Virus record (IMG/VR): IMGVR_UViG_3300024346_010589 | Location: 18,064 to 82,063 of that record | DNA: 64,000 bases | Source: a virus | Reading direction: 5' to 3' (one strand) | In this document: positions 1 to 64,000 of the stretch, one piece after another | How positions within the stretch are numbered: position 1 is the first letter of the stretch | Layout: the number at the start of each line of letters is the position of its first letter | The notes under the pieces: generated by a model | Databases searched by the model: none | What the model was told of the DNA's origin: nothing | What the model saw: the letters and a program-made list of their open reading frames with translations, nothing else | Program-made: the position numbers and the translations under genes

Positions 1-812
1 ACGCAGAACTCATTAAATCGACTAAAGTTCTTGAATAGAAAATTAGTCTCCTGTAGTAAATAGAAATCAACAAGAGCTTCTTTGGCTATTTTTGTCTTAC
101 CGTAAACTTCTTCTAATTTTAACTGCTCCTCCGTTGAGCCTTCTCCTATTTCGTGGCCGGTGCCGCAACCCGGAGGGGCAAAATACCTATCTATTGAAAT
201 AGTATTTGGAAATTGATCCTTGAATATATCCACGAATTTGCTCGAATCAGAAGCTATAAAAAATTTATAATCCTTGCAGGATTTCAAAAAAGCACGAGGA
301 GCGTTAAAGAGTATATCGTCGATCTTTTCTTTATAAAACAATACGGCATCCTTCATTGGGCGAGCGCCTTCAAATCGACTTTTAACTTCCCCGTTGGACA
401 TTCTGGCGTGAACCCCAACCATGTAATTACCTTTGAATTTTTCCCGCACTATATCCTTGACGGTATTAGTTACTGATTCACTGGGCTTAATTCGAGAAAA
501 CGTGTTGTAGAATAACACGGTATCCTCTTTTGATTTTAAGGGGTTTTTGATTTTTACAGTTTTATTTGTATGTTTTTCTGAATCTTTTTTTAATTGATCT
601 ATAGATTCTTCATTAGTTATAATGTTTATATCGGTATCTATAGAGCAGAAGTATTCATTAAATAGGTTTTTTTCACCTTTGCTAGACCAGTGGCCCCGCA
701 AATCTATAAGCATATCTTGCTTTGAATTCTCGCAATGAATTAATGCATTAGTTAAGTGCCATATGGTGTCGCCCCAGCCAGCATCCCAGGAGAAATAATA
801 ATACTTGCTCAT
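1..812 (-). CDS. NodZ-like alpha-1,6-fucosyltransferase (GT23-like), runs off the left edge; not in the ORF track
   Basis: Manual translation from ATG at 812 (ATGA overlap with the upstream stop): MSKYYYFSWDAGWGDTIWHLTNALIHC..MLIDLRG..NLFNEYF...GNYMVGVHARMSNGE...KFFIASDSSKFV..FPNTISIDRYF...EALVDFYLL. This matches the NodZ pattern (GxGD, IDxRG, GVHxR.xNGE, FxxxDS, ALxDxYLL). Frame is open to position 3. Confidence 0.8.
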   Translation of the reverse strand, partial: MSKYYYFSWDAGWGDTIWHLTNALIHCENSKQDMLIDLRGHWSSKGEKNLFNEYFCSIDTDINIITNEESIDQLKKDSEKHTNKTVKIKNPLKSKEDTVLFYNTFSRIKPSESVTNTVKDIVREKFKGNYMVGVHARMSNGEVKSRFEGARPMKDAVLFYKEKIDDILFNAPRAFLKSCKDYKFFIASDSSKFVDIFKDQFPNTISIDRYFAPPGCGTGHEIGEGSTEEQLKLEEVYGKTKIAKEALVDFYLLQETNFLFKNFSRFNEFC

Positions 813-1615
813 AATATGATTTTCTCACTGCCATATTTATTAAACATTTCTTGATAATTTGGTATTTTACCATAGGCTTTTTTGCCGAATACTCTTCTGT
901 CTGTAGATAGGAAGTTCTCTACGTTGTTTTGATCTATTTCTATGTCTAGGTAGTTTACGATCTTGTCGAACTGAACTAATCTTTCCTCGTAGGTTGATAA
1001 GCCATAAAGATCTTCGTATTTGGAGACGATACTTTCGGGAGGAAGCAATTCGTGGTAGTGGGGTAGGTATTTTTGATACCACGCTACTCTTCTTTTGATT
1101 GGAGCCTCCTCTAGGGAGGTATAGTTAAATGAATCGACTAAACCCTTGTTCTCTTTGTTTTCTCCAAGCTGCCACACTTGAACTTGATTGGCAAGCTGCC
1201 AGGAAATAGCGGGGTAGAATGCGCTCTCCCTGTACTGGAAGATTATTTTTATTCCATGAGCTTGGCAGTAGCAGATAAAGTTTTCGTTCCCCTCTTCCGA
1301 AGAAGTACACCACACATGCTTGACCCCGTCAAATGTGCAAAATAATGAGTCTAGGAAATCCCACAGTTTATCGTTATCTTCTGCAATGTTGTTAAACTTA
1401 TTAAAGTATGGTATGTTTTTGGAGGCAGGCAAGTTGTCTGGAATCATTTTGTGTTGCTTGATAATTTCAGCATACCTAGGGTTGTGATCAAGATCTCCAG
1501 TCAACGAAGAAAGTGGCTCGTGCACAATTCTATCGTTTTTGTTGAGCGCAGAAATCAGACTAGTTGTTCCAGCCCGTTCCTGACCAAATATAACAAATTT
1601 AGAATCCATAACCAA
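809..1615 (-). CDS. Sulfotransferase, NodH/Stf0-like
   Basis: N-terminal FVIFGQERAGTTSL is a PAPS 5'-PSB loop, followed by HEP, IIFQYRE..AISW (3'-PB) and YEDL. Likely start is the ATG at 1609. Confidence 0.7.
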   Translation of the reverse strand: MVMDSKFVIFGQERAGTTSLISALNKNDRIVHEPLSSLTGDLDHNPRYAEIIKQHKMIPDNLPASKNIPYFNKFNNIAEDNDKLWDFLDSLFCTFDGVKHVWCTSSEEGNENFICYCQAHGIKIIFQYRESAFYPAISWQLANQVQVWQLGENKENKGLVDSFNYTSLEEAPIKRRVAWYQKYLPHYHELLPPESIVSKYEDLYGLSTYEERLVQFDKIVNYLDIEIDQNNVENFLSTDRRVFGKKAYGKIPNYQEMFNKYGSEKIIL

Positions 1616-2285
1616 AGTAATCTAAATCACGAACGAAATGATCTTCTATATATTCACGACTGTAATCAGAGTAGTAATCTCTGTAGCTCTTTTTCTTTTT
1701 ATATTCGGAACTGCTATTTTTTCGCCAGTCATCGAACCCGGAGGAGCTACTAAACCCAAAAACATCTTTTAATGCATAAAGGCATCCCTCTATGTTTTCC
1801 ATTTTATAAAACTTATCAATAGCAATATCTCCATTAATTTTTATGCGGTCAACATAGTTTTCGTAATATCCAGCGTGGAATTTTAGAATAGCTTTTTCTT
1901 CGTAGGCGTATTTGATAAAACCATCAAAGTCATCAGACATATAATACTGGTGAAATTTCTGAACATAAGGCATCATTGGTGATTCTATATTGTTTTCAAC
2001 AAAATAATCAAACTTCCATCCACCAAGATAAGAAAACATTGATACGACTCTATCAAATGGATTACGAACAACTGTGAACTTGAAGTAATCTTCGTAATCT
2101 GGCACGTCTTGCGCGATAGCATTAAGAGCTCTTTCGCAGGTCACGTGATATTTGTCATCATAATCCTGCTGGTTTTGGTTCTTTGCATAATCTGACTCTA
2201 TGTTAGAAAGCAAATAATGCTTTACAAAAGTTCCTGCAGACTTGGGTATGTGAACGTATATAAATTTATGTTCGTGACTATACAT
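1599..2285 (-). CDS. Carbohydrate sulfotransferase (Sulfotransfer_2 family)
   Basis: FIYVHIPKSAGT, FKFTVVRNPFDRVVSMF and C-terminal DLDYFGYGF. Confidence 0.85.
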   Translation of the reverse strand: MYSHEHKFIYVHIPKSAGTFVKHYLLSNIESDYAKNQNQQDYDDKYHVTCERALNAIAQDVPDYEDYFKFTVVRNPFDRVVSMFSYLGGWKFDYFVENNIESPMMPYVQKFHQYYMSDDFDGFIKYAYEEKAILKFHAGYYENYVDRIKINGDIAIDKFYKMENIEGCLYALKDVFGFSSSSGFDDWRKNSSSEYKKKKSYRDYYSDYSREYIEDHFVRDLDYFGYGF

Positions 2286-3129
2286 CGATACGATCCATTA
2301 CTTCTGGATTTTCTAGATTATCTAAAAGGAACTGCTTTCCGTCTTCCCCGCAAAGGTGACATAGATTGAACGCTTTATTGTCTTCTCCTTTTTGAAAGCA
2401 GGCTTGATAGTTCGCGTTCCAGATCCAGTCTAGAGGTTTATGTTCTTGAAGTATGTCTGTTTTTGTATATGCGTATCCGTACAGATCTTGATCGATGAAA
2501 TCTTTTCTCTCCCCCAATACTTCTAAGACTGGATTATCTATAAGTCCATGGCTCTTTAAAAAGTCAACGAAGTTATATTGATCTGGTAATACCTTGGTCA
2601 TTTTTCTTACAACTTCTCTACCCATGACATAACAACCTAAATTTAAATTGTATTTTGGTATATCTCTGTTTGTTTTTTCATTATGCCAGTATACATTTTC
2701 ATCTTCCGGTATGCTTTTTAAGTATTTCTTTAGGAAAATTTCATTCTTCTGCACAACTGCTGGGTGGAATCCGTATCCCATAACAAAATCGTTTTCCTTG
2801 TAGGCTTCAAAAATATCTGTAGCGTCTTTACTGACAACCATATCAAGATCAAGAAGCGCAAACTTATCATAGCTAGTCTTCATGAATTCATGCAAGAATA
2901 AAATCTTAATAAAGGTGCTCTTCTGGTAGAAGCTAAAGTTGTAATCATCTATTTCTTTGAATGCTGGGAAATCATTCATTGAGATAATCTTGAGGTCGCA
3001 ATTTATCTTTGATGCGTATCTCTCTAGGGACTTTAAGCAGTGTGGCACCCACGCTACATCTTGATAGCCTGGATTTGCAAAATCCGTATCAGAGGGTAGG
3101 TTGTTAATAATATATATTACGTTACTCAT
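2278..3129 (-). CDS. GT-A fold glycosyltransferase (GT8/GT34-like)
   Basis: SLERYA, KILFL..YDKFALLDLD (DxD), NLG, DQD, WN and HLCG motifs in the expected order. Confidence 0.65.
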   Translation of the reverse strand: MSNVIYIINNLPSDTDFANPGYQDVAWVPHCLKSLERYASKINCDLKIISMNDFPAFKEIDDYNFSFYQKSTFIKILFLHEFMKTSYDKFALLDLDMVVSKDATDIFEAYKENDFVMGYGFHPAVVQKNEIFLKKYLKSIPEDENVYWHNEKTNRDIPKYNLNLGCYVMGREVVRKMTKVLPDQYNFVDFLKSHGLIDNPVLEVLGERKDFIDQDLYGYAYTKTDILQEHKPLDWIWNANYQACFQKGEDNKAFNLCHLCGEDGKQFLLDNLENPEVMDRIDV

Positions 3130-4055
3130 ATCATGGTTATTTCTAAATCTTCGTCAATCAAGCCCCAGTTGTCTGGGTTCGGGTTGTCTATCATTTTGTT
3201 TCTGATGTCCAGGTCGTTAGTCTTGCGCTCCCCTTCTTGTTGCGCGTGAGGCTGCGTGGTATCGTTAGATGCTCCTTCAGATCTGTCATGATTTTGATGG
3301 TAAAAATCAGCGTCAATTGATAAACATAAATTATATATATCTTCTTTTGCGGCAATACGATTAAGGAACTCTGTATCCATGCTATTCATGTAAACCAGCT
3401 TTTCATTAAACCCTTTGTTCTCAAGGTAGCATTCTCTGTCAACCATCATAACACCAACTGCACCGCCATAAAAAGGAAAAACTTCGCCGTTTGGCATCAA
3501 TCGGCTATAGTGATTATGCTCGTGACAAATATCAACCTTCCTGGATAATTGTTGATCATATATATAATCCCTAAAAACAGAGTGATGAGATTGATCTTCA
3601 CTTAAATTTCTACGACTACAAAACGCCGCCCTTGGCCAGCTCCAACCATAATCTTTAACTTCATACTCATGGTAGAACCAGTCCATAAACCTTTGACCTA
3701 TCAAGGTGTCTTGATCGATTCTCGCAAAATGTTTGCCCTCCATGTTTCTGAATCCAACATTCATTGCGTGAACCTCTGAGAATGGAGAGTCTCCCTGGTG
3801 CCTGTCAGCTATCTCAGGTGACACGGTAACTATTTTAAGTAGACCTTTAGCTTCTGGGACTAATCTAGAGGATATGGACTCCCTTAAAGAGCCGCTACGA
3901 GAGCACCAATCAACCAGTAGGACTTCGGATTGATCAACAACATTATTCTTTGCAATGATTTCACAGGCATGATTAACTGTGTTGACACAACGGCCAACCG
4001 AATCACCATTATAATTATCATTTCTAGAAACTAATACGTAAGATATTCTTTTCAT
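3126..4055 (-). CDS. GT-A fold glycosyltransferase (GT2/GT7-like)
   Basis: ISYVLVSRNDNY, EVLLVDW, AMNVG, RIDQD (DxD), GFNEKL..MDTEF and HQNH. Confidence 0.7.
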   Translation of the reverse strand: MKRISYVLVSRNDNYNGDSVGRCVNTVNHACEIIAKNNVVDQSEVLLVDWCSRSGSLRESISSRLVPEAKGLLKIVTVSPEIADRHQGDSPFSEVHAMNVGFRNMEGKHFARIDQDTLIGQRFMDWFYHEYEVKDYGWSWPRAAFCSRRNLSEDQSHHSVFRDYIYDQQLSRKVDICHEHNHYSRLMPNGEVFPFYGGAVGVMMVDRECYLENKGFNEKLVYMNSMDTEFLNRIAAKEDIYNLCLSIDADFYHQNHDRSEGASNDTTQPHAQQEGERKTNDLDIRNKMIDNPNPDNWGLIDEDLEITMI

Positions 4056-4693
4056 GATCCTGGGACTAATCTTTTAGAGTTAAAACAGAAAACGCGATTT
4101 TGATTAGGCACTGTAACTTGTATACCTCCAATTTCTTTTAACATGTTCATGTGCATAGATCCTGGAGTGGATACGTGCTTTTCAAGATGCTTTAAGCAGT
4201 GAAAATTTATACTATTTCTGTATTGTTTATCTATGTTGTGATTGTATGTATTTGGAACTATGTAAAAAATCTTATTCATCCAGTTAAACGCATCATTTAA
4301 TTTTAAAAGAATATCTTCCGAGTCGGTGACCACAAAGAAATTAGCCTTTCTCGCATTGATTTGAACTTTATTCATTTGCGCGATATAAACATTAATGTCA
4401 CTAACTTTGTCGGCCTCGAGAATAACTCCCCAAGTATGCTCAGTAATCCTTTTATTGATTCTTATTATTTCTTCGATAGCTGTTTCTGGCATAGAGCTAA
4501 GGCTATGAATTTCGTTTTCAAATTTGTAAGATTTGTATTCCATTGTTAGTTCTTTTATTTTGTGTTGTTCAGTGTAGTATTTAAGTGATTGTTCGTAGTT
4601 TAATTCTCTATCTAGGTATTTTAATATTTGAAGGCTTTTATTTTCGTATGCTGTTTTAGCTTTATTTAGTTTTTTTTTAAAATAAGATATCAT
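4052..4693 (-). CDS. Hypothetical protein, possibly a divergent fucosyltransferase-like domain
   Basis: 213-aa ORF coupled to its neighbours. FFVVTDSEDIL resembles fucosyltransferase motif II, but the HxR motif is absent. Confidence 0.45.
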   Translation of the reverse strand: MISYFKKKLNKAKTAYENKSLQILKYLDRELNYEQSLKYYTEQHKIKELTMEYKSYKFENEIHSLSSMPETAIEEIIRINKRITEHTWGVILEADKVSDINVYIAQMNKVQINARKANFFVVTDSEDILLKLNDAFNWMNKIFYIVPNTYNHNIDKQYRNSINFHCLKHLEKHVSTPGSMHMNMLKEIGGIQVTVPNQNRVFCFNSKRLVPGS

Positions 4694-4794
4694 TAAGTTG
4701 GTGGAGCTGGAGGGAGGTCAACCTTATTGACTACCAGTTTTGATAGTTTTTTGACTATTAATTTAGCGGTTTTTTTTATAATTAAAAATGCCAT
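4693..4794 (-). CDS. Candidate 33-aa cationic peptide MAFLIIKKTAKLIVKKLSKLVVNKVDLPPAPPT
   Basis: Manual translation. The stop overlaps the next ATG (TAATG). Below the ORF-track size cut-off. Confidence 0.35.
   Translation of the reverse strand: MAFLIIKKTAKLIVKKLSKLVVNKVDLPPAPPT
4699..4723 (-). pseudogene. tmRNA/tRNA-Ala-like 3' end fragment
   Basis: Minus strand GGTTGACCTCCCTCCAGCTCCACCA resembles a tmRNA 3' end (T-arm 3' half, CAGCTCC acceptor strand, ACCA). The T-stem 5' half is broken and no GGGGCTG 5' end lies nearby. Confidence 0.35.
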
Positions 4795-4912
4795 TGTAAT
4801 CCATAAAGTAAATTAAGCACAGTCAATTATGAATTATTAATTAATTTAAAATCCCAAAGAAATAGAGAAAAATAAAAAATAGTTGAAATCGTACAGAGCA
4901 TCGTTAGTTAGA

Positions 4913-5449
4913 TTACACATTATTGAGTATAAATTTTACTATAATATCTCCCCTTTCTTTTTTGGAGGAGAAGGCCCATAGCCATACATAGCTGTTTCTA
5001 ATGTCAGATATGGTCTTTTCGGTTTTAATTATGCTTGCTTCTATGAATTTAATGTCTGAGAACTTCATTTTATTCAAGTCTATTTTTAAATCTTTAGCTA
5101 TTGAGACTAGTTTATCAATCTTATTTTCTTTTTTTGCCTCTGTTGCTTCTTGGTATGCGTCTAGTTTTTTATCATTATTGGCGACTTTATCTGGGTGAGT
5201 TTCGATTGCTATCTTTCTGTATAAGGATTTAAATTCAGGCGCAACTTCAGGCTCACCCTTCTTTTCTTTATCTTCTTTGAGTTTTTCTAGTGGGTTTTGT
5301 AGGTCGTTTCTACTGCAATAATCACAAACCTCAGAACAAAATATAGGCACTGACTCTTCGTATATAGAGTTAACTTCCGATAACTCGTTATTGAGTTCAG
5401 AACATTTAGCCTTTAGCTTTCTTAGTAGTTTTGATTTATAATCGTCCAA
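4913..5449 (-). CDS. J-domain (DnaJ-like) co-chaperone
   Basis: FKSLYRKIAIETHPDK..AYQEATEA: HPD motif with the basic helix II, flanked by coiled coils. Confidence 0.75.
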   Translation of the reverse strand: MDDYKSKLLRKLKAKCSELNNELSEVNSIYEESVPIFCSEVCDYCSRNDLQNPLEKLKEDKEKKGEPEVAPEFKSLYRKIAIETHPDKVANNDKKLDAYQEATEAKKENKIDKLVSIAKDLKIDLNKMKFSDIKFIEASIIKTEKTISDIRNSYVWLWAFSSKKERGDIIVKFILNNV

Positions 5450-5478
5450 TATACAATATTATAAAATAATATTGATAT

Positions 5479-5730
5479 TTACCCACTACTAATTTTCAAG
5501 AAATCAGAGCCATCTCTCCATACAGCCCCCCTTACCAAGGGGTCAACAGTAGGAATATTATCATAGTCAAGAATCAAATACCCCAAGCTGGCAGAAATCG
5601 AAGAAATACTTGAGCTAGAAATAGATGATGCGGAAACCTGACCTAGGTCAGACACATCACTGTCTAGGTTCTGGAAGATTCCGCTTTCGCCGCTAGTATT
5701 GCTTAATGTGTATAATGGAACTTTTGCCAT
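5479..5730 (-). CDS. Small putative virion-associated protein
   Basis: Ser-rich middle. C-terminal IPTVDPLVRGAVWRDGSDFLKISSG resembles the LPTxDPxxxGxxWxDxxxLKIS motif of phage fibre/decoration proteins. Preceded by GTGTA-N9-ATG. Confidence 0.55.
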   Translation of the reverse strand: MAKVPLYTLSNTSGESGIFQNLDSDVSDLGQVSASSISSSSISSISASLGYLILDYDNIPTVDPLVRGAVWRDGSDFLKISSG

Positions 5731-5744
5731 AATATATATTACAC
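5731..5744 (-). promoter_or_regulatory. GTGTA-N9-ATG motif (candidate phage late promoter); representative copy
   Basis: The same motif and 9-nt spacing occur at 8680, 13488 and 62192. Longer spacing occurs at 11571, 4914, 37059, 60777 and 60819. Confidence 0.6.
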
Positions 5745-5753
5745 GTAAGAATT

Positions 5754-5821
5754 AAGCGCCTTGAAGATGAATATCAGAATCTTGATCAAACAAGATGATA
5801 GGGTGAATCTCCAGGGCGCTT
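5754..5821 (-). ncRNA. Structured RNA hairpin, copy 1 (3' of nrdB)
   Basis: AAGCGCCCTGGAGAT pairs with ATCTTCAAGGCGCTT. An inner TATCA-TCTTG/CAAGA-TGATA helix is present. Related to the element at 11674-11729. Confidence 0.55.
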
Positions 5822-5829
5822 TTTAGAAT

Positions 5830-6843
5830 TTAAAAGTCGTCTTCTAGTGAGCCGCTTTGTTGATACTCGCGGACTCTTCTTTCGAAGAAATTACCCATCG
5901 CCTGCACATCAACAACCTCTCCTAGCCAAGGGAATGGGTTTTTATCGCTAGGGAACCTGTAGTCTAATCCTATAGCTTCTAAGCGTCTATTACCAATGTA
6001 ATGCATATAGTCCACGAACATGTCTGCATTCAACCCAAGTATTCCGGTGGGAAGAACATCTTTTGCATAAGCAATTTCAAGGTCAACTGCTTTTTTAATG
6101 TGTTCAATGAATTCCTCTTGAATTTCTTTAGTCCAAATAGAGGGGTTTTGATCAATTAAAGTATTGATGAGATAAGTTCCAAATGCAATGTGAGAGCTTT
6201 CGTCCCTCAATGTATATTTAATCTGATCAGAAACACCCTGTAATTTATTTTGACGACCAAGCGCAAGAAGCATAGCAAATCCACTAAAGAAAAAAGTACC
6301 TTCGCATATAATCCAGTAGGTCAAGAAGTTTCTTAATATAGCCTGCTTGCCCTCAATGCTAGTTGAGTTGAAGTCATTAGAACTAATATCGTCAGTAATC
6401 TGCATCAAGAAGTCATCCTTAGCTTTAATGCTTGGAACATTTTGATAGGCCGCATAGACCTCGTCAATTTCTAAATCAAGACTATCGCATATGTATACAA
6501 CAGTTAGGTTGTGAAGACTTTCTTCAAAAGCTTGACGCAATATATACTGGCGACACTCAGCGTCTGTAATATAACGAAAAGCGGACAAAAGCAAATTATT
6601 GCCAACCAAAGACTCACTTCCTGCAAAAAATCCAAGACATCGTTTGACAAGTAATTTTTCATCTTCTGTAATTTCATTGTTTTTCCATTGAGCTATATCG
6701 TTTTGCATAGATATTTCAGTGGGCATCCAGTTATTTGCACAGCTTTTAAGGAATAAGTCCCATGCATATTTATGTTTATGGGGCAATATTCTGTTTACCC
6801 CGGCGATATTGTCTGTTAAAAGTTCTCCTGTTTTATCTTTCAT
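5830..6843 (-). CDS. nrdB: Ribonucleotide reductase class I beta subunit, class Ic (R2c)-like
   Basis: NNWMPTEI, FFAGSESLVGNN, QAFEESLH, CEGTFFFSGF, LRDESSH and NFFERRVREYQ. Confidence 0.95.
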   Translation of the reverse strand: MKDKTGELLTDNIAGVNRILPHKHKYAWDLFLKSCANNWMPTEISMQNDIAQWKNNEITEDEKLLVKRCLGFFAGSESLVGNNLLLSAFRYITDAECRQYILRQAFEESLHNLTVVYICDSLDLEIDEVYAAYQNVPSIKAKDDFLMQITDDISSNDFNSTSIEGKQAILRNFLTYWIICEGTFFFSGFAMLLALGRQNKLQGVSDQIKYTLRDESSHIAFGTYLINTLIDQNPSIWTKEIQEEFIEHIKKAVDLEIAYAKDVLPTGILGLNADMFVDYMHYIGNRRLEAIGLDYRFPSDKNPFPWLGEVVDVQAMGNFFERRVREYQQSGSLEDDF

Positions 6844-6882
6844 GTATAGTATAACGAATGCGATTAATAATTAGATCACACA

Positions 6883-6911
6883 ACTATACAACAAAAAACA
6901 AGAAAGGTCAA
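6883..6911 (-). promoter_or_regulatory. sigma70-type promoter of nrdB
   Basis: TTGACC-17 nt-TATAGT about 40 nt upstream of the ATG. Confidence 0.6.
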
Positions 6912-6922
6912 GCAAAAAAAAA

Positions 6923-7246
6923 TCAAGAACGATTCTTAAATCTTTTAATTAACGACGTTAAATAAGAATAAACTATCGGCCAAAAACAAATAACCATAAC
7001 AATAGTTGACAGTATAGAGAAAACTGCAAAAGGAGTATCGTAGTCTATTGAATTGTTTTTATTAAAAAATTTAATTGATTCATTTTTATCTATAACTTGG
7101 TCTTTATTTATATCAGCTTTATTGAAATCATTAATACTTGGTATAACTTGTTGTATGCTTGTCGGGTTATTTGTGTTTTTACTTTTTTTAAATGTAGAAC
7201 AATTAAGCAAAAAAGGGATAATTAAAATTAATAGATATTTTTTCAT
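6923..7246 (-). CDS. Small lipoprotein-like protein with an EF-hand motif and a C-terminal TM helix
   Basis: MKKYLLILIIPFLLNC signal/lipobox-like segment, DINKDQVIDKNE EF-hand loop and hydrophobic FAVFSILSTIVMVICFWPIVY followed by a basic tail. Confidence 0.6.
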   Translation of the reverse strand: MKKYLLILIIPFLLNCSTFKKSKNTNNPTSIQQVIPSINDFNKADINKDQVIDKNESIKFFNKNNSIDYDTPFAVFSILSTIVMVICFWPIVYSYLTSLIKRFKNRS

Positions 7247-7564
7247 TTATAAATTGTCTGATATTTTTTTGAGTCTAGTTATTATGTAGTTTAGGTTTAG
7301 TGCATTTATTCTATCTACAACTATATCTCCTTTTTTGGGATGGATTAATGCGCCAGACTCCAGCTCCCCCTCGTGGAGAACATAGGAGATGAAATCATGA
7401 GCGCCGTTATTCTTCAACCAATTCCAGTACATAGATCTTGTACCCATCTTGCAGGAAAGCAGTACGTTTTCAAAATGAAACACTTTACTATACATAGTCA
7501 CGTCCCTGAAACAGGATATCTCGCTGGGTGGTTCGGATAGAGTTGAATCTATGATTAAATTCAT
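7247..7564 (-). CDS. Hypothetical protein
   Basis: 105-aa ORF tightly packed in the operon; no recognised motif. Confidence 0.6.
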   Translation of the reverse strand: MNLIIDSTLSEPPSEISCFRDVTMYSKVFHFENVLLSCKMGTRSMYWNWLKNNGAHDFISYVLHEGELESGALIHPKKGDIVVDRINALNLNYIITRLKKISDNL

Positions 7565-8670
7565 TAACTAGAGGATATGATCAATGCCAGAATCACAACT
7601 ATTGCGCAAATTATCAATGGTATGTTTTTGCTTTTCTTGGGTTCTGGTTCTACAGGCTCTGGTTCTGGTTCGACAGGCTCTGGTTCTGGTTCTATGGGCT
7701 CTGGTTCAACAGGCTCTGGTTCAACAGGCTCTGGTTCAACAGGCTCTGGCTCTGGTTCTATGGGCTCTGGTTCAACAGGCTCTGGTTCAACAGGCTCTGG
7801 TTCTGGTTCGGGGTCAATTGGTTTTGGGTTAACAAACCCATCCGAAAACTCTACATAGTAAGGGCCAATAGAGTTCATGATAGAGGACTTAAATAAGGAA
7901 TCCTCCATAAAAAAGTAGCCAGAGTTTCCAAAAAATAAACCCCAACTGTTTTGAAATTCCCAGTAAAGCTTGTCGTTTATATACTTCCAACCAATGAGGC
8001 ATACCGCATGGCCACCTGCAACCTCTGATGCTAGGTATTTTTCTGTATCAACAATGCCGTCATAGCCAATGGAAAAAAAGTAATCCCTGACTTTGAATGC
8101 ATACCAAAGTGGCCGGTCAATCACCATCCTTTTAATCTCTTCTGTTTCAGAGCAGGGTATAACGTGGTAGGAGCTAATCTTTTTGAGTCCAGCGTCTTCT
8201 TTTGCTCCTTCTTTGGGGTTACTGGATTCGCTATCTATATATGGCCAAAAGCTTTCAAAGCAGCAACCTTCGTTTATTAATGCGTTAGCAGCACCCCTGA
8301 TTGATGTTCCTGAGTAATCTTCACCGGCCCATGGGTCGTATTTTTTAGCGGTCTTGTATATCCACATAGGGCTTGGCTCTTCGTTCTTGAACGCACTAGC
8401 CGAACCAAGAACAACCCTTCCGCTGTGGCCCACGCATGAACCTATTGACCCTTGGTTAGCGACGCTTACGCATAGTGATCTTCTGGAGAATTCCTTACTG
8501 TTGACACTTTCGGATTTTAAATACTCAGAGACGTGAACCCAATCTCTTTTATCTGCAGGATGTTCAGAAACATTTAATTTTTTTTCTGAAAATTTATTCT
8601 TTTTAACGTATTTAGATACTGGATTGTCTAGTAATAAGGACGCTATCGATTGTATTAGTTTTTTTCTCAT
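7564..8670 (-). CDS. Papain-like (C1) cysteine protease with Pro/Glu linker and C-terminal membrane anchor
   Basis: NQGSIGSC (oxyanion Q, catalytic C), GGHAV (H) and QNSWG..GYF (N), then PEPVE repeats and KKSK plus a hydrophobic tail. Confidence 0.9.
   Translation of the reverse strand: MRKKLIQSIASLLLDNPVSKYVKKNKFSEKKLNVSEHPADKRDWVHVSEYLKSESVNSKEFSRRSLCVSVANQGSIGSCVGHSGRVVLGSASAFKNEEPSPMWIYKTAKKYDPWAGEDYSGTSIRGAANALINEGCCFESFWPYIDSESSNPKEGAKEDAGLKKISSYHVIPCSETEEIKRMVIDRPLWYAFKVRDYFFSIGYDGIVDTEKYLASEVAGGHAVCLIGWKYINDKLYWEFQNSWGLFFGNSGYFFMEDSLFKSSIMNSIGPYYVEFSDGFVNPKPIDPEPEPEPVEPEPVEPEPIEPEPEPVEPEPVEPEPVEPEPIEPEPEPVEPEPEPVEPEPKKSKNIPLIICAIVVILALIISSS
7638..7815. repeat. Coding tandem repeat (15-bp and 6-bp units) encoding PEPVE/PE
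   Basis: Repeated ggttcaacaggctct and ggttct units. Confidence 0.9.
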
Positions 8671-8696
8671 GTATATAAATACACATTAAAGTGCAA

Positions 8697-9119
8697 TTAT
8701 ATACCATCTAAGAGGTTAACTATGTTGGGATCTATCAAGTCTTGGAAGTTTACTAGCTCGTTGATTTTAAACCAACCAAACTCACTATGTTCTTGGCATA
8801 ACTGTGGAACCACTATTTTATTGGACCTATGTATATGAAAGTAAAAATCACAATATTCATCTCTTATTACATCGATAAACTCAATAAATTTAAAGTCTAC
8901 AAATATTTTTGACTCTTCCAGTAATTCTCTTCCAGCGCACTCAATTGGAGTTTCGCCTTCATCTATTGATCCACCGAACACAGACCAGTAACCTCCGTAA
9001 GGATATGACTTTCCGGTAACATAGCACTTTTCTGACCTCTTGGCTAATAGTACCGAATTTTCAAATAGTACAGCAACGCCAGAAGCTCTTCTATTGGCAG
9101 CTTTCACATTCTCCACCAT
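8697..9119 (-). CDS. NUDIX hydrolase
   Basis: Nudix box GGSIDEGETPIECAGRELLEESKI; overlaps the end of nrdA. Confidence 0.9.
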   Translation of the reverse strand: MVENVKAANRRASGVAVLFENSVLLAKRSEKCYVTGKSYPYGGYWSVFGGSIDEGETPIECAGRELLEESKIFVDFKFIEFIDVIRDEYCDFYFHIHRSNKIVVPQLCQEHSEFGWFKINELVNFQDLIDPNIVNLLDGI

Positions 9120-11559
9120 TCTTCATCGCTTCAATACTGCAGGCGGTTTGAGAGCTAGAAGAATTTGAATCTTCGGAGGTCGACTTCTCTACCTTACTGG
9201 CGGCCCTATTCCTTAAATAGTACGTTGTCTTTAGTCCTGATTTCCAGCACTCCATATAAATGTCATTTAAGTACTTCAAGGACGTTGAGTTGTTGTATAA
9301 ATTAAAGCTAATTGCTTGGTCGAGCCATTTTTGCCTAGCTGCGTTGCATTCTATTAACTTGAACATATCCCTGTCAAAGGCGGTTTTGTATTTTTCCTTT
9401 ATCCACTGTGGGATATCGCCATTAAGTAAAGAAAGATCTCCATCAACATCCTTGACTAGCTTTGCCACCTCGGGACTCCACAAGCCTTCGTCTTTCATGT
9501 CATCAATAAAATGCTGGTTAGTGATAAAGAAGTTGCCGCTTTTATTTTCATAAACAAAGAGTACGGAAAAGTTGGGCTCAATGCTTTGCTCTACTCCGTT
9601 AATATAACCTATGGTTGCAGTTGGCGCAATAGCCATAACATTAGAGTTTCTCATACCGAATTCAGAAACATGTCGCCTTGAGATCTCCCACTCGTCTTTC
9701 TTGGTTTCACCATTACCAGATGGCGTTTGGCCCTTGTAGGACATTAGGTTATTGTAGGAATCAATTGGGAAAATATTTTGACTCCATAGTGAGCCTTCAT
9801 AAGTTTCATAGGATCCTCTTTCCTTAGCCAGTATGGAGCTAGCGTATATGGATTGGCAAGAATAAAACTCAAACAATTCATCATTGAATTTAATAGATTC
9901 ATCGCTATCAATATTAATATTTAATTTATGAAGCACGTCGTGTATCGCCATCATGCCTAGACCTATAGGGCGATTTTTCAGATTTGAGTTAGCAGCTTCC
10001 TTTGTTGGATAAAAGTTGATATCAATAACATTATCAAGCATTCTTACAGCTGTATGTATTGTTGATTTCAGTTTATCGTAATTAACAAAATAACCAGACT
10101 TGCCGTGCGTGGACTTCTCCTCCACATGGTTGAGTAGATTTATTGATCCTAAGTTGCATACAGCAGTCTCTCCAATTTCAGTCTTCTCGCCGGATTTATA
10201 TTTAGAGGCTTTAGTGTGGAGTGTTATTTCTGTGCATAGATTACTACTATGGACAACTCCTTCATGCTGATTGGTGTATCTTATATTGCACGGATCCTTG
10301 AAGGTACACCAAGGATGTGATGTCTCAAATAATACCTTGAGCATTTTTTTCCACAACTCTTTTGCTGGGGTTTTTCTGAAGTTTTTAACATTTCCGTCTT
10401 CTGCTGATTGGCACATTGCGTTATACTTATTGTCAAAGTCTTCGCCGAAGGAATCATGTAGACTTACTTCACTATCAATGAGCTTTTCGTTTGGGTCAAA
10501 GAAATACCAATCTTCATTAGCTTCAACTTTCCTCATAAAGATATCTGGAATCCATGAAGCAGTATTCATATCGTGACACCTAAGTCTATCGTCACCAGTA
10601 TTTCTTCTTAAGTTTAAGAAGTCCTCAAAGTCTAAATGCCAAGGTTCTAGGTATGCGCAACCTGCACCTGGGCGCTTTCCGCCTTGGTTTACGGCAACCA
10701 GCAAGTCGTTGTAAATTTTCAACCATGGAATTAAACCTCCAGAAGTTCCATTTGTTCCCTTGATGTGGGAGCCTGAAGACCTAAATGGAGTTACATCAAA
10801 ACCTAAACCACCAGCAAACTTGGATTTTCTAGCTTCTTGCCAGGCCCCATCAAATATACCATCAATACTATCATCAAAAGTATTAAGGTAACAAGAGCTA
10901 AGCTGTGAGTGTGTTGTACCGCTGTTGAATAGTGTGGGAGTAGAGGCTGTGTATAAAAATTGACTGAACAGATTGTAGAACTCTATTGCTTTTTCGTTTT
11001 TATCTTCTTCGTTGATGGCTAGACCCATTGCAACTCTCATCCAGAAAGCTTGAGGAGTTTCCATTATTTTCTTTTCACTTCTTATGAAGTAACGATCAAA
11101 TAGTATCTGGATTCCTAAGTATTTAAACTTCTTGTCTCTGTCTATCTTTAGCGCCTCTGAGAGTTTAGCAAAATCAAATCCAAGTAATCTTTCGTCTAGC
11201 ATTTCCTGCTTTACTAATTTTTTAATGTTCTGTATGAAGCTTTTTCTATATTGTGACTGGAAAGCTTCTGAGTCAACCCCCTCTTTGAATACTTCTTTGT
11301 ATAAGCAGTTTAATAGTAAACCTGCAGCAGCGTAAGAATAGTTTGGCTCTTTTTCTATTTTTTCTCTAGCAGATAAAACCAAAGCTTTGTCTATTTCGAT
11401 AGTAGTTATTTTATCAAATAATTGCAACTGTGCATCTAGTACTATCTCGCTTGGAGAAACGTTGTCTATGTCACTGCACGCTCTTAATGCGCTGGCGTTT
11501 ATTTTATCTACTTCAAATTCTTCTAGGCGGCCGTTTCTTTTCTTAACTTTAATATTCAT
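9091..11559 (-). CDS. nrdA: Ribonucleotide reductase class I alpha subunit with N-terminal ATP cone
   Basis: VKKRNG ATP cone, TPTLFN, LSSCYL, SNLCTEI, CNLGS, APTA, KTTYYLR and C-terminal CESCQ. Confidence 0.97.
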   Translation of the reverse strand: MNIKVKKRNGRLEEFEVDKINASALRACSDIDNVSPSEIVLDAQLQLFDKITTIEIDKALVLSAREKIEKEPNYSYAAAGLLLNCLYKEVFKEGVDSEAFQSQYRKSFIQNIKKLVKQEMLDERLLGFDFAKLSEALKIDRDKKFKYLGIQILFDRYFIRSEKKIMETPQAFWMRVAMGLAINEEDKNEKAIEFYNLFSQFLYTASTPTLFNSGTTHSQLSSCYLNTFDDSIDGIFDGAWQEARKSKFAGGLGFDVTPFRSSGSHIKGTNGTSGGLIPWLKIYNDLLVAVNQGGKRPGAGCAYLEPWHLDFEDFLNLRRNTGDDRLRCHDMNTASWIPDIFMRKVEANEDWYFFDPNEKLIDSEVSLHDSFGEDFDNKYNAMCQSAEDGNVKNFRKTPAKELWKKMLKVLFETSHPWCTFKDPCNIRYTNQHEGVVHSSNLCTEITLHTKASKYKSGEKTEIGETAVCNLGSINLLNHVEEKSTHGKSGYFVNYDKLKSTIHTAVRMLDNVIDINFYPTKEAANSNLKNRPIGLGMMAIHDVLHKLNINIDSDESIKFNDELFEFYSCQSIYASSILAKERGSYETYEGSLWSQNIFPIDSYNNLMSYKGQTPSGNGETKKDEWEISRRHVSEFGMRNSNVMAIAPTATIGYINGVEQSIEPNFSVLFVYENKSGNFFITNQHFIDDMKDEGLWSPEVAKLVKDVDGDLSLLNGDIPQWIKEKYKTAFDRDMFKLIECNAARQKWLDQAISFNLYNNSTSLKYLNDIYMECWKSGLKTTYYLRNRAASKVEKSTSEDSNSSSSQTACSIEAMKNGGECESCQ

Positions 11560-11624
11560 GAAATTGTTTTTACACTAAGGGGTTGTGTTGTTTTATAAAA
11601 AATGTAAGTTTTGCTAAAGAAAAC

Positions 11625-11653
11625 ATACTAACATAAAAAAACGTGTAGATCAA
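11625..11653 (-). promoter_or_regulatory. sigma70-type promoter of nrdA
   Basis: TTGATC-17 nt-TAGTAT with an extended -10 TG. Confidence 0.5.
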
Positions 11654-11673
11654 GTAAAAACGAAAATAATTTA

Positions 11674-11729
11674 TTAACAATAAGAGAACCAAGGATGAAT
11701 GTGGGAATCCCTAGTGTGCTTATTGTTAA
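11674..11729 (-). ncRNA. Structured RNA hairpin, copy 2 (between the ugd-like gene and the nrdA promoter)
   Basis: Perfect 11-bp stem TTAACAATAAG/CTTATTGTTAA, a 3x3 internal loop, a 9-bp stem ACTAGGGAT/ATCCTTGGT with two G-U pairs, and loop TCCCACATTC. Confidence 0.55.
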
Positions 11730-11731
11730 AT

Positions 11732-12589
11732 TTATGAATCGCTATTGTCTACGGCAGAAGTTGAGTTTCCCCAGTCCAGGTCTTTTCTTACGTCTAGATT
11801 AACTGACCATGCTGATTTTAAAAGTTTCGCATCTAACCCATTTTTCTCAAAGGTGGATATTAATGCATTAATGTCTTTTGGAAAGCATGTGCCGCCAAAA
11901 CCTTTGTCTCCGTCGTGACCGGGAACTTGATAGTGGGACTCACCTATTCTTTTGTCGCTAATAACTCCATTAATAATAGAGTCCCAATCTAATCCAAGTT
12001 TATCAATCAGCAAGTGTATCTCATTGAAAAAACTAACCTTGGTAGCAAAGAAACAATTAGCGATATACTTTACAGATTCAGACTCAACGCTTTTCATTAT
12101 AAGGCATGGCACATCAGGGAAATTGTATTTGAATAAGCCAGCAGCTTCCTGTGCGACGTGCTGGTATTTAGTGTAGCCTATTATGTGCCTATCTGCATTA
12201 ATGAAATCTTCTTTTGCTAATTTAGCGGTAAGAAATTCTGGGGAATGGATTATATGTAATTCCGGATGCGCTTCCTGTAGGCTGTCGGTTGTCCCAATTG
12301 GAACAGTTGATTTTATTATGAAGGTGGCGTTAGATCCAATAGATTTAATTTCGCTAAAGCAGGATTCTATAATTGATAGATTGCAGTCATCTCCCATAAC
12401 ATCCCTCATTGGTGTTGGGACGCATATGAAAACAAAGTCCTGAAGTATTACATCTCTAAGCGAGTGAGTCGAGGAGTTTGGATTTTTATCATACACCTTT
12501 ACTTCTTCGGACGAAAATCCGTTGGCGACTGCAGAACCAACGAAGCCATTCCCTATAACTCCGATTTTAATTTGGTCTGTTCTTTTCAA
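11732..12589 (-). CDS. UDP-glucose/GDP-mannose 6-dehydrogenase family, lacking the C-terminal domain
   Basis: GVIGNGFVG, ICVPTP, IKSTVPIG, SPEFL, KYIAN and GFGGTCFPKD; only 285 aa. Confidence 0.88.
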   Translation of the reverse strand: MKRTDQIKIGVIGNGFVGSAVANGFSSEEVKVYDKNPNSSTHSLRDVILQDFVFICVPTPMRDVMGDDCNLSIIESCFSEIKSIGSNATFIIKSTVPIGTTDSLQEAHPELHIIHSPEFLTAKLAKEDFINADRHIIGYTKYQHVAQEAAGLFKYNFPDVPCLIMKSVESESVKYIANCFFATKVSFFNEIHLLIDKLGLDWDSIINGVISDKRIGESHYQVPGHDGDKGFGGTCFPKDINALISTFEKNGLDAKLLKSAWSVNLDVRKDLDWGNSTSAVDNSDS

Positions 12590-13478
12590 TCCAATCTTCT
12601 ATTTTACGAGATGGATTCCATCCGAGCATAGTTTTAGCCTTAGTGTTGTCTGCAAGAGTTTCTCTTGACTCTCCTGGTCTTGCCGGGATATGAACGTGCT
12701 CACCTCCAGTTAATTTAACCAAGTCTAAGACTGAATGATTTGTGCCAGTTCCGAGGTTGAAAAGCTCTCCCACGATTTTCTTGTCATGCGATTCTCCAGC
12801 CAGAAACATCGCCTCGACTATGTCTTTGACATGAGTGTAGTCTCTAGTTTGAAGGCCATCTCCGACAACAGTCATTGCTTCGCCCGATTCTTTTTGCCTA
12901 AAGAATAAGCCGACAACTGGCGCGTAATCTCCAGCTAAAGGCTGACGCTCGCCATAGACGTTAAAGAATCTAAATAGAACAGTTTGTAGCCCAAAAAGTT
13001 TTGTATACATTTTGCAAAGCTCTTCACAGTTAGACTTGCTTACAGAATATGGGTTTAAGCAATCATTCGGCATATCCTCTCTTAGGGGAATTGGGTTTTT
13101 GAGCCCATAGCAAGAAGATGTTCCTGCGAACATTACTTTTTTGCAATCATTTAATCTTGCGGCCTGAAGAACGTTGCAGGTTCCTAGTGAGTTGTTCTTG
13201 ACAGCATCAGCTGGATCCTGTACGCAAATTTGTATCCTGGACCTAGCAGCTAAATGAAAAACCAAGTCAACACCCTTGAAGAGTGGATTAAGTTTCTCAA
13301 AATCACAGATATCTACTTTGTGGTTTTCGCAATCATCTCTCCATGTGAAATTAGAATTTGCTGTGGAGGATTCATCATCAACCACGATAACATCGTGTCC
13401 GGCTTTAAGTAATCTTTCAACAAGATGGCCGCCAATAAATCCGGCACCACCTGTAACTAAACATTTTTTCTTTGACAT
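12567..13478 (-). CDS. NAD-dependent nucleotide-sugar epimerase/dehydratase (extended SDR)
   Basis: TGGAGFIG, HLAA, YSVSK (YxxxK), FNVYG and GDGLQTRDY. Confidence 0.9.
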   Translation of the reverse strand: MSKKKCLVTGGAGFIGGHLVERLLKAGHDVIVVDDESSTANSNFTWRDDCENHKVDICDFEKLNPLFKGVDLVFHLAARSRIQICVQDPADAVKNNSLGTCNVLQAARLNDCKKVMFAGTSSCYGLKNPIPLREDMPNDCLNPYSVSKSNCEELCKMYTKLFGLQTVLFRFFNVYGERQPLAGDYAPVVGLFFRQKESGEAMTVVGDGLQTRDYTHVKDIVEAMFLAGESHDKKIVGELFNLGTGTNHSVLDLVKLTGGEHVHIPARPGESRETLADNTKAKTMLGWNPSRKIEDWIEKNRPN

Positions 13479-13486
13479 AATTAATG

Positions 13487-14452
13487 TTACACTTGATCGC
13501 AGTCAATATTTAAATTTTCTAGATACCATTTGTATGTTTTAACTATCCCATCCTTTAATGTGACTTTTGGCGAAAATCCTTTTGATTTAATTCTTGTGTT
13601 GTCCATTTTTTTTCTAAAAGTTCCGTCCGGCTTAGAGCTGTCAAATACTATTTCTCCATCATAGCCGATTGCGTCTTTGATCAAATGCACTAATTCTAAT
13701 ATCGTAACCTCGTGTTCTGATCCACAATTTATATGGGAAACGCCATCGCTATATATGTCCTCTGCGTTTATGTTCTCCATGCAATGGATAACGCCATCAG
13801 CCAAATCTTCGACATATAAAAATTCACGTAGGGGCTTGCCAGATCCCCATACTTCTATTGATTTATCGCCTTTTTCTTTTGCGCAATGTATTTTGTTTAT
13901 TAAAGCAGGCAGGACATGCGAACTCTTTAGATCAAAATTATCCCTAGGGCCGTATAGATTGCACGGCATTACCGAGTAAAAGTTGCAACCATATTGATCG
14001 TAGAAGCTTTCGCACATTTTGAGCGCCGCTATTTTAGCTATAGCATAGGGCTCATTGGTATGTTCGAGTGGACCGGTTAACAAGTATTCTTCTTTAATTG
14101 GTATGTCTGCATGCTTTGGATATATGCATGAAGAACCTAAGTTGATTAACTTCCTGACTCCGAACTTTTGCGCAGCCTTTATTATTGTTGATGAAATTTG
14201 TAAATTATCATAAAGGAAGTCTGCTCTGTATGTATTGTTGGCCAGAATTCCGCCAACTTTAGCCGCGCAAAGAATTACTGTGTCAATTTTTTCATCCCTA
14301 AAGAAGTCCAAAACCTTATGTTTATTCATTAGGTTCATCTCTTGCCTGGTTCTTGTTACAATATTGGAATAGTTTGAGCGTTGAAGCTTGCCAAGTATAG
14401 AAGAACCGACCATTCCGCGATGGCCAGCTATGAATATTTTTTCTTGCTTCAC
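13487..14452 (-). CDS. fcl: GDP-L-fucose synthase
   Basis: AGHRGMVGS, AAKVGGILAN, LGSSCIYPK, NEPYAIAK, SHVLPAL and WGSGKPLREF. Confidence 0.95.
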   Translation of the reverse strand: MKQEKIFIAGHRGMVGSSILGKLQRSNYSNIVTRTRQEMNLMNKHKVLDFFRDEKIDTVILCAAKVGGILANNTYRADFLYDNLQISSTIIKAAQKFGVRKLINLGSSCIYPKHADIPIKEEYLLTGPLEHTNEPYAIAKIAALKMCESFYDQYGCNFYSVMPCNLYGPRDNFDLKSSHVLPALINKIHCAKEKGDKSIEVWGSGKPLREFLYVEDLADGVIHCMENINAEDIYSDGVSHINCGSEHEVTILELVHLIKDAIGYDGEIVFDSSKPDGTFRKKMDNTRIKSKGFSPKVTLKDGIVKTYKWYLENLNIDCDQV

Positions 14453-15480
14453 TTAGACAATAACGAATAATCGTTATGGTACATCTTAGAGACAAGCCCA
14501 AAGAAGTCTACTTTCCTGACCCAGCCAAGTTCCTTTTCAGCAAGAGAGCAGTCTCCGCAAAGCTTGTGGACTTCAGCTGGCCTGTAGTATTTTGAGCTAA
14601 CCTCAAAGAATAACTTACCCTTTTTTGTGTAAAATTTTTCATTATCATCTTGGCCCTCAGAGTAGAAATCTATTTCTGCGAACTCTAAAGTCTTGGTTAG
14701 GAATTCTCTTACAGTGTGCATTTCCCCGCTACCCAATACGTAATTCTTAGGCTTGTCTTGGTTGAGCATGATCCACACTCCAGACATAAAATCTTCGGCA
14801 TCACTCCAGTCTCTCTTGGCGTCAAGGTTGCCTAGTTGAAGAATAGGTATATCTTTTCCATTTTCTAGAGCAATTTTAATTTTTGCTATACTGTGGCTGA
14901 TTTTTCTGGTTACAAAGTCAAGGCCTCGACGAGTGCCTTCATGATTAAATAGCCAACCCTGTACTGCGTATAAATTGTAAGACTCCCTGTAGACCCTGAC
15001 AATGTGCCTGGCCGCGCACTTGGCGGCACCATAGGGAGATTGTGGTCTTAGTGGGTGGTTCTCATCTTGAGGAACACACACTACATCTCCGAATTCTTCA
15101 GATGATCCAGCATTATAAAATCTGCATTCCGGAGCAAATCTTCTTATGGATTCCATGATATGCAGAACCGCATCAGCATCAGTATCCCATGTCTGGATTG
15201 GGTAATCCCAGCTTCCAGCTACGAAAGATTGAGCTGCAAAATTAATAAAATAGTCTGGCTTAATGTCTAGTATTACATCCCGAATGCTGTGCGCATCATT
15301 GAGGTCCATATTGATTAGCTCAAATCTAGGATTGTCTTCTAGGTGCAAGATATTCTCGTGGTTTTTAACGCTCAGCCTACGTACCGAACCATAAATTTTA
15401 TGATCAGTGTTCTTTAATAAATAGTCAGCCATGTGACTTCCGTCTTGACCTGTTACTCCTGTTATAATTATTTTTTTCAT
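14449..15480 (-). CDS. gmd: GDP-mannose 4,6-dehydratase
   Basis: ITGVTGQDGS, AAQSFV, SSEEFG, SPYGAAK, FNHE, FVTRKI, LGNLDAKRDW and RPAEV. Confidence 0.95.
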   Translation of the reverse strand: MKKIIITGVTGQDGSHMADYLLKNTDHKIYGSVRRLSVKNHENILHLEDNPRFELINMDLNDAHSIRDVILDIKPDYFINFAAQSFVAGSWDYPIQTWDTDADAVLHIMESIRRFAPECRFYNAGSSEEFGDVVCVPQDENHPLRPQSPYGAAKCAARHIVRVYRESYNLYAVQGWLFNHEGTRRGLDFVTRKISHSIAKIKIALENGKDIPILQLGNLDAKRDWSDAEDFMSGVWIMLNQDKPKNYVLGSGEMHTVREFLTKTLEFAEIDFYSEGQDDNEKFYTKKGKLFFEVSSKYYRPAEVHKLCGDCSLAEKELGWVRKVDFFGLVSKMYHNDYSLLSK

Positions 15481-15483
15481 AAA

Positions 15484-15792
15484 TTAATATGTTTTGTGCT
15501 TTCTTTGTATGAATTTTACTGAATCTAATTCTTCTCCCGCCATATACGAATGAATTATTTCAATGATTTTTTCGTCAACTTCATCTATTAGCTGATTTCT
15601 TTGAACATTCAGGTCGCAGCACTTCTTTAAAGATTGCCATAAGTTCTCTGCGCCTTCTTTATTGTCGAAGTATTTTTCCTTGTACTCATCAAAGGACATG
15701 CGCCTAATTTCATAAAGTAATTCTTGGTTATTCCACATTTTTAAATCAACCGTGGAGAGTTTATCTATTAATGATCCTAGTGTATCTGACAT
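15484..15792 (-). CDS. Small helical protein, DUF4254-like
   Basis: TLGSLIDKLS..LKMW and LNVQRNQLIDEVD patterns. Confidence 0.55.
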   Translation of the reverse strand: MSDTLGSLIDKLSTVDLKMWNNQELLYEIRRMSFDEYKEKYFDNKEGAENLWQSLKKCCDLNVQRNQLIDEVDEKIIEIIHSYMAGEELDSVKFIQRKHKTY

Positions 15793-15808
15793 AGTTGTTG
15801 TTGAGTTA

Positions 15809-16921
15809 TTAGATTAAATCGTTTTTATCTGCCCAGTTTTGGAAAACTAAAGAATTGTATGCAATAATTCTATCACAAATTTCATCAATCTCTTCGTTTT
15901 TTAAAAAAATATGAGAAGGGAATACGGCAATTTGATTTTGCAATATATCTGAATTAGTGTGGGAACCCTTTAGGGATAAGTGTGTGTGTTTATCGTAAGA
16001 ATAAAACATAGGTCTAGTCTCAATATTGTTAGATTTAAAAAAATGACTAGATTTAGCAAATGATTTAGCGCAATGAAACCTAACCCCAATCATCCACATT
16101 GAATGATCGCAGCCATCTTCCGCCGATTGCAGCGATAGGAAGGTTTGATTTTTTAAGTTTTGCGAATAACGATCAAATACCCTTTTCTTTTCGCTATATA
16201 TGTATTCATATTCTTCTAGTTGGCCTAGTAGTAAACCAGCTTGAATGTTGGTCATTCTGTAGTTATAGCCTAATTCGTCATGGATGTATCTGGTTGATGT
16301 TTGGCCTTGACCATGAATCTTGAGGGCAAATTCATAAACATCCTTCTCGTTAGTTAAGAATGCTCCTCCTTCTCCGCTAGTTATATTTTTATTTCCAAAA
16401 AACGAAAGAGACGAGCAAAAACTCTTTGATCCAGAAGGGTTACCTTCATATTTACCAAAAAAACCTTCGCAATTATCTTCAATAATCGGAGAATTGTGAT
16501 TTTTTAATAACTTTGGAACATTTATAATCCCCCCGAGATTATGAACGGCCATGATTGCTGAATTTTTATTTAATTTTATTTTATCAATTGACATATTCCA
16601 TGTGTCAATGTCTAGGTCGATGGCAACAATGTTTTTGTAACCTTCATAGATTAAAGAATTGTATGCTGCGATATAACAAGCGCTTGGAACTAAAACCTCA
16701 TCAATATTTGGGAAAAATTTCTTTAAAGATATAGCGGTAAGGTGAGTAGCTGAGGTTCCACTGTTTACAGGGAGTGCATATTTTACTCCAAGTTTTTCGC
16801 CTAAAAGTCTTGAGCTTTTTTCTGGATAATCACCTAGGGAAGAAATCCAACCGCTATCAATAGCTTCTTTGGCGTACTCTAAGCTTTTCCTGGGTAGATA
16901 GGGCTCGTAGATTTTATGCAT
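15809..16921 (-). CDS. DegT/DnrJ/EryC1/StrS PLP aminotransferase, perosamine synthase-like
   Basis: SGWISS, NSGTSATH, IIEDNCE, SFFGNKNITSGEGG (PLP Lys), GYNYRMTNIQA and IETRP. Confidence 0.9.
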   Translation of the reverse strand: MHKIYEPYLPRKSLEYAKEAIDSGWISSLGDYPEKSSRLLGEKLGVKYALPVNSGTSATHLTAISLKKFFPNIDEVLVPSACYIAAYNSLIYEGYKNIVAIDLDIDTWNMSIDKIKLNKNSAIMAVHNLGGIINVPKLLKNHNSPIIEDNCEGFFGKYEGNPSGSKSFCSSLSFFGNKNITSGEGGAFLTNEKDVYEFALKIHGQGQTSTRYIHDELGYNYRMTNIQAGLLLGQLEEYEYIYSEKKRVFDRYSQNLKNQTFLSLQSAEDGCDHSMWMIGVRFHCAKSFAKSSHFFKSNNIETRPMFYSYDKHTHLSLKGSHTNSDILQNQIAVFPSHIFLKNEEIDEICDRIIAYNSLVFQNWADKNDLI

Positions 16922-17330
16922 AACTTTTCTTCATATAAATAATAATAGAATTAGATTTAATAATTTCAAATCCAAATTTTAAATATAATTTTTGCCCCGC
17001 TATATTAGCTGTGTCAACCGATAGATATATATCCTCAGATGAATCTTCTAGGAGTTCTCTCATTATTTTTTTTCCAAAACCCTTTCCGGTGAAATCTTTA
17101 AGTAATGCAATTCCTAACCATATTTTTTTATCAGATCGGTCTCTGTCTAAATGACCGTAACCTATGGGCTTCGAGTGATCAACCAATAAAATGGTTTTCT
17201 CATGATTTGGTAAGCAAGAATCTAAATCCCTAGACTCAAAGTAACGAAACGTGTTAGAAGAAGCACCCAGTTTGGATATAAAAATTTTTAATAAAGAAGT
17301 GTCCCTGGTGTCTACATGCGTGAAGTTCAT
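16914..17330 (-). CDS. GNAT N-acetyltransferase
   Basis: WLGIALLKDFTGKGFGKKIM (motif A) and N..GQKLYLKFGF. Confidence 0.85.
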   Translation of the reverse strand: MNFTHVDTRDTSLLKIFISKLGASSNTFRYFESRDLDSCLPNHEKTILLVDHSKPIGYGHLDRDRSDKKIWLGIALLKDFTGKGFGKKIMRELLEDSSEDIYLSVDTANIAGQKLYLKFGFEIIKSNSIIIYMKKSYA

Positions 17331-17336
17331 AAAAAA

Positions 17337-18305
17337 TCATAGAGAATTTAACGCTTGCCCTATTTTTAATAAAAAAGAAGATTTATTGTCGTAAATTAAT
17401 GTGGGGTTTTTTGCGTTAAAAAATGGATGATCCGACCCAAGGTCCACAAAAGTATGTGTGGTAGTTTTAGCGTAAGAGTTCATAACCACATTACCACCTA
17501 TACCGAAAGCTATACAAAGACTGGAGCGCGATGATAGAAAAGAGTCAATGGCTAAGTTGTTTAAGGTAAACCCAGCACTAGTGAAGTCAACTAGCGATTC
17601 TGCTGGTATTAAACTTCTACAAATCCCGTATATAGAACTAAAGTTACACATATCAGTCCTTTCACCAACGAGGCAAACTTTATAGTTAGAAGAACCTATC
17701 ACGCCAAACAATAAACTATGTAGAAATTGTTTATCCGGGGGGTTTAGGCTTCTGTTCCTGGTGTGGATGCAGATATATTTAGTTTTAGAGAAGTGAGCCA
17801 TCTCTGTGGTTATATTAATCCCTTCGAATAATTCATTTGATAAGTTTTGATGAGGTAGGTCGGGAAAAACTTGTGAGGCTAAAACGTCCTGGGTTCCGGC
17901 AAAACCCTGAAAGTACAATTCATCACCAAAAAAATTACCTCCTATTGGTCCATTGGGGTTTAATGCCAAAGATATAAAGATATTCGCGTCAGATGGAAAT
18001 ATTTTTTTAATAAAAGGGACCAAGACGGAGTTAAGATAATCAGGTATCTGTTGACATCTTTGTTCAAATGGTCGTTTTAAAAAACGTAGATGCAAGAATT
18101 TTTTCCCACCTATGAATAGGGGGGTATCGCCGCCACCGACAAAACTAGCCCAATGCTCGCATTTTTTAAGTGGGTTAGATTTATGTGTTGGCATCACGTA
18201 ATCTCTTAAGATTAATAGATCCCCTATTCCGCATCTAGAAAAAATAGATAAAGTTTCGTGAGCATATGTCTGTAGTGATGCTAGGTCTTGGGTTATGCAA
18301 ATCAT
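17337..18305 (-). CDS. Putative GT-B fold glycosyltransferase (GT9-like, divergent)
   Basis: GIGDLL near the N-terminus, YICIHTR, VCLVGER and IAFGIGG, in a glycan gene context. Confidence 0.45.
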   Translation of the reverse strand: MICITQDLASLQTYAHETLSIFSRCGIGDLLILRDYVMPTHKSNPLKKCEHWASFVGGGDTPLFIGGKKFLHLRFLKRPFEQRCQQIPDYLNSVLVPFIKKIFPSDANIFISLALNPNGPIGGNFFGDELYFQGFAGTQDVLASQVFPDLPHQNLSNELFEGINITTEMAHFSKTKYICIHTRNRSLNPPDKQFLHSLLFGVIGSSNYKVCLVGERTDMCNFSSIYGICRSLIPAESLVDFTSAGFTLNNLAIDSFLSSRSSLCIAFGIGGNVVMNSYAKTTTHTFVDLGSDHPFFNAKNPTLIYDNKSSFLLKIGQALNSL

Positions 18306-18318
18306 ATCAAGTTAAGAG

Positions 18319-19446
18319 CTAGAAAAAGGAACTCAAGTATTTGTGTTTTATATTAGAGATTTTATAATTATTATATAAAGATGATTGGTAAGAAGATAAT
18401 TGTTTAAGCTTAACCCTACTCTTTGTTAAAAGATTCTGTAATTTTATTGATGCAGATTGATGGTCGAAGTATAGATGAGGGTGGTTTTTAAATTCAAATA
18501 TAAACTCCGAATTAAAACCAATATGGTCGGTTATTCTTGTTGTTGAGCAATGAAGTATTGGTATACCTATGCAGGAAGCTTCGATTTGAGAATATTGTAT
18601 TACTAAACCATTAGACACCCCTAGTAGTATTGGATGAAAATTGAACATTAGTTTACATCTTTGCATAAATGAAAACACCTCGTTAATATGACCACATTCA
18701 TGTACAGATAGATTCTCTGGAACCATGCCGTTTGGAATATTTGAGTTATCTTTTCCAACCAGAACAAACTCAATATCAGGATTGGCTTTGCATAAGGATA
18801 ACAACCAGTCCCTGCAGCTTGCTAACACTTTTATGCACGTTTGTTGTCTTGAGAAAACTCTACTACACACTATTAAAACCTTGTTGTTTGATTCATCACT
18901 ACAAGCCCAAGAGTTTTCTAGTTCGCACATATCTTTAATTGGTATATTAAGTTGAGCGAACTTATTCGTTGGTAGGTTTTTAGTGGCGATTGGAAGTAAG
19001 TGTTTGTGGCAAAAAATATACCTAGAGCTATTAGAGTTGATAAATTTAGTATTGAATTGAGCTAATCCTTCGTACCCCGTTTCTGAGGGTAAGACCCCGT
19101 CCCCCCATATTAGGAAGTATTTAGGGCAATTAAGGTCCATTAGTCTTAAGTTTAGCTTTTCTGGTACAAAAAAATAAGAAATTATAAAATCAAAGTTCAT
19201 TGAAGCAATAATATTGCATATTGCGTCAGCGCCTTCTTTAGACATGTTTTTATTGAATAAATTATATCTATTAGTTAATTCTTCGTTTAAGATGGTGGAG
19301 TGTTCTCTGTAGGTTGATTCGTAATTTTTTTCTTCATCGCTGATGAAAGGTGGAGCAAAAGTATCCACCCCGATGCTCTTAAATAAAGCACAGAAGTTAA
19401 CCATTGCTTGTTGGTGGCCAAGTAGTATTAACGCCCTCTTTTTCAT
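18319..19446 (-). CDS. Putative GT-B fold glycosyltransferase (divergent)
   Basis: Two-Rossmann pattern, NPDIEFVLVGK and IEASCIGIPIL resembling the GT4 C-terminal EA..G.P motif. Confidence 0.45.
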   Translation of the reverse strand: MKKRALILLGHQQAMVNFCALFKSIGVDTFAPPFISDEEKNYESTYREHSTILNEELTNRYNLFNKNMSKEGADAICNIIASMNFDFIISYFFVPEKLNLRLMDLNCPKYFLIWGDGVLPSETGYEGLAQFNTKFINSNSSRYIFCHKHLLPIATKNLPTNKFAQLNIPIKDMCELENSWACSDESNNKVLIVCSRVFSRQQTCIKVLASCRDWLLSLCKANPDIEFVLVGKDNSNIPNGMVPENLSVHECGHINEVFSFMQRCKLMFNFHPILLGVSNGLVIQYSQIEASCIGIPILHCSTTRITDHIGFNSEFIFEFKNHPHLYFDHQSASIKLQNLLTKSRVKLKQLSSYQSSLYNNYKISNIKHKYLSSFF

Positions 19447-19450
19447 TGTA

Positions 19451-20329
19451 TTATTTAAGTGGGTATCTGCTTAGCGCTAAATCTAGATTGTCGGCTTTAT
19501 ATATTATTGTTTTATTCTTATGGTGGGTAAAATCTTTTGTAGACCAATGTTCCCCTTTAACTAACTCTATCCTTGGTATATTTGAGTCGCAATAATCGCT
19601 TGAAGTTAAGCAAGTTATTCCAGAAGAGCAGCTAATGAATAAATCCACAGAATTGTACATCTCGGCATTAGACATGAATGAGCCGGAATAATGAAATAAA
19701 TTTAAACCAAGCTCCAGGTCGACAGTATCCAAGTATTTGGGTTTATTTTTACCTGAAAAAATAATATTAAAACCAGTTCCTTTGTAGAATTTCAAGATCA
19801 TTAAGATGCAATCTAGATTCATGAAGCTTTGCTGAGAAAGGAATTCATACTCAAGCATAATTATCGGCCTATTTGGTAATTTATCTAGAAAAGATTTTGC
19901 TTCACTCTTCTCTCTAGTGGATAACTCTACATGTGGTATAAAATCGCAATTCCAATCCTTTATCCCGCTAGATTTATCCTTAATAATCCTAAGCAGTCGA
20001 TCCTTGGGCGTTCCATCATATTCCGACCACATGTATGGAGCTGGAAAAATTATTTGACTAAAATCCTCAATATTCAATACGCCACTGTTGATTTGACCCT
20101 TAAAGAGTCGAGATAAAGGAAATGGTGGGTAGTCATTTAGGCCTTCGTTTAAAGTAAGCACCGAATCAATCTTTGAGTTGTTTTCAATAATATGCCTGTA
20201 TTTTCCTTTAGTTAAGAAGGACACATGGTTGTCTTTTGATGCTTTTTTGTAGTGTGTAGCAATCGGCGTCGTGTTGAGGATGTCACCCATTCCGCCAAAA
20301 TTCACAATTAATATTTTTTCACTTGACAT
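19451..20329 (-). CDS. GT9 (heptosyltransferase-like) glycosyltransferase
   Basis: KILIVNFGGMGDILNTTPI..VSFLTK..IIENNSKIDSV and DLFISCSSG. Confidence 0.75.
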   Translation of the reverse strand: MSSEKILIVNFGGMGDILNTTPIATHYKKASKDNHVSFLTKGKYRHIIENNSKIDSVLTLNEGLNDYPPFPLSRLFKGQINSGVLNIEDFSQIIFPAPYMWSEYDGTPKDRLLRIIKDKSSGIKDWNCDFIPHVELSTREKSEAKSFLDKLPNRPIIMLEYEFLSQQSFMNLDCILMILKFYKGTGFNIIFSGKNKPKYLDTVDLELGLNLFHYSGSFMSNAEMYNSVDLFISCSSGITCLTSSDYCDSNIPRIELVKGEHWSTKDFTHHKNKTIIYKADNLDLALSRYPLK

Positions 20330-20350
20330 TTTCTTAATTTATGTTATAAT
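20323..20350 (+). promoter_or_regulatory. sigma70-type promoter P1 of the rightward operon
   Basis: TTGACA-16 nt-TATAAT with TGn extended -10; overlaps the start codon of the leftward GT9 gene. Confidence 0.65.
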
Positions 20351-20379
20351 GCTTCAAAAGCTTTAGCTATTGAAGCTAT

Positions 20380-20458
20380 TCTCATGTTAATCTTATTTGT
20401 CTCACGTTAGTCTAATCAATTAGTAATTCTTACGGAGACCTCATATCTTACGAAGACC
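20380..20458. repeat. Two pairs of direct repeats with a shared TCTYAYG core in the divergent intergenic region
   Basis: TCTCATGTTAATCT (20380) and TCTCACGTTAGTCT (20400); TCTTACGGAGACC (20428) and TCTTACGAAGACC (20446). Confidence 0.7.
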
Positions 20459-20489
20459 AAGCGCGCGCGATTTTTTTCTTTATTTTTGC

Positions 20490-20518
20490 TTGACATTACT
20501 ATGATTATATGTTAGTCT
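20490..20518 (+). promoter_or_regulatory. sigma70-type promoter P2 upstream of the sigma factor gene
   Basis: TTGACA-17 nt-TAGTCT with TGn. Confidence 0.6.
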
Positions 20519-20539
20519 ATCATTTATTCTAAATAAAAA

Positions 20540-21136
20540 ATGGAAATAAACTCCTTATCCGATAATGAGCTGGTCTGCAATTTGCAGGTTGGTGTAGAGC
20601 CCGAGCAAAGCTTGGGTGAATTGGTTCAACGTCATAGTGGTATATTCATAACAATGGTGAATAATTACTCCCCCACTAGTACTTCCGGGATAGTGTCTGA
20701 TAGAGTTGACCTACTAAAGGATAGGAATTACTACATATATAAAGCGGCGCTAAAATATGATGATTCCAGAAATACTAAATTTTCAACCCATCTGGGTAAT
20801 GAGACGAGGTGGTTGTGCTTAAACCTATATAATAAAAATAAGAACTCGAAAGAAGTTCACATGGATTATGCCGACATTGGTAAAAGGTCAGAGACTCAAC
20901 CTGAGGATAAAAAAGTAGACCTAGAGGTTTTAAGTAAGATCATGAATTTAATAAATAAAGATCCTGACACTAGGGTTTCAAAAATATTCAGAATGAGATA
21001 CATAGAAGGGCAGAGAAACAACGTAATGCCGTGGAATAAAATATGCAAGCCGCTAAAGCTTAGCATACAAGGATGTATAAATATCCACGACAAAGCAATC
21101 ACTAAAATAAAAAGAGAACTAAAGAACGAATTATGA
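20540..21136 (+). CDS. Phage sigma70-family sigma factor
   Basis: LSDNELV (region 1.2), LVQRHSG, AALKYDDSRNTKFSTHL (region 2.3) and a C-terminal region-4-like HTH (IFRMRY...IHDKAITKIK). Confidence 0.8.
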   Translation: MEINSLSDNELVCNLQVGVEPEQSLGELVQRHSGIFITMVNNYSPTSTSGIVSDRVDLLKDRNYYIYKAALKYDDSRNTKFSTHLGNETRWLCLNLYNKNKNSKEVHMDYADIGKRSETQPEDKKVDLEVLSKIMNLINKDPDTRVSKIFRMRYIEGQRNNVMPWNKICKPLKLSIQGCINIHDKAITKIKRELKNEL

Positions 21137-21522
21137 TAAATAAATTTATAGGAATAGGTCACCTAACAAAAGACCCAGAGACTAAATCATTCGAGAGTAG
21201 CAACACTAAGTGCTCATTTTCACTAGCAATAAACAGCTCCAAAGACGAAGTGCTATTTATGGACACCGAATGCTGGAATAAAACTGCAGATAACTGCAAG
21301 AAGTTTTTATCAAAAGGGTCTTGTGTTTACGTTGAGGGCAAAATCAAAGTCAGCAAATGGGAAGATAAGAATGGAAATTCAAGACAGAAGTTCTACCTTG
21401 GTGCTGACCTAGTAAGATTCCTACCTAGCGGAAAGAAAGAGTCAAACACTGTTGCTGTTGAAAATCCACAACCCAGCCCTACTATACAATCAATAGTAGA
21501 AGAAGAAGAAATGCCATTTTAA
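21133..21522 (+). CDS. ssb: Single-stranded DNA-binding protein
   Basis: INKFIGIGHLTKDPE, LSKGSCVYVEGKI..WEDKNG and acidic tail EEEMPF. Confidence 0.93.
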   Translation: MINKFIGIGHLTKDPETKSFESSNTKCSFSLAINSSKDEVLFMDTECWNKTADNCKKFLSKGSCVYVEGKIKVSKWEDKNGNSRQKFYLGADLVRFLPSGKKESNTVAVENPQPSPTIQSIVEEEEMPF

Positions 21523-21525
21523 ATT

Positions 21526-22611
21526 ATGAACAAAATAAACTTCAGCGGACCAATCAATTCCTTGAGTTTCGGCAACGTTACTTATAATATGCTAAAATCC
21601 CTGCACAGTAAAAGTGTAGATATATCATTCTTCCCTATGGGTAGCTCTCTAGATTTTAGCGCTTACGATAAAGTTGACAGTGACTTCAAGTCTTGGATAG
21701 ATAGTTCCTACAATAATAGATTCTCAAATCTATCAAAAGATTCTGTATCTCTAAAAATGTGGCATATAAATGGCGCCGAGTCAAGAGTTGGATCAACTCA
21801 ATATTTATATACTTTCTATGAGACGGATGAACCTACAGATACTGAAACCAACATCTGCAAGATACAGGATAAATGCATCTTTAGTAGTTCTCATGCTAGA
21901 GATTGTTTCGATAAATCTGGAGTAGAGAATACTGAATATATCCCAATCGGATTTGACACAGACTTCTTTGAAACTAATAAGACATATTTAGAAGGAAGGA
22001 TTAATTTTGGCATCGTAGGCAAGTTCGAAAAAAGAAAACACACCGAAAGGATAATCAAACTTTGGGCAGATAGATATGGCAATAATAATGATTATCAGTT
22101 AACATGCTGCATTAATAATCCATTCTTTAAGCCCGAGCAAATGGGTCAAGTTTTAACTAAAGCTACCAATGGAAAAAGATTTAGTAATATAAACTTTTTA
22201 CCTCATCTGAAGACCAACTCAGAAATGAATGAGCTCTACAACTCTATTGACATTAACCTAAGTGGTTTAAGCGGAGCGGAAGGATGGAACCTGCCTGCAT
22301 TTAATTCTACCTGCCTAGGAAAATGGAGCGTTGTATTGAATGCCACATCTCACAAAGATTGGGCCACAAAAGATAACTCAATATTAGTTGAACCAGAGGG
22401 TAAAGAAGAAATTTATGACGGAGCTTTCTTCCAAAAAGGTCAACCATTCAACCAAGGCAACCTAAATACATTCTCAGACCAATCGTTCTACAAAGCGCTA
22501 GATAAAGCTATAGATAAATATGGAGAAAGAAACGAAAAAGGTGTTGAAATAAAAGAAGTATTTACTTATGATAATACAGTTGAAAAAATCTTAAACTTAA
22601 TAAACAAATGA
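21526..22611 (+). CDS. GT4-like glycosyltransferase
   Basis: TFYETD, IPIGFD, VGKFEKRK, MNELYNSID and EGWNLP. Confidence 0.8.
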   Translation: MNKINFSGPINSLSFGNVTYNMLKSLHSKSVDISFFPMGSSLDFSAYDKVDSDFKSWIDSSYNNRFSNLSKDSVSLKMWHINGAESRVGSTQYLYTFYETDEPTDTETNICKIQDKCIFSSSHARDCFDKSGVENTEYIPIGFDTDFFETNKTYLEGRINFGIVGKFEKRKHTERIIKLWADRYGNNNDYQLTCCINNPFFKPEQMGQVLTKATNGKRFSNINFLPHLKTNSEMNELYNSIDINLSGLSGAEGWNLPAFNSTCLGKWSVVLNATSHKDWATKDNSILVEPEGKEEIYDGAFFQKGQPFNQGNLNTFSDQSFYKALDKAIDKYGERNEKGVEIKEVFTYDNTVEKILNLINK

Positions 22612-22796
22612 ACATCAAAAAACAAGATGGTGGAGTCCTTCTTTGCTGCGGTAAAGGAAGATGCCCAGTGCTTAAAAAATCTAAAGAAAAAACAGATCAC
22701 TACACCCTCACCGATGATTTCGGCGGGGAAGTATCCTTGACTCAAGAGCAACTTCTAGTTATTAAAGAAGCGCTAGAGTCGCTAAATGGCAATTGA
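22608..22796 (+). CDS. Small Cys-containing hypothetical protein
   Basis: 62 aa with LCCGKGRCP; ATGA overlap with the upstream gene. Confidence 0.65.
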   Translation: MNIKKQDGGVLLCCGKGRCPVLKKSKEKTDHYTLTDDFGGEVSLTQEQLLVIKEALESLNGN

Positions 22797-23082
22797 ATTA
22801 ATCTCCTGTGTCGGCTTAATGTGGATCCTCAGGTATGGGTCCATATTAAGTCGTCCGAGGAATTTTATTTTTAAATATTCTAATTTATTAAAGGAATTAT
22901 TTAATTGTAGTTTATGTTTAGGTTTTTGGTGTGGTTTATTGATTGGTTTATTAATGTATTATTTTAAAGAAAGTAATATTTTATATTTGTTATTTCCTTT
23001 ATGTTCTAGTGCTTGTTGTTGGTTATTTGATTCTCTATTGGATTTAATACAATTAAGCTGTAATAAGTTAGATAAAAAATAG
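22786..23082 (+). CDS. Small membrane protein with CxxC (DUF1360-like)
   Basis: LFNCSLCLGFW followed by two hydrophobic helices. Confidence 0.6.
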   Translation: MAIELISCVGLMWILRYGSILSRPRNFIFKYSNLLKELFNCSLCLGFWCGLLIGLLMYYFKESNILYLLFPLCSSACCWLFDSLLDLIQLSCNKLDKK

Positions 23083-23111
23083 TTGACAATATAGTAGATA
23101 TCTGGTATAAT
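23083..23111 (+). promoter_or_regulatory. Consensus sigma70 promoter giving a near-leaderless mRNA
   Basis: TTGACA-17 nt-TATAAT with TGG; the ATG lies 8 nt after the -10 box. Confidence 0.85.
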
Positions 23112-23119
23112 CTAACACT

Positions 23120-23506
23120 ATGCCAATGTATATCTTTCAAAACCCTGAGACCGAAGAGGAAACAGAAGTGTTCTTCCACATGAATGATGAGAAGAAGTAT
23201 GTAGATGAGAAAGGATTAGAATGGAAAAGAATCTTTACGTCATCCCAATTAAACACAGAAGGTTCTATTGACCCCTGGGATAATGCTAGCTTTGTAAACT
23301 CTACTGCAAACATGAAGGGTAGTATTGGTGACATGATGGATAAGAGCGCCGAACTTTCATCTATGCGCGCCGAAAAGAATGATGGCGTAGATCCACTAAA
23401 GAAAAAATACTTTGAAAACTACTCTAAGGAAAGAGGAGGAACAAAACATCATATGGAAAAAACTAAAACATATGAAAGTAAAAACGTTAAAATAGACTTC
23501 GATTAA
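23120..23506 (+). CDS. FmdB-like N-terminus protein without the Cys ligands
   Basis: MPMYIFQNPETEEETEV...WKRIFTS resembles the MPxYxYxC zinc-ribbon family, but the cysteines are replaced. Confidence 0.55.
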   Translation: MPMYIFQNPETEEETEVFFHMNDEKKYVDEKGLEWKRIFTSSQLNTEGSIDPWDNASFVNSTANMKGSIGDMMDKSAELSSMRAEKNDGVDPLKKKYFENYSKERGGTKHHMEKTKTYESKNVKIDFD

Positions 23507-23508
23507 TT

Positions 23509-24078
23509 ATGAGCTTACAATTATACAAACCAAATAAATACAACTCTGGATTCGGTTTCAGTTTCTCAATGGGTCACGACAAGAATAGCGGCGAGCCTAT
23601 CTTATTTGTGTCAGCTATTATGCAGTACAGCTGGGATGAGAAAGCTAGACGAGGAACCTTCATCAAAAACAAAGAAGACCCAGAGAAAAACATTACCTTG
23701 AAATTTAATGAGTTTGAGTGTGGCTCAATAATCAACGCAGTAAAGAATAGATTTGCATACGACACCTTCCATCAATTCGAAGGTAAAAAAACTACTATAA
23801 AATTTACTCCATGGGATAAGGAATCTAAAGTTTCTAAGTTTGACCCAAAAACAAAAAGCTACAAAGAAGAAATTCAAATACTACCAAACTTCGGATTAAC
23901 AATTATCAAAAACGGAAGCAGTACATTCAAATGCTCCTTAGAAGCTGGAGAGGCAGAATGCTTATCTAGATTTCTTGAAACTATTTTAACCAGAATATAC
24001 AACTTTCGCATAGAGAAAAATATTGAGTCATTTTCTAAATCCAAATACTCTAACCCTGAAGAAGACTGCCCGATTTAA
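23509..24078 (+). CDS. Putative Whirly/PC4-fold ssDNA-binding protein
   Basis: LQLYK...LKFNEFECGSII...TFHQ...CSLEAGEAECL parallels the two beta4-alpha repeats of Whirly. Confidence 0.45.
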   Translation: MSLQLYKPNKYNSGFGFSFSMGHDKNSGEPILFVSAIMQYSWDEKARRGTFIKNKEDPEKNITLKFNEFECGSIINAVKNRFAYDTFHQFEGKKTTIKFTPWDKESKVSKFDPKTKSYKEEIQILPNFGLTIIKNGSSTFKCSLEAGEAECLSRFLETILTRIYNFRIEKNIESFSKSKYSNPEEDCPI

Positions 24079-25985
24079 TGAAGAAGATATTATTTCATAG
24101 CAATCACAGTAAAGCATTTACTGGCTTCGGAAAGAATTGCAAGAACGTATTATCCTACCTGTATTCTACCGGAAAATATGAAATTATAGAAGCCTGCAAT
24201 GGGATGCCAAAGTCTCATCCAGCTTTATCCAAGATGCCCTGGAAGTGCGTTGGCACATTGCCGGACGACCAAAGAAAACTGCAACAATTACAGAAAGATC
24301 CAAATACCGCAAGGATCGCCAGCTATGGTGGAGAAACAATAGACGACTTAATAAAAGAATTCAAGCCTGATATATATATTGGCGCCGAAGACATTTGGGG
24401 CTTTAATGGATACTGGAAAAGGAAATGGTGGGACAAGATAAACTCCATCATATGGACGACATTAGACTCTGAACCTATATTGCCACTAGCGCTTGAAGCT
24501 GCTCCATTTGTTAAAAACTTTTATGTTTGGGCTAGTTTTGCTGAAAGAGAATTAAATAAACTAGGACACGAACACGTTAAAACCCTAAGAGGCGTAGTCA
24601 AGACAGAGAGCTTCTTTAAAATTCCAACCAAACACAAAGAACATTTAAGAAAAAAATTCCTAATAGACTCAAATTCTTTTGTAATTGGCTTTGTTTTCAG
24701 AAACCAACTAAGAAAGAGTGTGCCTAATTTAATGGATGGGTTCTCGTCATTCCTTAGGGATAATCCTGACTCAAACGCCAAACTATTACTCCACACGCAC
24801 TGGGGCGAAGGCTGGGATATAGTCAGGTTGATAAAGGAAAAGGGTATAGAGAACTCAAGAATACTCACAACGTATTATTGCAAGAAATGCAAGCAGTACG
24901 AAATTAAACCATTCTCAGGCCAAGAACTTGATTGCAAATACTGCAGATCCAAAAAAAGCCAAAACACCACAAACGTACAGGCTGGGGTTTCTGAAAATCA
25001 ACTGAATGAAATATACAACCTAATGGATGTATACTGTCATCCGTTCACTTCCGGCGGTCAAGAAATACCAATTCAAGAAGCTAAGCTTACCGAGCTTGTA
25101 ACCCTTGTCACAAACTATAGCTGCGGCGAGGACACCTCAACTACAGAGAGCGGATCCTTCCCGCTTGAGTGGGCTGAATACAGGGAGCCTGGAACTCAAT
25201 TTATAAAAGCTAGCACCTATCCATCCAGCATCGCCAAGCAGTTGACAAAAGTTTTCAAAATGAAAGCCAACAAGAAGGCTAAGATGGGCAAAACTGGAAG
25301 AAAGTTCGTTATAGATAATTTCTCCCCAGAAGTAATAGGCGCCCAACTAGAAGATATATTTGATTCAATGCCTGACCATAATTTTGATTTCGACTTCAAG
25401 GATAAGCCAAGAAATCCTAATTACATCCCACGAAATATAACTTGCGACTCAGAATGGTTGGTTGACATTTATAAAAATATCCTAATCATGGACGTGGATG
25501 CAAAGACTGACGAAGGCCACAAGTACTGGATGGGTGAAATCTCAAAAGGGAAAACAAGAGACGAAGTTCTTCAATTCTTTAAAGATGTTGCCAATAAAGA
25601 AAATTCTTCAATTCCATCTTCTTTTGATTTTGAGAAATTTCTTGACGACGAAGGCGCAGAGAACAGGATTGCTGTAGTTATGCCTGGAAGCGGCGGCGAT
25701 GTATTGTGGGTTAATTCACTGATATCTAATCTAAAGTCTCTCTATCCATCCCATAATATATATTTTATAACAGACCCAAAGTTTTATCCCTTTATTGAAG
25801 ACAATCCTTGCGTGCATAAATTAATACCATATAGTGATCGGATCGATTCCTTGACCTTCCTGGAGGGTGTGGGCGAACACAAAGGATACTTTGACGTAGC
25901 CTACCTTCCCCATATCGGAACTCAAAAAATATATAACTATATACACAACGGCAGAGACAAAAGTCAACTAGATTTATTGCCATGA
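24078..25985 (+). CDS. Multidomain glycosyltransferase: GT4-like with Zn ribbon, DUF4214-like domain and GT9 N-terminal half
   Basis: TGFG, RNQLRK, CKKC..CKYC and GGQEIPIQEA; WLVDIYKNIL..DEGHKYW..GKTRDEV; RIAVVMPGSGGDVL..IEDNPCV. Confidence 0.75.
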   Translation: MKKILFHSNHSKAFTGFGKNCKNVLSYLYSTGKYEIIEACNGMPKSHPALSKMPWKCVGTLPDDQRKLQQLQKDPNTARIASYGGETIDDLIKEFKPDIYIGAEDIWGFNGYWKRKWWDKINSIIWTTLDSEPILPLALEAAPFVKNFYVWASFAERELNKLGHEHVKTLRGVVKTESFFKIPTKHKEHLRKKFLIDSNSFVIGFVFRNQLRKSVPNLMDGFSSFLRDNPDSNAKLLLHTHWGEGWDIVRLIKEKGIENSRILTTYYCKKCKQYEIKPFSGQELDCKYCRSKKSQNTTNVQAGVSENQLNEIYNLMDVYCHPFTSGGQEIPIQEAKLTELVTLVTNYSCGEDTSTTESGSFPLEWAEYREPGTQFIKASTYPSSIAKQLTKVFKMKANKKAKMGKTGRKFVIDNFSPEVIGAQLEDIFDSMPDHNFDFDFKDKPRNPNYIPRNITCDSEWLVDIYKNILIMDVDAKTDEGHKYWMGEISKGKTRDEVLQFFKDVANKENSSIPSSFDFEKFLDDEGAENRIAVVMPGSGGDVLWVNSLISNLKSLYPSHNIYFITDPKFYPFIEDNPCVHKLIPYSDRIDSLTFLEGVGEHKGYFDVAYLPHIGTQKIYNYIHNGRDKSQLDLLP

Positions 25986-26389
25986 ACCCAAAGGATGAAA
26001 GCATCTTATCAGTGCCTATATCAGTAGGTGAATTGTTTGATAGAATTTCTGTATTAGAAGTTAAAAGAATAAAGATTAACGATCCAGAAAAGCTTTCTCA
26101 CGTGAATAATGAATACGAATTACTACTCCCCCTATGCGAGGAACGTATTTCAATAAAACCAGAACTAAAGTCATTACTCTCAGATATAACAGACGTCAAC
26201 GAAAACCTATGGGACATACTAGAGCACCAAAGAAATAAAGAAAAGAATAAAGAATTAGATCAAGAGTTTATAAACATATCTATATCAGTATACAGAGAGA
26301 ATGATAAAAGATTTAATATTAAAAATGAAATTAATAATTTAACTAATTCAAAAATTAAAGAACAAAAATATTATACCGCAGAAAAATGA
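25982..26389 (+). CDS. DUF6165-like helical protein
   Basis: VPISVGELFDRISVLEVK, NENLWD, NDKRFNIKNEIN and EQKYY. Confidence 0.65.
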   Translation: MNPKDESILSVPISVGELFDRISVLEVKRIKINDPEKLSHVNNEYELLLPLCEERISIKPELKSLLSDITDVNENLWDILEHQRNKEKNKELDQEFINISISVYRENDKRFNIKNEINNLTNSKIKEQKYYTAEK

Positions 26390-27576
26390 GTCATATCGCT
26401 GAAGAATACGCAAAATCACTTGGTGTTAAAATAGGTCAACCTGAAATCATTGGTCACTTCTACCCAATACCTTCTGAGAAATTTATAACGTTCCACACTA
26501 ACAACACTAAATCTCCAGCAAGACATTATGATTATTGGGCCGTAACTATACAAATGATTAAACCCTTCTTAAAAAAAGAAGGAATAGATATAATACAAAT
26601 AGGCGGAAAAGATGATGTCGTACTAAATGATTGCGATTTTAATTTACTAAATTGTTCATTCAAACAAATGACCTACGTATCCAGTAAGTCGTTACTGCAT
26701 TTTGGTATAGATAGTCTTCCCGTCCATATAGCGAGCTGCTTTGATAAAAAAATAGTATGCCTCTACTCGAACCTTTTCCCAGAATGCTCTGGTCCAATAT
26801 GGAATAAGAAATCACAAGTAAAATTAATTTCTCCTGATTTTTCCGAGATAAAACCATCTCTCTCAAACCATGAATCTGTAAAAAGAGTAAACGAAGTTAA
26901 GCCTGAAGAAATAGGTTGCGCAGTTTTAGATTTATTAAATATCAAGCATGATTTAAATAACCTATATACATTAAATATAGGCAGGCATTTCCATAGTCGT
27001 GTAGTTGAGGCCGTGCCAAACACTATTGCGCCAGAAGGATTCAAACAGTCGTCCTTGATTAATTTAAGGTGTGACTATGGGGCGAATAACGAAGGACTTT
27101 CTTCTTGGCTAAACTACAGGTCTAATTTAATGACTTCAACAAAGATTACATTGGATCACATCAACAAATCCAATATCGTTGCGATGACTTTATTCCTGGA
27201 GGATGGAAACTTCGACAAAGAGTATCTAAATTATTTAAACTCTCTGGGTGTTAAATACTCCTTAATATGCAGGGACTCATCCAAACTATCAGAACTTAGA
27301 TTCAAGTTCTTTGATTGGACTGTTGAGGAATACAAACTGACCCTAAAAAAAGATCTTGACTTCTGTGAAGAAATATGTGATAATACGTTCTATGAAAGCA
27401 ATAAAGTACTTATATGCGATAGTAAAGAATACGCAAGCAAAGCGCACTGGAAAGCTGGAATTACAAACAATAAAGAAAAATCAAAAATCATCGACACTGA
27501 TGACTTTTGGGAAGAAGTAGAACATTTCAACATATATAATCATGGTAAAAGCAAAAAAAATCGAAACAGAGTCTGA
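26386..27576 (+). CDS. GT9-like glycosyltransferase C-terminal half plus extension
   Basis: Starts at HIAEEYAKSLG; FITFHT, HYDYW, IIQIGG and HFGIDSLPVHIASCFDKKIVCLY. It lacks the N-terminal GD motif. Confidence 0.7.
   Translation: MSHIAEEYAKSLGVKIGQPEIIGHFYPIPSEKFITFHTNNTKSPARHYDYWAVTIQMIKPFLKKEGIDIIQIGGKDDVVLNDCDFNLLNCSFKQMTYVSSKSLLHFGIDSLPVHIASCFDKKIVCLYSNLFPECSGPIWNKKSQVKLISPDFSEIKPSLSNHESVKRVNEVKPEEIGCAVLDLLNIKHDLNNLYTLNIGRHFHSRVVEAVPNTIAPEGFKQSSLINLRCDYGANNEGLSSWLNYRSNLMTSTKITLDHINKSNIVAMTLFLEDGNFDKEYLNYLNSLGVKYSLICRDSSKLSELRFKFFDWTVEEYKLTLKKDLDFCEEICDNTFYESNKVLICDSKEYASKAHWKAGITNNKEKSKIIDTDDFWEEVEHFNIYNHGKSKKNRNRV
27356..27384 (+). promoter_or_regulatory. Possible internal sigma70-type promoter for the downstream SSAP-like gene
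   Basis: TTGACT-17 nt-GATAAT with TGn, inside coding sequence. Confidence 0.35.
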
Positions 27577-28333
27577 GATAGACAACTCCATAGGGCCTTC
27601 GTTATTCAACAGGGACGAAAACGGTTTACTAAAAAACATACAATACGTCTTTAACGAAGATGGCTCCGTTAACTGGAGAGCGATGATAAAAGAAGAACAT
27701 TTATTCCCAAACAAACTTTGGTTTCAGGCTAGAAATAAAGACATGCCAAGATCAATAGAAGGTTTAAAAGATAACCAACTTTTAATAAAACTTAGCGGAA
27801 TCAAAGAGCTTGCCAGGCTAAGGGGGTTCTCAAGCATATCCTACTCTATGGATAAGTGTGAAGATGATCATGTTGCAGTTACTTGTAGTACTGTTTTTAT
27901 ACCCAATTACGAAACAGGAAACGATCCAGTTTCATTTCAAGACATGGCAAATGCAAGTACAAAAAACACAAGTAGTTTTGCTACCAAATTTCTAGAGACT
28001 ATAGCGTGCAACAGGTCTTTTGTCAGATGCGTTAGAAACTTCCTAAATGTACATATTGTTGGAGACGACGAGATTGACAAATCAAACCCAAATGGACCTT
28101 CCCATCAAGATTCTTCTAAAAAAAGTGACCCATTTAGTCCTGTAACCACATTGAAGAATAGGGTGAAAAGCATTCTTTCCGTTGAATCGTTTGAAGAGTT
28201 TAAGCCTTTTATCAAAAAATGCTGGCAAGAAAAAAAAGAAGGAATCTACCAAAATAAAAATATAGAATCCTGGAAAGACTGGGACGACATCTCAGTCAAA
28301 GACGCCAAGATACTTATAAGCTTAATATCTTAA
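27542..28333 (+). CDS. Putative Rad52/Sak-like single-strand annealing protein
   Basis: IKLSGIKELA...A.A.....LETIACNRSFVRCVRNFLNV..DDEI resembles the SSAP AxxRAxxRAxR...EE signature; lies near ssb. Confidence 0.5.
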   Translation: MVKAKKIETESEIDNSIGPSLFNRDENGLLKNIQYVFNEDGSVNWRAMIKEEHLFPNKLWFQARNKDMPRSIEGLKDNQLLIKLSGIKELARLRGFSSISYSMDKCEDDHVAVTCSTVFIPNYETGNDPVSFQDMANASTKNTSSFATKFLETIACNRSFVRCVRNFLNVHIVGDDEIDKSNPNGPSHQDSSKKSDPFSPVTTLKNRVKSILSVESFEEFKPFIKKCWQEKKEGIYQNKNIESWKDWDDISVKDAKILISLIS

Positions 28334-31300
28334 GCTTGTGGTGTCACAAACTTGTATGGATGCCCTTGTGGCAGTTTACTAGACGTGCCCCACTTGTGAG
28401 CTAAATATCCTTCCATCTTTTCTTGGACTGAAGAGTCTTCAAAGAATACGAGCTCGGCAATGTATCCATTGATTGATTGATCCTCTCCCTCATTGGCTCC
28501 AACATTAAGTGATGAAAATGGATTGGTGCCAATGTTCCCTGAACTTTCAACTTCCCCGTCAATCCTGATACTAGAATTACTTCCGTTAAATTTCACAACA
28601 ATTAAAAGATCCTCTCCCTCATTGGCAGTGTTTGGGCCTGAGCCAAGGGCGATATTTGAACCTGTTCCACTGCCCCCTAATACTTGAATTGAATTGAAGC
28701 CAACTGTCCTCCTTGCAGACATTCTATTACCAGGCACAGTACTTTCAGTGCCAGCAATAATGAAATCCTGCTGGTTATTTATATTGCATTTGAAAATTAC
28801 GGCAAAGTATAATGCCTTGGAGTTTTGATCGTATGCAAAAGAATTATTCTCAAGCACCTGGGCAGGTAAGTCCCAAGTTAGTACATTTAAATTATTAAGT
28901 GTCTCTACGCCCGTCTTGGGTCCAACTTTATTGGCGGTTAATACATTTAAGTGGAATCCATTGTCTGACTTATCGTCAACTTGAGACACGACTCCAGCAG
29001 ATTCCGTTATGGTGGATATGTCGCTTGCGTCGTACCACGCAAATAAAGAAGCCACAGTGGGACTCCATGGTTTAAATATAAACTCTCTAGTCTTAGTATT
29101 TCCGCTAGCAGATCTAACATAAAGAGAGTATCCATCGCTTGGAGGTATTTCTGTAAATAAAAACGACACATCCTTGGTGCTGGCTTTTCCAACTACCATT
29201 GCCCCTAAATAAGACATCGTTTCGTCTCCACCATCATACTCAATACCAAATGTAACTATCGGCGCATATTCATGTTCGAATGGAAATTTAACTTTTATGT
29301 AATTCTGATTGGCGGCTCTCATTCCATCAAGATTCACAATGGTAATTTGATCATTCTGTATTAACTTTATTGGGTCTTCAGGGTTTCCGCCTTCAGCTTC
29401 AGCTATGATTTTATTAGCGTCCGCTAAAACTCCAGTTCCAATTGTATCAAATGGCAATATCTGAAAAAATCCAGGAGGATTATCTCCGTCTTCATTGTAT
29501 GAGAAATTCACTCCAGATTGTAATACCTCTATAGTTCCATCTCCTGGTTGATCTTCTTTAAAGGATTTGTATAAATTGTCGTCAGAAATAGAAAATCCAT
29601 AAGAGTCTCCTGTATAGAGGTTTGCCTGGATTAAATTGTAATTTGTTTGGTCTCCCTGCTGCAACCCAGACTCATAATAATGATCTTCAAAGTTGTATTG
29701 AAAATTTATATCTAAACTCCCTGATAATCCAGTTAATTCATTTATTTCTACTGGTCTAGATTCAGCTTTAAATCCTGTGGTATATATTAAATAATCATCA
29801 CTATCTCTCTTTATGTCTAATTTTAAATGAGCCTCTCTTGTTTTTTCGTATCCACTTCCTGCATATTTATATATATGAGTTCCGCTTGAGTTTGTCCAAC
29901 ACCAATACTCCCCTACATCATTTATTTCCAGCCTTGAGCTTTCCGTTCCTCCAGTTATGTTTGTTATCTGTATGTCTCTACTTTGCTCCTGATCTATGTT
30001 TATACTTTCAAGGAATGATTGATTGCTAAAATCCTCAGAGAACAAACTAGTCATAACCCCAACCTTGTTCCGCCTTAACCCTAGCCATCCAATCCCTCCG
30101 CTAATTTCAGAAATCTTAGTCAATTGGGATTTATTCATTATCACCGCAGGCATGCGCCCTATCGAATTAAGATAAGAGGCTCCCTGCTCGTAACTCTTTT
30201 GAAAATTAACTCCATCATGATACTGTATATCATAACTATTCGGGTTGTTTACAGGGATAGAATATATTCCCCTAGTCTCCAGTATTCCAGATTTTATTTC
30301 TTCGTTACTAGCGCATTTAAATTTATTTTCATAAGGGTCGTAATATCCATAGTTGTAAATTCCTCCTGATATTACGCCACCTCCATTATCCTTTGAAACG
30401 TATCCAGTATACTTAGGAAAAGATTCAGCCCAATATTCTCCCGCTCCACTTCCATATGTTCCAGATCCAGTAAATCCTACTCCAGTTATAGTTGCTACAT
30501 CTTTTAATTCTCCAGTATTAAAACCCTCCTGAATTGGCAGTGAATTATCGTATGTATATTCAATCCCAGTATTATTATAATTGTAAGTCGCATCAAAGGC
30601 AACCCCGCTATCATAAAATATTTCACCATCATAACCAAGTACTGAACCTGTTGTCTGACCTGTTCCTGTCACACCGTAGCAAGTTGTCATTAAATCACTG
30701 CCAGTGTTGTAATTCAAATCAAATGTATAGCGATATGCATCGCCACCAGATATTCTGTAGCCATTAATGTTTCTTATTGCTGGGTTGTAATCTATCAGTA
30801 ATGGTTGCTCAGGGTTCCCCACAAGCCCGCTAAACCCAACTCCTGTAATGTATTCTTGAGGCTTAAAAAATCCAGATACATCCCCATAATAATATAAATC
30901 CCTAGGAACTGACATTACGTAATTGTTAGCGCCTGGCGTTAGCTCTATTGATGCAAAACCATTATTACCTGTCTCTGATCTTATAGCTTTACTTTTATCC
31001 GGAAAAGTACCATTTTCGAATCCAGTAAAATTATAAAGCTCTAAATACCTAAGGCCGTTTGCTATGCTTGATCCATTTTCTCCAGTTAATCCACTATAAC
31101 TGCAATCAAAAACTCCCATATCAACTCCGGTTGATAAAATAGAATAATTAGGCATCGGGTTCTGCGTGGTTAATATTGCCCTATTCTTGTTGCCTGTAAA
31201 ATCTGTTAATATTATCTCTACAGAATAATTTCTACTATAGCTATCTCCTGTTATTTCATAGTTTAAAGTATTACCCAATAGGCCTGACTCAGAAAACACT

Positions 31301-31641
31301 TTAGTTCCATTATCTATAGCGTTTTGTCCTGTTAAATTTCCGTAGTTTTCATATATATTTACATCGAAACCACTTATGTATACATTCTTCTCTATGTCTG
31401 ATGGGTTTTTATATATGTAGTCGTTCCTTGGATCGGTTACCTCCCATTCTAAATTCAGGCTTGAGGTCTGAAAGTTCTGCTTATAATAAGATGTTGAGTC
31501 AGAAGACGGTTGCAAGTCCTTTACATCTTGAACTTCGCTAGATGAATTTAAATATATATTCGAAATCCTAAAAGTTTTTCCGTATTTTAACCTGGGATTA
31601 GATAGAGGTATTTGAACTTGACTGGAATTATTGAATGACAT
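28330..31641 (-). CDS. Tail fibre/receptor-binding-like protein with a C-terminal LamG/ConA-like domain
   Basis: Directly after gpJ; G/T/S/Y-rich. FAWYDASD..VSQVDDKS...GYIAELV..MEGYLAHKWG..LP..HPYK forms the C-terminal domain. An internal C-type-lectin-like segment is present (GWLGL..WCW). Confidence 0.7.
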   Translation of the reverse strand: MSFNNSSQVQIPLSNPRLKYGKTFRISNIYLNSSSEVQDVKDLQPSSDSTSYYKQNFQTSSLNLEWEVTDPRNDYIYKNPSDIEKNVYISGFDVNIYENYGNLTGQNAIDNGTKVFSESGLLGNTLNYEITGDSYSRNYSVEIILTDFTGNKNRAILTTQNPMPNYSILSTGVDMGVFDCSYSGLTGENGSSIANGLRYLELYNFTGFENGTFPDKSKAIRSETGNNGFASIELTPGANNYVMSVPRDLYYYGDVSGFFKPQEYITGVGFSGLVGNPEQPLLIDYNPAIRNINGYRISGGDAYRYTFDLNYNTGSDLMTTCYGVTGTGQTTGSVLGYDGEIFYDSGVAFDATYNYNNTGIEYTYDNSLPIQEGFNTGELKDVATITGVGFTGSGTYGSGAGEYWAESFPKYTGYVSKDNGGGVISGGIYNYGYYDPYENKFKCASNEEIKSGILETRGIYSIPVNNPNSYDIQYHDGVNFQKSYEQGASYLNSIGRMPAVIMNKSQLTKISEISGGIGWLGLRRNKVGVMTSLFSEDFSNQSFLESINIDQEQSRDIQITNITGGTESSRLEINDVGEYWCWTNSSGTHIYKYAGSGYEKTREAHLKLDIKRDSDDYLIYTTGFKAESRPVEINELTGLSGSLDINFQYNFEDHYYESGLQQGDQTNYNLIQANLYTGDSYGFSISDDNLYKSFKEDQPGDGTIEVLQSGVNFSYNEDGDNPPGFFQILPFDTIGTGVLADANKIIAEAEGGNPEDPIKLIQNDQITIVNLDGMRAANQNYIKVKFPFEHEYAPIVTFGIEYDGGDETMSYLGAMVVGKASTKDVSFLFTEIPPSDGYSLYVRSASGNTKTREFIFKPWSPTVASLFAWYDASDISTITESAGVVSQVDDKSDNGFHLNVLTANKVGPKTGVETLNNLNVLTWDLPAQVLENNSFAYDQNSKALYFAVIFKCNINNQQDFIIAGTESTVPGNRMSARRTVGFNSIQVLGGSGTGSNIALGSGPNTANEGEDLLIVVKFNGSNSSIRIDGEVESSGNIGTNPFSSLNVGANEGEDQSINGYIAELVFFEDSSVQEKMEGYLAHKWGTSSKLPQGHPYKFVTPQA

Positions 31642-34600
31642 TATGTTAATACTGAATAAACTCTTGCGTAATAAGTACCGTTCTCAACTACTCTTTCGCT
31701 TCTAAATTCGTGCGATATGGTTTCAGCAGTCTTATCGTTAGGCACTTCGAATGTTGCCAGTAGAATGTTTTCGTTAAAGAATTGCACTCTGTAACTTGCC
31801 GCAGCAACAACCATTGACCAAGTAGCCTTTACTCCATATGGTATATTGTCGCCAATATCTTCGCTCAATATTTCTACTGTTATTTCGGAAGGTGGGTCAA
31901 TGCTATTTTCTGTAAATATTACCGGTGACTTTGGTTGCGTTAGTGATAAATCTCTTTCTATATTATCAAACTTGTCTTCGTTGTATTCTAATCCTTGAAT
32001 ATTATATACGCCATTAGAAGATTCCGCTATGTTTAGTATTTTATATTTCTTGGGCTCTGCAAGGTTGACGGAATCTTCCATCATGAAAGTAGTACCCTTA
32101 TTGTCTTTTAAATTAAAAAACGACTCATCAGCTTGTTTTTCCAAAATGTATCCAAGTTTCGTATCCCCACTCAATGTAACCCAATCTCCATGTATTGAAT
32201 TGTTCTCAGAACCACTAACTGCTATAAAAATTTCTCCAGGGAACTCATTATCTGCCGCTATGTCTAATGTGCCTAGAGGGCATATATGATCAGTTTCTAA
32301 GTTTCCTTCTGACGCCAGGTCTGACTCTATTTCTTTTGCCACCCTAGGGTATCCATCAAGCCAGCTAAAAAATGTTATTTCGTTACTGTCGCATTCTTGC
32401 GGTTGATGCCATATAAATTTTTCAGGTATCGGAAGTTCTAAGTAATATCCACCTATCCACGCCATCTCATCTTCTGGCAACATAGCCTGAACCATTACTT
32501 GATCCATTTCGTTGTTTATGGTTGCAAGTATTCCTCCACGCTCTTCTGCATCTTTTAGGGCTTCAACCCAAGTGTACTCACCAGTTACATGACTATATGG
32601 GTTATTAACCAACCTTAGTTTAGTGTCGTTCTCATAAATCTTATTGACCGTGAACTGTTTTATTTGCTCGGCCCTCATGTCTTCTATTTGCTGGTCGGTC
32701 ACTTCCCCTAAATCATCCAATGATTCAATTGTTTGATTTCCTGAGGTGTTATAAATTGTTATTTGCTTCCATGTGTCCTTATCATCTTCTTCTATTATTG
32801 TTCTTATTGGGTAATCGACCATTAGTTCCGCAGTTTTTCCGTCTCCGCTTATTTCAACATCAACTATTTTACCAGCAAACCTACCTATAGTTCTTTTATT
32901 GTCTAAAACATCTATTACATCTCCTGGCTTGAGATAAGATCCAAGCGAGCTGGTAACGAAAGACAATAGTTCTGTTTCCATGTTTGCGCCCTTGACTAAA
33001 AAGTCAGCAGCTCTTTTTGCTTGAGCTTGAGAAGTTATTCCAAACCCATCTATGGTTTGCTCTATGATATTATTCTCTTGTATGGATTTTCTATCTTCAG
33101 AATGTTCCATTTTTGCTCTGAACATATTGTACTTATCTACGTACTTTATCTTACATGAATTAGTTCTGCTTGTTTTCGGCGTACTAGAATAAGAGAATCC
33201 TTCTTTGGATATATTATTGTTAGCAAACAACATTACTGAATCTTTTTTCTGATCCTGAAAGAAGTTGATTGAGCCCCCTGACCAATAAGCAAAAGCTCTA
33301 AATATCGCAGCAAATTCATTTATTAACTTAAAGGCATTTTGGGAGTTCATTAAAAATGCATTCAATGTGTACCTTGGCTCAACCAATGGATAGTCTATTT
33401 CTACAGCGCACTCCCCTGACTCCTGAGCTGGGTTTCTCTCTAGTATTATTTTCTTTCCAGATAATGTTGTTCCAATTATTTTAATAGATTCGCATATTCC
33501 ATGATCGTAGTAAATGGCTAGTTTTTTATTCGTGTGATTATATTCGCTTTGAAAATCCGCATCATCATAAGGGCCCTCTGCGGTTATTGATATGGTATTT
33601 TCTCCGGACAAAGAGAATTTTCTTTTAGGAGTTTTCGAGCTGTAACCAGTCGGAATAAACTCATCGCAATATTTCGCTATCCTGTAAAGAGTCCACCTGT
33701 CTATATTTTCGGGCTTTATTCCAAATTTACCTACTCCATATCTTTTGCTTGATATTAAATCATACAAACACCAGGCCGGATTATCGGTCCAAAGTTTTGC
33801 TTCTTCAGGAACCGGATCATCTTTAGATGCTTGGCCTTCGAATCTTCCATCCCAGTTTCCATTATACCGCCTTGTTTCCGGGTTGTAATTACTTGGGACT
33901 GCTACTTTCTTTAGCTTTAGGTGGTAATTTCTGGTGGGAATAGAGGATACGTCTTTAGCGTTAACTCTTGTTCCTATAACAACTGAGTTAGGATAACTCA
34001 ACTGAACCGGTGTTATTTCAGTTACCCCAGACAATAAAAAAGTCTCCTTGTATCTAGCGGCCTGCTCTCCCTCTTTTACTGGATTCCTTTCTCTATTTAA
34101 TTTGTAAACCTTTACTATCCTATCCTTTCTAGATGGATTCTTTGGTAGATAAATTTTAACATCTTTCCTGTATGAACTCGTGGCTACGCCATAAATGTAA
34201 ATATCGGTAGAGAAAGGAGTCTCTCCTTCGTTTCCGTATTTTATTCTAAACTTCGCTTTGTTTGGCCAAATCTCTCCTGCGTTTTCTATTTTTGTTCCAA
34301 TATTCCATCCATCATCAGGGTTTATAAAGCCTTTTATAACTGTCCAAGCCGCCAGCATTGCAAGCTCCCACGCAGCCGCTGCAGCGTTTTCTCCAGCGAT
34401 AGCTCCTGCACCTGCGGCTAATTGCGGAACCATTGCAGCTGTAGCCATGAGCGCGAATTTAATCGCTGTAGCTGCATAATAGGCCGCTAACAATCCGTGG
34501 TAGATCTGGTATGCAGACATTATCCAAGTCCAAAGTTTTCCTATTTTGTATGTTATCTCTATTGTGTCTCCCTCGTATATATATGATAATTGGTCTATCT

Positions 34601-37037
34601 GAATTGTAACGTACATCTCTTCGACTAATGGATTAATAACCGTGTGACTCACATAGTATTCTTCCTCTGAAGACCTAATTACTGCCTGGTCTGAGGTTCC
34701 AGCTAATAAAAATATTTTAACACGTAAATCGTCCCTCTCTTCTCCTTCTTCTCCTGGACCTCCTGGCCCATTTTTTACATCCTTAACTCCGTTTATTTTG
34801 ATGGATTGCCATAGCCCTTGTATTTGCCCTGGAGTCAATTGAACCTCAGAAGCCCAGTCTTTAGCACTTACCCCTACGTCGTCTGTATTTTGCAATATAT
34901 AAATAGGGTCATTTGTTGTTATTTTCTTGTCGTCACTCCTATCTTTAGCTGAAAGCTGTTTTGTGAAATCTTCAAAACCAAAAGGCCTAGTAAGCTCTGG
35001 ATTTATCTGTATTATTTTTCCTGGAGAATAATCTCCTGTTATTTTATATATTGGTGATGTTGTATTGTTTTCGTCCGACAATTTTTTCATCAAGACCTTG
35101 CCTTGTTGCCCATTGTAGGTCGCCTCTTCATCAAAAAGACCCAAGAAATCACCTGCGTCAGCACCCATTTGGTAATACTCAACCCCTCCATCATGTCTGG
35201 CAGACCTTATTAGGTCTCCATCTTCATAAAACTTATCTTCGTCTATGTTTACGTACTCTCCATAGAAAGTCTGGTATCCATTAATGAGCGGGGTTGTTGT
35301 ATAAAACTCAGCAGCATCACCTGCCCCCACGTAAACTATTTCAGTTTCACTTTCGCTATAATTATGGTTCGCATGCCTACTGAAAGGATTAGCTAGGCTG
35401 GTATTTATTTTGTATGTATATTTTTCTCCAGCACCCTCTTGATATGAAATATAATCTCCCTGCTTGTATGTTTTGTTTTTTTCAAAAGGTTGAAGATTAT
35501 TTGCGTTTTCTATTATGTTATTAGGATTTATTTCTCTTGGTCCGTAAAGTGGCGCGTTAATATCTTTGGTGTTTGCTGAGAATAAATATTGAGGGTCAAG
35601 CAGTGATTGATCATTTGTACCAATAACGCCGCCTCTGCTTTGTCCTATGTCTATGTCAAACTCATTTATATTATATGCGTCCTTAGGTGGAACTGTTCCC
35701 AGGTTTACTTCTTTTACTTGTGCGTCATCCAATATAACCCCCTGAAGATAATCGTCATCGGGATTTCTTAAAAATTTAGGGTCGCTAGGGTCTGTTATTT
35801 TTTTTGATTCTTTATTGAATACTAAAGTTTCTCCGTTTTTATCACAAAGCCCATCAATTGGACCCTCGCAGGCCAAGTCTACAGCTTTATATACAGATGT
35901 TGACTCTAACTTGAACCATCCAACTCCATCATTTTTACTACCATTTCTCCACCTCTGTCCAACTGGTATAGGAAAAAACCCTTCAAATGATTTATCTTTT
36001 CCGGCTATATATTCTATCTCTCCGTCTTCCGCAAAAGATATTGGATAAAATTCTTTTTCTTTAACCTCGTCATCAGGCAGTGGCACGCTTTGAAGGCAAA
36101 CATAAGAACTTGTAGATGCGTCCGATTCTTTTACCTTATAGGTGTTGTCCGCTTTTGATACAGTGGTCCAGTTTCCATCGACTCCTTTCACCCCCATTCT
36201 ATCTATATTGACACCCTTTAACCAGTTATAGTTGTAATAAAAATAACCCGCAACTGCATTGCCAGTTTTCTCCTGTTTCACTGTCGTTACTGACTGCCTA
36301 TAAGTGTCAGCATCTGTATACTGACCATAAATTCCATCATTTGCTCCAAAATAAGTTGTTGGTAGGTTATTTTTTAAAAATTGATAAGCTGGATCAGAAG
36401 CCTTGAAGTCACTACTTCCATCAAATAAATTCAACGCGAATGCAGAAAACAGACAACCCTGAGGCAAGTAGTATTTACTATAACTAGGAACGAGGCTGTA
36501 TAATCCTTTTTTGAAATTAAAAATTTGCCCCTTTTCCGAATCGTAATCATAATTGACAATACATGAAGATATAACATTGCTTCCAATTTTCATTCTGCCA
36601 TAACCAAGAGGCACAGTTGCCCCCTGCTGGTATCTATTATCGGACCCATTGAATAAAAACGATTGAGTTTGCGCAACTAGAGTGCTGTCGTCTCTTTCCA
36701 TTGCTTCCGATATTTTCTTTGAAATATACATGCTTGCGGCGGTCTGAATTGCCATCATGAATAAGCTGCCAACGAATCCTGATCCTTGCGGCATAGGAAA
36801 TATATGTATATCTTCTTTTGTTGGCAATACGTAGTCAACTTGATCTATAAAGTTGTCGCTTTTCTCTTTTTTTATACCATAATGTATTCCTGCTTTTTCT
36901 TTCTTATTAAGGTATGATTCTATTTCTCTATCGTTAGCGAACAGTGCAGACACAGCTTCAGACGGAGAGCTAACGTCTAGCTTCCATTCCTTACCGAACT
37001 TTTTTCCAAGTTCTCCGTACAAAAATACCCTTTTCAT
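31641..37037 (-). CDS. Tail tip protein: fusion of lambda gpI-like and gpJ-like (central fibre/host specificity) with a C-type lectin insert and C-terminal FN3-like domain
   Basis: gpI: VFLYGELGKKFG..SPSEAVSAL and SFLFNG..QGATVPLGYG. gpJ: DLACEGPIDGL, YPNS, VPSNYNP, WTDNPAW and LKPGDVI. Confidence 0.9.
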   Translation of the reverse strand: MKRVFLYGELGKKFGKEWKLDVSSPSEAVSALFANDREIESYLNKKEKAGIHYGIKKEKSDNFIDQVDYVLPTKEDIHIFPMPQGSGFVGSLFMMAIQTAASMYISKKISEAMERDDSTLVAQTQSFLFNGSDNRYQQGATVPLGYGRMKIGSNVISSCIVNYDYDSEKGQIFNFKKGLYSLVPSYSKYYLPQGCLFSAFALNLFDGSSDFKASDPAYQFLKNNLPTTYFGANDGIYGQYTDADTYRQSVTTVKQEKTGNAVAGYFYYNYNWLKGVNIDRMGVKGVDGNWTTVSKADNTYKVKESDASTSSYVCLQSVPLPDDEVKEKEFYPISFAEDGEIEYIAGKDKSFEGFFPIPVGQRWRNGSKNDGVGWFKLESTSVYKAVDLACEGPIDGLCDKNGETLVFNKESKKITDPSDPKFLRNPDDDYLQGVILDDAQVKEVNLGTVPPKDAYNINEFDIDIGQSRGGVIGTNDQSLLDPQYLFSANTKDINAPLYGPREINPNNIIENANNLQPFEKNKTYKQGDYISYQEGAGEKYTYKINTSLANPFSRHANHNYSESETEIVYVGAGDAAEFYTTTPLINGYQTFYGEYVNIDEDKFYEDGDLIRSARHDGGVEYYQMGADAGDFLGLFDEEATYNGQQGKVLMKKLSDENNTTSPIYKITGDYSPGKIIQINPELTRPFGFEDFTKQLSAKDRSDDKKITTNDPIYILQNTDDVGVSAKDWASEVQLTPGQIQGLWQSIKINGVKDVKNGPGGPGEEGEERDDLRVKIFLLAGTSDQAVIRSSEEEYYVSHTVINPLVEEMYVTIQIDQLSYIYEGDTIEITYKIGKLWTWIMSAYQIYHGLLAAYYAATAIKFALMATAAMVPQLAAGAGAIAGENAAAAAWELAMLAAWTVIKGFINPDDGWNIGTKIENAGEIWPNKAKFRIKYGNEGETPFSTDIYIYGVATSSYRKDVKIYLPKNPSRKDRIVKVYKLNRERNPVKEGEQAARYKETFLLSGVTEITPVQLSYPNSVVIGTRVNAKDVSSIPTRNYHLKLKKVAVPSNYNPETRRYNGNWDGRFEGQASKDDPVPEEAKLWTDNPAWCLYDLISSKRYGVGKFGIKPENIDRWTLYRIAKYCDEFIPTGYSSKTPKRKFSLSGENTISITAEGPYDDADFQSEYNHTNKKLAIYYDHGICESIKIIGTTLSGKKIILERNPAQESGECAVEIDYPLVEPRYTLNAFLMNSQNAFKLINEFAAIFRAFAYWSGGSINFFQDQKKDSVMLFANNNISKEGFSYSSTPKTSRTNSCKIKYVDKYNMFRAKMEHSEDRKSIQENNIIEQTIDGFGITSQAQAKRAADFLVKGANMETELLSFVTSSLGSYLKPGDVIDVLDNKRTIGRFAGKIVDVEISGDGKTAELMVDYPIRTIIEEDDKDTWKQITIYNTSGNQTIESLDDLGEVTDQQIEDMRAEQIKQFTVNKIYENDTKLRLVNNPYSHVTGEYTWVEALKDAEERGGILATINNEMDQVMVQAMLPEDEMAWIGGYYLELPIPEKFIWHQPQECDSNEITFFSWLDGYPRVAKEIESDLASEGNLETDHICPLGTLDIAADNEFPGEIFIAVSGSENNSIHGDWVTLSGDTKLGYILEKQADESFFNLKDNKGTTFMMEDSVNLAEPKKYKILNIAESSNGVYNIQGLEYNEDKFDNIERDLSLTQPKSPVIFTENSIDPPSEITVEILSEDIGDNIPYGVKATWSMVVAAASYRVQFFNENILLATFEVPNDKTAETISHEFRSERVVENGTYYARVYSVLT

Positions 37038-37057
37038 CCTTTTTTCCTTATGTATAT

Positions 37058-37771
37058 TTACACTAACGATGGATGTCTGTACACTTCTTTTATTTTTGCT
37101 TGCCAGCGTTCGTCCAATAACTCTCTCCTGGATAAAATACCAGTGGCCTGATGCAAGAAGTAATCATCTCCACAATATATACCAACATGATATCTAAAAT
37201 TTTTCTTTACTTGAAATAATATCACATCATGTTTTTGTAATTTTTTATCTTCTATTTTTTCTAAATTATTATTTAATATATTTATTAATAGTTTATTTGC
37301 ATCTTTATCTTCTTGTGGAAGCCAATAGTTTTCATTCCATTTAGATATGTTTATGTTTAGTTCTTTTTTGAAATAGTCTTTGAACATACAAGTGCATTCA
37401 AAGAAACCCTTGATGTAAGGTTTCCCAGTAAGCTTTTCTGGCTCATAGCTTTCGGGGTAATAAAGAAAAAACTTCTTGGTTATTACGCTGTAAATTAAAT
37501 AAGGAATACCCATCTCCTCAGACATGGCTATATCTGGCGGAGAAGGCTTCTCGTTGCTCCTTGGATGAGAGTGGTATATTCCTACTATTGTTTTGTCTAT
37601 AGAATGTTTTATGAAGCTTTTTGGCGATATTGTAAAGCAATCTCTTGGCGCCGAATGTTCGTTTATTGCGGGCTCAACTGATACAGTTAAATCTTTATGA
37701 AGCAAAATAAATCCACACACCTCTTCCTCTGGATTACTCTCCGCATGAACTATGACTTCTCTCTCAAACAT
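37058..37771 (-). CDS. Tail tip assembly protein K-like (JAB/MPN plus NlpC/P60)
   Basis: EEVCG, YHSHP..PSPPD, GFFEC and YHVGIY..FLHQ. Confidence 0.9.
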   Translation of the reverse strand: MFEREVIVHAESNPEEEVCGFILLHKDLTVSVEPAINEHSAPRDCFTISPKSFIKHSIDKTIVGIYHSHPRSNEKPSPPDIAMSEEMGIPYLIYSVITKKFFLYYPESYEPEKLTGKPYIKGFFECTCMFKDYFKKELNINISKWNENYWLPQEDKDANKLLINILNNNLEKIEDKKLQKHDVILFQVKKNFRYHVGIYCGDDYFLHQATGILSRRELLDERWQAKIKEVYRHPSLV

Positions 37772-38806
37772 TTACTTAAACTCATAAGGGTCAACTCCGG
37801 GAAAACCTCCAAAAGGAAGACCTTCCTCGGATTCGGTCCAGAACTGATCCTTACCTTCTGGGTTCTCTGTGATTCTTTTTCCGCCTCCAGCTCCTGTAGC
37901 TAAATCTGAGAATCTAAGTCTGCATCCGCATAAACTTCTATCGCAATCATCTAAAACCCAATTTTCTGTATCGTAAATAGGGTTCGACCTAACACCATCA
38001 TTCAGGCAAACATAAATATCAATAGGATTCAATGAAGAATCATGGTCGTAAGGAACCAGCTTAACGGTATCTCCCTTGGAATAAGTAGAAGTTATAGACC
38101 AATCTGGATAAACATTTCCTTCCTCAAATTTAGCAAACTCTTCGGTTTTAAATTCGCCGCTAAAATATACTTCAGACCCAACCATATCTTCATTATAACC
38201 GCTTGGCACAAACCTTTTATTCTTACCGTTCGATATTGGCTTACCTTTATACCCACAACCTATATCTCCTCTGTATTGCCAAGGACAACTATTAGAGTAT
38301 ACTGTCCTGGCTGGCACGCTTGCGTTCTGCAACTCAAGCAGTGAAACCAATTCGAACTCTACTATATTATCATCTTCTTTTGTTTTTTGATTAACAAAGA
38401 AAACATCTTCACCAAAAGCCGCATCAGGATCAGGTTCGGCGTGAGGATTAAAATTATTAGGAAAATTAACTGCATCTAAATATTTAACAAATGTTTTTAT
38501 TCTGGTGACTTTATAATTAATAAAATCTTCAAAGTGATTCAGGCGCAATGAGATTACTCCTTGATGATTTGTGAATGTTAATTTAGGTCTGGGCAATCTG
38601 CCATCTCCTTGAACCTCAAATCCGTCAGCCTTTATGGGAAAGAAGTCGTACTCCTGGCTATTGAATACTAGCTTATTTTTATATCCATTTTCTCCAGCAT
38701 GAAATAAATACTGACCTTTCCCTTTTAAATCTATCTTATACAAACATATAATAGCAGAAGGATCCAGCTCGAATAAAGCTTTAATATTTTTACCTGTATC
38801 TTTCAT
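37772..38806 (-). CDS. Minor tail protein L-like (4-Cys Fe-S motif)
   Basis: FFPIKADGFE..GRLPRPKLT, RIKTFVKYLD, CPWQYRG..CGY, CDRSLCGCRLRF and LPFGGFPG. Confidence 0.92.
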   Translation of the reverse strand: MKDTGKNIKALFELDPSAIICLYKIDLKGKGQYLFHAGENGYKNKLVFNSQEYDFFPIKADGFEVQGDGRLPRPKLTFTNHQGVISLRLNHFEDFINYKVTRIKTFVKYLDAVNFPNNFNPHAEPDPDAAFGEDVFFVNQKTKEDDNIVEFELVSLLELQNASVPARTVYSNSCPWQYRGDIGCGYKGKPISNGKNKRFVPSGYNEDMVGSEVYFSGEFKTEEFAKFEEGNVYPDWSITSTYSKGDTVKLVPYDHDSSLNPIDIYVCLNDGVRSNPIYDTENWVLDDCDRSLCGCRLRFSDLATGAGGGKRITENPEGKDQFWTESEEGLPFGGFPGVDPYEFK

Positions 38807-38824
38807 ATATATATTATAAATTAA

Positions 38825-39970
38825 TTAATCAATAAAATCAGCAATATTAATATTATTTTGTAAATTGTATGAATAAGTTGTTCTTGGAGGAGATGCGTAT
38901 ATTTTTGTTATCTCTTTTGTTTGCTTTACTACTGGAAGGTATGCTAGTTCAGATCTTAGCGCCCTTACGTTTTCCGAAAATAAACTTTTACCACCAAGAC
39001 CAATATACCAATTCATCCCCTCGCTACTACTAAAACTAGTATTAGATAATATATTTATATCATCAGAAGCTCCAAAATAATAAAAACAATAGAATATATG
39101 ATTCTTTAATGTTTCTGGATCTCTTGAGCTTAATTGTATGCTTTCATTATCTATATAATTTCCCCACAAATTTCTTTTTAACTTGTTGTACCAATTTTTT
39201 TCTAAATAATCCTGCATCTCTTGAATAAAAACTTCATCTCTGTTTTGTCCGTTTTTGAATATAGAATCTACGTTGGAGTTTTGGTTTATCTCAAACATGC
39301 TGTTCCACTCTTTTAAAGTTTCACCCTTGCTCGCTGAAGATGTTGTTTTTGTTTTTATTAAGTCTGGTAATAACAAGCTACCAGGCCCGTTGGAATCCCC
39401 GCTTATGAAATCCCTTTTTATATCCATTGTGAAAATGCATCCCTCAAGTGACGAAGCGTAAATATCAAAAGATCCAGTTGAGCTTATTTCTTTATTTTTT
39501 ATATTCACAAAAGGCATATTACCCTTGAGAGAATATACGTTTGAAACCTTCATTATTCCCTGAGGGCTCCACTCATCATCATACAAGTCTTCTAATACAA
39601 GCGATCCAGATTTCAAATATTCGTTATTACTTAATTCTGACTTTTCCGTCAACGAATCTAGTTTTCCTGTCTCAACCTCTTCTGAATTAGAAAGAGAACA
39701 TACTGAATCCCCAGGAATCCACGCAAAACCTGAAGGGTAACCAATTTTTTGATTTTCTGATGCGCTTAGTTCAACAGTTTCTTCGGAAATATATTTAACT
39801 CTCTCAACTTTCCATGCGTAATCAGAAGTGGAGCTATACTGAATTACCCCAGATATTCCACTATTATATATTCGTATATTCGAACTTGTCCCAGCGTCCA
39901 TCGCAACATGCATTCTTACATAATCATTACTTGGGTCGTTGTCACCAGAGGACATACTGTAAATATTCAT
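38825..39970 (-). CDS. Hypothetical tail-region protein
   Basis: 381-aa ORF coupled within the tail operon. Confidence 0.6.
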   Translation of the reverse strand: MNIYSMSSGDNDPSNDYVRMHVAMDAGTSSNIRIYNSGISGVIQYSSTSDYAWKVERVKYISEETVELSASENQKIGYPSGFAWIPGDSVCSLSNSEEVETGKLDSLTEKSELSNNEYLKSGSLVLEDLYDDEWSPQGIMKVSNVYSLKGNMPFVNIKNKEISSTGSFDIYASSLEGCIFTMDIKRDFISGDSNGPGSLLLPDLIKTKTTSSASKGETLKEWNSMFEINQNSNVDSIFKNGQNRDEVFIQEMQDYLEKNWYNKLKRNLWGNYIDNESIQLSSRDPETLKNHIFYCFYYFGASDDINILSNTSFSSSEGMNWYIGLGGKSLFSENVRALRSELAYLPVVKQTKEITKIYASPPRTTYSYNLQNNINIADFID

Positions 39971-41352
39971 ATCGTCTCTTTCATTGGGTAGTTGTTAAAA
40001 TCTCCACTATTGACAATAAACATTCTTACATCTTTTGCTTGTCCTGGAATAATTTCTGCGTTAAAAAATACAGCTTGATTACTTACGTCTCCAGCGTTCT
40101 CAACTGGTTCGTTTTTGATAATCATTCCCGTCCAATTATAGCCATCAAGTTGCACTTCAGAGGTATTATTACTTGCGTAAGAAACTTGAATCTTCTTGTC
40201 TCCATAACTCACTTGCGTTGTGGGTAACGAGGATTGCAGTAAATTGTTTATGTCATTATCCTGGCCTGCATCTATAACCCCCTGCACTAAGGAGTGAAAA
40301 ACGCCTAGAGCTCCAGATATTCCTAGGTCCCCATAAGCTTCATACCAATTAGGTTGCATATTATTCAACATTGCTGCGTAAGCTAAAGAAGAGTCCTTTA
40401 ATCCTTGGTAAATATTCTGAACCGTCACTACATCAGTAGTGTTAATCTCTATCGTTTTCTTTTTGCTTAAAAAATAGTCATTCTGTATTTTTTTTAATAC
40501 TGAAAAGTCGGGCTCTATAAAGTTTTCGTCATTATTCAAGAAGTCCCTATCAACCGGCTCGCAGATAAATTCTCCCTCTAATTTAAACTTTGGCGAACAA
40601 TAAGAAGATATAGCTTTTGAGTTATACTTTACCGCTACATTTTCTTCACCTTTCTCTTCAAAATACTGGGCATCTTCAGTGTATGATTCAAATAATGACT
40701 CCCTGACTTGATAGTTATCATCACCAGACTCCTGAAACCACTGAGCTGCAGGATTAAAAGATTTCTCCGCATCATTCAATAGAACCAAATCGCAATGCTC
40801 ATTTTCCTCCCACCATAAAATAGAAGTATTTGGGTCCTCCACACAGTTCAATACCTCAAAGCCCGGAAGTATTGAAACGTTAGACTCAAACTTATCTCCA
40901 GTTCTATTCTCATAAGTTCCCGCTTTTCCACTTATAAGCTCGGAATATAAAGGATGAAAAAAAGTATTTATGTTTACTCTTTGGAATGGTTCGACAGTAA
41001 AAGGAAGTTCTTGAGTGTTACCAGTATTATATTCTGCGTAGCCTGAATATTCCGGGTAATTAAATATAGAAAACCTCAACGGGTCTTCGTTTTTAAATCC
41101 CGTTATAGTTAAAGGAAGACTACAGGTATTAATTATGGTTACAAATTTTCCGCTATCCACGGTAATTCTATCAAGCTTACTACAATCAAAGTCAGTAATT
41201 GGCAAACAATCTCCTTCTGGGATTATTCTTTTTGATCCTTCTGTCAGTATATACTTTCTGCCCAACTCATCTATTAAAAAGTCACACCCAGCAAGCACCG
41301 ACGTTCCGGTTTCCGAAAGGCACACTCCAGACTCTTCACTTATGAAACTCAT
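39967..41352 (-). CDS. Tail-region protein with an Ig-like (ASH-type) domain
   Basis: VTIINTCSLPLTITG..LPFTVEP..INTFFHP. The start is moved to 41352 because of its ATGA overlap with the upstream stop. Confidence 0.6.
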   Translation of the reverse strand: MSFISEESGVCLSETGTSVLAGCDFLIDELGRKYILTEGSKRIIPEGDCLPITDFDCSKLDRITVDSGKFVTIINTCSLPLTITGFKNEDPLRFSIFNYPEYSGYAEYNTGNTQELPFTVEPFQRVNINTFFHPLYSELISGKAGTYENRTGDKFESNVSILPGFEVLNCVEDPNTSILWWEENEHCDLVLLNDAEKSFNPAAQWFQESGDDNYQVRESLFESYTEDAQYFEEKGEENVAVKYNSKAISSYCSPKFKLEGEFICEPVDRDFLNNDENFIEPDFSVLKKIQNDYFLSKKKTIEINTTDVVTVQNIYQGLKDSSLAYAAMLNNMQPNWYEAYGDLGISGALGVFHSLVQGVIDAGQDNDINNLLQSSLPTTQVSYGDKKIQVSYASNNTSEVQLDGYNWTGMIIKNEPVENAGDVSNQAVFFNAEIIPGQAKDVRMFIVNSGDFNNYPMKETI

Positions 41353-44300
41353 GGGCAATACTGCAAGCCCCATACGAGACTATAGTAACACTCAGCGGTG
41401 TCTGGCGTTAAAGTTATGCTTGTATGCTCCCCCGGAAACTGCAGGACTCCAAAAGCCTCCGGCCCCTTGAAGCTAAAGTCTGTATCAACAACTATAGTGG
41501 AATGGTCAGCTGATTTTGCTCCTCCCGAATAATCGACAACTTTGGTGCTTGTTTTTATAGTTACGCTTAAACCAGGGTTTCCCAAACTATACACAGCCAA
41601 AAGAGGATTTCTTATTGGTTGAGAAAATGTATATGTTTGAGCTGAAGCTATGTTGCACATCTTGAAAGAATTACCCCCTGATGTCGGCGGCTTATCTGCG
41701 AAATCCCTTAAAGCCCAAGGGTGGTATGTTGGGGCGATAGGTAACTTAGGGCTACTATCAAAAGAAACTTTTCCATATTCTGGGTGGTCTATAATCAGAT
41801 TTGAATTCATCCATACGCTCTCACAATCAGTTGGGTCGCTATTATCCTTAGTGTCAGAATCACCTAAAGACTCCTTGCTTGATGGAATGATTATTTCAAA
41901 ATCATAATTAGCATAACAGTCCATCTCCTTCATTGTCTCGTCGTCTGAATTGATAAAGAGTTGAACTTTTTCGGAAAAGTCGCTCAACTTATTAGTTTTT
42001 ACTCCAAAAAATAAATCAAGTTTTTCACCAGGCTTTATTGCTGGTAAATGGGAATAATCTCCCCTGTATCCATTACTAGAGGTAACGTTTCCTATATTGT
42101 AGTCTGTTATCTGTAAGCCTGAATCTGCCTTAAATACTCTTATCGGCATACCTTTAAATGCAACACCTGTATTCTTAACTCCGTTTGTTAAATTTGAGTT
42201 TGCGGCCCACCCTCCATTTATGTTTTCTACTATCCCTTGTCTTGACACTTCGTATTGGGTATTAAATGAAGTCCACAATATATTTGAAGCCTTAGGGTCG
42301 TCTGAAAATAAATCTTGATTGTCCGAGTCGCCAAAGTATTGGCCGCCGTAACCTTTCACTATTGACCCTAATCCCTGATCTGGCTGCGTGAAAGTTAAAT
42401 CCCTAACGTTTCCTCCTTTGGGTATACCTTCTTTTAATATTTCAGTAGTGTATTTTAATGCGGTGTTTTGGCCTTCGATATTAATTAATGTGTTTTTTAG
42501 TTTTACATCGTGAGGGCCACAATTATATAGAACTATCGATAATACGTTCTGATAACCATTATCATTGGTGAGCATTTCTACAACTTTTATCAAGTCCATT
42601 ATCCTAGTTACTTCTCCATTTAAGTCACCCCCTTGCGTTATGGGAAAAAAGAACTGAGGAGTCTTGCCTGGCGGCTCTAAGTATGGCGCCGGCTTATCAT
42701 AATCATAAACATAATTTGGAGCGTAGTCAGACAATTGTCCAGGTACGCCTACCCTAGCAAACATAAACACCGTTGGCATTTCCTCTTTATACCATGCGGG
42801 ATTATCTTTGCCCAGGTCAGGATTATTATAAGCTGACTTTCCGCCATCCCTTTCTTTAAATTTATATTGCTCCATCTTGGCATATGGATTTTGAGATTGA
42901 TAACCATACTTTTTAAGCGTCTCGTCAGATGGTCTTCTGACCGCCAAGTCTCCTCCTTTTCTTAATTCAGCGCACATGTCAAGAGTATATTGGCTATAAA
43001 ATTTATTATAGTCGTGACTTGCCCCCTTTAGGGGCATGGTGGCGTCAGCGGTTGTAAAAACTCCATCGCTTAGCATTACAACTATTCTATCTGTCACATG
43101 TTCGGCTCGTGGGCTATTATAAAACTGAGCCAAGGCCTGGCTAACTGCTCTAGGTGAATCTTCCAATAGTGGGTCGTTAGGATCTTTTATGTCTATGCTC
43201 TTATAAGATTGCACTTTATCAAATGAGCTTGGGTAATCTGAAACATCCTGAATTACCTGCCTTGTATCCGCCATCAGTATAAAACCAAGATTAACTCTTT
43301 TTTGGTCTATTTTTATTTTAAATCTATCTAGGTTTTCTAAATTGTAATCATTATTTTCCAGTTCTTCCTGTAACTCTTTTAGCGGGTCATATAATTTAGA
43401 AATTAAACTATTTAAAACTTGATCGTCTGCTGGCCAAGGAGGAACAGTATCGTCTCCACTCCTGGACCCAAAGCTTAATGGTGGAGCGCTGAACTCACCA
43501 TTGTATGATTCGGTTCCAGGCATGACATAACTATCGTGAGCTGTTATCATTTTTAAAACCACATCTATACATACCTGATACTTTGTTTTGGTGACGCCAT
43601 TCGTCTCCATAGAGGCAAATGTCATGCTCCCCGTCGTGTCAACTATAAAAACTAAATCAACAGCTTTAGATTTTGCAGTTTTCGAGTCTTGATCAAGGTC
43701 AAAACCAGCACCCTTTGCAGCCATCAATTGAGAAGAAAAAGTGCAAAGCTCATGGGTCGTTATTGGATCATATATTTCTGCTCCATAACAGGGTTTATCT
43801 TCATCTCTTCCTATTCCAAAAACATTCCTTAGATCCTCCTCTATTGAAGTTGTGGACTCTATAAATGTCGCAGATATTGTGTGATTATTTTTGTATATTA
43901 TATCGTGCCCCCAACTAGGACAATAGAAGCTCGAAATATAAGGCCTGCTTGGCGAAGTGATGTAACTTCCATCCTTTAGATATGGGCGCGGCATTTGAAA
44001 CCTAAACTTCTTGTAACCAAGATGACTCTCAAGGAACTGCAATATTTCAGACGCTTCTTCGTCACTTCTTTGTTCAAATGTCAAATTAAAAGTTGATAAG
44101 TTTCCGTTAATACCCCTTTTGAATTTTTTGTTGTAGTATTTTAGAAAACTTGACTGAATATTATCGGGCGTCTGCTCTAAGCTAAATGCCAAACTTGGCT
44201 TGTGGTCAAAGTTCCTGACCTCCAACCATGGATATTTAGGTATTTCATTCGGGTCTTTTAAGTAAATACTACTCCTGCCCTGAACCGCAGACACAAGCAA

Positions 44301-46409
44301 CCAGAAATCATCCTTCGCTTCTAGTGTAAAATTCTCTAAAGGCGTAAAGATTACGTACAGGCTTTCTGCGTCTATGTCTGAGTCTATCTGCATCCTTCTG
44401 TAGTTTTTAAGATAAACCTGCCTTTTTCTGGGTGCCCCGGTTGCTGGATCTATTACCTCTGACGGTATATTCGAAACATGCTCTGGTAAAAGAACCTTAC
44501 TGAACATACAATCCTCTGGGCAGACTTGCATCTTCTTCATCATGATATTTCCGCTTATTATGAAATCTTCACCCCTTATTGTTATGAACTCTTCTGTAGT
44601 CTCCTCAAAGTATTGAGCTCCATCCTCTGATTCGAATAGTTCATTTCTTGGAGTTATTCTATCTACATCAGTTGGTCTCCATAATTGATCTGCCAAGTCA
44701 GTGGTGAGCAGCTCTTGCTGCCTAGGTTCTAATTCACTTTCACCGACTTCGTCAAACCATTGCACAGAAGTGTTCTCTCCGGCAGAAGATGTTGCTCTCA
44801 AGTTTGCAACGTCGGACTCATCTCCTTCTTCAAGTATTGGCCAAAAAGCGTATTGGTTTTTTGATATTTTTTTCTTTATCTTTGTTTTTCCAACGTTAAA
44901 AATAGAGTTCTTTGGATCTGCAACTGTTATGTAAACGCAATCTTCTTCTTCTACATCTACATCATCAGTAAAAGTTATTATTCCCCCGGTTATTGGAGCC
45001 AAAGGGTCTTCCGGATACCTTTTGATTGTTTTTATTTTATTGGTATCAATTGTTATAACCCCATCTCCTTCTTCCAAGGTGAAGGTGTTTAATTTTATTT
45101 GCTCGCCCTTTTTGAAGTGAGTAGTTTCATCTATGAATATAGGTATCAGTGCATCAATTCTTTTGTTGTAACCAGCGTGACTCTCCACGCTTGACAGAGA
45201 GCTTTCTGTATTGCATATAAACTTAGCATTTACATTATTATTATTCCTATAAGAAATAGTATGGTTAAATTGAGTACAAGTATATTTTAAGTCGCTCCTG
45301 TATGGGTACGAAAACTCAAAGTTGAACGCCGATATCTCGCTTGACAATAACCTGTCGCCCTTATAATCGAGGCTAAAAATTGACTCGTATGCAAATGATT
45401 TTTCCTGCAAGAAGTGGACAATAGCTCTAGCTTCCTTGTCTGTTCGGTTTCTAAAGTTTAATGTTAATTCCATCGGCAATGCGTTTATTGCCATATTGGT
45501 AACATAATCTTTACCTTCCCCCATTTTTAATTCTTCATTGATTGCTACAAAGTCAGACTTCGCTCCATAGGAAGGCCTCCAAACAAAATCTTGAGTCCAA
45601 TATTCTAATCCGTCTTTACTATTCGGACTATTGTATGAAGTTGACTCGTGATCCTTTATGCAATAAAAGAACTTACTTAAATTTCTTACTGATGGTTTTT
45701 TGAAAATAAATGAACCAGCACTCATTCCATAAACAAATAAAACTAACTGCGCAGAAACAGCCTCATCAGGTATTGAAGTGTTGGCTATATCTAATTGTAC
45801 ATCGTAGTATTCATTATGGTTTAATTCACTAGTCGCCATTAACCTATGAGTATCCCTTAGATTCGGCGCATAAAGCTCAACATCACTTTCATCATAAAAC
45901 TTTATACCAACACCAACTCCAATAGAATCTCCAATATTAACAGATCTATCTTGGTTCTCTGTTATATATGTTTTATAATTATCTATTAAACTAGTAGACT
46001 CATTATCCTTTTTAACATATACATTAATAGAATAACCTAAATTAGGATTAAGTTTAAAAAATTCACTAATGTTTAATTCTTTACTAGTCGATATAGTAAA
46101 ATCTTTATCTTGAGAAAAAACTAAATCATCTATTGATAAAATATCATTTTCTAAATAATAATAATTAGGATTATAATCTACATAAACATACTTTGCTAGA
46201 GTTACATCTTCACCTGTTTGTGCAAAATACTGTACACCCCTACCCGACAAATAAGGATCTTCTACGGGTCTATAAGAGCCAGACTCTGGGTACTCAAAAA
46301 GTTGCTCACTAGATCCAGTTGGTTCGTTGCGGAACACAAGATTTGCATCACCGCTCTGCTGCCACCATTGTACGCAATTAACATCCAATCCTGAATTCGA
46401 TATATCCAT
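41349..46409 (-). CDS. Large minor tail protein with two lambda gpM-like (distal tail) domains, a vWA domain and an Ig-like domain
   Basis: FVWRPSYG..MGEG..IN..LTLNFRNR..EARAIVHFL and FDHKPS..GIN..FNLTFEQR..EILQFLESHLG..FYCPSW..ISATFIE. vWA MIDAS DLVFIVDTTGS..VMLSDG. Confidence 0.8.
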   Translation of the reverse strand: MDISNSGLDVNCVQWWQQSGDANLVFRNEPTGSSEQLFEYPESGSYRPVEDPYLSGRGVQYFAQTGEDVTLAKYVYVDYNPNYYYLENDILSIDDLVFSQDKDFTISTSKELNISEFFKLNPNLGYSINVYVKKDNESTSLIDNYKTYITENQDRSVNIGDSIGVGVGIKFYDESDVELYAPNLRDTHRLMATSELNHNEYYDVQLDIANTSIPDEAVSAQLVLFVYGMSAGSFIFKKPSVRNLSKFFYCIKDHESTSYNSPNSKDGLEYWTQDFVWRPSYGAKSDFVAINEELKMGEGKDYVTNMAINALPMELTLNFRNRTDKEARAIVHFLQEKSFAYESIFSLDYKGDRLLSSEISAFNFEFSYPYRSDLKYTCTQFNHTISYRNNNNVNAKFICNTESSLSSVESHAGYNKRIDALIPIFIDETTHFKKGEQIKLNTFTLEEGDGVITIDTNKIKTIKRYPEDPLAPITGGIITFTDDVDVEEEDCVYITVADPKNSIFNVGKTKIKKKISKNQYAFWPILEEGDESDVANLRATSSAGENTSVQWFDEVGESELEPRQQELLTTDLADQLWRPTDVDRITPRNELFESEDGAQYFEETTEEFITIRGEDFIISGNIMMKKMQVCPEDCMFSKVLLPEHVSNIPSEVIDPATGAPRKRQVYLKNYRRMQIDSDIDAESLYVIFTPLENFTLEAKDDFWLLVSAVQGRSSIYLKDPNEIPKYPWLEVRNFDHKPSLAFSLEQTPDNIQSSFLKYYNKKFKRGINGNLSTFNLTFEQRSDEEASEILQFLESHLGYKKFRFQMPRPYLKDGSYITSPSRPYISSFYCPSWGHDIIYKNNHTISATFIESTTSIEEDLRNVFGIGRDEDKPCYGAEIYDPITTHELCTFSSQLMAAKGAGFDLDQDSKTAKSKAVDLVFIVDTTGSMTFASMETNGVTKTKYQVCIDVVLKMITAHDSYVMPGTESYNGEFSAPPLSFGSRSGDDTVPPWPADDQVLNSLISKLYDPLKELQEELENNDYNLENLDRFKIKIDQKRVNLGFILMADTRQVIQDVSDYPSSFDKVQSYKSIDIKDPNDPLLEDSPRAVSQALAQFYNSPRAEHVTDRIVVMLSDGVFTTADATMPLKGASHDYNKFYSQYTLDMCAELRKGGDLAVRRPSDETLKKYGYQSQNPYAKMEQYKFKERDGGKSAYNNPDLGKDNPAWYKEEMPTVFMFARVGVPGQLSDYAPNYVYDYDKPAPYLEPPGKTPQFFFPITQGGDLNGEVTRIMDLIKVVEMLTNDNGYQNVLSIVLYNCGPHDVKLKNTLINIEGQNTALKYTTEILKEGIPKGGNVRDLTFTQPDQGLGSIVKGYGGQYFGDSDNQDLFSDDPKASNILWTSFNTQYEVSRQGIVENINGGWAANSNLTNGVKNTGVAFKGMPIRVFKADSGLQITDYNIGNVTSSNGYRGDYSHLPAIKPGEKLDLFFGVKTNKLSDFSEKVQLFINSDDETMKEMDCYANYDFEIIIPSSKESLGDSDTKDNSDPTDCESVWMNSNLIIDHPEYGKVSFDSSPKLPIAPTYHPWALRDFADKPPTSGGNSFKMCNIASAQTYTFSQPIRNPLLAVYSLGNPGLSVTIKTSTKVVDYSGGAKSADHSTIVVDTDFSFKGPEAFGVLQFPGEHTSITLTPDTAECYYSLVWGLQYCP

Positions 46410-47608
46410 TATCTATAAGATTGTTTTATTGTTGCGGAACCTTGGAGGAACCCTCCTTCCGACACGCTTAAATTATCCTCTTCAACAACTCCATAATCTT
46501 TTAATTCTTGAGATGGTAAATCTGGATGAACCAAGCTTCCTGCCAACCTAAACTCTTTGAGCAGTCCTTGATTGTTGTCGGTAAATTCTTTACTGAAACC
46601 TATGTCTGATAACTGAACCGTTACATCAGCTCTTTGCCCTGATATTTTTAAAAATGGATCTAACTTTTCTCCTCTTATTCTTATACTGATGTCTATGGCT
46701 TCCTTGGTTACCCTTATTGGCAGCTCTCCTTCGTCGCTCATTTTTCCGCTTAGAGGTATTGGTACTTCTGGGTTTCTTGTGGACGTTATGCTGTATGAAA
46801 AATCTAAAGGATATTCTATTCCGACATCAGAGGCTCCAAGTATTTTTGTATTGATTGCGTGAGGTACGCTTATTTGTTGCTCTTTTAGGCATCCGTAATT
46901 TTCAATTATAGAGTCGGCCAATCCAGACTGGTACAACATTCTTCCATATATATCTAAACTCAAGTTTGATTCGACAACCTGAAAGGGTTGAGCCGAAAAA
47001 GAAAGTTCTCTTAAATACGCGTCTTCAAAAATGTAGTCACCAAAGCATCCGGTTATCTTTGTTTCGTTTACTTGTGGGTAAATATTAGGATCAAGCAAGC
47101 CCGTCAAGTCTGCAAAAGTATGAAGATTTCCAGTGTTCATGTAATAAGTAACATCCAAAGAACCTCTTACTATTCCTCCTGCTGCGTAATTCCTTAAGAC
47201 CTCAACTTCTCCATGCTCTATGTCTTCCTCGTACCTCAATATAGTCTCACCTGTAGACCTTACATTTATATAATAATCACCAGCAGATAAATCTTCAGTC
47301 AAGTAAAGTCCTTGTCCGCCAGGATAAGCAATTTTAGTTCCGCTTAATATATTTTCAACTGATTCTGGAAGTCTTACTCCTGGGCCATTGCGCGGACCCA
47401 TCAAGAAACCCGATTCATGAGCTCCAGTAAAATGTATATCTCCAGTTTGCAATGCGAATGATATATGATAATCCTCTATAAATTTCTTTGCTTGTATTGG
47501 TTGACTAGCAGATAAACCAGCTCTATTAGCAAAAACCATAACTGGCTCTTGACCCTCAGAAGCCATCAACAATGGAACATCTTCGTATCTATAAAAAGGC
47601 TTACTCAT
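46409..47608 (-). CDS. Tail-tube-like or tube-initiator protein (paralogue)
   Basis: Beta-rich with GSLDVTYY, YLRELSFSA and DFSYSITSTRNP; resembles the other tube-like genes; downstream of the TMP. Confidence 0.5.
   Translation of the reverse strand: MSKPFYRYEDVPLLMASEGQEPVMVFANRAGLSASQPIQAKKFIEDYHISFALQTGDIHFTGAHESGFLMGPRNGPGVRLPESVENILSGTKIAYPGGQGLYLTEDLSAGDYYINVRSTGETILRYEEDIEHGEVEVLRNYAAGGIVRGSLDVTYYMNTGNLHTFADLTGLLDPNIYPQVNETKITGCFGDYIFEDAYLRELSFSAQPFQVVESNLSLDIYGRMLYQSGLADSIIENYGCLKEQQISVPHAINTKILGASDVGIEYPLDFSYSITSTRNPEVPIPLSGKMSDEGELPIRVTKEAIDISIRIRGEKLDPFLKISGQRADVTVQLSDIGFSKEFTDNNQGLLKEFRLAGSLVHPDLPSQELKDYGVVEEDNLSVSEGGFLQGSATIKQSYR

Positions 47609-64000: not shown

Follow-up and report, generated by a model that had tools for sequence, protein, structure and literature searches.

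Chloroviruses, giant viruses and mycobacteriophages are established cases of glycosylation by virus-encoded enzymes, and the chlorovirus PBCV-1 encodes gmd and a GDP-fucose synthase. Outside the viruses, the fucose of the NGR234 Nod factor is tailored by NodZ, NoeI and NoeE. Virion glycosylation of mycobacteriophages has been described (Freeman 2023, as cited in PMC12619734), and cyanophage S-SCSM1 carries a NodZ gene together with gmd and fcl (PMC9602691). A NodZ-like gene with gmd and fcl is already published for cyanophages; its coupling to sulfotransferase genes is unreported as far as the literature could be searched, and no description of phage-made glycan sulfation was found there.

The window analysed here was a 64,000-nt stretch (positions 18,064–82,063) of an 82-kb IMG/VR record of an uncultured marine jumbo phage. 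A minor tail protein (phrog_18, E 1.8e-58), together with giant fibre and tape-measure ORFs, marked the record as a fragment of a tailed phage. At one end of the window lay a trio of overlapping genes, a NodZ-type fucosyltransferase gene and two sulfotransferase genes. All three ORFs named in the original prediction were present on the minus strand, and gmd and fcl, invoked there as the supply of GDP-L-fucose, were both found in the window. The features, with their predicted products, were as follows (window coordinates).

1–812 (full ORF −51 to 812, i.e. G000:C1:18012-18875 of the record), minus strand: GT23/NodZ-like fucosyltransferase, 287 aa
809–1609, minus strand: NodH/Stf0-like PAPS-dependent sulfotransferase, 266 aa, ATG at 1609
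1599–2285, minus strand: Sulfotransfer_2-family carbohydrate sulfotransferase, 228 aa, Pfam PF03567
2278–3129, minus strand: probable GT-A glycosyltransferase, 283 aa, weak GT8-like match (Glyco_transf_8, E 0.027, below cut-off)
3126–4055, minus strand: probable GT2-like glycosyltransferase, 309 aa, no Pfam match, Atlas lead
4052–4693, minus strand: first gene of the overlapping run, 213 aa, no function assigned
13487–14452, minus strand: GDP-L-fucose synthase (fcl), NCBIfam GDPFucSynFcl and Pfam Epimerase
14449–15480, minus strand: GDP-mannose 4,6-dehydratase (gmd), Pfam GDP_Man_Dehyd and TIGR01472

The NodH-like gene is the upstream neighbour of the NodZ-like gene and overlaps it by 4 nt (ATGA); the Sulfotransfer_2 gene overlaps the NodH-like gene by 11 nt. 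The translational coupling proposed for the trio agreed with both overlaps. The NodH-like ORF had been listed as 809–1615 with a TTG start (268 aa); translation probably begins instead at the ATG at 1609, which yields the 266 aa seen in all homologues.

The ORF at the window edge, originally singled out by its NodZ motifs, matched Pfam NodZ (PF05830) at E 8.7e-13 and 48.2 bits against a gathering cut-off of 28.3, over profile positions 95–258 of 322, and the same domain was carried by 20 of 21 homologue clusters. In the whole record the ORF was complete, ending 51 nt beyond the window start. Because a GT23 match exists and the ORF is whole, the two sequence-based objections attached to the original prediction, a missing match and a truncated gene, fell away. 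No NCBIfam model matched this protein or any of the three sulfotransferases scanned. Against solved structures, NodZ 2hhc was matched at E 5.4e-7 by the protein alone and at 6.7e-15 by its family profile. An AF2 model (pLDDT 82.1, pTM 0.84) was searched with Foldseek; NodZ structures took ranks 1–5 (E 6e-12 to 6e-11, TM 0.62–0.65; top match E 6e-12, TM 0.64), followed by FUT8, POFUT2 and AtFUT1.

Three residues are nearly invariant in 332 NodZ-like proteins: a His of motif I that binds GDP (H175 in Bradyrhizobium NodZ), the catalytic Arg of the same motif (R182 in A. caulinodans NodZ) and the catalytic Asp of motif III (D275 in the latter protein) (bioRxiv 10.64898/2026.10.04.756492). In the phage protein H135, R137, N140 and D249 aligned with NodZ donor or catalytic residues: H135 and R137 stood opposite the H and R of GVHVRHGNGE and D249 opposite the D of ALIDMYLL, and these three residues were invariant in 19 homologues. 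The HMMER alignments ended before the GDP-binding Ser (S287 of Bradyrhizobium NodZ); S264 in the motif NFSRF, nearly invariant among homologues, is likely its equivalent, judged by position only. In A. caulinodans NodZ this Arg is followed by a His and an Asn, H183 and N185, that are reported as specific to NodZ (bioRxiv 10.64898/2026.10.04.756492). In the phage protein (R137-M138-S139-N140) the Asn was kept, and the His position was occupied by Met138 and was variable among homologues (M, C or T).

Rhizobial NodZ (PDB 2hhc, 3siw; a GT23 alpha-1,6-fucosyltransferase) and the phage protein thus share the Pfam NodZ family, the GT-B fold and an N-terminal GxGD motif. They also share a motif I of NodZ type (HxRxxNGE, as opposed to HVRRTDK of FUT8 type), a motif II FFxASDS and a motif III ALxDFYLL with the catalytic Asp. 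The phage protein differs in being only 14–16% identical and ~35 aa shorter, and in Met138. By the criteria of the same preprint it is, on its sequence, "NodZ-like" and not NodZ. The analogy to Nod factors, in which GlcNAc oligomers are modified, held at the family level, but the low identity and the replaced His left it no further support.

The NodH-like protein had no Pfam match even at E ≤ 1 and fell below every Pfam and NCBIfam model, so the original call of a NodH/Stf0-type enzyme had rested on motifs only. The call was borne out by family-profile and fold evidence. Among 57 aligned family members, 35 matched Sulfotransfer_3 (PF13469) and 25 matched Stf0 (PF09037), and the family profile matched PDB 9vki ("LPS sulfotransferase NodH") at E 1.1e-13 and Stf0 1tex at E 5e-3. 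In VIA-align the best match of the AF2 model (pLDDT 96.7) was Stf0 1tex, with Z 11.5 and 188 aa superposed at rmsd 3.7, level with TPST1 and TPST2, and all 50 of the 50 matches listed were sulfotransferases. R14, G16, R129 and S138, forming the 5'-phosphosulfate loop and the 3'-phosphate Arg/Ser, were invariant in the 57 members; the P-loop read ERAGTTS against a family consensus of ARSGSTS. The product of 809–1609 is therefore predicted, from its sequence family and modelled fold, to be a NodH/Stf0-like PAPS-dependent sulfotransferase. With NodH/Stf0 (PDB 9vki, 1tex; PF09037, PF13469) it shares a PAPS-type P-loop (5'-PSB), the 3'-PB Arg/Ser residues, a conserved Glu-Pro after strand 2 and the fold, in a small soluble protein of ~265 aa; it differs in that its sequence link runs via the family profile only.

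ORF 1599–2285, named originally as a second carbohydrate sulfotransferase, matched Pfam Sulfotransfer_2 (PF03567) at E 1e-14 and 55.7 bits (cut-off 22), and PHROG 3347 at E 3.9e-12. The 5'-PSB motif HIPKxAG and the 3'-PB motif RNPxDRxxS were invariant across the three Sulfotransfer_2 paralogues of the record.

Genes for making PAPS had been suggested as a check. Family searches for APS kinase, ATP sulfurylase and PAPS_reduct/CysD found none in the 82-kb record, itself a fragment, and no APS kinase was found in five related fragments; these negatives are not evidence of absence, because all the sequences searched were fragments. The check did yield a lead: an APS-kinase-like/NMNAT-like fusion gene was present in a complete 211-kb relative and in at least 144 IMG/VR contigs, matching Pfam APS_kinase at 45.8 bits (cut-off 21.1) but scoring only 43 bits with TIGR00455 (cut-off 138.7).

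The trio occupies a small section of a 19-kb run in which 25 minus-strand genes (record positions 3758–22756) either overlap or lie no more than 8 nt apart, and further sugar genes follow. In all, the island (~45 kb) held at least nine glycosyltransferases, four sulfotransferases and two methyltransferases. Its members included GT92, two Nucleotid_trans, GT2, GT17, GT31 and two phrog_2170 glycosyltransferases, two Methyltransf_24/TylF-like genes, epimerases, Ugd and an aminotransferase. The original prediction saw just a corner of this system, in which the trio lies within a run containing two more Sulfotransfer_2 genes and numerous glycosyltransferase genes. For fcl, GDPFucSynFcl was the top NCBIfam match at 436.6 bits (equivalog cut-off 500), with Pfam Epimerase at 2e-61; for gmd, Pfam GDP_Man_Dehyd gave E 5e-102 and TIGR01472 was the top match at 322 bits (cut-off 415).

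Upstream of the trio, the GT8-like gene (2278–3129) adjoined the sulfotransferase gene in all relatives examined. An Atlas feature search with 3126–4055 led to viral clusters in which 82% of members had Glycos_transf_2 (score 0.98), which is a lead only. Atlas neighbours of 4052–4693 included clusters with minor shares of NodZ, FUT8_N_cat or O-FucT, so that its product is at most a possible member of the fucosyltransferase clan. This product was considered as a second GT23 enzyme and rejected, since hhalign against the NodZ-like profile gave a non-significant probability of 1.2% and aligned only FFVVTDS with FFIASDS.

We consider it fairly probable that the three genes, consecutive and translationally coupled, belong to a phage-encoded assembly line that builds a glycan in the cytoplasm, with virion proteins favoured as the acceptor. 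The enzyme activities, the common product, its acceptor and its destination (virion or host surface) are what we infer in the following scheme. Phage Gmd and Fcl would convert host GDP-mannose to GDP-L-fucose, and the GT23 NodZ-like enzyme would transfer fucose to a sugar acceptor, probably not a chito-oligosaccharide. The NodH/Stf0-like and Sulfotransfer_2 enzymes would move sulfate from PAPS to hydroxyls of the growing glycan, the PAPS coming from the host or, with the help of the phage APS-kinase-like gene seen in complete relatives, possibly from the phage. The surrounding ~45 kb would add at least nine further glycosyltransferases, two O-methyltransferase-like enzymes, the two further sulfotransferases and other nucleotide-sugar enzymes, and the line would end in a hetero-oligosaccharide that carries fucose, sulfate and methyl groups. 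From its gene content, the phage can probably make a sulfated, fucose-containing sugar chain.

The 25 genes of the run encode soluble proteins: the maximum Kyte-Doolittle value was 1.49, and no 19-residue window reached 1.6. In the 82-kb record no ORF had two or more TM-like segments, and in the 211-kb relative none had more than two. The island encoded no flippase, polymerase, ABC exporter or polyprenyl-phosphate transferase. Since all the enzymes are soluble and export genes are lacking, a cytoplasmic acceptor, the phage's own virion proteins, is favoured over remodelling of the host envelope. In that alternative, which we regard as possible but rather unlikely, a lipid-linked glycan of the host (its O-antigen, its capsule or the glycan of an envelope glycoprotein) would be built or tailored and exported by host flippases or ABC transporters, altering the surface of the infected cell, e.g. 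to block superinfection or keep progeny from sticking to debris. Clusters of the "cell wall/LPS" type in cyanophages, which contain gmd, fcl and NodZ, have been read in this way (PMC9602691), and NodH-type enzymes include 9vki, deposited as an "LPS sulfotransferase". The shuffling of cassettes in close relatives (see below) also resembles diversification of O-antigen loci. However, both the island and the 211-kb relative lack an initiating transferase, flippase, polymerase, exporter or any membrane protein, and for a jumbo phage that is probably lytic, ~45 kb is a large outlay on a cell about to lyse. Counting against the cytoplasmic assembly line, the lack of export genes also fits the use of host exporters, and the record is a fragment, so that absent genes may lie elsewhere. 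Also against it are the missing direct family match of the NodH-like protein, the negative searches for PAPS-synthesis genes in the fragments and the lack of Thr- or Ser-rich acceptor tracts in the large structural proteins.

If the acceptor is a virion protein, fibres, capsid or a small Ser-rich protein are candidate carriers. The last, a conserved protein of 83 aa, is encoded directly upstream of the operon. A search for poly-Thr or poly-Ser acceptor tracts found none in the large structural proteins, the sole tract being in this 83-aa ORF.

The enzymes might instead act elsewhere, on phage DNA as a hypermodification or on a small soluble or lipo-oligosaccharide molecule, which appears improbable. 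Hypermodification of DNA with glycans by phage glycosyltransferases is mentioned in PMC12619734 (citing Pyle 2024), but more than ten glycosyltransferases and four sulfotransferases are far above known DNA-glycosylation systems. The small-molecule form draws on NodZ and NodH, which themselves modify a small lipo-oligosaccharide. A Trp in the N-terminal domain (W139 in MjNodZ) is needed for long chito-oligosaccharides (bioRxiv 10.64898/2026.10.04.756492, a 2026 preprint). In the profile alignment, of low similarity in that stretch, the corresponding Trp of 2hhc stood opposite the Ser of NPLKSKE, and on this weak alignment the chito-oligosaccharide-binding residue seems absent from the phage protein, which argues against such a substrate.

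The order Sulfotransfer_2, NodH-like, NodZ-like was kept in IMG/VR relatives at 63–99% identity. Extra genes lay between the NodH-like and NodZ-like genes in relatives L005, L007 and C4; enzyme cassettes are shuffled among relatives while the order of the trio is conserved. At least eight IMG/VR records carried the same island between the same phage genes, as did a phage-like contig of 211 kb that is circularly permuted, and homologues occurred on contigs of 186–222 kb. A scan with two peptide patterns found two homologous MAG-binned loci, one in a Flavobacteriaceae MAG and one in a Cellvibrionales MAG, a scan that is not informative on the frequency of NodZ-like genes in bacteria. These binned contigs are what might suggest that the island is passenger or mis-assembled host DNA, or a set of decayed, non-functional copies. 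Such an origin is very improbable: the island recurs with the same phage flanks in the records just named and in the 211-kb contig, its GC content is uniform, and the ORFs are intact with cofactor-site residues invariant across homologues at 43–98% identity.

Combining the assembly line with the shuffling, we tentatively suggest that the virion itself might acquire, by O-glycosylation in the cytoplasm of the host, a glycan bearing fucose, sulfate and methyl groups, and that cassettes are swapped to vary the coat; we hold this more specific version to be doubtful.

By tblastn against 50,697 GenBank phage records, the NodZ-like protein and a conserved structural-region protein gave nothing, and the two sulfotransferases gave only marginal matches to uncultured megaphage records; thus no cultured relative was found. 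PHROG scans of nine head/tail candidate ORFs of the 211-kb relative and of one window ORF gave no matches. The moraphages, which have contractile tails and no recognisable tape measure (PMC12619734), were rejected as the phage group, the present phage having a lambda-type tail-tip protein and a 4033-aa tape-measure-like ORF. The host is probably a marine Bacteroidota polysaccharide degrader. At least 14 marine metagenome runs contained the stretch, as did contigs of metatranscriptome libraries from three studies. The RNA-library contigs covered most of 1–4700, with a gap at 943–1099 that bears no interpretation, and contigs of this kind do not show whether, from which strand or how strongly a region is transcribed.

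Taken by itself the trio is a modest finding; it matters as a well-verified way into the larger island. Should the enzymes prove active, sulfated fucose glycans, a chemistry otherwise associated with algal fucoidans and animal glycosaminoglycans, would be products of abundant, uncultured jumbo phages of the sea. Phage-host recognition, the stability and stickiness of virions in seawater and the marine pool of sulfated polysaccharides could then be affected. Small, soluble GT23 enzymes and sulfotransferases may also be of use in enzyme discovery. If the glycan is on the virion, this would be the first bacterial virus with a sulfated glycan, and a fucoidan-like coat could shield the virion or even bait glycan-binding surface proteins of the host.

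Among described systems, the cell-wall/LPS-like clusters of T4-like cyanophages (S-SCSM1; S-SRM01 ORF303) resemble the present island in having phage-borne gmd, fcl, a NodZ-family gene and several other glycosyltransferases (PMC9602691, PMC8557907). They differ in that neither paper mentions a sulfotransferase, in belonging to another phage lineage and in being smaller. Candidate brown-algal fucan synthesis (PMC11468063), a pathway itself unproven, likewise combines GT23 with sulfotransferases, and Nod-factor tailoring in NGR234 combines a GT23 fucosyltransferase with O-methyltransferases and sulfotransferases; in both cases the families are the same and there is no orthology. We know of no sulfation in the virion glycosylation of mycobacteriophages or PBCV-1. 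In the present phage, unlike in those systems, the glycosylated virion protein is a candidate. With the cytoplasmic virion glycosylation of mycobacteriophages Che8, Corndog and Myrna and of chlorovirus PBCV-1, the island shares soluble virus-encoded glycosyltransferases and methyltransferases that operate with no exporter of their own.

The IMG/VR virus record (G000) was linear, 82,063 bp long and 61% complete by CheckV; the window corresponds to G000:C1:18064-82063. ORF calling around the start of the window gave the following genes (negative positions lie in the record before the window):

-51 to 812 (G000 18012-18875), minus strand, NodZ-like ORF, complete, 287 aa, seen as 3-812 at the window edge
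809-1615 as called, ATG start at 1609, minus strand, NodH/Stf0-like ORF
1599-2285, minus strand, Sulfotransfer_2 ORF
2278-3129, 3126-4055 and 4052-4693, minus strand, ORFs upstream of these three

The NodZ-like ORF had been suspected of truncation at the edge, and the whole record dispelled this by giving it complete. Its start overlapped the stop of the NodH-like gene as ATGA. The ATG at 1609 was taken as the NodH-like start because it was implied by all 266-aa homologues; measured from it, the Sulfotransfer_2 and NodH-like genes overlapped by 11 nt.

The NodZ-like protein matched Pfam NodZ (PF05830) at 48.2 bits (cut-off 28.3, E 8.7e-13). The Bradyrhizobium NodZ structure 2hhc was matched at E 5.4e-7 by the single sequence and at E 6.7e-15 by a 19-sequence family profile. 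An AlphaFold2 model (pLDDT 82, pTM 0.84) was searched with Foldseek; the five best matches were NodZ structures (E 6e-12, TM about 0.64), followed by FUT8, POFUT2, plant FUT1 and POFUT1. Near-invariant in 332 NodZ-like proteins are a His and a Ser that bind GDP (H175 and S287 of Bradyrhizobium NodZ) and an Arg and an Asp with catalytic roles (R182 and D275 of A. caulinodans NodZ), and a Trp of NodZ is tied to long chito-oligosaccharides (bioRxiv 10.64898/2026.10.04.756492). In the phage protein, H135 and R137 lay opposite GVHVRHGNGE and D249 opposite ALIDMYLL, all three being invariant across the phage family, and S264, at a position outside the alignment coverage, is probably the equivalent of the GDP-binding Ser. 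In contrast to rhizobial NodZ, the rhizobium-specific His was Met, and the chito-oligosaccharide Trp faced a Ser where the alignment was weak. On these comparisons the phage protein is a predicted GT23 NodZ-like fucosyltransferase, not NodZ in the strict sense.

The NodH-like protein, as a single sequence, had no match in Pfam (even at E 1), NCBIfam or PDB. A HMMER search run exhaustively over 1.84 billion representatives yielded 91 relatives. When 57 of these were aligned, R14, G16, R129 and S138 were invariant and the N-terminal consensus KFxIFxxARSGSTSL was a classic PAPS 5'-phosphosulfate loop; Pfam matches among these members were to Sulfotransfer_3 (35/57), Stf0 (25/57) and Sulfotransfer_1 (10/57). 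The family profile matched PDB entries 9vki ("LPS sulfotransferase NodH", E 1.1e-13) and 1tex (Stf0, 5e-3). The AlphaFold2 model was very confident (pLDDT 96.7), and on structural re-alignment all 50 of the matches listed were sulfotransferases, the best of those listed being Stf0 (Z 11.5, 188 residues) in a tie with tyrosylprotein sulfotransferases. Thus the NodH/Stf0 call, originally made from motifs, was upheld by family profile and fold without any direct family match.

ORF 1599-2285 matched Sulfotransfer_2 (E 1e-14) and PHROG 3347, a phage protein family that is evidence of Sulfotransfer_2-like genes in phage genomes. Paralogues and GDP-fucose genes were as follows:

G000 17373-18011, Sulfotransfer_2 paralogue, directly downstream of the NodZ-like gene
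G000 5319-5912, Sulfotransfer_2 paralogue
14449-15480, gmd
13487-14452, fcl

HIPKxAG and RNPxDRxxS were kept in 3/3 Sulfotransfer_2 paralogues of the record. For gmd and fcl, the best NCBIfam matches by far were the respective equivalog models, at scores somewhat below the strict cut-offs. These results bore out all three enzymes and the donor supply; of the sulfated, fucosylated surface glycan in the original prediction, this part stands, the product and its target being predictions.

The NodZ-like, NodH-like and Sulfotransfer_2 genes belonged to an island of 25 minus-strand genes (G000 3758-22756), which overlapped or were separated by gaps of at most 8 nt. By Pfam it encoded glycosyltransferases of GT92, Nucleotid_trans (two), GT2, GT17 and GT31 (Galactosyl_T), two weak GT8-like proteins, two Methyltransf_24/TylF-like enzymes and one fcl/GME-like epimerase. 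In the middle of the run, and odd there, was a 576-aa GHKL-type ATPase (G000:C1:13578-15308, window -4485 to -2755) with weak HATPase_c_3 and HATPase_c matches, conserved in relatives. Farther along the window, genes for ribonucleotide reductase, a Nudix protein and a protease of papain-like type were followed by a second stretch of sugar genes: Ugd, a GalE-like epimerase, fcl, gmd, an aminotransferase of DegT type and a further two glycosyltransferases. This stretch reached as far as ORFs of tail-fibre size, a tail-tip protein of lambda type (phrog_18, E 2e-58) and an ORF of 4033 aa. Three genes of this region had further features:

4052-4693, minus strand, gene at the head of the overlapping run, 213 aa, with an FFVVTDSED stretch resembling fucosyltransferase motif II
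5479-5730, minus strand, 83-aa ORF just upstream of the glycan operon, conserved in relatives
7564-8670, minus strand, papain-family (C1) protease with a long (PEPEPV)n repeat after it and a C-terminal tail that is hydrophobic

Atlas neighbours of the 213-aa gene included minor shares of NodZ, FUT8 or O-FucT, and its product gave no significant match on profile comparison with the NodZ-like profile. The only Ser/Thr-rich acceptor tract in the record was the Ser-rich SASSISSSSISSISAS of the 83-aa ORF, which also carried the C-terminal motif DPLVxGAVWRDxxxFLKISxG; its product may, from sequence, serve as acceptor for the glycan or as a fibre module.

The reading with the best support was a cytoplasmic glycan assembly line, in which Gmd and Fcl would make GDP-fucose, the GT23 enzyme would add the fucose, up to four PAPS-dependent sulfotransferases would add sulfate, two TylF-like enzymes would add methyl groups and the remaining glycosyltransferases would build the backbone. 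None of the 25 island genes had a hydrophobic 19-residue window reaching 1.6, and no ORF of the 82-kb record had two or more TM-like segments, so no flippase, polymerase, exporter or polyprenyl-phosphate transferase was apparent. Since all the enzymes were soluble, no exporter was seen and the families were like those of virus-encoded virion glycosylation, virion glycosylation was ranked first among destinations, with close to an even chance. Remodelling of the host envelope, which would go through host exporters, was ranked second as a real but lesser possibility, and other targets third, as rather unlikely.

The assembly line would require PAPS, and a search for its synthesis genes had been suggested with the original prediction. 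It was negative in the 82-kb record (APS kinase, ATP sulfurylase and CysD-type families), and no APS kinase was found in five related fragments. The 211-kb relative gave an APS_kinase match of 45.5 bits, which belonged to a fusion gene:

L027:2962-3798, APS-kinase-like/NMN-adenylyltransferase-like fusion, intact copy, 278 aa
L014:1475-2275, the same fusion, frameshifted copy in that relative (G006:C4)

The first domain was an APS-kinase-like P-loop, whose best PDB and NCBIfam matches were all APS kinases, far under equivalog cut-offs; the second was NMN-adenylyltransferase-like. A DUF1501 gene (sulfatase/phosphatase superfamily) adjoined it. The fusion occurred in at least 144 IMG/VR contigs, two of which (100,970 and 105,904 bp) had the same sizes as contigs with NodH-like and NodZ-like homologues; going by these identical sizes, the genes may share a contig. 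Either PAPS supply or NAD salvage could be the task of the fusion, and a role in sulfation is a lead.

The NodZ-like gene was present in eight IMG/VR loci (63-99% identity). L003 and L008 had Sulfotransfer_2, NodH-like and NodZ-like genes side by side in that order; a GT92 gene and others separated the latter two in L005 and L007. One relative had 96-98% identical flanks, yet its NodH-like protein was only 84% identical, one glycosyltransferase was swapped for a 45%-identical allele and another was missing. On these comparisons the island is a cassette-shuffling hotspot, mosaic among relatives. The mosaicism was seen on comparing L003, L005 and L007 with G000 (window about -6000 to 1615); relatives other than the one with 96-98% identical flanks had up to six unrelated genes inserted.

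The whole arrangement recurred at 60-90% protein identity in a 210,818-bp contig (G006:C4) of a Cellvibrionales MAG bin. Its two ends correspond to adjacent genes of G000, and the contig therefore appears to be the complete, circularly permuted genome of a related jumbo phage. Frameshifts were numerous in it, and its NodZ-like and tape-measure-like genes were split. Other contigs carrying homologues were 186-222 kb. The lineage thus probably belongs to the jumbo phages, with a genome of about 200 kb, of which the record is less than half, so the CheckV estimate is probably too high. Shine-Dalgarno-like motifs preceded 9% of G000 ORFs versus 10% in shuffled upstream regions, i.e. chance level; this, a GC content of 37% and one homologous contig labelled Flavobacteriaceae by its bin hint at a Bacteroidota host. 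Near-identical sequence was present in at least 14 marine/seawater metagenome runs from many studies, and metatranscriptome libraries from three studies, in which DNA carry-over is possible, gave contigs that covered most of 1-4700 at 90-99% identity.

Chloroviruses use virus-encoded enzymes to glycosylate their particles in the cytoplasm, and the enzyme families of the island resembled those that do so in chloroviruses and mycobacteriophages (for mycobacteriophage virions, Freeman 2023, as cited in PMC12619734). The searchable literature yielded no account of a sulfated glycan made by a phage, nor of a phage in which a NodH/Stf0-like enzyme and a GT23 enzyme are coupled. A NodZ-family gene with gmd and fcl has been reported in cyanomyoviruses S-SCSM1 (PMC9602691) and S-SRM01 (PMC8557907), and therefore the fucose part is not new in kind; those two papers do not mention sulfotransferases.

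What the first reader, a model, noticed from the sequence alone, without database searches (positions are those of the whole stretch)
5754..11729. Two copies of a structured RNA motif with compensatory changes bracket the RNR locus
Seen on the minus strand: copy 1 (5754-5821) is AAGCGCCCTGGAGAT-TC...ATTC-ATCTTCAAGGCGCTT. Copy 2 (11674-11729) is AAGCACACTAGGGAT-TC...ATTC-ATCCTTGGTTCTCTT. The 5' arms match at 13 of 17 positions. The upper helix shows A-U to G-C and G-C to A-U double changes around a conserved G-U. Copy 1 has an extra hairpin in the loop. Both start within 10 nt after a stop codon and lack a long U-tract. Inference: a conserved protein-binding, processing or stabilising RNA element.
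Basis: seen in the sequence. Interest (0 to 1): 0.7.

Follow-up and report, generated by a model that had tools for sequence, protein, structure and literature searches.

The report
Paired stem-loop modules flanking phage RNR genes
Two related copies of an ~80-base RNA hairpin sit directly behind stop codons on either side of the ribonucleotide-reductase genes of an uncultured marine phage; they are real and shaped by selection for RNA pairing, but are confined to one narrow phage clade and most likely mark transcript boundaries, which is a fairly ordinary role.

Summary
Both hairpins lie at the stated coordinates on the minus (coding) strand and fold far better than shuffles (z about -5.5 each). 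They are true paralogues. In four close relatives found through NrdB, copy 2 carries the same inner hairpin as copy 1, so the window's copy 2 has lost 28 nt. A covariance model built without the window's copy 2 still finds it (40.5 bits, E 2e-6). Outer-stem substitutions keep pairing, G-U pairs favour the sense strand, and five pairs show double changes. The family is tiny. Every related record has exactly two copies, always in these two intergenic sites. None occur in more distant phages with the same gene order, and the only GTDB genome hit is a phage-like contig binned in a MAG. Rfam has no match. Each copy separates an upstream stop codon from the next promoter. My best reading (0.45) is a non-canonical terminator or 3'-end protective hairpin that insulates the RNR unit, resembling the stem-loop part of T4-type PeSL cassettes. 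An RNase III site, a recombination cassette and a neutral duplicate remain open. No data on transcript ends could be obtained.

The parts
5754..5821 (-). Copy 1 of the stem-loop module. Outer stem 5807-5821 with 5754-5768, inner hairpin 5779-5796 (ATCTTG-6 nt-CAAGAT). It starts 8 nt after the nrdB stop.
   Evidence: 99.3 bits
11674..11729 (-). Copy 2, short form. Core arms 11707-11721 with 11682-11696, plus an 11-bp A/U-rich lower stem. It lacks the 28-nt inner hairpin present in all relatives; the deletion lies between two GATTC direct repeats, near 11704.
   Evidence: longest inverted repeat in the window; 40.5 bits; 28 nt 'put in behind 11704'
5830..6843 (-). nrdB (RNR small subunit). Its stop codon precedes copy 1.
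   Evidence: PF00268, 1.8e-76
9091..11559 (-). nrdA (ATP-cone class I RNR large subunit), the first gene of the bracketed block
11732..12589 (-). UDP-glucose/GDP-mannose dehydrogenase-like gene. Its stop codon precedes copy 2.
11625..11653 (-). Sigma-70-type promoter of nrdA (TTGATC-17 nt-TAGTAT), 20 nt downstream of the extended stem of copy 2 (28 nt from the end of the core 3' arm). The -35/17/-10 layout is kept in distant relatives.
   Evidence: read (aligned upstream regions of 15 relatives)
5731..5744 (-). GTGTAATATATATT, directly before the ATG of the 83-aa gene. This is a GTGTA-type phage promoter motif 9 nt after copy 1.
   Evidence: earlier scan notes
5479..5730 (-). 83-aa gene downstream of copy 1. 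In L002 and L003 it is replaced by an 845-aa gene with a similar N-terminus. The junction abuts the 3' end of copy 1.

Best explanation
The two hairpins are paralogous copies of one ~80-90-nt intergenic stem-loop module. The module has a 15-bp outer stem, an internal loop and a 6-10-bp inner hairpin.

Shown: it arose recently in one narrow clade of uncultured marine siphovirus-like phages and sits at two sites. One is directly behind the stop codon of the gene before nrdA. The other is directly behind the stop codon of nrdB. Selection has kept the pairing.

Inferred: it acts in the sense transcript as a transcript-boundary hairpin. It would be a leaky, non-canonical terminator or attenuator that also blocks 3' exonucleases. 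Read-through from the upstream unit would then be damped and the upstream message would end in a stable structure. The next unit would restart from its own promoter: a sigma-70-type promoter for nrdA, and a GTGTA-type promoter for the gene after nrdB. Together the two copies would insulate the RNR block from its neighbours.
For: Paralogy and structure:
- The seven full-length copies align without gaps over 79 columns.
- 91% of cells are paired, five pairs change on both sides, and the G-U at 16/63 is invariant. 0 of 500 shuffles reach the observed covariation score, and slid registers drop to 35-54% paired.
- The window and L004 copy 1 differ at 6 positions. All 6 lie in the outer stem, all are transitions, and all keep or repair pairing.
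- The sense strand folds better than the antisense strand by 4.5-11 kcal/mol in 6 of 8 variants.

Position:
- Both copies start 2-10 nt after a stop codon and precede a promoter. The nrdA promoter TTGnnA-17-TAnnAT is conserved in 15 relatives. GTGTA lies exactly 14 nt before the next ATG after copy 1.
- More distant phages have classic GC-hairpin plus T-run terminators directly after nrdB, so a transcript end is expected there.
- Other intergenic gaps of this phage also hold strong hairpins between a stop and a GTGTA motif.
- The window's 28-nt deletion in copy 2 keeps the outer stem and shortens the loop to 10 nt. This fits a role carried by the stem.
- The PeSL stem-loops of T4-type phages have the same layout (stop codon, stem-loop, AT-rich stretch, promoter) and were shown to terminate (PMC2839356).
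Against: - There is no U-run. Only 5 and 7 of the 12 nt after the stems are U, against a 28% background, and the consensus scan does not call them terminators.
- The same phage has at least one hairpin followed by U7 on the coding strand (genome ~12.7 kb), so canonical signals are available to it.
- A 38-nt nested loop is unusual for an intrinsic terminator.
- The apical part is better conserved between the paralogues than the outer stem (5 of 38 against 11 of 30 differences in L004, read). A plain terminator does not explain this.
- Copy 1 in L003 is weak (-9.5 kcal/mol).
- Contigs from four RNA libraries run through both copies, but they may be DNA carry-over and cannot show RNA ends.
- There is no direct evidence on RNA 3' ends.
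Confidence: 0.45

Rival explanations
1. RNase III-type processing site, as in the T7 early region. The interrupted duplex of about 20-25 bp would be cut in its internal loop. This would separate the cistrons and leave the upstream message ending in the inner hairpin, which would stabilise it.
For: - The outer stem (15 bp) plus the inner stem (6-10 bp), or 11+9 bp in the window's copy 2, reach about two helical turns, the size of an idealised RNase III substrate. [quoted passage not shown]
- There is no U-run.
- The inner hairpin and loop sequences are the best conserved parts.
Against: - The window's copy 2 has lost the inner hairpin and internal loop, yet keeps the outer stem.
- The host is unknown, so its RNase III rules are unknown.
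- No cleavage data exist.
- Only two sites are present, not one at each cistron boundary.
Confidence: 0.15
2. A DNA-level recombination or mobile regulatory cassette (PeSL-like or MITE-like). The repeats would spread and persist because they serve as short homologies for module exchange or excision. Any RNA role would be secondary.
For: - Two direct repeats bracket a 5.9-kb module.
- The element appeared at both sites in a clade whose relatives have the same gene order without it, so it was inserted or duplicated.
- Short direct repeats flank both copies: AATTCT for copy 1 and (A)TAAATT for copy 2 (read).
- A gene replacement (83-aa against 845-aa gene) has its junction exactly at the 3' end of copy 1, and both downstream contexts occur with the same copy 1 variant.
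- PeSLs behave this way (PMC2839356, PMC4122927).
Against: - There are only two copies per genome, and no third context in IMG/VR, JGI metagenomes or GTDB genomes.
- No hybrid 'excised' junction appears among 19 pattern hits, and no back-joint appears in the laid contigs.
- Other mosaic breakpoints in the region do not coincide with the copies.
- The longest identical run between the paralogues is only about 14 nt.
- The strand-specific G-U pairs and compensated changes indicate selection on RNA, not DNA.
Confidence: 0.12
3. A young duplicate with no function of its own. A hairpin-forming segment would have been copied once, for example by template switching, and simply has not yet decayed.
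For: - The distribution is narrow.
- Parts are dispensable: the window's copy 2 lost 28 nt, and the outer stem of copy 1 in L003 is degraded.
- The count of pairs with double changes is not above shuffles (86/500 and 221/500).
Against: - Substitutions between orthologues fall in the stem and preserve pairing by wobble or double change.
- The sense strand is consistently more stable.
- The internal loop of copy 2 is closed by new pairs in L003.
Confidence: 0.1
4. A binding site for a trans-acting factor. Examples are a put-like processive antitermination RNA that modifies RNA polymerase before long operons, or an operator for a translational or RNA-binding regulator that co-ordinates RNR expression.
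For: - As with HK022 putL/putR (own knowledge), there are two paralogous ~70-nt structured copies per genome.
- The repeated single-stranded GAUUC and AUUCAU motifs and the inner hairpin are more conserved than the stem.
- Copy 1 precedes about 24 kb of tightly packed co-oriented genes.
Against: - Both copies lie upstream of the promoters that serve the next genes, not downstream of them.
- The architecture is one nested stem, not two adjacent stem-loops.
- The window's copy 2 lacks the conserved apical part.
- No candidate partner protein was identified.
Confidence: 0.08

Closest known systems
PeSL (promoter-early stem-loop) cassettes of T4-type phages (PMC2839356, PMC4122927)
   Same: Both are repeated intergenic motifs within one phage genome. 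Both have a stable stem-loop right after the upstream stop codon, followed by an AT-rich stretch and a promoter for the next gene. Copies flank a gene module, and an indel junction lies at the element. The PeSL stem-loop was shown to terminate transcription.
   Different: Here only the stem-loop is repeated, and the two downstream promoters are unrelated to each other. There are two copies rather than dozens. They flank core RNR genes rather than ORFans in hyperplastic regions. The phage is a siphovirus-like marine phage. The stem has a nested inner hairpin and no polyG/polyC tract. No mini-circles or chimeric copies were seen.
RNase III processing signals of the phage T7 early mRNA (PMC3867540)
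   Same: Both are intergenic, similar to each other within one genome, and form irregular hairpins of about two helical turns with an internal loop and no U-run. The product would end in a protective hairpin.
   Different: Cleavage is untested. There are only two sites. One copy has lost the internal loop and upper stem. The host and its RNase III are unknown.
Canonical intrinsic (Rho-independent) terminators
   Same: The stem base is GC-rich (copy 1), the element lies just after a stop codon, and the following sequence is A/U-rich. Relatives have classic terminators at the same place after nrdB.
   Different: There is no run of U. The loop is 38 nt in the full form. The apical sequence is conserved.
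REP/BIME extragenic palindromes of enterobacteria (own knowledge)
   Same: Both are imperfect palindromes just after stop codons within operons that can stabilise upstream mRNA.
   Different: REPs are about 35-40 nt, occur in hundreds of copies in bacterial chromosomes, and are linked to RAYT transposases. None of these holds here.
HK022 putL/putR antitermination RNAs (own knowledge)
   Same: Both have two paralogous structured RNA copies of about 70 nt in one phage genome.
   Different: put RNAs lie just downstream of the early promoters and consist of two adjacent stem-loops. These elements lie upstream of the local promoters and form one nested stem.

Membership tests
Any Rfam family | Score at or above the family gathering threshold, or at least a match overlapping the element at E <= 10 | tested here: not met
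   No gathering-level hits in the 64-kb window. In a permissive scan of L004 850-7250, which holds both full-length copies, no hit overlaps 934-1012 or 7018-7096.
Intrinsic terminator | GC-rich stem with a short loop (3-8 nt) | tested here: not met
   The stems are stable (-26.1 and -19.7 kcal/mol). The loop is 38 nt (nested hairpin) in the full form and 10 nt in the window's copy 2.
Intrinsic terminator | Run of U directly after the stem | tested here: not met
   The tails are UUAAUUCUUACG and AAUAAAUUAUUUUCG. Neither is listed by the consensus scan. U counts are 5/12 and 7/12.
Intrinsic terminator | Produces RNA 3' ends or reduces read-through | not testable with these tools
   Only assembled contigs of RNA libraries were available.
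PeSL cassette | Stem-loop directly after the upstream stop codon, followed by a promoter for the next gene | tested here: met
   Copy 2 is followed by an AT-rich 20 nt and then TTGATC-17-TAGTAT. Copy 1 is followed after 9 nt by GTGTA, which lies 14 nt before the ATG.
PeSL cassette | The conserved repeat includes the sigma-70 early promoter | tested here: not met
   Similarity between the copies ends about 6-10 nt after the stem. The downstream promoters differ.
PeSL cassette | Many copies, concentrated in hyperplastic regions around ORFans | tested here: not met
   There are exactly two copies in each of five records of 46-82 kb. They flank conserved RNR genes.
PeSL cassette | Recombination between copies (chimeric copies, circles, indels bounded by copies) | tested here: inconclusive
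   One gene replacement abuts the 3' end of copy 1. No chimeric copy or back-joint was found.
RNase III processing site | About two helical turns of (interrupted) double-stranded RNA | tested here: met
   15+6-10 bp in the full form and 11+9 bp in the window's copy 2. The substrate size is taken from PMC3867540.
RNase III processing site | Cleavage by RNase III | not testable with these tools
   This needs an enzyme assay or end mapping.
MITE/REP-like mobile repeat | Multiple dispersed copies; terminal inverted repeats with target-site duplications | tested here: not met
   Only two contexts were found in IMG/VR, JGI metagenomes and GTDB genomes. Flanking 6-7-nt direct repeats exist, but they are AT-rich, differ in length and register, and partly belong to an ancestral motif.

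The most novel reading that the evidence does not exclude
The module is a cis-acting regulatory RNA that is recognised by a factor. It could be a put-like element that makes RNA polymerase termination-resistant before the RNR block and the long glycan operon. It could instead be a mobile regulatory cassette of the PeSL type operating outside the T4-like myoviruses. In either case the conserved GAUUC/inner-hairpin apex would be the recognition surface.
Probability: 0.1. Interest if true: 0.6.

Novelty: new member of a known kind. Interest (0 to 1): 0.3.

Why it matters
If the reading is right, this is a small, clean case of a phage gaining a transcript-boundary hairpin and copying it to both ends of a gene block. 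Natural 'mutants' are available: a copy without the inner hairpin, a copy with a decayed outer stem, and relatives with neither copy. It would extend the idea of repeated stem-loop regulatory cassettes (PeSLs) from T4-type myoviruses to marine siphovirus-like phages. It would also give a non-canonical, U-less hairpin to test in an uncultured phage group that uses GTGTA promoters abutting start codons. It does not define a widespread new RNA class, so its value is local.

Tried and rejected
- **Close cultured relatives:** megablast of the locus against 50,697 phage records found nothing. NrdB and the tail protein reach under 60% identity to any isolate, so no annotated relative helps.
- **RNR block as a recently inserted cassette, with the repeats as scars:** rejected. 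The gene order epimerase, dehydrogenase, nrdA, NUDIX, nrdB, DnaJ-like is kept in many relatives that lack the element.
- **Chance similarity:** rejected by the model hit and by the full-length copy 2 in relatives.
- **Known ribozyme or riboswitch:** no Rfam match.
- **GANTC (CcrM) methylation sites in the GATTC repeats:** GANTC is not depleted or special in the genome (324 observed against 273 expected).
- **NrdR boxes:** none recognised by eye in either copy or in the nrdA leader.
- **DGR template/variable repeat:** the differences are not adenine-specific, and both copies are non-coding.
- **IS200/IS605-like end hairpins:** the cargo is ancestral at this place, and no transposase was seen among the genes scanned.
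- **Stop-codon read-through:** the frame after the nrdB stop stays open for about 22-25 codons through copy 1. Copy 2 has an in-frame stop at once. Treated as chance.
- **RNA evidence:** the four RNA-library runs were available only as assembled contigs of a ~93-95% relative. These contigs bridge both copies, but may be DNA carry-over and cannot show ends or levels.
- **Phage sigma factor near 20.5 kb:** no Pfam support.
- **Short form of copy 2:** not found in any other IMG/VR record. It is unique to this record so far, and an assembly error cannot be fully excluded.
- **Host hint:** one 7.7-kb contig of this clade is binned in a Flavobacteriaceae MAG. This is weak, and it sits oddly with the conserved TTGnnA-17-TAnnAT promoter.
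Full report
**Context.** The window is part of an 82-kb IMG/VR virus record with 37% G+C and tightly packed, often overlapping genes. It encodes a 4033-aa tape-measure-like protein and a lambda-J-like tail protein, so it is a siphovirus-like phage. It has no close cultured relative.

The finding lies in a run of minus-strand genes:
- epimerase
- UDP-glucose-dehydrogenase-like gene (11732-12589)
- nrdA (9091-11559)
- NUDIX
- papain-like protease
- two small ORFs
- nrdB (5830-6843)
- an 83-aa gene (5479-5730)
- a DnaJ-like gene

**The observation.** Read on the minus strand, both hairpins are exactly as described.
- Copy 1 (5754-5821) has 15-nt arms with one C.A mismatch and a nested hairpin.
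- Copy 2 (11674-11729) is the longest inverted repeat in the window. It consists of the homologous 15-nt arms with a 3x3 internal loop, plus an A/U-rich extension.
- Both fold much better than dinucleotide shuffles: -26.1 and -19.7 kcal/mol, z -5.5 each.
- The stems begin 8 and 2 nt after TAA stops. No T-run follows, and the terminator scan does not list them.

**Homology.** NrdB-based retrieval gave 80 related loci. The four closest (L002-L005) carry both elements at the same two places. In all four, copy 2 contains the same inner hairpin as copy 1 (TATCATCTTGTTTGWTCAAGATTCT).

The window's copy 2 is therefore a 28-nt deletion derivative. The deleted segment lies between two GATTC direct repeats. 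The same 28 nt appear as an insertion relative to the window in contigs of four RNA-library runs.

Seven full-length copies align without gaps over 79 columns. A covariance model built from them finds the window's copy 2, which was not in the model, at 40.5 bits and E 2e-6. That is the only further hit in 724 kb.

**Structure.** On the seven-sequence alignment, 91% of cells pair and five outer-stem pairs show changes on both sides. The G-U at columns 16/63 is invariant. Slid registers fall to 35-54% paired. No shuffle reaches the covariation score, although the count of double-change pairs is not above shuffles, as expected for so few, related sequences.

More telling, the window and L004 copy 1 differ at six positions. 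All six are in the outer stem, all are transitions, and all keep or repair pairing. Intermediates (A.C in L003, C.A in the window) are visible. Six of eight variants fold 4.5-11 kcal/mol better in the sense than in the antisense orientation. Selection therefore acts on an RNA helix in the mRNA-sense strand.

**Distribution.**
- Each of five records (46-82 kb) has exactly two copies, 5.9-6.3 kb apart.
- A 20-base core pattern found only this clade in IMG/VR and in JGI metagenomes, plus one chance hit, always in the same two contexts.
- In GTDB genomes it found one 7.7-kb phage-like contig binned in a Flavobacteriaceae MAG, plus two chance hits.
- Phages with the same gene order but 57-96% protein identity (L006, L007, L009, L055 and others) lack the element, both at the two sites and anywhere in five whole records.

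So the RNR block is old at this place, and the element is a recent gain that was duplicated. Rfam has nothing similar.

**Surroundings.** Upstream of nrdA, all relatives keep a motif ATTGTTAATAAC, a sigma-70-type promoter (TTGnnA-17 nt-TAnnAT) and GTGTAAA 12-16 nt before the ATG. In the window clade, copy 2 sits between the preceding stop codon and this promoter. Its lower stem uses the ancestral ATTGTTAA.

After nrdB, relatives without the element go straight to GTGTAATATATA-ATG. More distant phages have textbook GC-hairpin plus T-run terminators there. In the window, copy 1 is followed 9 nt later by GTGTA.

GTGTA is strongly depleted in the genome (31 and 29 occurrences against about 81 and 89 expected). 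Five minus-strand sites lie exactly 14 nt before a start codon, and a sixth (before nrdA) lies 16 nt before it. This agrees with earlier notes of this scan that GTGTA is a phage promoter abutting start codons.

Both copies thus occupy the slot 'stop codon, hairpin, promoter'. This is the layout of the PeSL terminator/promoter cassettes of T4-type phages, whose stem-loops were shown to terminate (PMC2839356).

**Mechanism.** The best-supported reading is a transcript-boundary hairpin in the mRNA: a leaky, non-canonical terminator and 3' exonuclease barrier that insulates the RNR unit.

Shown: paralogy, RNA-level pairing constraint, and position between stop codons and promoters.

Inferred: the effect on transcription or RNA decay.

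Against a plain terminator:
- There is no U-run.
- The nested loop is long.
- The apex is better conserved than the stem.
- The phage has a hairpin-plus-U7 signal elsewhere.

These points keep an RNase III-type processing site open. The duplex has the right size (about two helical turns), and the element resembles the five mutually similar T7 signals (PMC3867540).

A DNA-level role as a recombination cassette is suggested by the flanking short direct repeats and by a gene replacement whose junction abuts copy 1. However, no chimeric copy, circle joint or third context was found, and other mosaic breakpoints do not coincide with the copies.

**RNA data.** The only RNA libraries holding the locus were available as assembled contigs of a ~93-95% relative. 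They span both copies and cannot show ends.

**Verdict.** This is a real, selected, paralogous RNA stem-loop module. It is new as a sequence family, restricted to one clade, and most likely does an ordinary job. Interest is low to moderate.

Noticed in passing
window 5740-5744, 8680-8684, 11571-11575, 13488-13492, 62192-62196 (minus strand); genome-wide: GTGTA is about 3-fold depleted on both strands (31 and 29 occurrences against about 81 and 89 expected). Five minus-strand sites lie exactly 14 nt before an ATG, and one lies 16 nt before nrdA. The consensus is GTGTAWWTATAT-ATG. This looks like a phage promoter giving leaderless or near-leaderless mRNAs, as earlier notes of this scan propose for other marine phages.
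   Followed up: partly
window 8671-8704 and 62182-62228 (minus strand): Two further intergenic hairpins (-13.9 and -24.6 kcal/mol) have the GTGTATTTATATA promoter motif itself as their 3' arm, ending right at the next ATG. A hairpin and the restart promoter are overlaid.
   Followed up: partly
window 11670-11680 (minus strand) and the homologous sites in L006, L009, L046, L055, L056: A conserved ATTGTTAATAAC motif (palindrome GTTA-N-TAAC) lies about 15-20 nt upstream of the -35 of the nrdA promoter across the wider phage family. It is a possible operator or UP-like element.
   Followed up: no
window 5479-5730 compared with L002 7134-9671: In L002 and L003 the 83-aa gene after copy 1 is replaced by an 845-aa gene with no Pfam match that shares its N-terminus (YxLSxxSGExG). 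The short gene may be a remnant or a short allele of a variable, possibly structural, protein.
   Followed up: partly
L103 (contig CAJQLD010000031.1, 7.7 kb): A contig identical to this phage clade across copy 2 is binned in an uncultured Flavobacteriaceae MAG. This is a weak host hint. It fits the 37% G+C, but not obviously the sigma-70-type -35/-10 promoters.
   Followed up: no
window 48627-60728: There is a 4033-aa protein with a phage minor-tail (tape-measure type) domain at its N-terminus. This implies an unusually long tail if length scales as usual.
   Followed up: no
window 7566-7800: The repeat region of the papain-like protease gene varies by 3-9-nt indels, and a 124-nt replacement occurs at 7566-7571 among relatives in the RNA-library contigs.
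   Followed up: no
genome (G000:C1) about 12,700-12,760, minus strand, outside the window: A 10-bp hairpin with three G-U pairs, followed by U7, lies between two co-oriented genes. It is the one canonical-looking intrinsic terminator seen in this record.
   Followed up: no

What the first reader, a model, noticed from the sequence alone, without database searches (positions are those of the whole stretch)
5830..6843. Phage NrdB with class Ic (Mn/Fe, no tyrosyl radical) signature
Seen: the first metal ligand is Glu (GSESLVGNN), and the radical-Tyr position four residues after the first His is Val (EESLHNLTV). A Tyr sits five residues before the DExxH Glu (KYTLRDE). Established: Chlamydia trachomatis R2c has Glu for Asp, Phe for the radical Tyr and Tyr222 at that position, and uses a Mn(IV)/Fe(III) cofactor. 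Inference: a peroxide/NO-tolerant, iron-sparing RNR, and a hint of a PVC-superphylum host.
Basis: partly seen in the sequence, partly recalled or inferred. Interest (0 to 1): 0.7.

Follow-up and report, generated by a model that had tools for sequence, protein, structure and literature searches.

The report
Tyrosine-less (Val-type) phage RNR subunit
An uncultured marine phage of about 200 kb carries its own ribonucleotide reductase, and its small subunit has valine where most such enzymes keep the radical-bearing tyrosine, as in the Chlamydia manganese/iron type; the reading is sound, but this Val/Ile lineage is common in ocean viromes, has already been flagged in print, has never been tested at the bench, and says nothing about a Chlamydia-like host.

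Summary
Window 5830-6843 (minus strand) encodes a 337-aa NrdB with Glu77 as first metal ligand and Val115 at the E. coli Tyr122 / C. trachomatis Phe127 position. The other five ligands, the pathway Trp39 and the C-terminal Tyr327 are intact. Its best solved relative, by sequence (E 1e-113) and by fold (TM 0.88-0.92), is the C. trachomatis Mn/Fe R2c. An intact NrdA lies 2.2 kb upstream.

The contig is a tailed phage. A syntenic 210.8-kb contig appears to be circular, and IMG/VR relatives reach 214 kb.

Glu77 is invariant and site 115 is Val or Ile in 199 of the 200 close homologs checked. On the tree the Val/Ile types form one clade.

The nearest cellular relatives are Ile-type alphaproteobacterial MAG proteins, not chlamydial ones. 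One of them is the only RNR found in a chromosome-level 1.65-Mb assembly, so this type can probably serve as a cell's sole RNR.

This is not new. Leu/Ile/Val variants of R2c were documented by 2010 (cited in PMC3824934). A 2026 preprint (PMC12918982) names a marine viral 'subclass Ic-like' clade with Ile/Val. This scan has also found and followed up the same gene on other DNA, with the same verdict.

The Mn/Fe cofactor is inferred, not shown. The Tyr210 'signature' is not diagnostic. The PVC-host hint is unsupported.

The parts
5830..6843 (-). nrdB: class I RNR small (beta) subunit of R2c / 'Ic-like' type, 337 aa
   Evidence: PF00268 at 1.8e-76. Best PDB sequence hit is C. trachomatis R2c at 1.6e-113. 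The AF2 model has pLDDT 88.7, and its best folds are Ct Mn/Fe NrdB at TM 0.88-0.92 and rmsd 1.4 A.
6613..6615 (-). Codon GAG = Glu77, the first metal ligand (Asp84 in E. coli, Glu89 in Ct R2c)
   Evidence: Invariant in 120/120 and 80/80 homologs.
6499..6501 (-). Codon GTT = Val115, at the radical-Tyr position (E. coli Tyr122, Ct Phe127)
   Evidence: Val or Ile in 119/120 and 80/80 homologs.
6214..6216 (-). Codon TAT = Tyr210 (= Ct Tyr222). Conserved, but not specific to class Ic.
   Evidence: Also Tyr in 19/28 Asp/Tyr relatives.
5863..5865 (-). Codon TAT = Tyr327, the C-terminal pathway Tyr (E. coli Tyr356 / Ct Tyr338) in the disordered alpha-binding tail
   Evidence: Invariant column in A1. 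The tail 313-337 has pLDDT below 50.
6883..6911 (-). Sigma-70-like promoter candidate TTGACC-17-TATAGT, about 40 nt upstream of the nrdB ATG
   Evidence: 10/12 match in the intergenic spacer. Such sites are not enriched over shuffles in this region, so this is only a candidate.
9091..11559 (-). nrdA: class I RNR large (alpha) subunit, 822 aa, with one N-terminal ATP-cone
   Evidence: PF02867 at 7e-168, PF00317 and PF03477. C223, N440, C442, E444, C468, Y780, Y781 and the C-terminal Cys pair align with the E. coli catalytic and pathway residues. Best PDB hit is 5im3 at 1.3e-227.
8697..9119 (-). Nudix hydrolase, 140 aa, overlapping the 3' end of nrdA by 29 nt. A likely nucleotide-pool companion gene.
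   Evidence: PF00293 at 1.1e-15. ORF.

Best explanation
nrdB (5830-6843, minus strand) encodes the radical-initiating beta subunit of a phage class I ribonucleotide reductase. It works with the NrdA encoded 2.2 kb upstream to supply dNDPs while a genome of about 200 kb is replicated.

Shown from sequence: the beta subunit has the Chlamydia R2c-type site, with four Glu and two His ligands. It has an aliphatic, non-oxidisable residue (Val115) where class Ia/Ib/Id enzymes keep the radical tyrosine, so it cannot store a tyrosyl radical at the canonical position.

Inferred from the characterised C. trachomatis enzyme: the oxidant is held on the metal cluster itself, most likely Mn(IV)/Fe(III) with Mn in site 1, formed from Mn(II)/Fe(II) and O2. 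The oxidising equivalent would pass through Trp39 and C-terminal Tyr327 to Tyr781/Tyr780 and Cys442 of NrdA.

It belongs to the Val/Ile-type lineage that is abundant in marine viromes and that a 2026 preprint calls 'subclass Ic-like'.
For: - Family and ligands: PF00268 at 1.8e-76. All six ligands plus W39, Y210 and Y327 align without gaps to Ct R2c and to E. coli NrdB, where E77=D84 and V115=Y122.
- Closest solved relatives: the Ct Mn/Fe NrdB structures by sequence (382.5 bits, E 1e-113) and by predicted fold (TM 0.88-0.92, rmsd 1.4 A, 51% identity), followed by the R2 subunit 6y2n.
- Purifying selection: Glu77 is 200/200 and Val/Ile115 is 199/200 across close homologs.
- Phylogeny: the Glu+Val and Glu+Ile rows form one clade (SH-aLRT 97), with a Glu+Phe pair as sister.
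- Partner subunit: NrdA keeps every catalytic and pathway residue checked. nrdA lies upstream on the same strand in 59 of 80 viral loci.
- Competence: an Ile-type homolog (61% identical) with its adjacent NrdA is the only PF02867 and PF00268 hit in a chromosome-level 1.65-Mb alphaproteobacterial MAG, which also has no PF13597 hit.
- Literature: class Ic chemistry (PMC8463856). Leu/Ile/Val variants of R2c cited to Hogbom 2010 (PMC3824934). Marine viral Ile/Val 'Ic-like' clade, anti-correlated with modelled iron (PMC12918982).
Against: - No member of the Val/Ile clade has been characterised biochemically, so metal identity is pure inference. The preprint authors leave open mixed, other or no metal.
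- Glu at the first ligand also occurs together with Tyr in related clades (6 Glu/Tyr rows), so the ligand set alone does not dictate Mn/Fe.
- Identity to the Ct enzyme is only about 51%.
- The Ct scaffold itself is prone to mismetallation.
Confidence: 0.7

Rival explanations
1. A distinct class I subclass. The Val/Ile clade would be catalytically active but would use a cofactor or oxidant other than Mn(IV)/Fe(III), for example a homodinuclear high-valent cluster, or different activation chemistry.
For: - The clade is phylogenetically separate from the sampled Glu/Phe groups (SH-aLRT 97).
- The preprint keeps it apart from class Ic and reports no clear single-metal biogeography.
- There are no biochemical data.
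Against: - The first-sphere ligand set is identical to Ct R2c.
- The Ct Mn/Fe structures are clearly the best sequence and fold matches.
- Class Id and Ie hallmarks are absent: Id retains the Tyr, and Ie has lost metal ligands.
Confidence: 0.2
2. A tyrosyl or tryptophanyl radical is stored at a non-canonical residue near the cluster (for example Tyr117, Tyr176 or Tyr210), so the enzyme would still be a radical-storing R2.
For: Several conserved aromatic residues lie near the ligand helices. Tyr210 is invariant in the clade.
Against: [quoted passage not shown] Tyr210 is also present in Asp/Tyr relatives.
Confidence: 0.05
3. Not an RNR subunit in function: either an inactive or regulatory R2 paralog, or an R2lox-type oxidase.
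For: Loss of the radical Tyr is also seen in inactive R2 paralogs. Degenerate R2 homologs lacking ligands turned up among the database representatives.
Against: - All six ligands, W39 and the C-terminal Tyr tail are kept.
- It is linked to an intact nrdA.
- It is the only R2 found on the 82-kb record (one PF00268 match).
- The Ile-type is the sole RNR found in a chromosome-level bacterial assembly.
- R2lox structures match only at E 1e-8 to 1e-10, against 1e-113 for R2c.
Confidence: 0.02
4. A cellular gene rather than a phage gene. The contig would be a bacterial fragment or a prophage flank, and nrdAB would belong to the host.
For: - 89-90% identical copies sit in MAGs labelled Cellvibrionales and Woesebacteria.
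- The region also carries O-antigen-like sugar genes.
- The 'Cellvibrionales' MAG has no other NrdB.
Against: - Synteny between the 82-kb record and the 210.8-kb MAG contig covers the whole record and wraps around the contig's ends. That contig is therefore most likely a circular ~211-kb replicon carrying tail L/K/J, tape-measure and DNA polymerase genes, with only one tRNA.
- 239 IMG/VR contigs carry the gene, several of them 200-214 kb.
- The MAG's megabase contig has its own PF02867 gene without a beta subunit, probably class II.
Confidence: 0.03

Closest known systems
Marine viral 'subclass Ic-like' RNR clade (bioRxiv 2026, PMC12918982; 269 GOV 2.0 alpha sequences)
   Same: Marine viral contigs. 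The class I alpha lies near the NrdAz-type enzymes. The linked beta lacks the radical Tyr and carries Ile or Val there. None has been characterised biochemically. This NrdB and its 200 close homologs are Val or Ile.
   Different: Membership could not be checked sequence against sequence, because the preprint's sequences are not on hand. The preprint does not report the genome type. Here the carriers are siphovirus-like phages of about 200-214 kb.
Chlamydia trachomatis class Ic R2c (PDB 1syy, 4d8f, 4m1i; Mn(IV)/Fe(III) cofactor)
   Same: Same 4 Glu + 2 His ligand set and no Tyr at the radical site. Trp51, Tyr222 and Tyr338 equivalents are kept. It is the best sequence (E 1e-113) and fold (TM about 0.9) match.
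   Different: Val115 instead of Phe127. About 51% identity. On my own knowledge, the Chlamydia alpha subunit carries several ATP-cones, whereas this NrdA has one. The carrier is a marine phage, not an intracellular pathogen. The cofactor is untested.
Ile-type NrdB of alphaproteobacterial MAGs (OZ244156.1, CBFGSX010000068.1, CAXRKA010000149.1)
   Same: 58-61% identical, Glu first ligand, aliphatic residue (EECLHNHTI) at the radical site, nrdA adjacent. They are the closest cellular relatives (475 and 456 bits) and sister to the phage clade.
   Different: Cellular, Ile rather than Val, and the sole RNR found in a chromosome-level 1.65-Mb assembly.
Class Ia-type NrdB of Pseudomonas phages vB_PpuM-Peetri and relatives (the nearest deposited true phage genomes)
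   Same: 42-43% identical NrdB, next to nrdA in phages of about 200 kb. The Tyr210 equivalent is kept.
   Different: They have Asp as first ligand and Tyr at the radical site, i.e. an ordinary diiron-tyrosyl signature. Every match among the 50,697 deposited phage records is below 60% identity.

Membership tests
Class I RNR beta subunit (Ribonuc_red_sm, PF00268) | Profile match above the curated cut-off | tested here: met
   257.7 bits against a cut-off of 33.6, covering profile positions 4-281 of 281.
Class I RNR beta subunit (Ribonuc_red_sm, PF00268) | Six carboxylate/histidine metal ligands on four helices | tested here: met
   E77, E108, H111, E181, E215 and H218 align to the Ct and E. coli ligands.
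Class I RNR beta subunit (Ribonuc_red_sm, PF00268) | Radical-transfer Trp, and a C-terminal Tyr in a flexible alpha-binding tail | tested here: met
   W39 and Y327 are invariant columns. The tail 313-337 is disordered in the model.
Class I RNR beta subunit (Ribonuc_red_sm, PF00268) | A cognate alpha subunit with catalytic Cys/Asn/Glu, the Tyr-Tyr dyad and a C-terminal Cys pair | tested here: met
   NrdA at 9091-11559 has C223, N440, C442, E444, C468, Y780, Y781, C807 and C821.
Class Ic RNR (R2c) | Glu instead of Asp as the first metal ligand | tested here: met
   Glu77 = Ct Glu89 = E. coli Asp84.
Class Ic RNR (R2c) | A redox-inert residue at the radical-Tyr site (Phe in the type enzyme; Leu/Ile/Val documented) | tested here: met
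   Val115 = Ct Phe127 = E. coli Tyr122. Literature on the variants: PMC3824934 citing Hogbom 2010. PMC12918982 treats Ile/Val as atypical.
Class Ic RNR (R2c) | Mn(IV)/Fe(III) heterodinuclear cofactor acting as the Cys oxidant | not testable with these tools
   Needs metal reconstitution, an activity assay and EPR/Mossbauer. Inferred only from similarity to 4d8f/4m1i.
Class Ic RNR (R2c) | Groups with characterised R2c on a tree | tested here: inconclusive
   The Val/Ile clade is sister to one Glu/Phe pair, but Glu/Phe rows are scattered over several clades. No named Chlamydia sequence could be placed in the tree.
Marine viral 'subclass Ic-like' clade (PMC12918982) | Marine viral contig whose beta lacks Tyr and has Ile or Val | tested here: met
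   IMG/VR record. Tara-labelled homologs. Val/Ile in 199/200 homologs.
Marine viral 'subclass Ic-like' clade (PMC12918982) | Alpha subunit falls next to the RNRdb clade NrdAz | tested here: inconclusive
   The best solved alpha is 5im3 at E 1.3e-227. On my own knowledge this is the P. aeruginosa NrdAz-type enzyme. No RNRdb tree was available.
[quoted passage not shown] | No C-terminal Tyr or alpha-binding tail, and not linked to nrdA | tested here: not met
   Tyr327 and the tail are present and nrdA is linked. R2lox chains match only at 1e-8 to 1e-10.
Class Id (Mn2) / class Ie (metal-free DOPA) | Id retains the Tyr; Ie has lost metal ligands | tested here: not met
   There is no Tyr at site 115 and all six ligands are present. 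Chains that I recall, from my own knowledge, as class Id type (6cwo, 6sf4) match only weakly, at about 1e-9.

The most novel reading that the evidence does not exclude
The Val/Ile-type beta subunits, abundant in ~200-kb marine phages and present as the sole RNR in some small-genome Alphaproteobacteria, form a biochemically distinct class I subclass. Its cofactor or activation chemistry would differ from the Chlamydia Mn(IV)/Fe(III) enzyme, possibly as an adaptation to low-iron ocean water.
Probability: 0.2. Interest if true: 0.7.

Novelty: new member of a known kind. Interest (0 to 1): 0.38.

Why it matters
RNR type is used as a marker for how marine phages obtain DNA precursors and which trace metals limit them. 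A tyrosyl-radical-free RNR, probably needing one iron and one manganese, would be a plausible adaptation to iron-poor water in an abundant lineage of ~200-kb ocean phages. It would also be a second, non-pathogen setting in which to study class Ic chemistry.

The value of this window is modest. It gives an intact, linked nrdA-nrdB pair of the Val type that could be expressed directly. It also gives two pieces of context: the carriers are jumbo siphovirus-like phages, and the nearest cellular relatives are alphaproteobacterial. The type itself was already noticed in the literature and several times in this scan.

Tried and rejected
- I first suspected a cellular origin, because a 'Cellvibrionales' MAG holds a 90% identical copy and no other NrdB. 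I rejected this when synteny with the 82-kb record wrapped around the ends of that 210.8-kb contig, and when the MAG's megabase contig showed its own alpha-type RNR gene.
- 'Acinetobacter phage MD-2021a', the top hit in the phage collection, proved to lie among bacterial-type chromosomal genes and to have an Asp/Tyr NrdB. I did not use it as a phage comparison.
- PHROGs gave no hits for 8 of 10 large ORFs elsewhere in the 211-kb relative. No terminase, capsid or portal genes were identified, so the phage call rests on tail genes, the tape measure, a DNA polymerase and the IMG/VR classification.
- Host assignment was not resolved. The comparison with Chlamydia therefore rests on PDB alignments and bit scores.
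- Promoter-like sites are not enriched over shuffles (14 found against 20.1 expected), so the nrdB promoter is only a candidate.
- My early estimate of about 57-60% identity to Ct R2c (recorded) was too high. The structure-based alignment gives 50-51%.

Full report
**Observation.** The finding's coordinates hold a single 337-aa ORF on the minus strand (5830-6843). The plus-strand frame is full of stops. The three quoted peptides are present. Codon positions are Glu77 at 6613-6615, Val115 at 6499-6501 and Tyr210 at 6214-6216.

**What the protein is.** Pfam gives Ribonuc_red_sm at 1.8e-76 and PHROGs gives the RNR small-subunit family.
- Against all PDB sequences, the four best hits are three C. 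trachomatis R2c sequences (1syy, 2ani, 4d8f; E about 1e-113, 382.5 bits) and the R2 subunit 6y2n (361 bits). All other R2 proteins fall below 133 bits, and E. coli R2 scores 56 bits.
- The alignment to Ct R2c has no gaps across the metal site. It gives E77=E89, E108=E120, H111=H123, V115=F127, E181=E193, Y210=Y222, E215=E227, H218=H230, W39=W51 and Y327=Y338.
- A MAFFT alignment with E. coli K-12 NrdB (read from NC_000913) puts Glu77 on Asp84 and Val115 on Tyr122.
- An AlphaFold2 model (pLDDT 88.7, with only the C-terminal tail disordered) superposes best on the Mn/Fe-loaded Ct NrdB structures: TM 0.88-0.92, rmsd 1.4 A, 50-51% identity.

**Partner and neighbours.** NrdA lies at 9091-11559 on the same strand. 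It is 822 aa with one ATP-cone, the all-alpha domain and the barrel.
- Aligned with E. coli NrdA, it keeps C225, N437, C439, E441, C462, Y730, Y731 and the C-terminal Cys pair, as C223, N440, C442, E444, C468, Y780, Y781, C807 and C821.
- Its best solved relative is 5im3 at E 1.3e-227.
- A 140-aa Nudix hydrolase (8697-9119) overlaps the end of nrdA.
- Between nrdA and nrdB lie a papain-family peptidase with a Pro/Glu repeat tail (7564-8670) and two small ORFs with no family match.
- This spacer is variable. In 59 of 80 related viral loci nrdA is upstream on the same strand, with gaps of 55-4408 bp and a median of 754 bp.
- A TTGACC-17-TATAGT site sits about 40 nt before the nrdB start. It is only a candidate promoter.

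**Is it a phage?** Yes.
- The window is part of an 82-kb IMG/VR record.
- It carries lambda-type tail genes: tail L, a JAB+NlpC/P60 tail K, and a 1798-aa Phage-tail_3 protein. It also has a 4033-aa ORF that other first-reader notes take as the tape measure.
- A 210,818-bp contig filed in a 'Cellvibrionales' MAG (JAYQMT010000004.1) is syntenic with the entire 82-kb record. The synteny runs off one end of that contig and continues at the other. The contig is therefore most simply a circular replicon of about 211 kb. It has a single tRNA and a phage-type DNA polymerase.
- IMG/VR holds 239 contigs with a close copy of this NrdB. Several are 200-214 kb.
- That MAG has no other NrdB. Its megabase contig does carry a separate PF02867 gene with no beta subunit, so the nrdAB pair belongs to the phage replicon and not to the bacterial chromosome.

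**Conservation and phylogeny.**
- Among 120 metagenomic proteins of 80-96% identity, many from Tara and JGI marine data, Glu77 is invariant, site 115 is Val in 74 and Ile in 45, and Tyr210 is present in 119.
- In 80 IMG/VR loci the counts are Glu 80, Val 71, Ile 9 and Tyr210 80.
- In the set of 98 rows drawn mainly from a whole-library search of 50%-identity representatives, with a few close homologs and reference sequences added, the combinations were Asp/Tyr 33, Glu/Phe 15, Glu/Val 9, Glu/Ile 6, Glu/Leu 2 and Glu/Tyr 6.
- On a quick maximum-likelihood tree of the 63 rows with intact ligands, the Val and Ile rows form one clade (SH-aLRT 97) with a Glu/Phe pair as sister (98). Other Glu/Phe groups lie elsewhere. 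This was a quick search with a single outgroup, so deep branching should not be over-read.

**Cellular relatives and the host hint.**
- The only genome-collection hits besides the mis-binned phage contigs are three alphaproteobacterial MAGs and one Bdellovibrionales MAG, at 58-60% identity.
- Two of the alphaproteobacterial proteins score 475 and 456 bits with phmmer. That is well above the 382.5 bits of the Chlamydia protein. All three alphaproteobacterial proteins carry Ile at the radical site (EECLHNHTI).
- One of them lies in a 1.65-Mb record titled as a chromosome (OZ244156.1). In that genome the adjacent NrdA/NrdB pair is the only hit for the large-subunit, small-subunit and anaerobic RNR families. 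If the assembly is complete, the aliphatic type serves as a cell's only RNR, which argues strongly that it is catalytically competent.
- None of this points to the PVC superphylum.
- The binning hints (Cellvibrionales, Woesebacteria) contradict each other. The host remains unknown.

**Mechanism.**
- Shown: the protein has an R2c-type ligand set, no oxidisable residue at the canonical radical site, an intact radical-transfer route, and a functional-looking partner.
- Established for the Chlamydia enzyme (PMC8463856): the Cys oxidant is a Mn(IV)/Fe(III) cluster with Mn in site 1. It is assembled from Mn(II)/Fe(II) plus O2, and it can also be activated with H2O2.
- Inferred: the phage enzyme works the same way. 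I put Mn/Fe at roughly 0.7 and another metal-centred oxidant at about 0.2.
- Tyr210 matches Ct Tyr222. On my own knowledge, that residue has been assigned a role in cofactor activation in Chlamydia. However, the same Tyr is found in 19 of 28 Asp/Tyr relatives, so it is a trait of the wider clade and not a class Ic mark.
- Peroxide/NO tolerance and iron sparing are reasonable extrapolations, not results. The preprint does report that Ic-like viral populations are anti-correlated with modelled iron, but its discussion finds no clear single-metal pattern.

**Comparison with what is known.**
- PMC3824934 states, citing Hogbom 2010, that Leu, Ile and Val substitutions at this site are documented in R2c proteins.
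- PMC12918982 (bioRxiv 2026) describes 269 marine viral class I alpha sequences next to NrdAz whose beta subunits have Ile or Val at the Tyr site. It names them 'subclass Ic-like' and notes that none has been characterised.
- The present gene fits that description in every respect I could test.
- Every match among the 50,697 deposited phage records is below 60% identity. The nearest true phages (Pseudomonas phage Peetri and relatives, 42-43%) have an ordinary Asp/Tyr site.
- This scan has already flagged the same gene on several other genomes. Earlier follow-ups reached the same verdict. I found the preprint independently before seeing those notes.

**Verdict.** The class Ic-type reading is sound, but with Val rather than Phe and with the cofactor untested. 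The Tyr222 argument is weak and the PVC-host hint is unsupported. This is a new member of a known, recently named but biochemically uncharacterised group, and interest is moderate.

Noticed in passing
window 8697-9119 (-): A 140-aa Nudix hydrolase (PF00293, 1.1e-15) overlaps the 3' end of nrdA by 29 nt. It is a likely nucleotide-pool companion of the RNR.
   Followed up: partly
window 7564-8670 (-): A papain-family (C1) peptidase with a long (PEPEPV)n-like Pro/Glu repeat and a C-terminal hydrophobic anchor sits between nrdA and nrdB. The nrdA-nrdB spacer varies from 55 to 4408 bp among 59 related viral loci.
   Followed up: partly
G001:C4 (JAYQMT010000004.1, loci L010-L020): A 210,818-bp contig binned in a 'Cellvibrionales' MAG is syntenic with the whole 82-kb record, and the synteny wraps around its ends. 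It looks like a complete circular jumbo-phage genome that was mis-binned. An 11-kb fragment of a related phage sits in a 'Woesebacteria' MAG (L004).
   Followed up: partly
G001:C5:1006936-1008578 (L027, L029): The megabase contig of the same MAG has a PF02867 RNR gene with no beta subunit anywhere in the MAG. It is probably a class II enzyme. The match is split and contains one in-frame TAA, which may be a long-read assembly error. The phage copy of nrdA on C4 is split in the same way.
   Followed up: no
L005 / G002 (OZ244156.1, 415800-418592): A 1.65-Mb alphaproteobacterial MAG record titled as a chromosome has an Ile-type (Tyr-less) NrdB with adjacent NrdA as its only detectable RNR. There is no second PF02867 or PF00268 hit and no PF13597 hit.
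   Followed up: yes
L023 (CAKLQH020000007.1, 'Acinetobacter phage MD-2021a'): This record in the phage collection carries rstAB, LysR and TetR regulators and an ordinary bacterial nrdAB. It looks like a bacterial chromosome contig rather than a phage.
   Followed up: no
proteins P0123, P0124, P0128-P0130, P0132, P0133 and others: Many representatives related to this NrdB are about 610-660 aa and match it in two stretches, broken near residue 216, just after the ligand Glu215. This suggests intein-containing NrdB genes.
   Followed up: no
window 5754-5821 and 11674-11729 (-): Another first-reader note (e1-6108821) reports two copies of a structured RNA motif bracketing the RNR locus. I did not test it.
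   Followed up: no
window 1-20329 and G000:C1:1-18063: A long run of nucleotide-sugar and glycan genes lies next to the RNR genes in a phage: GDP-mannose dehydratase, epimerases, a DegT aminotransferase, a UDP-glucose dehydrogenase-like gene and a sulfotransferase.
   Followed up: no
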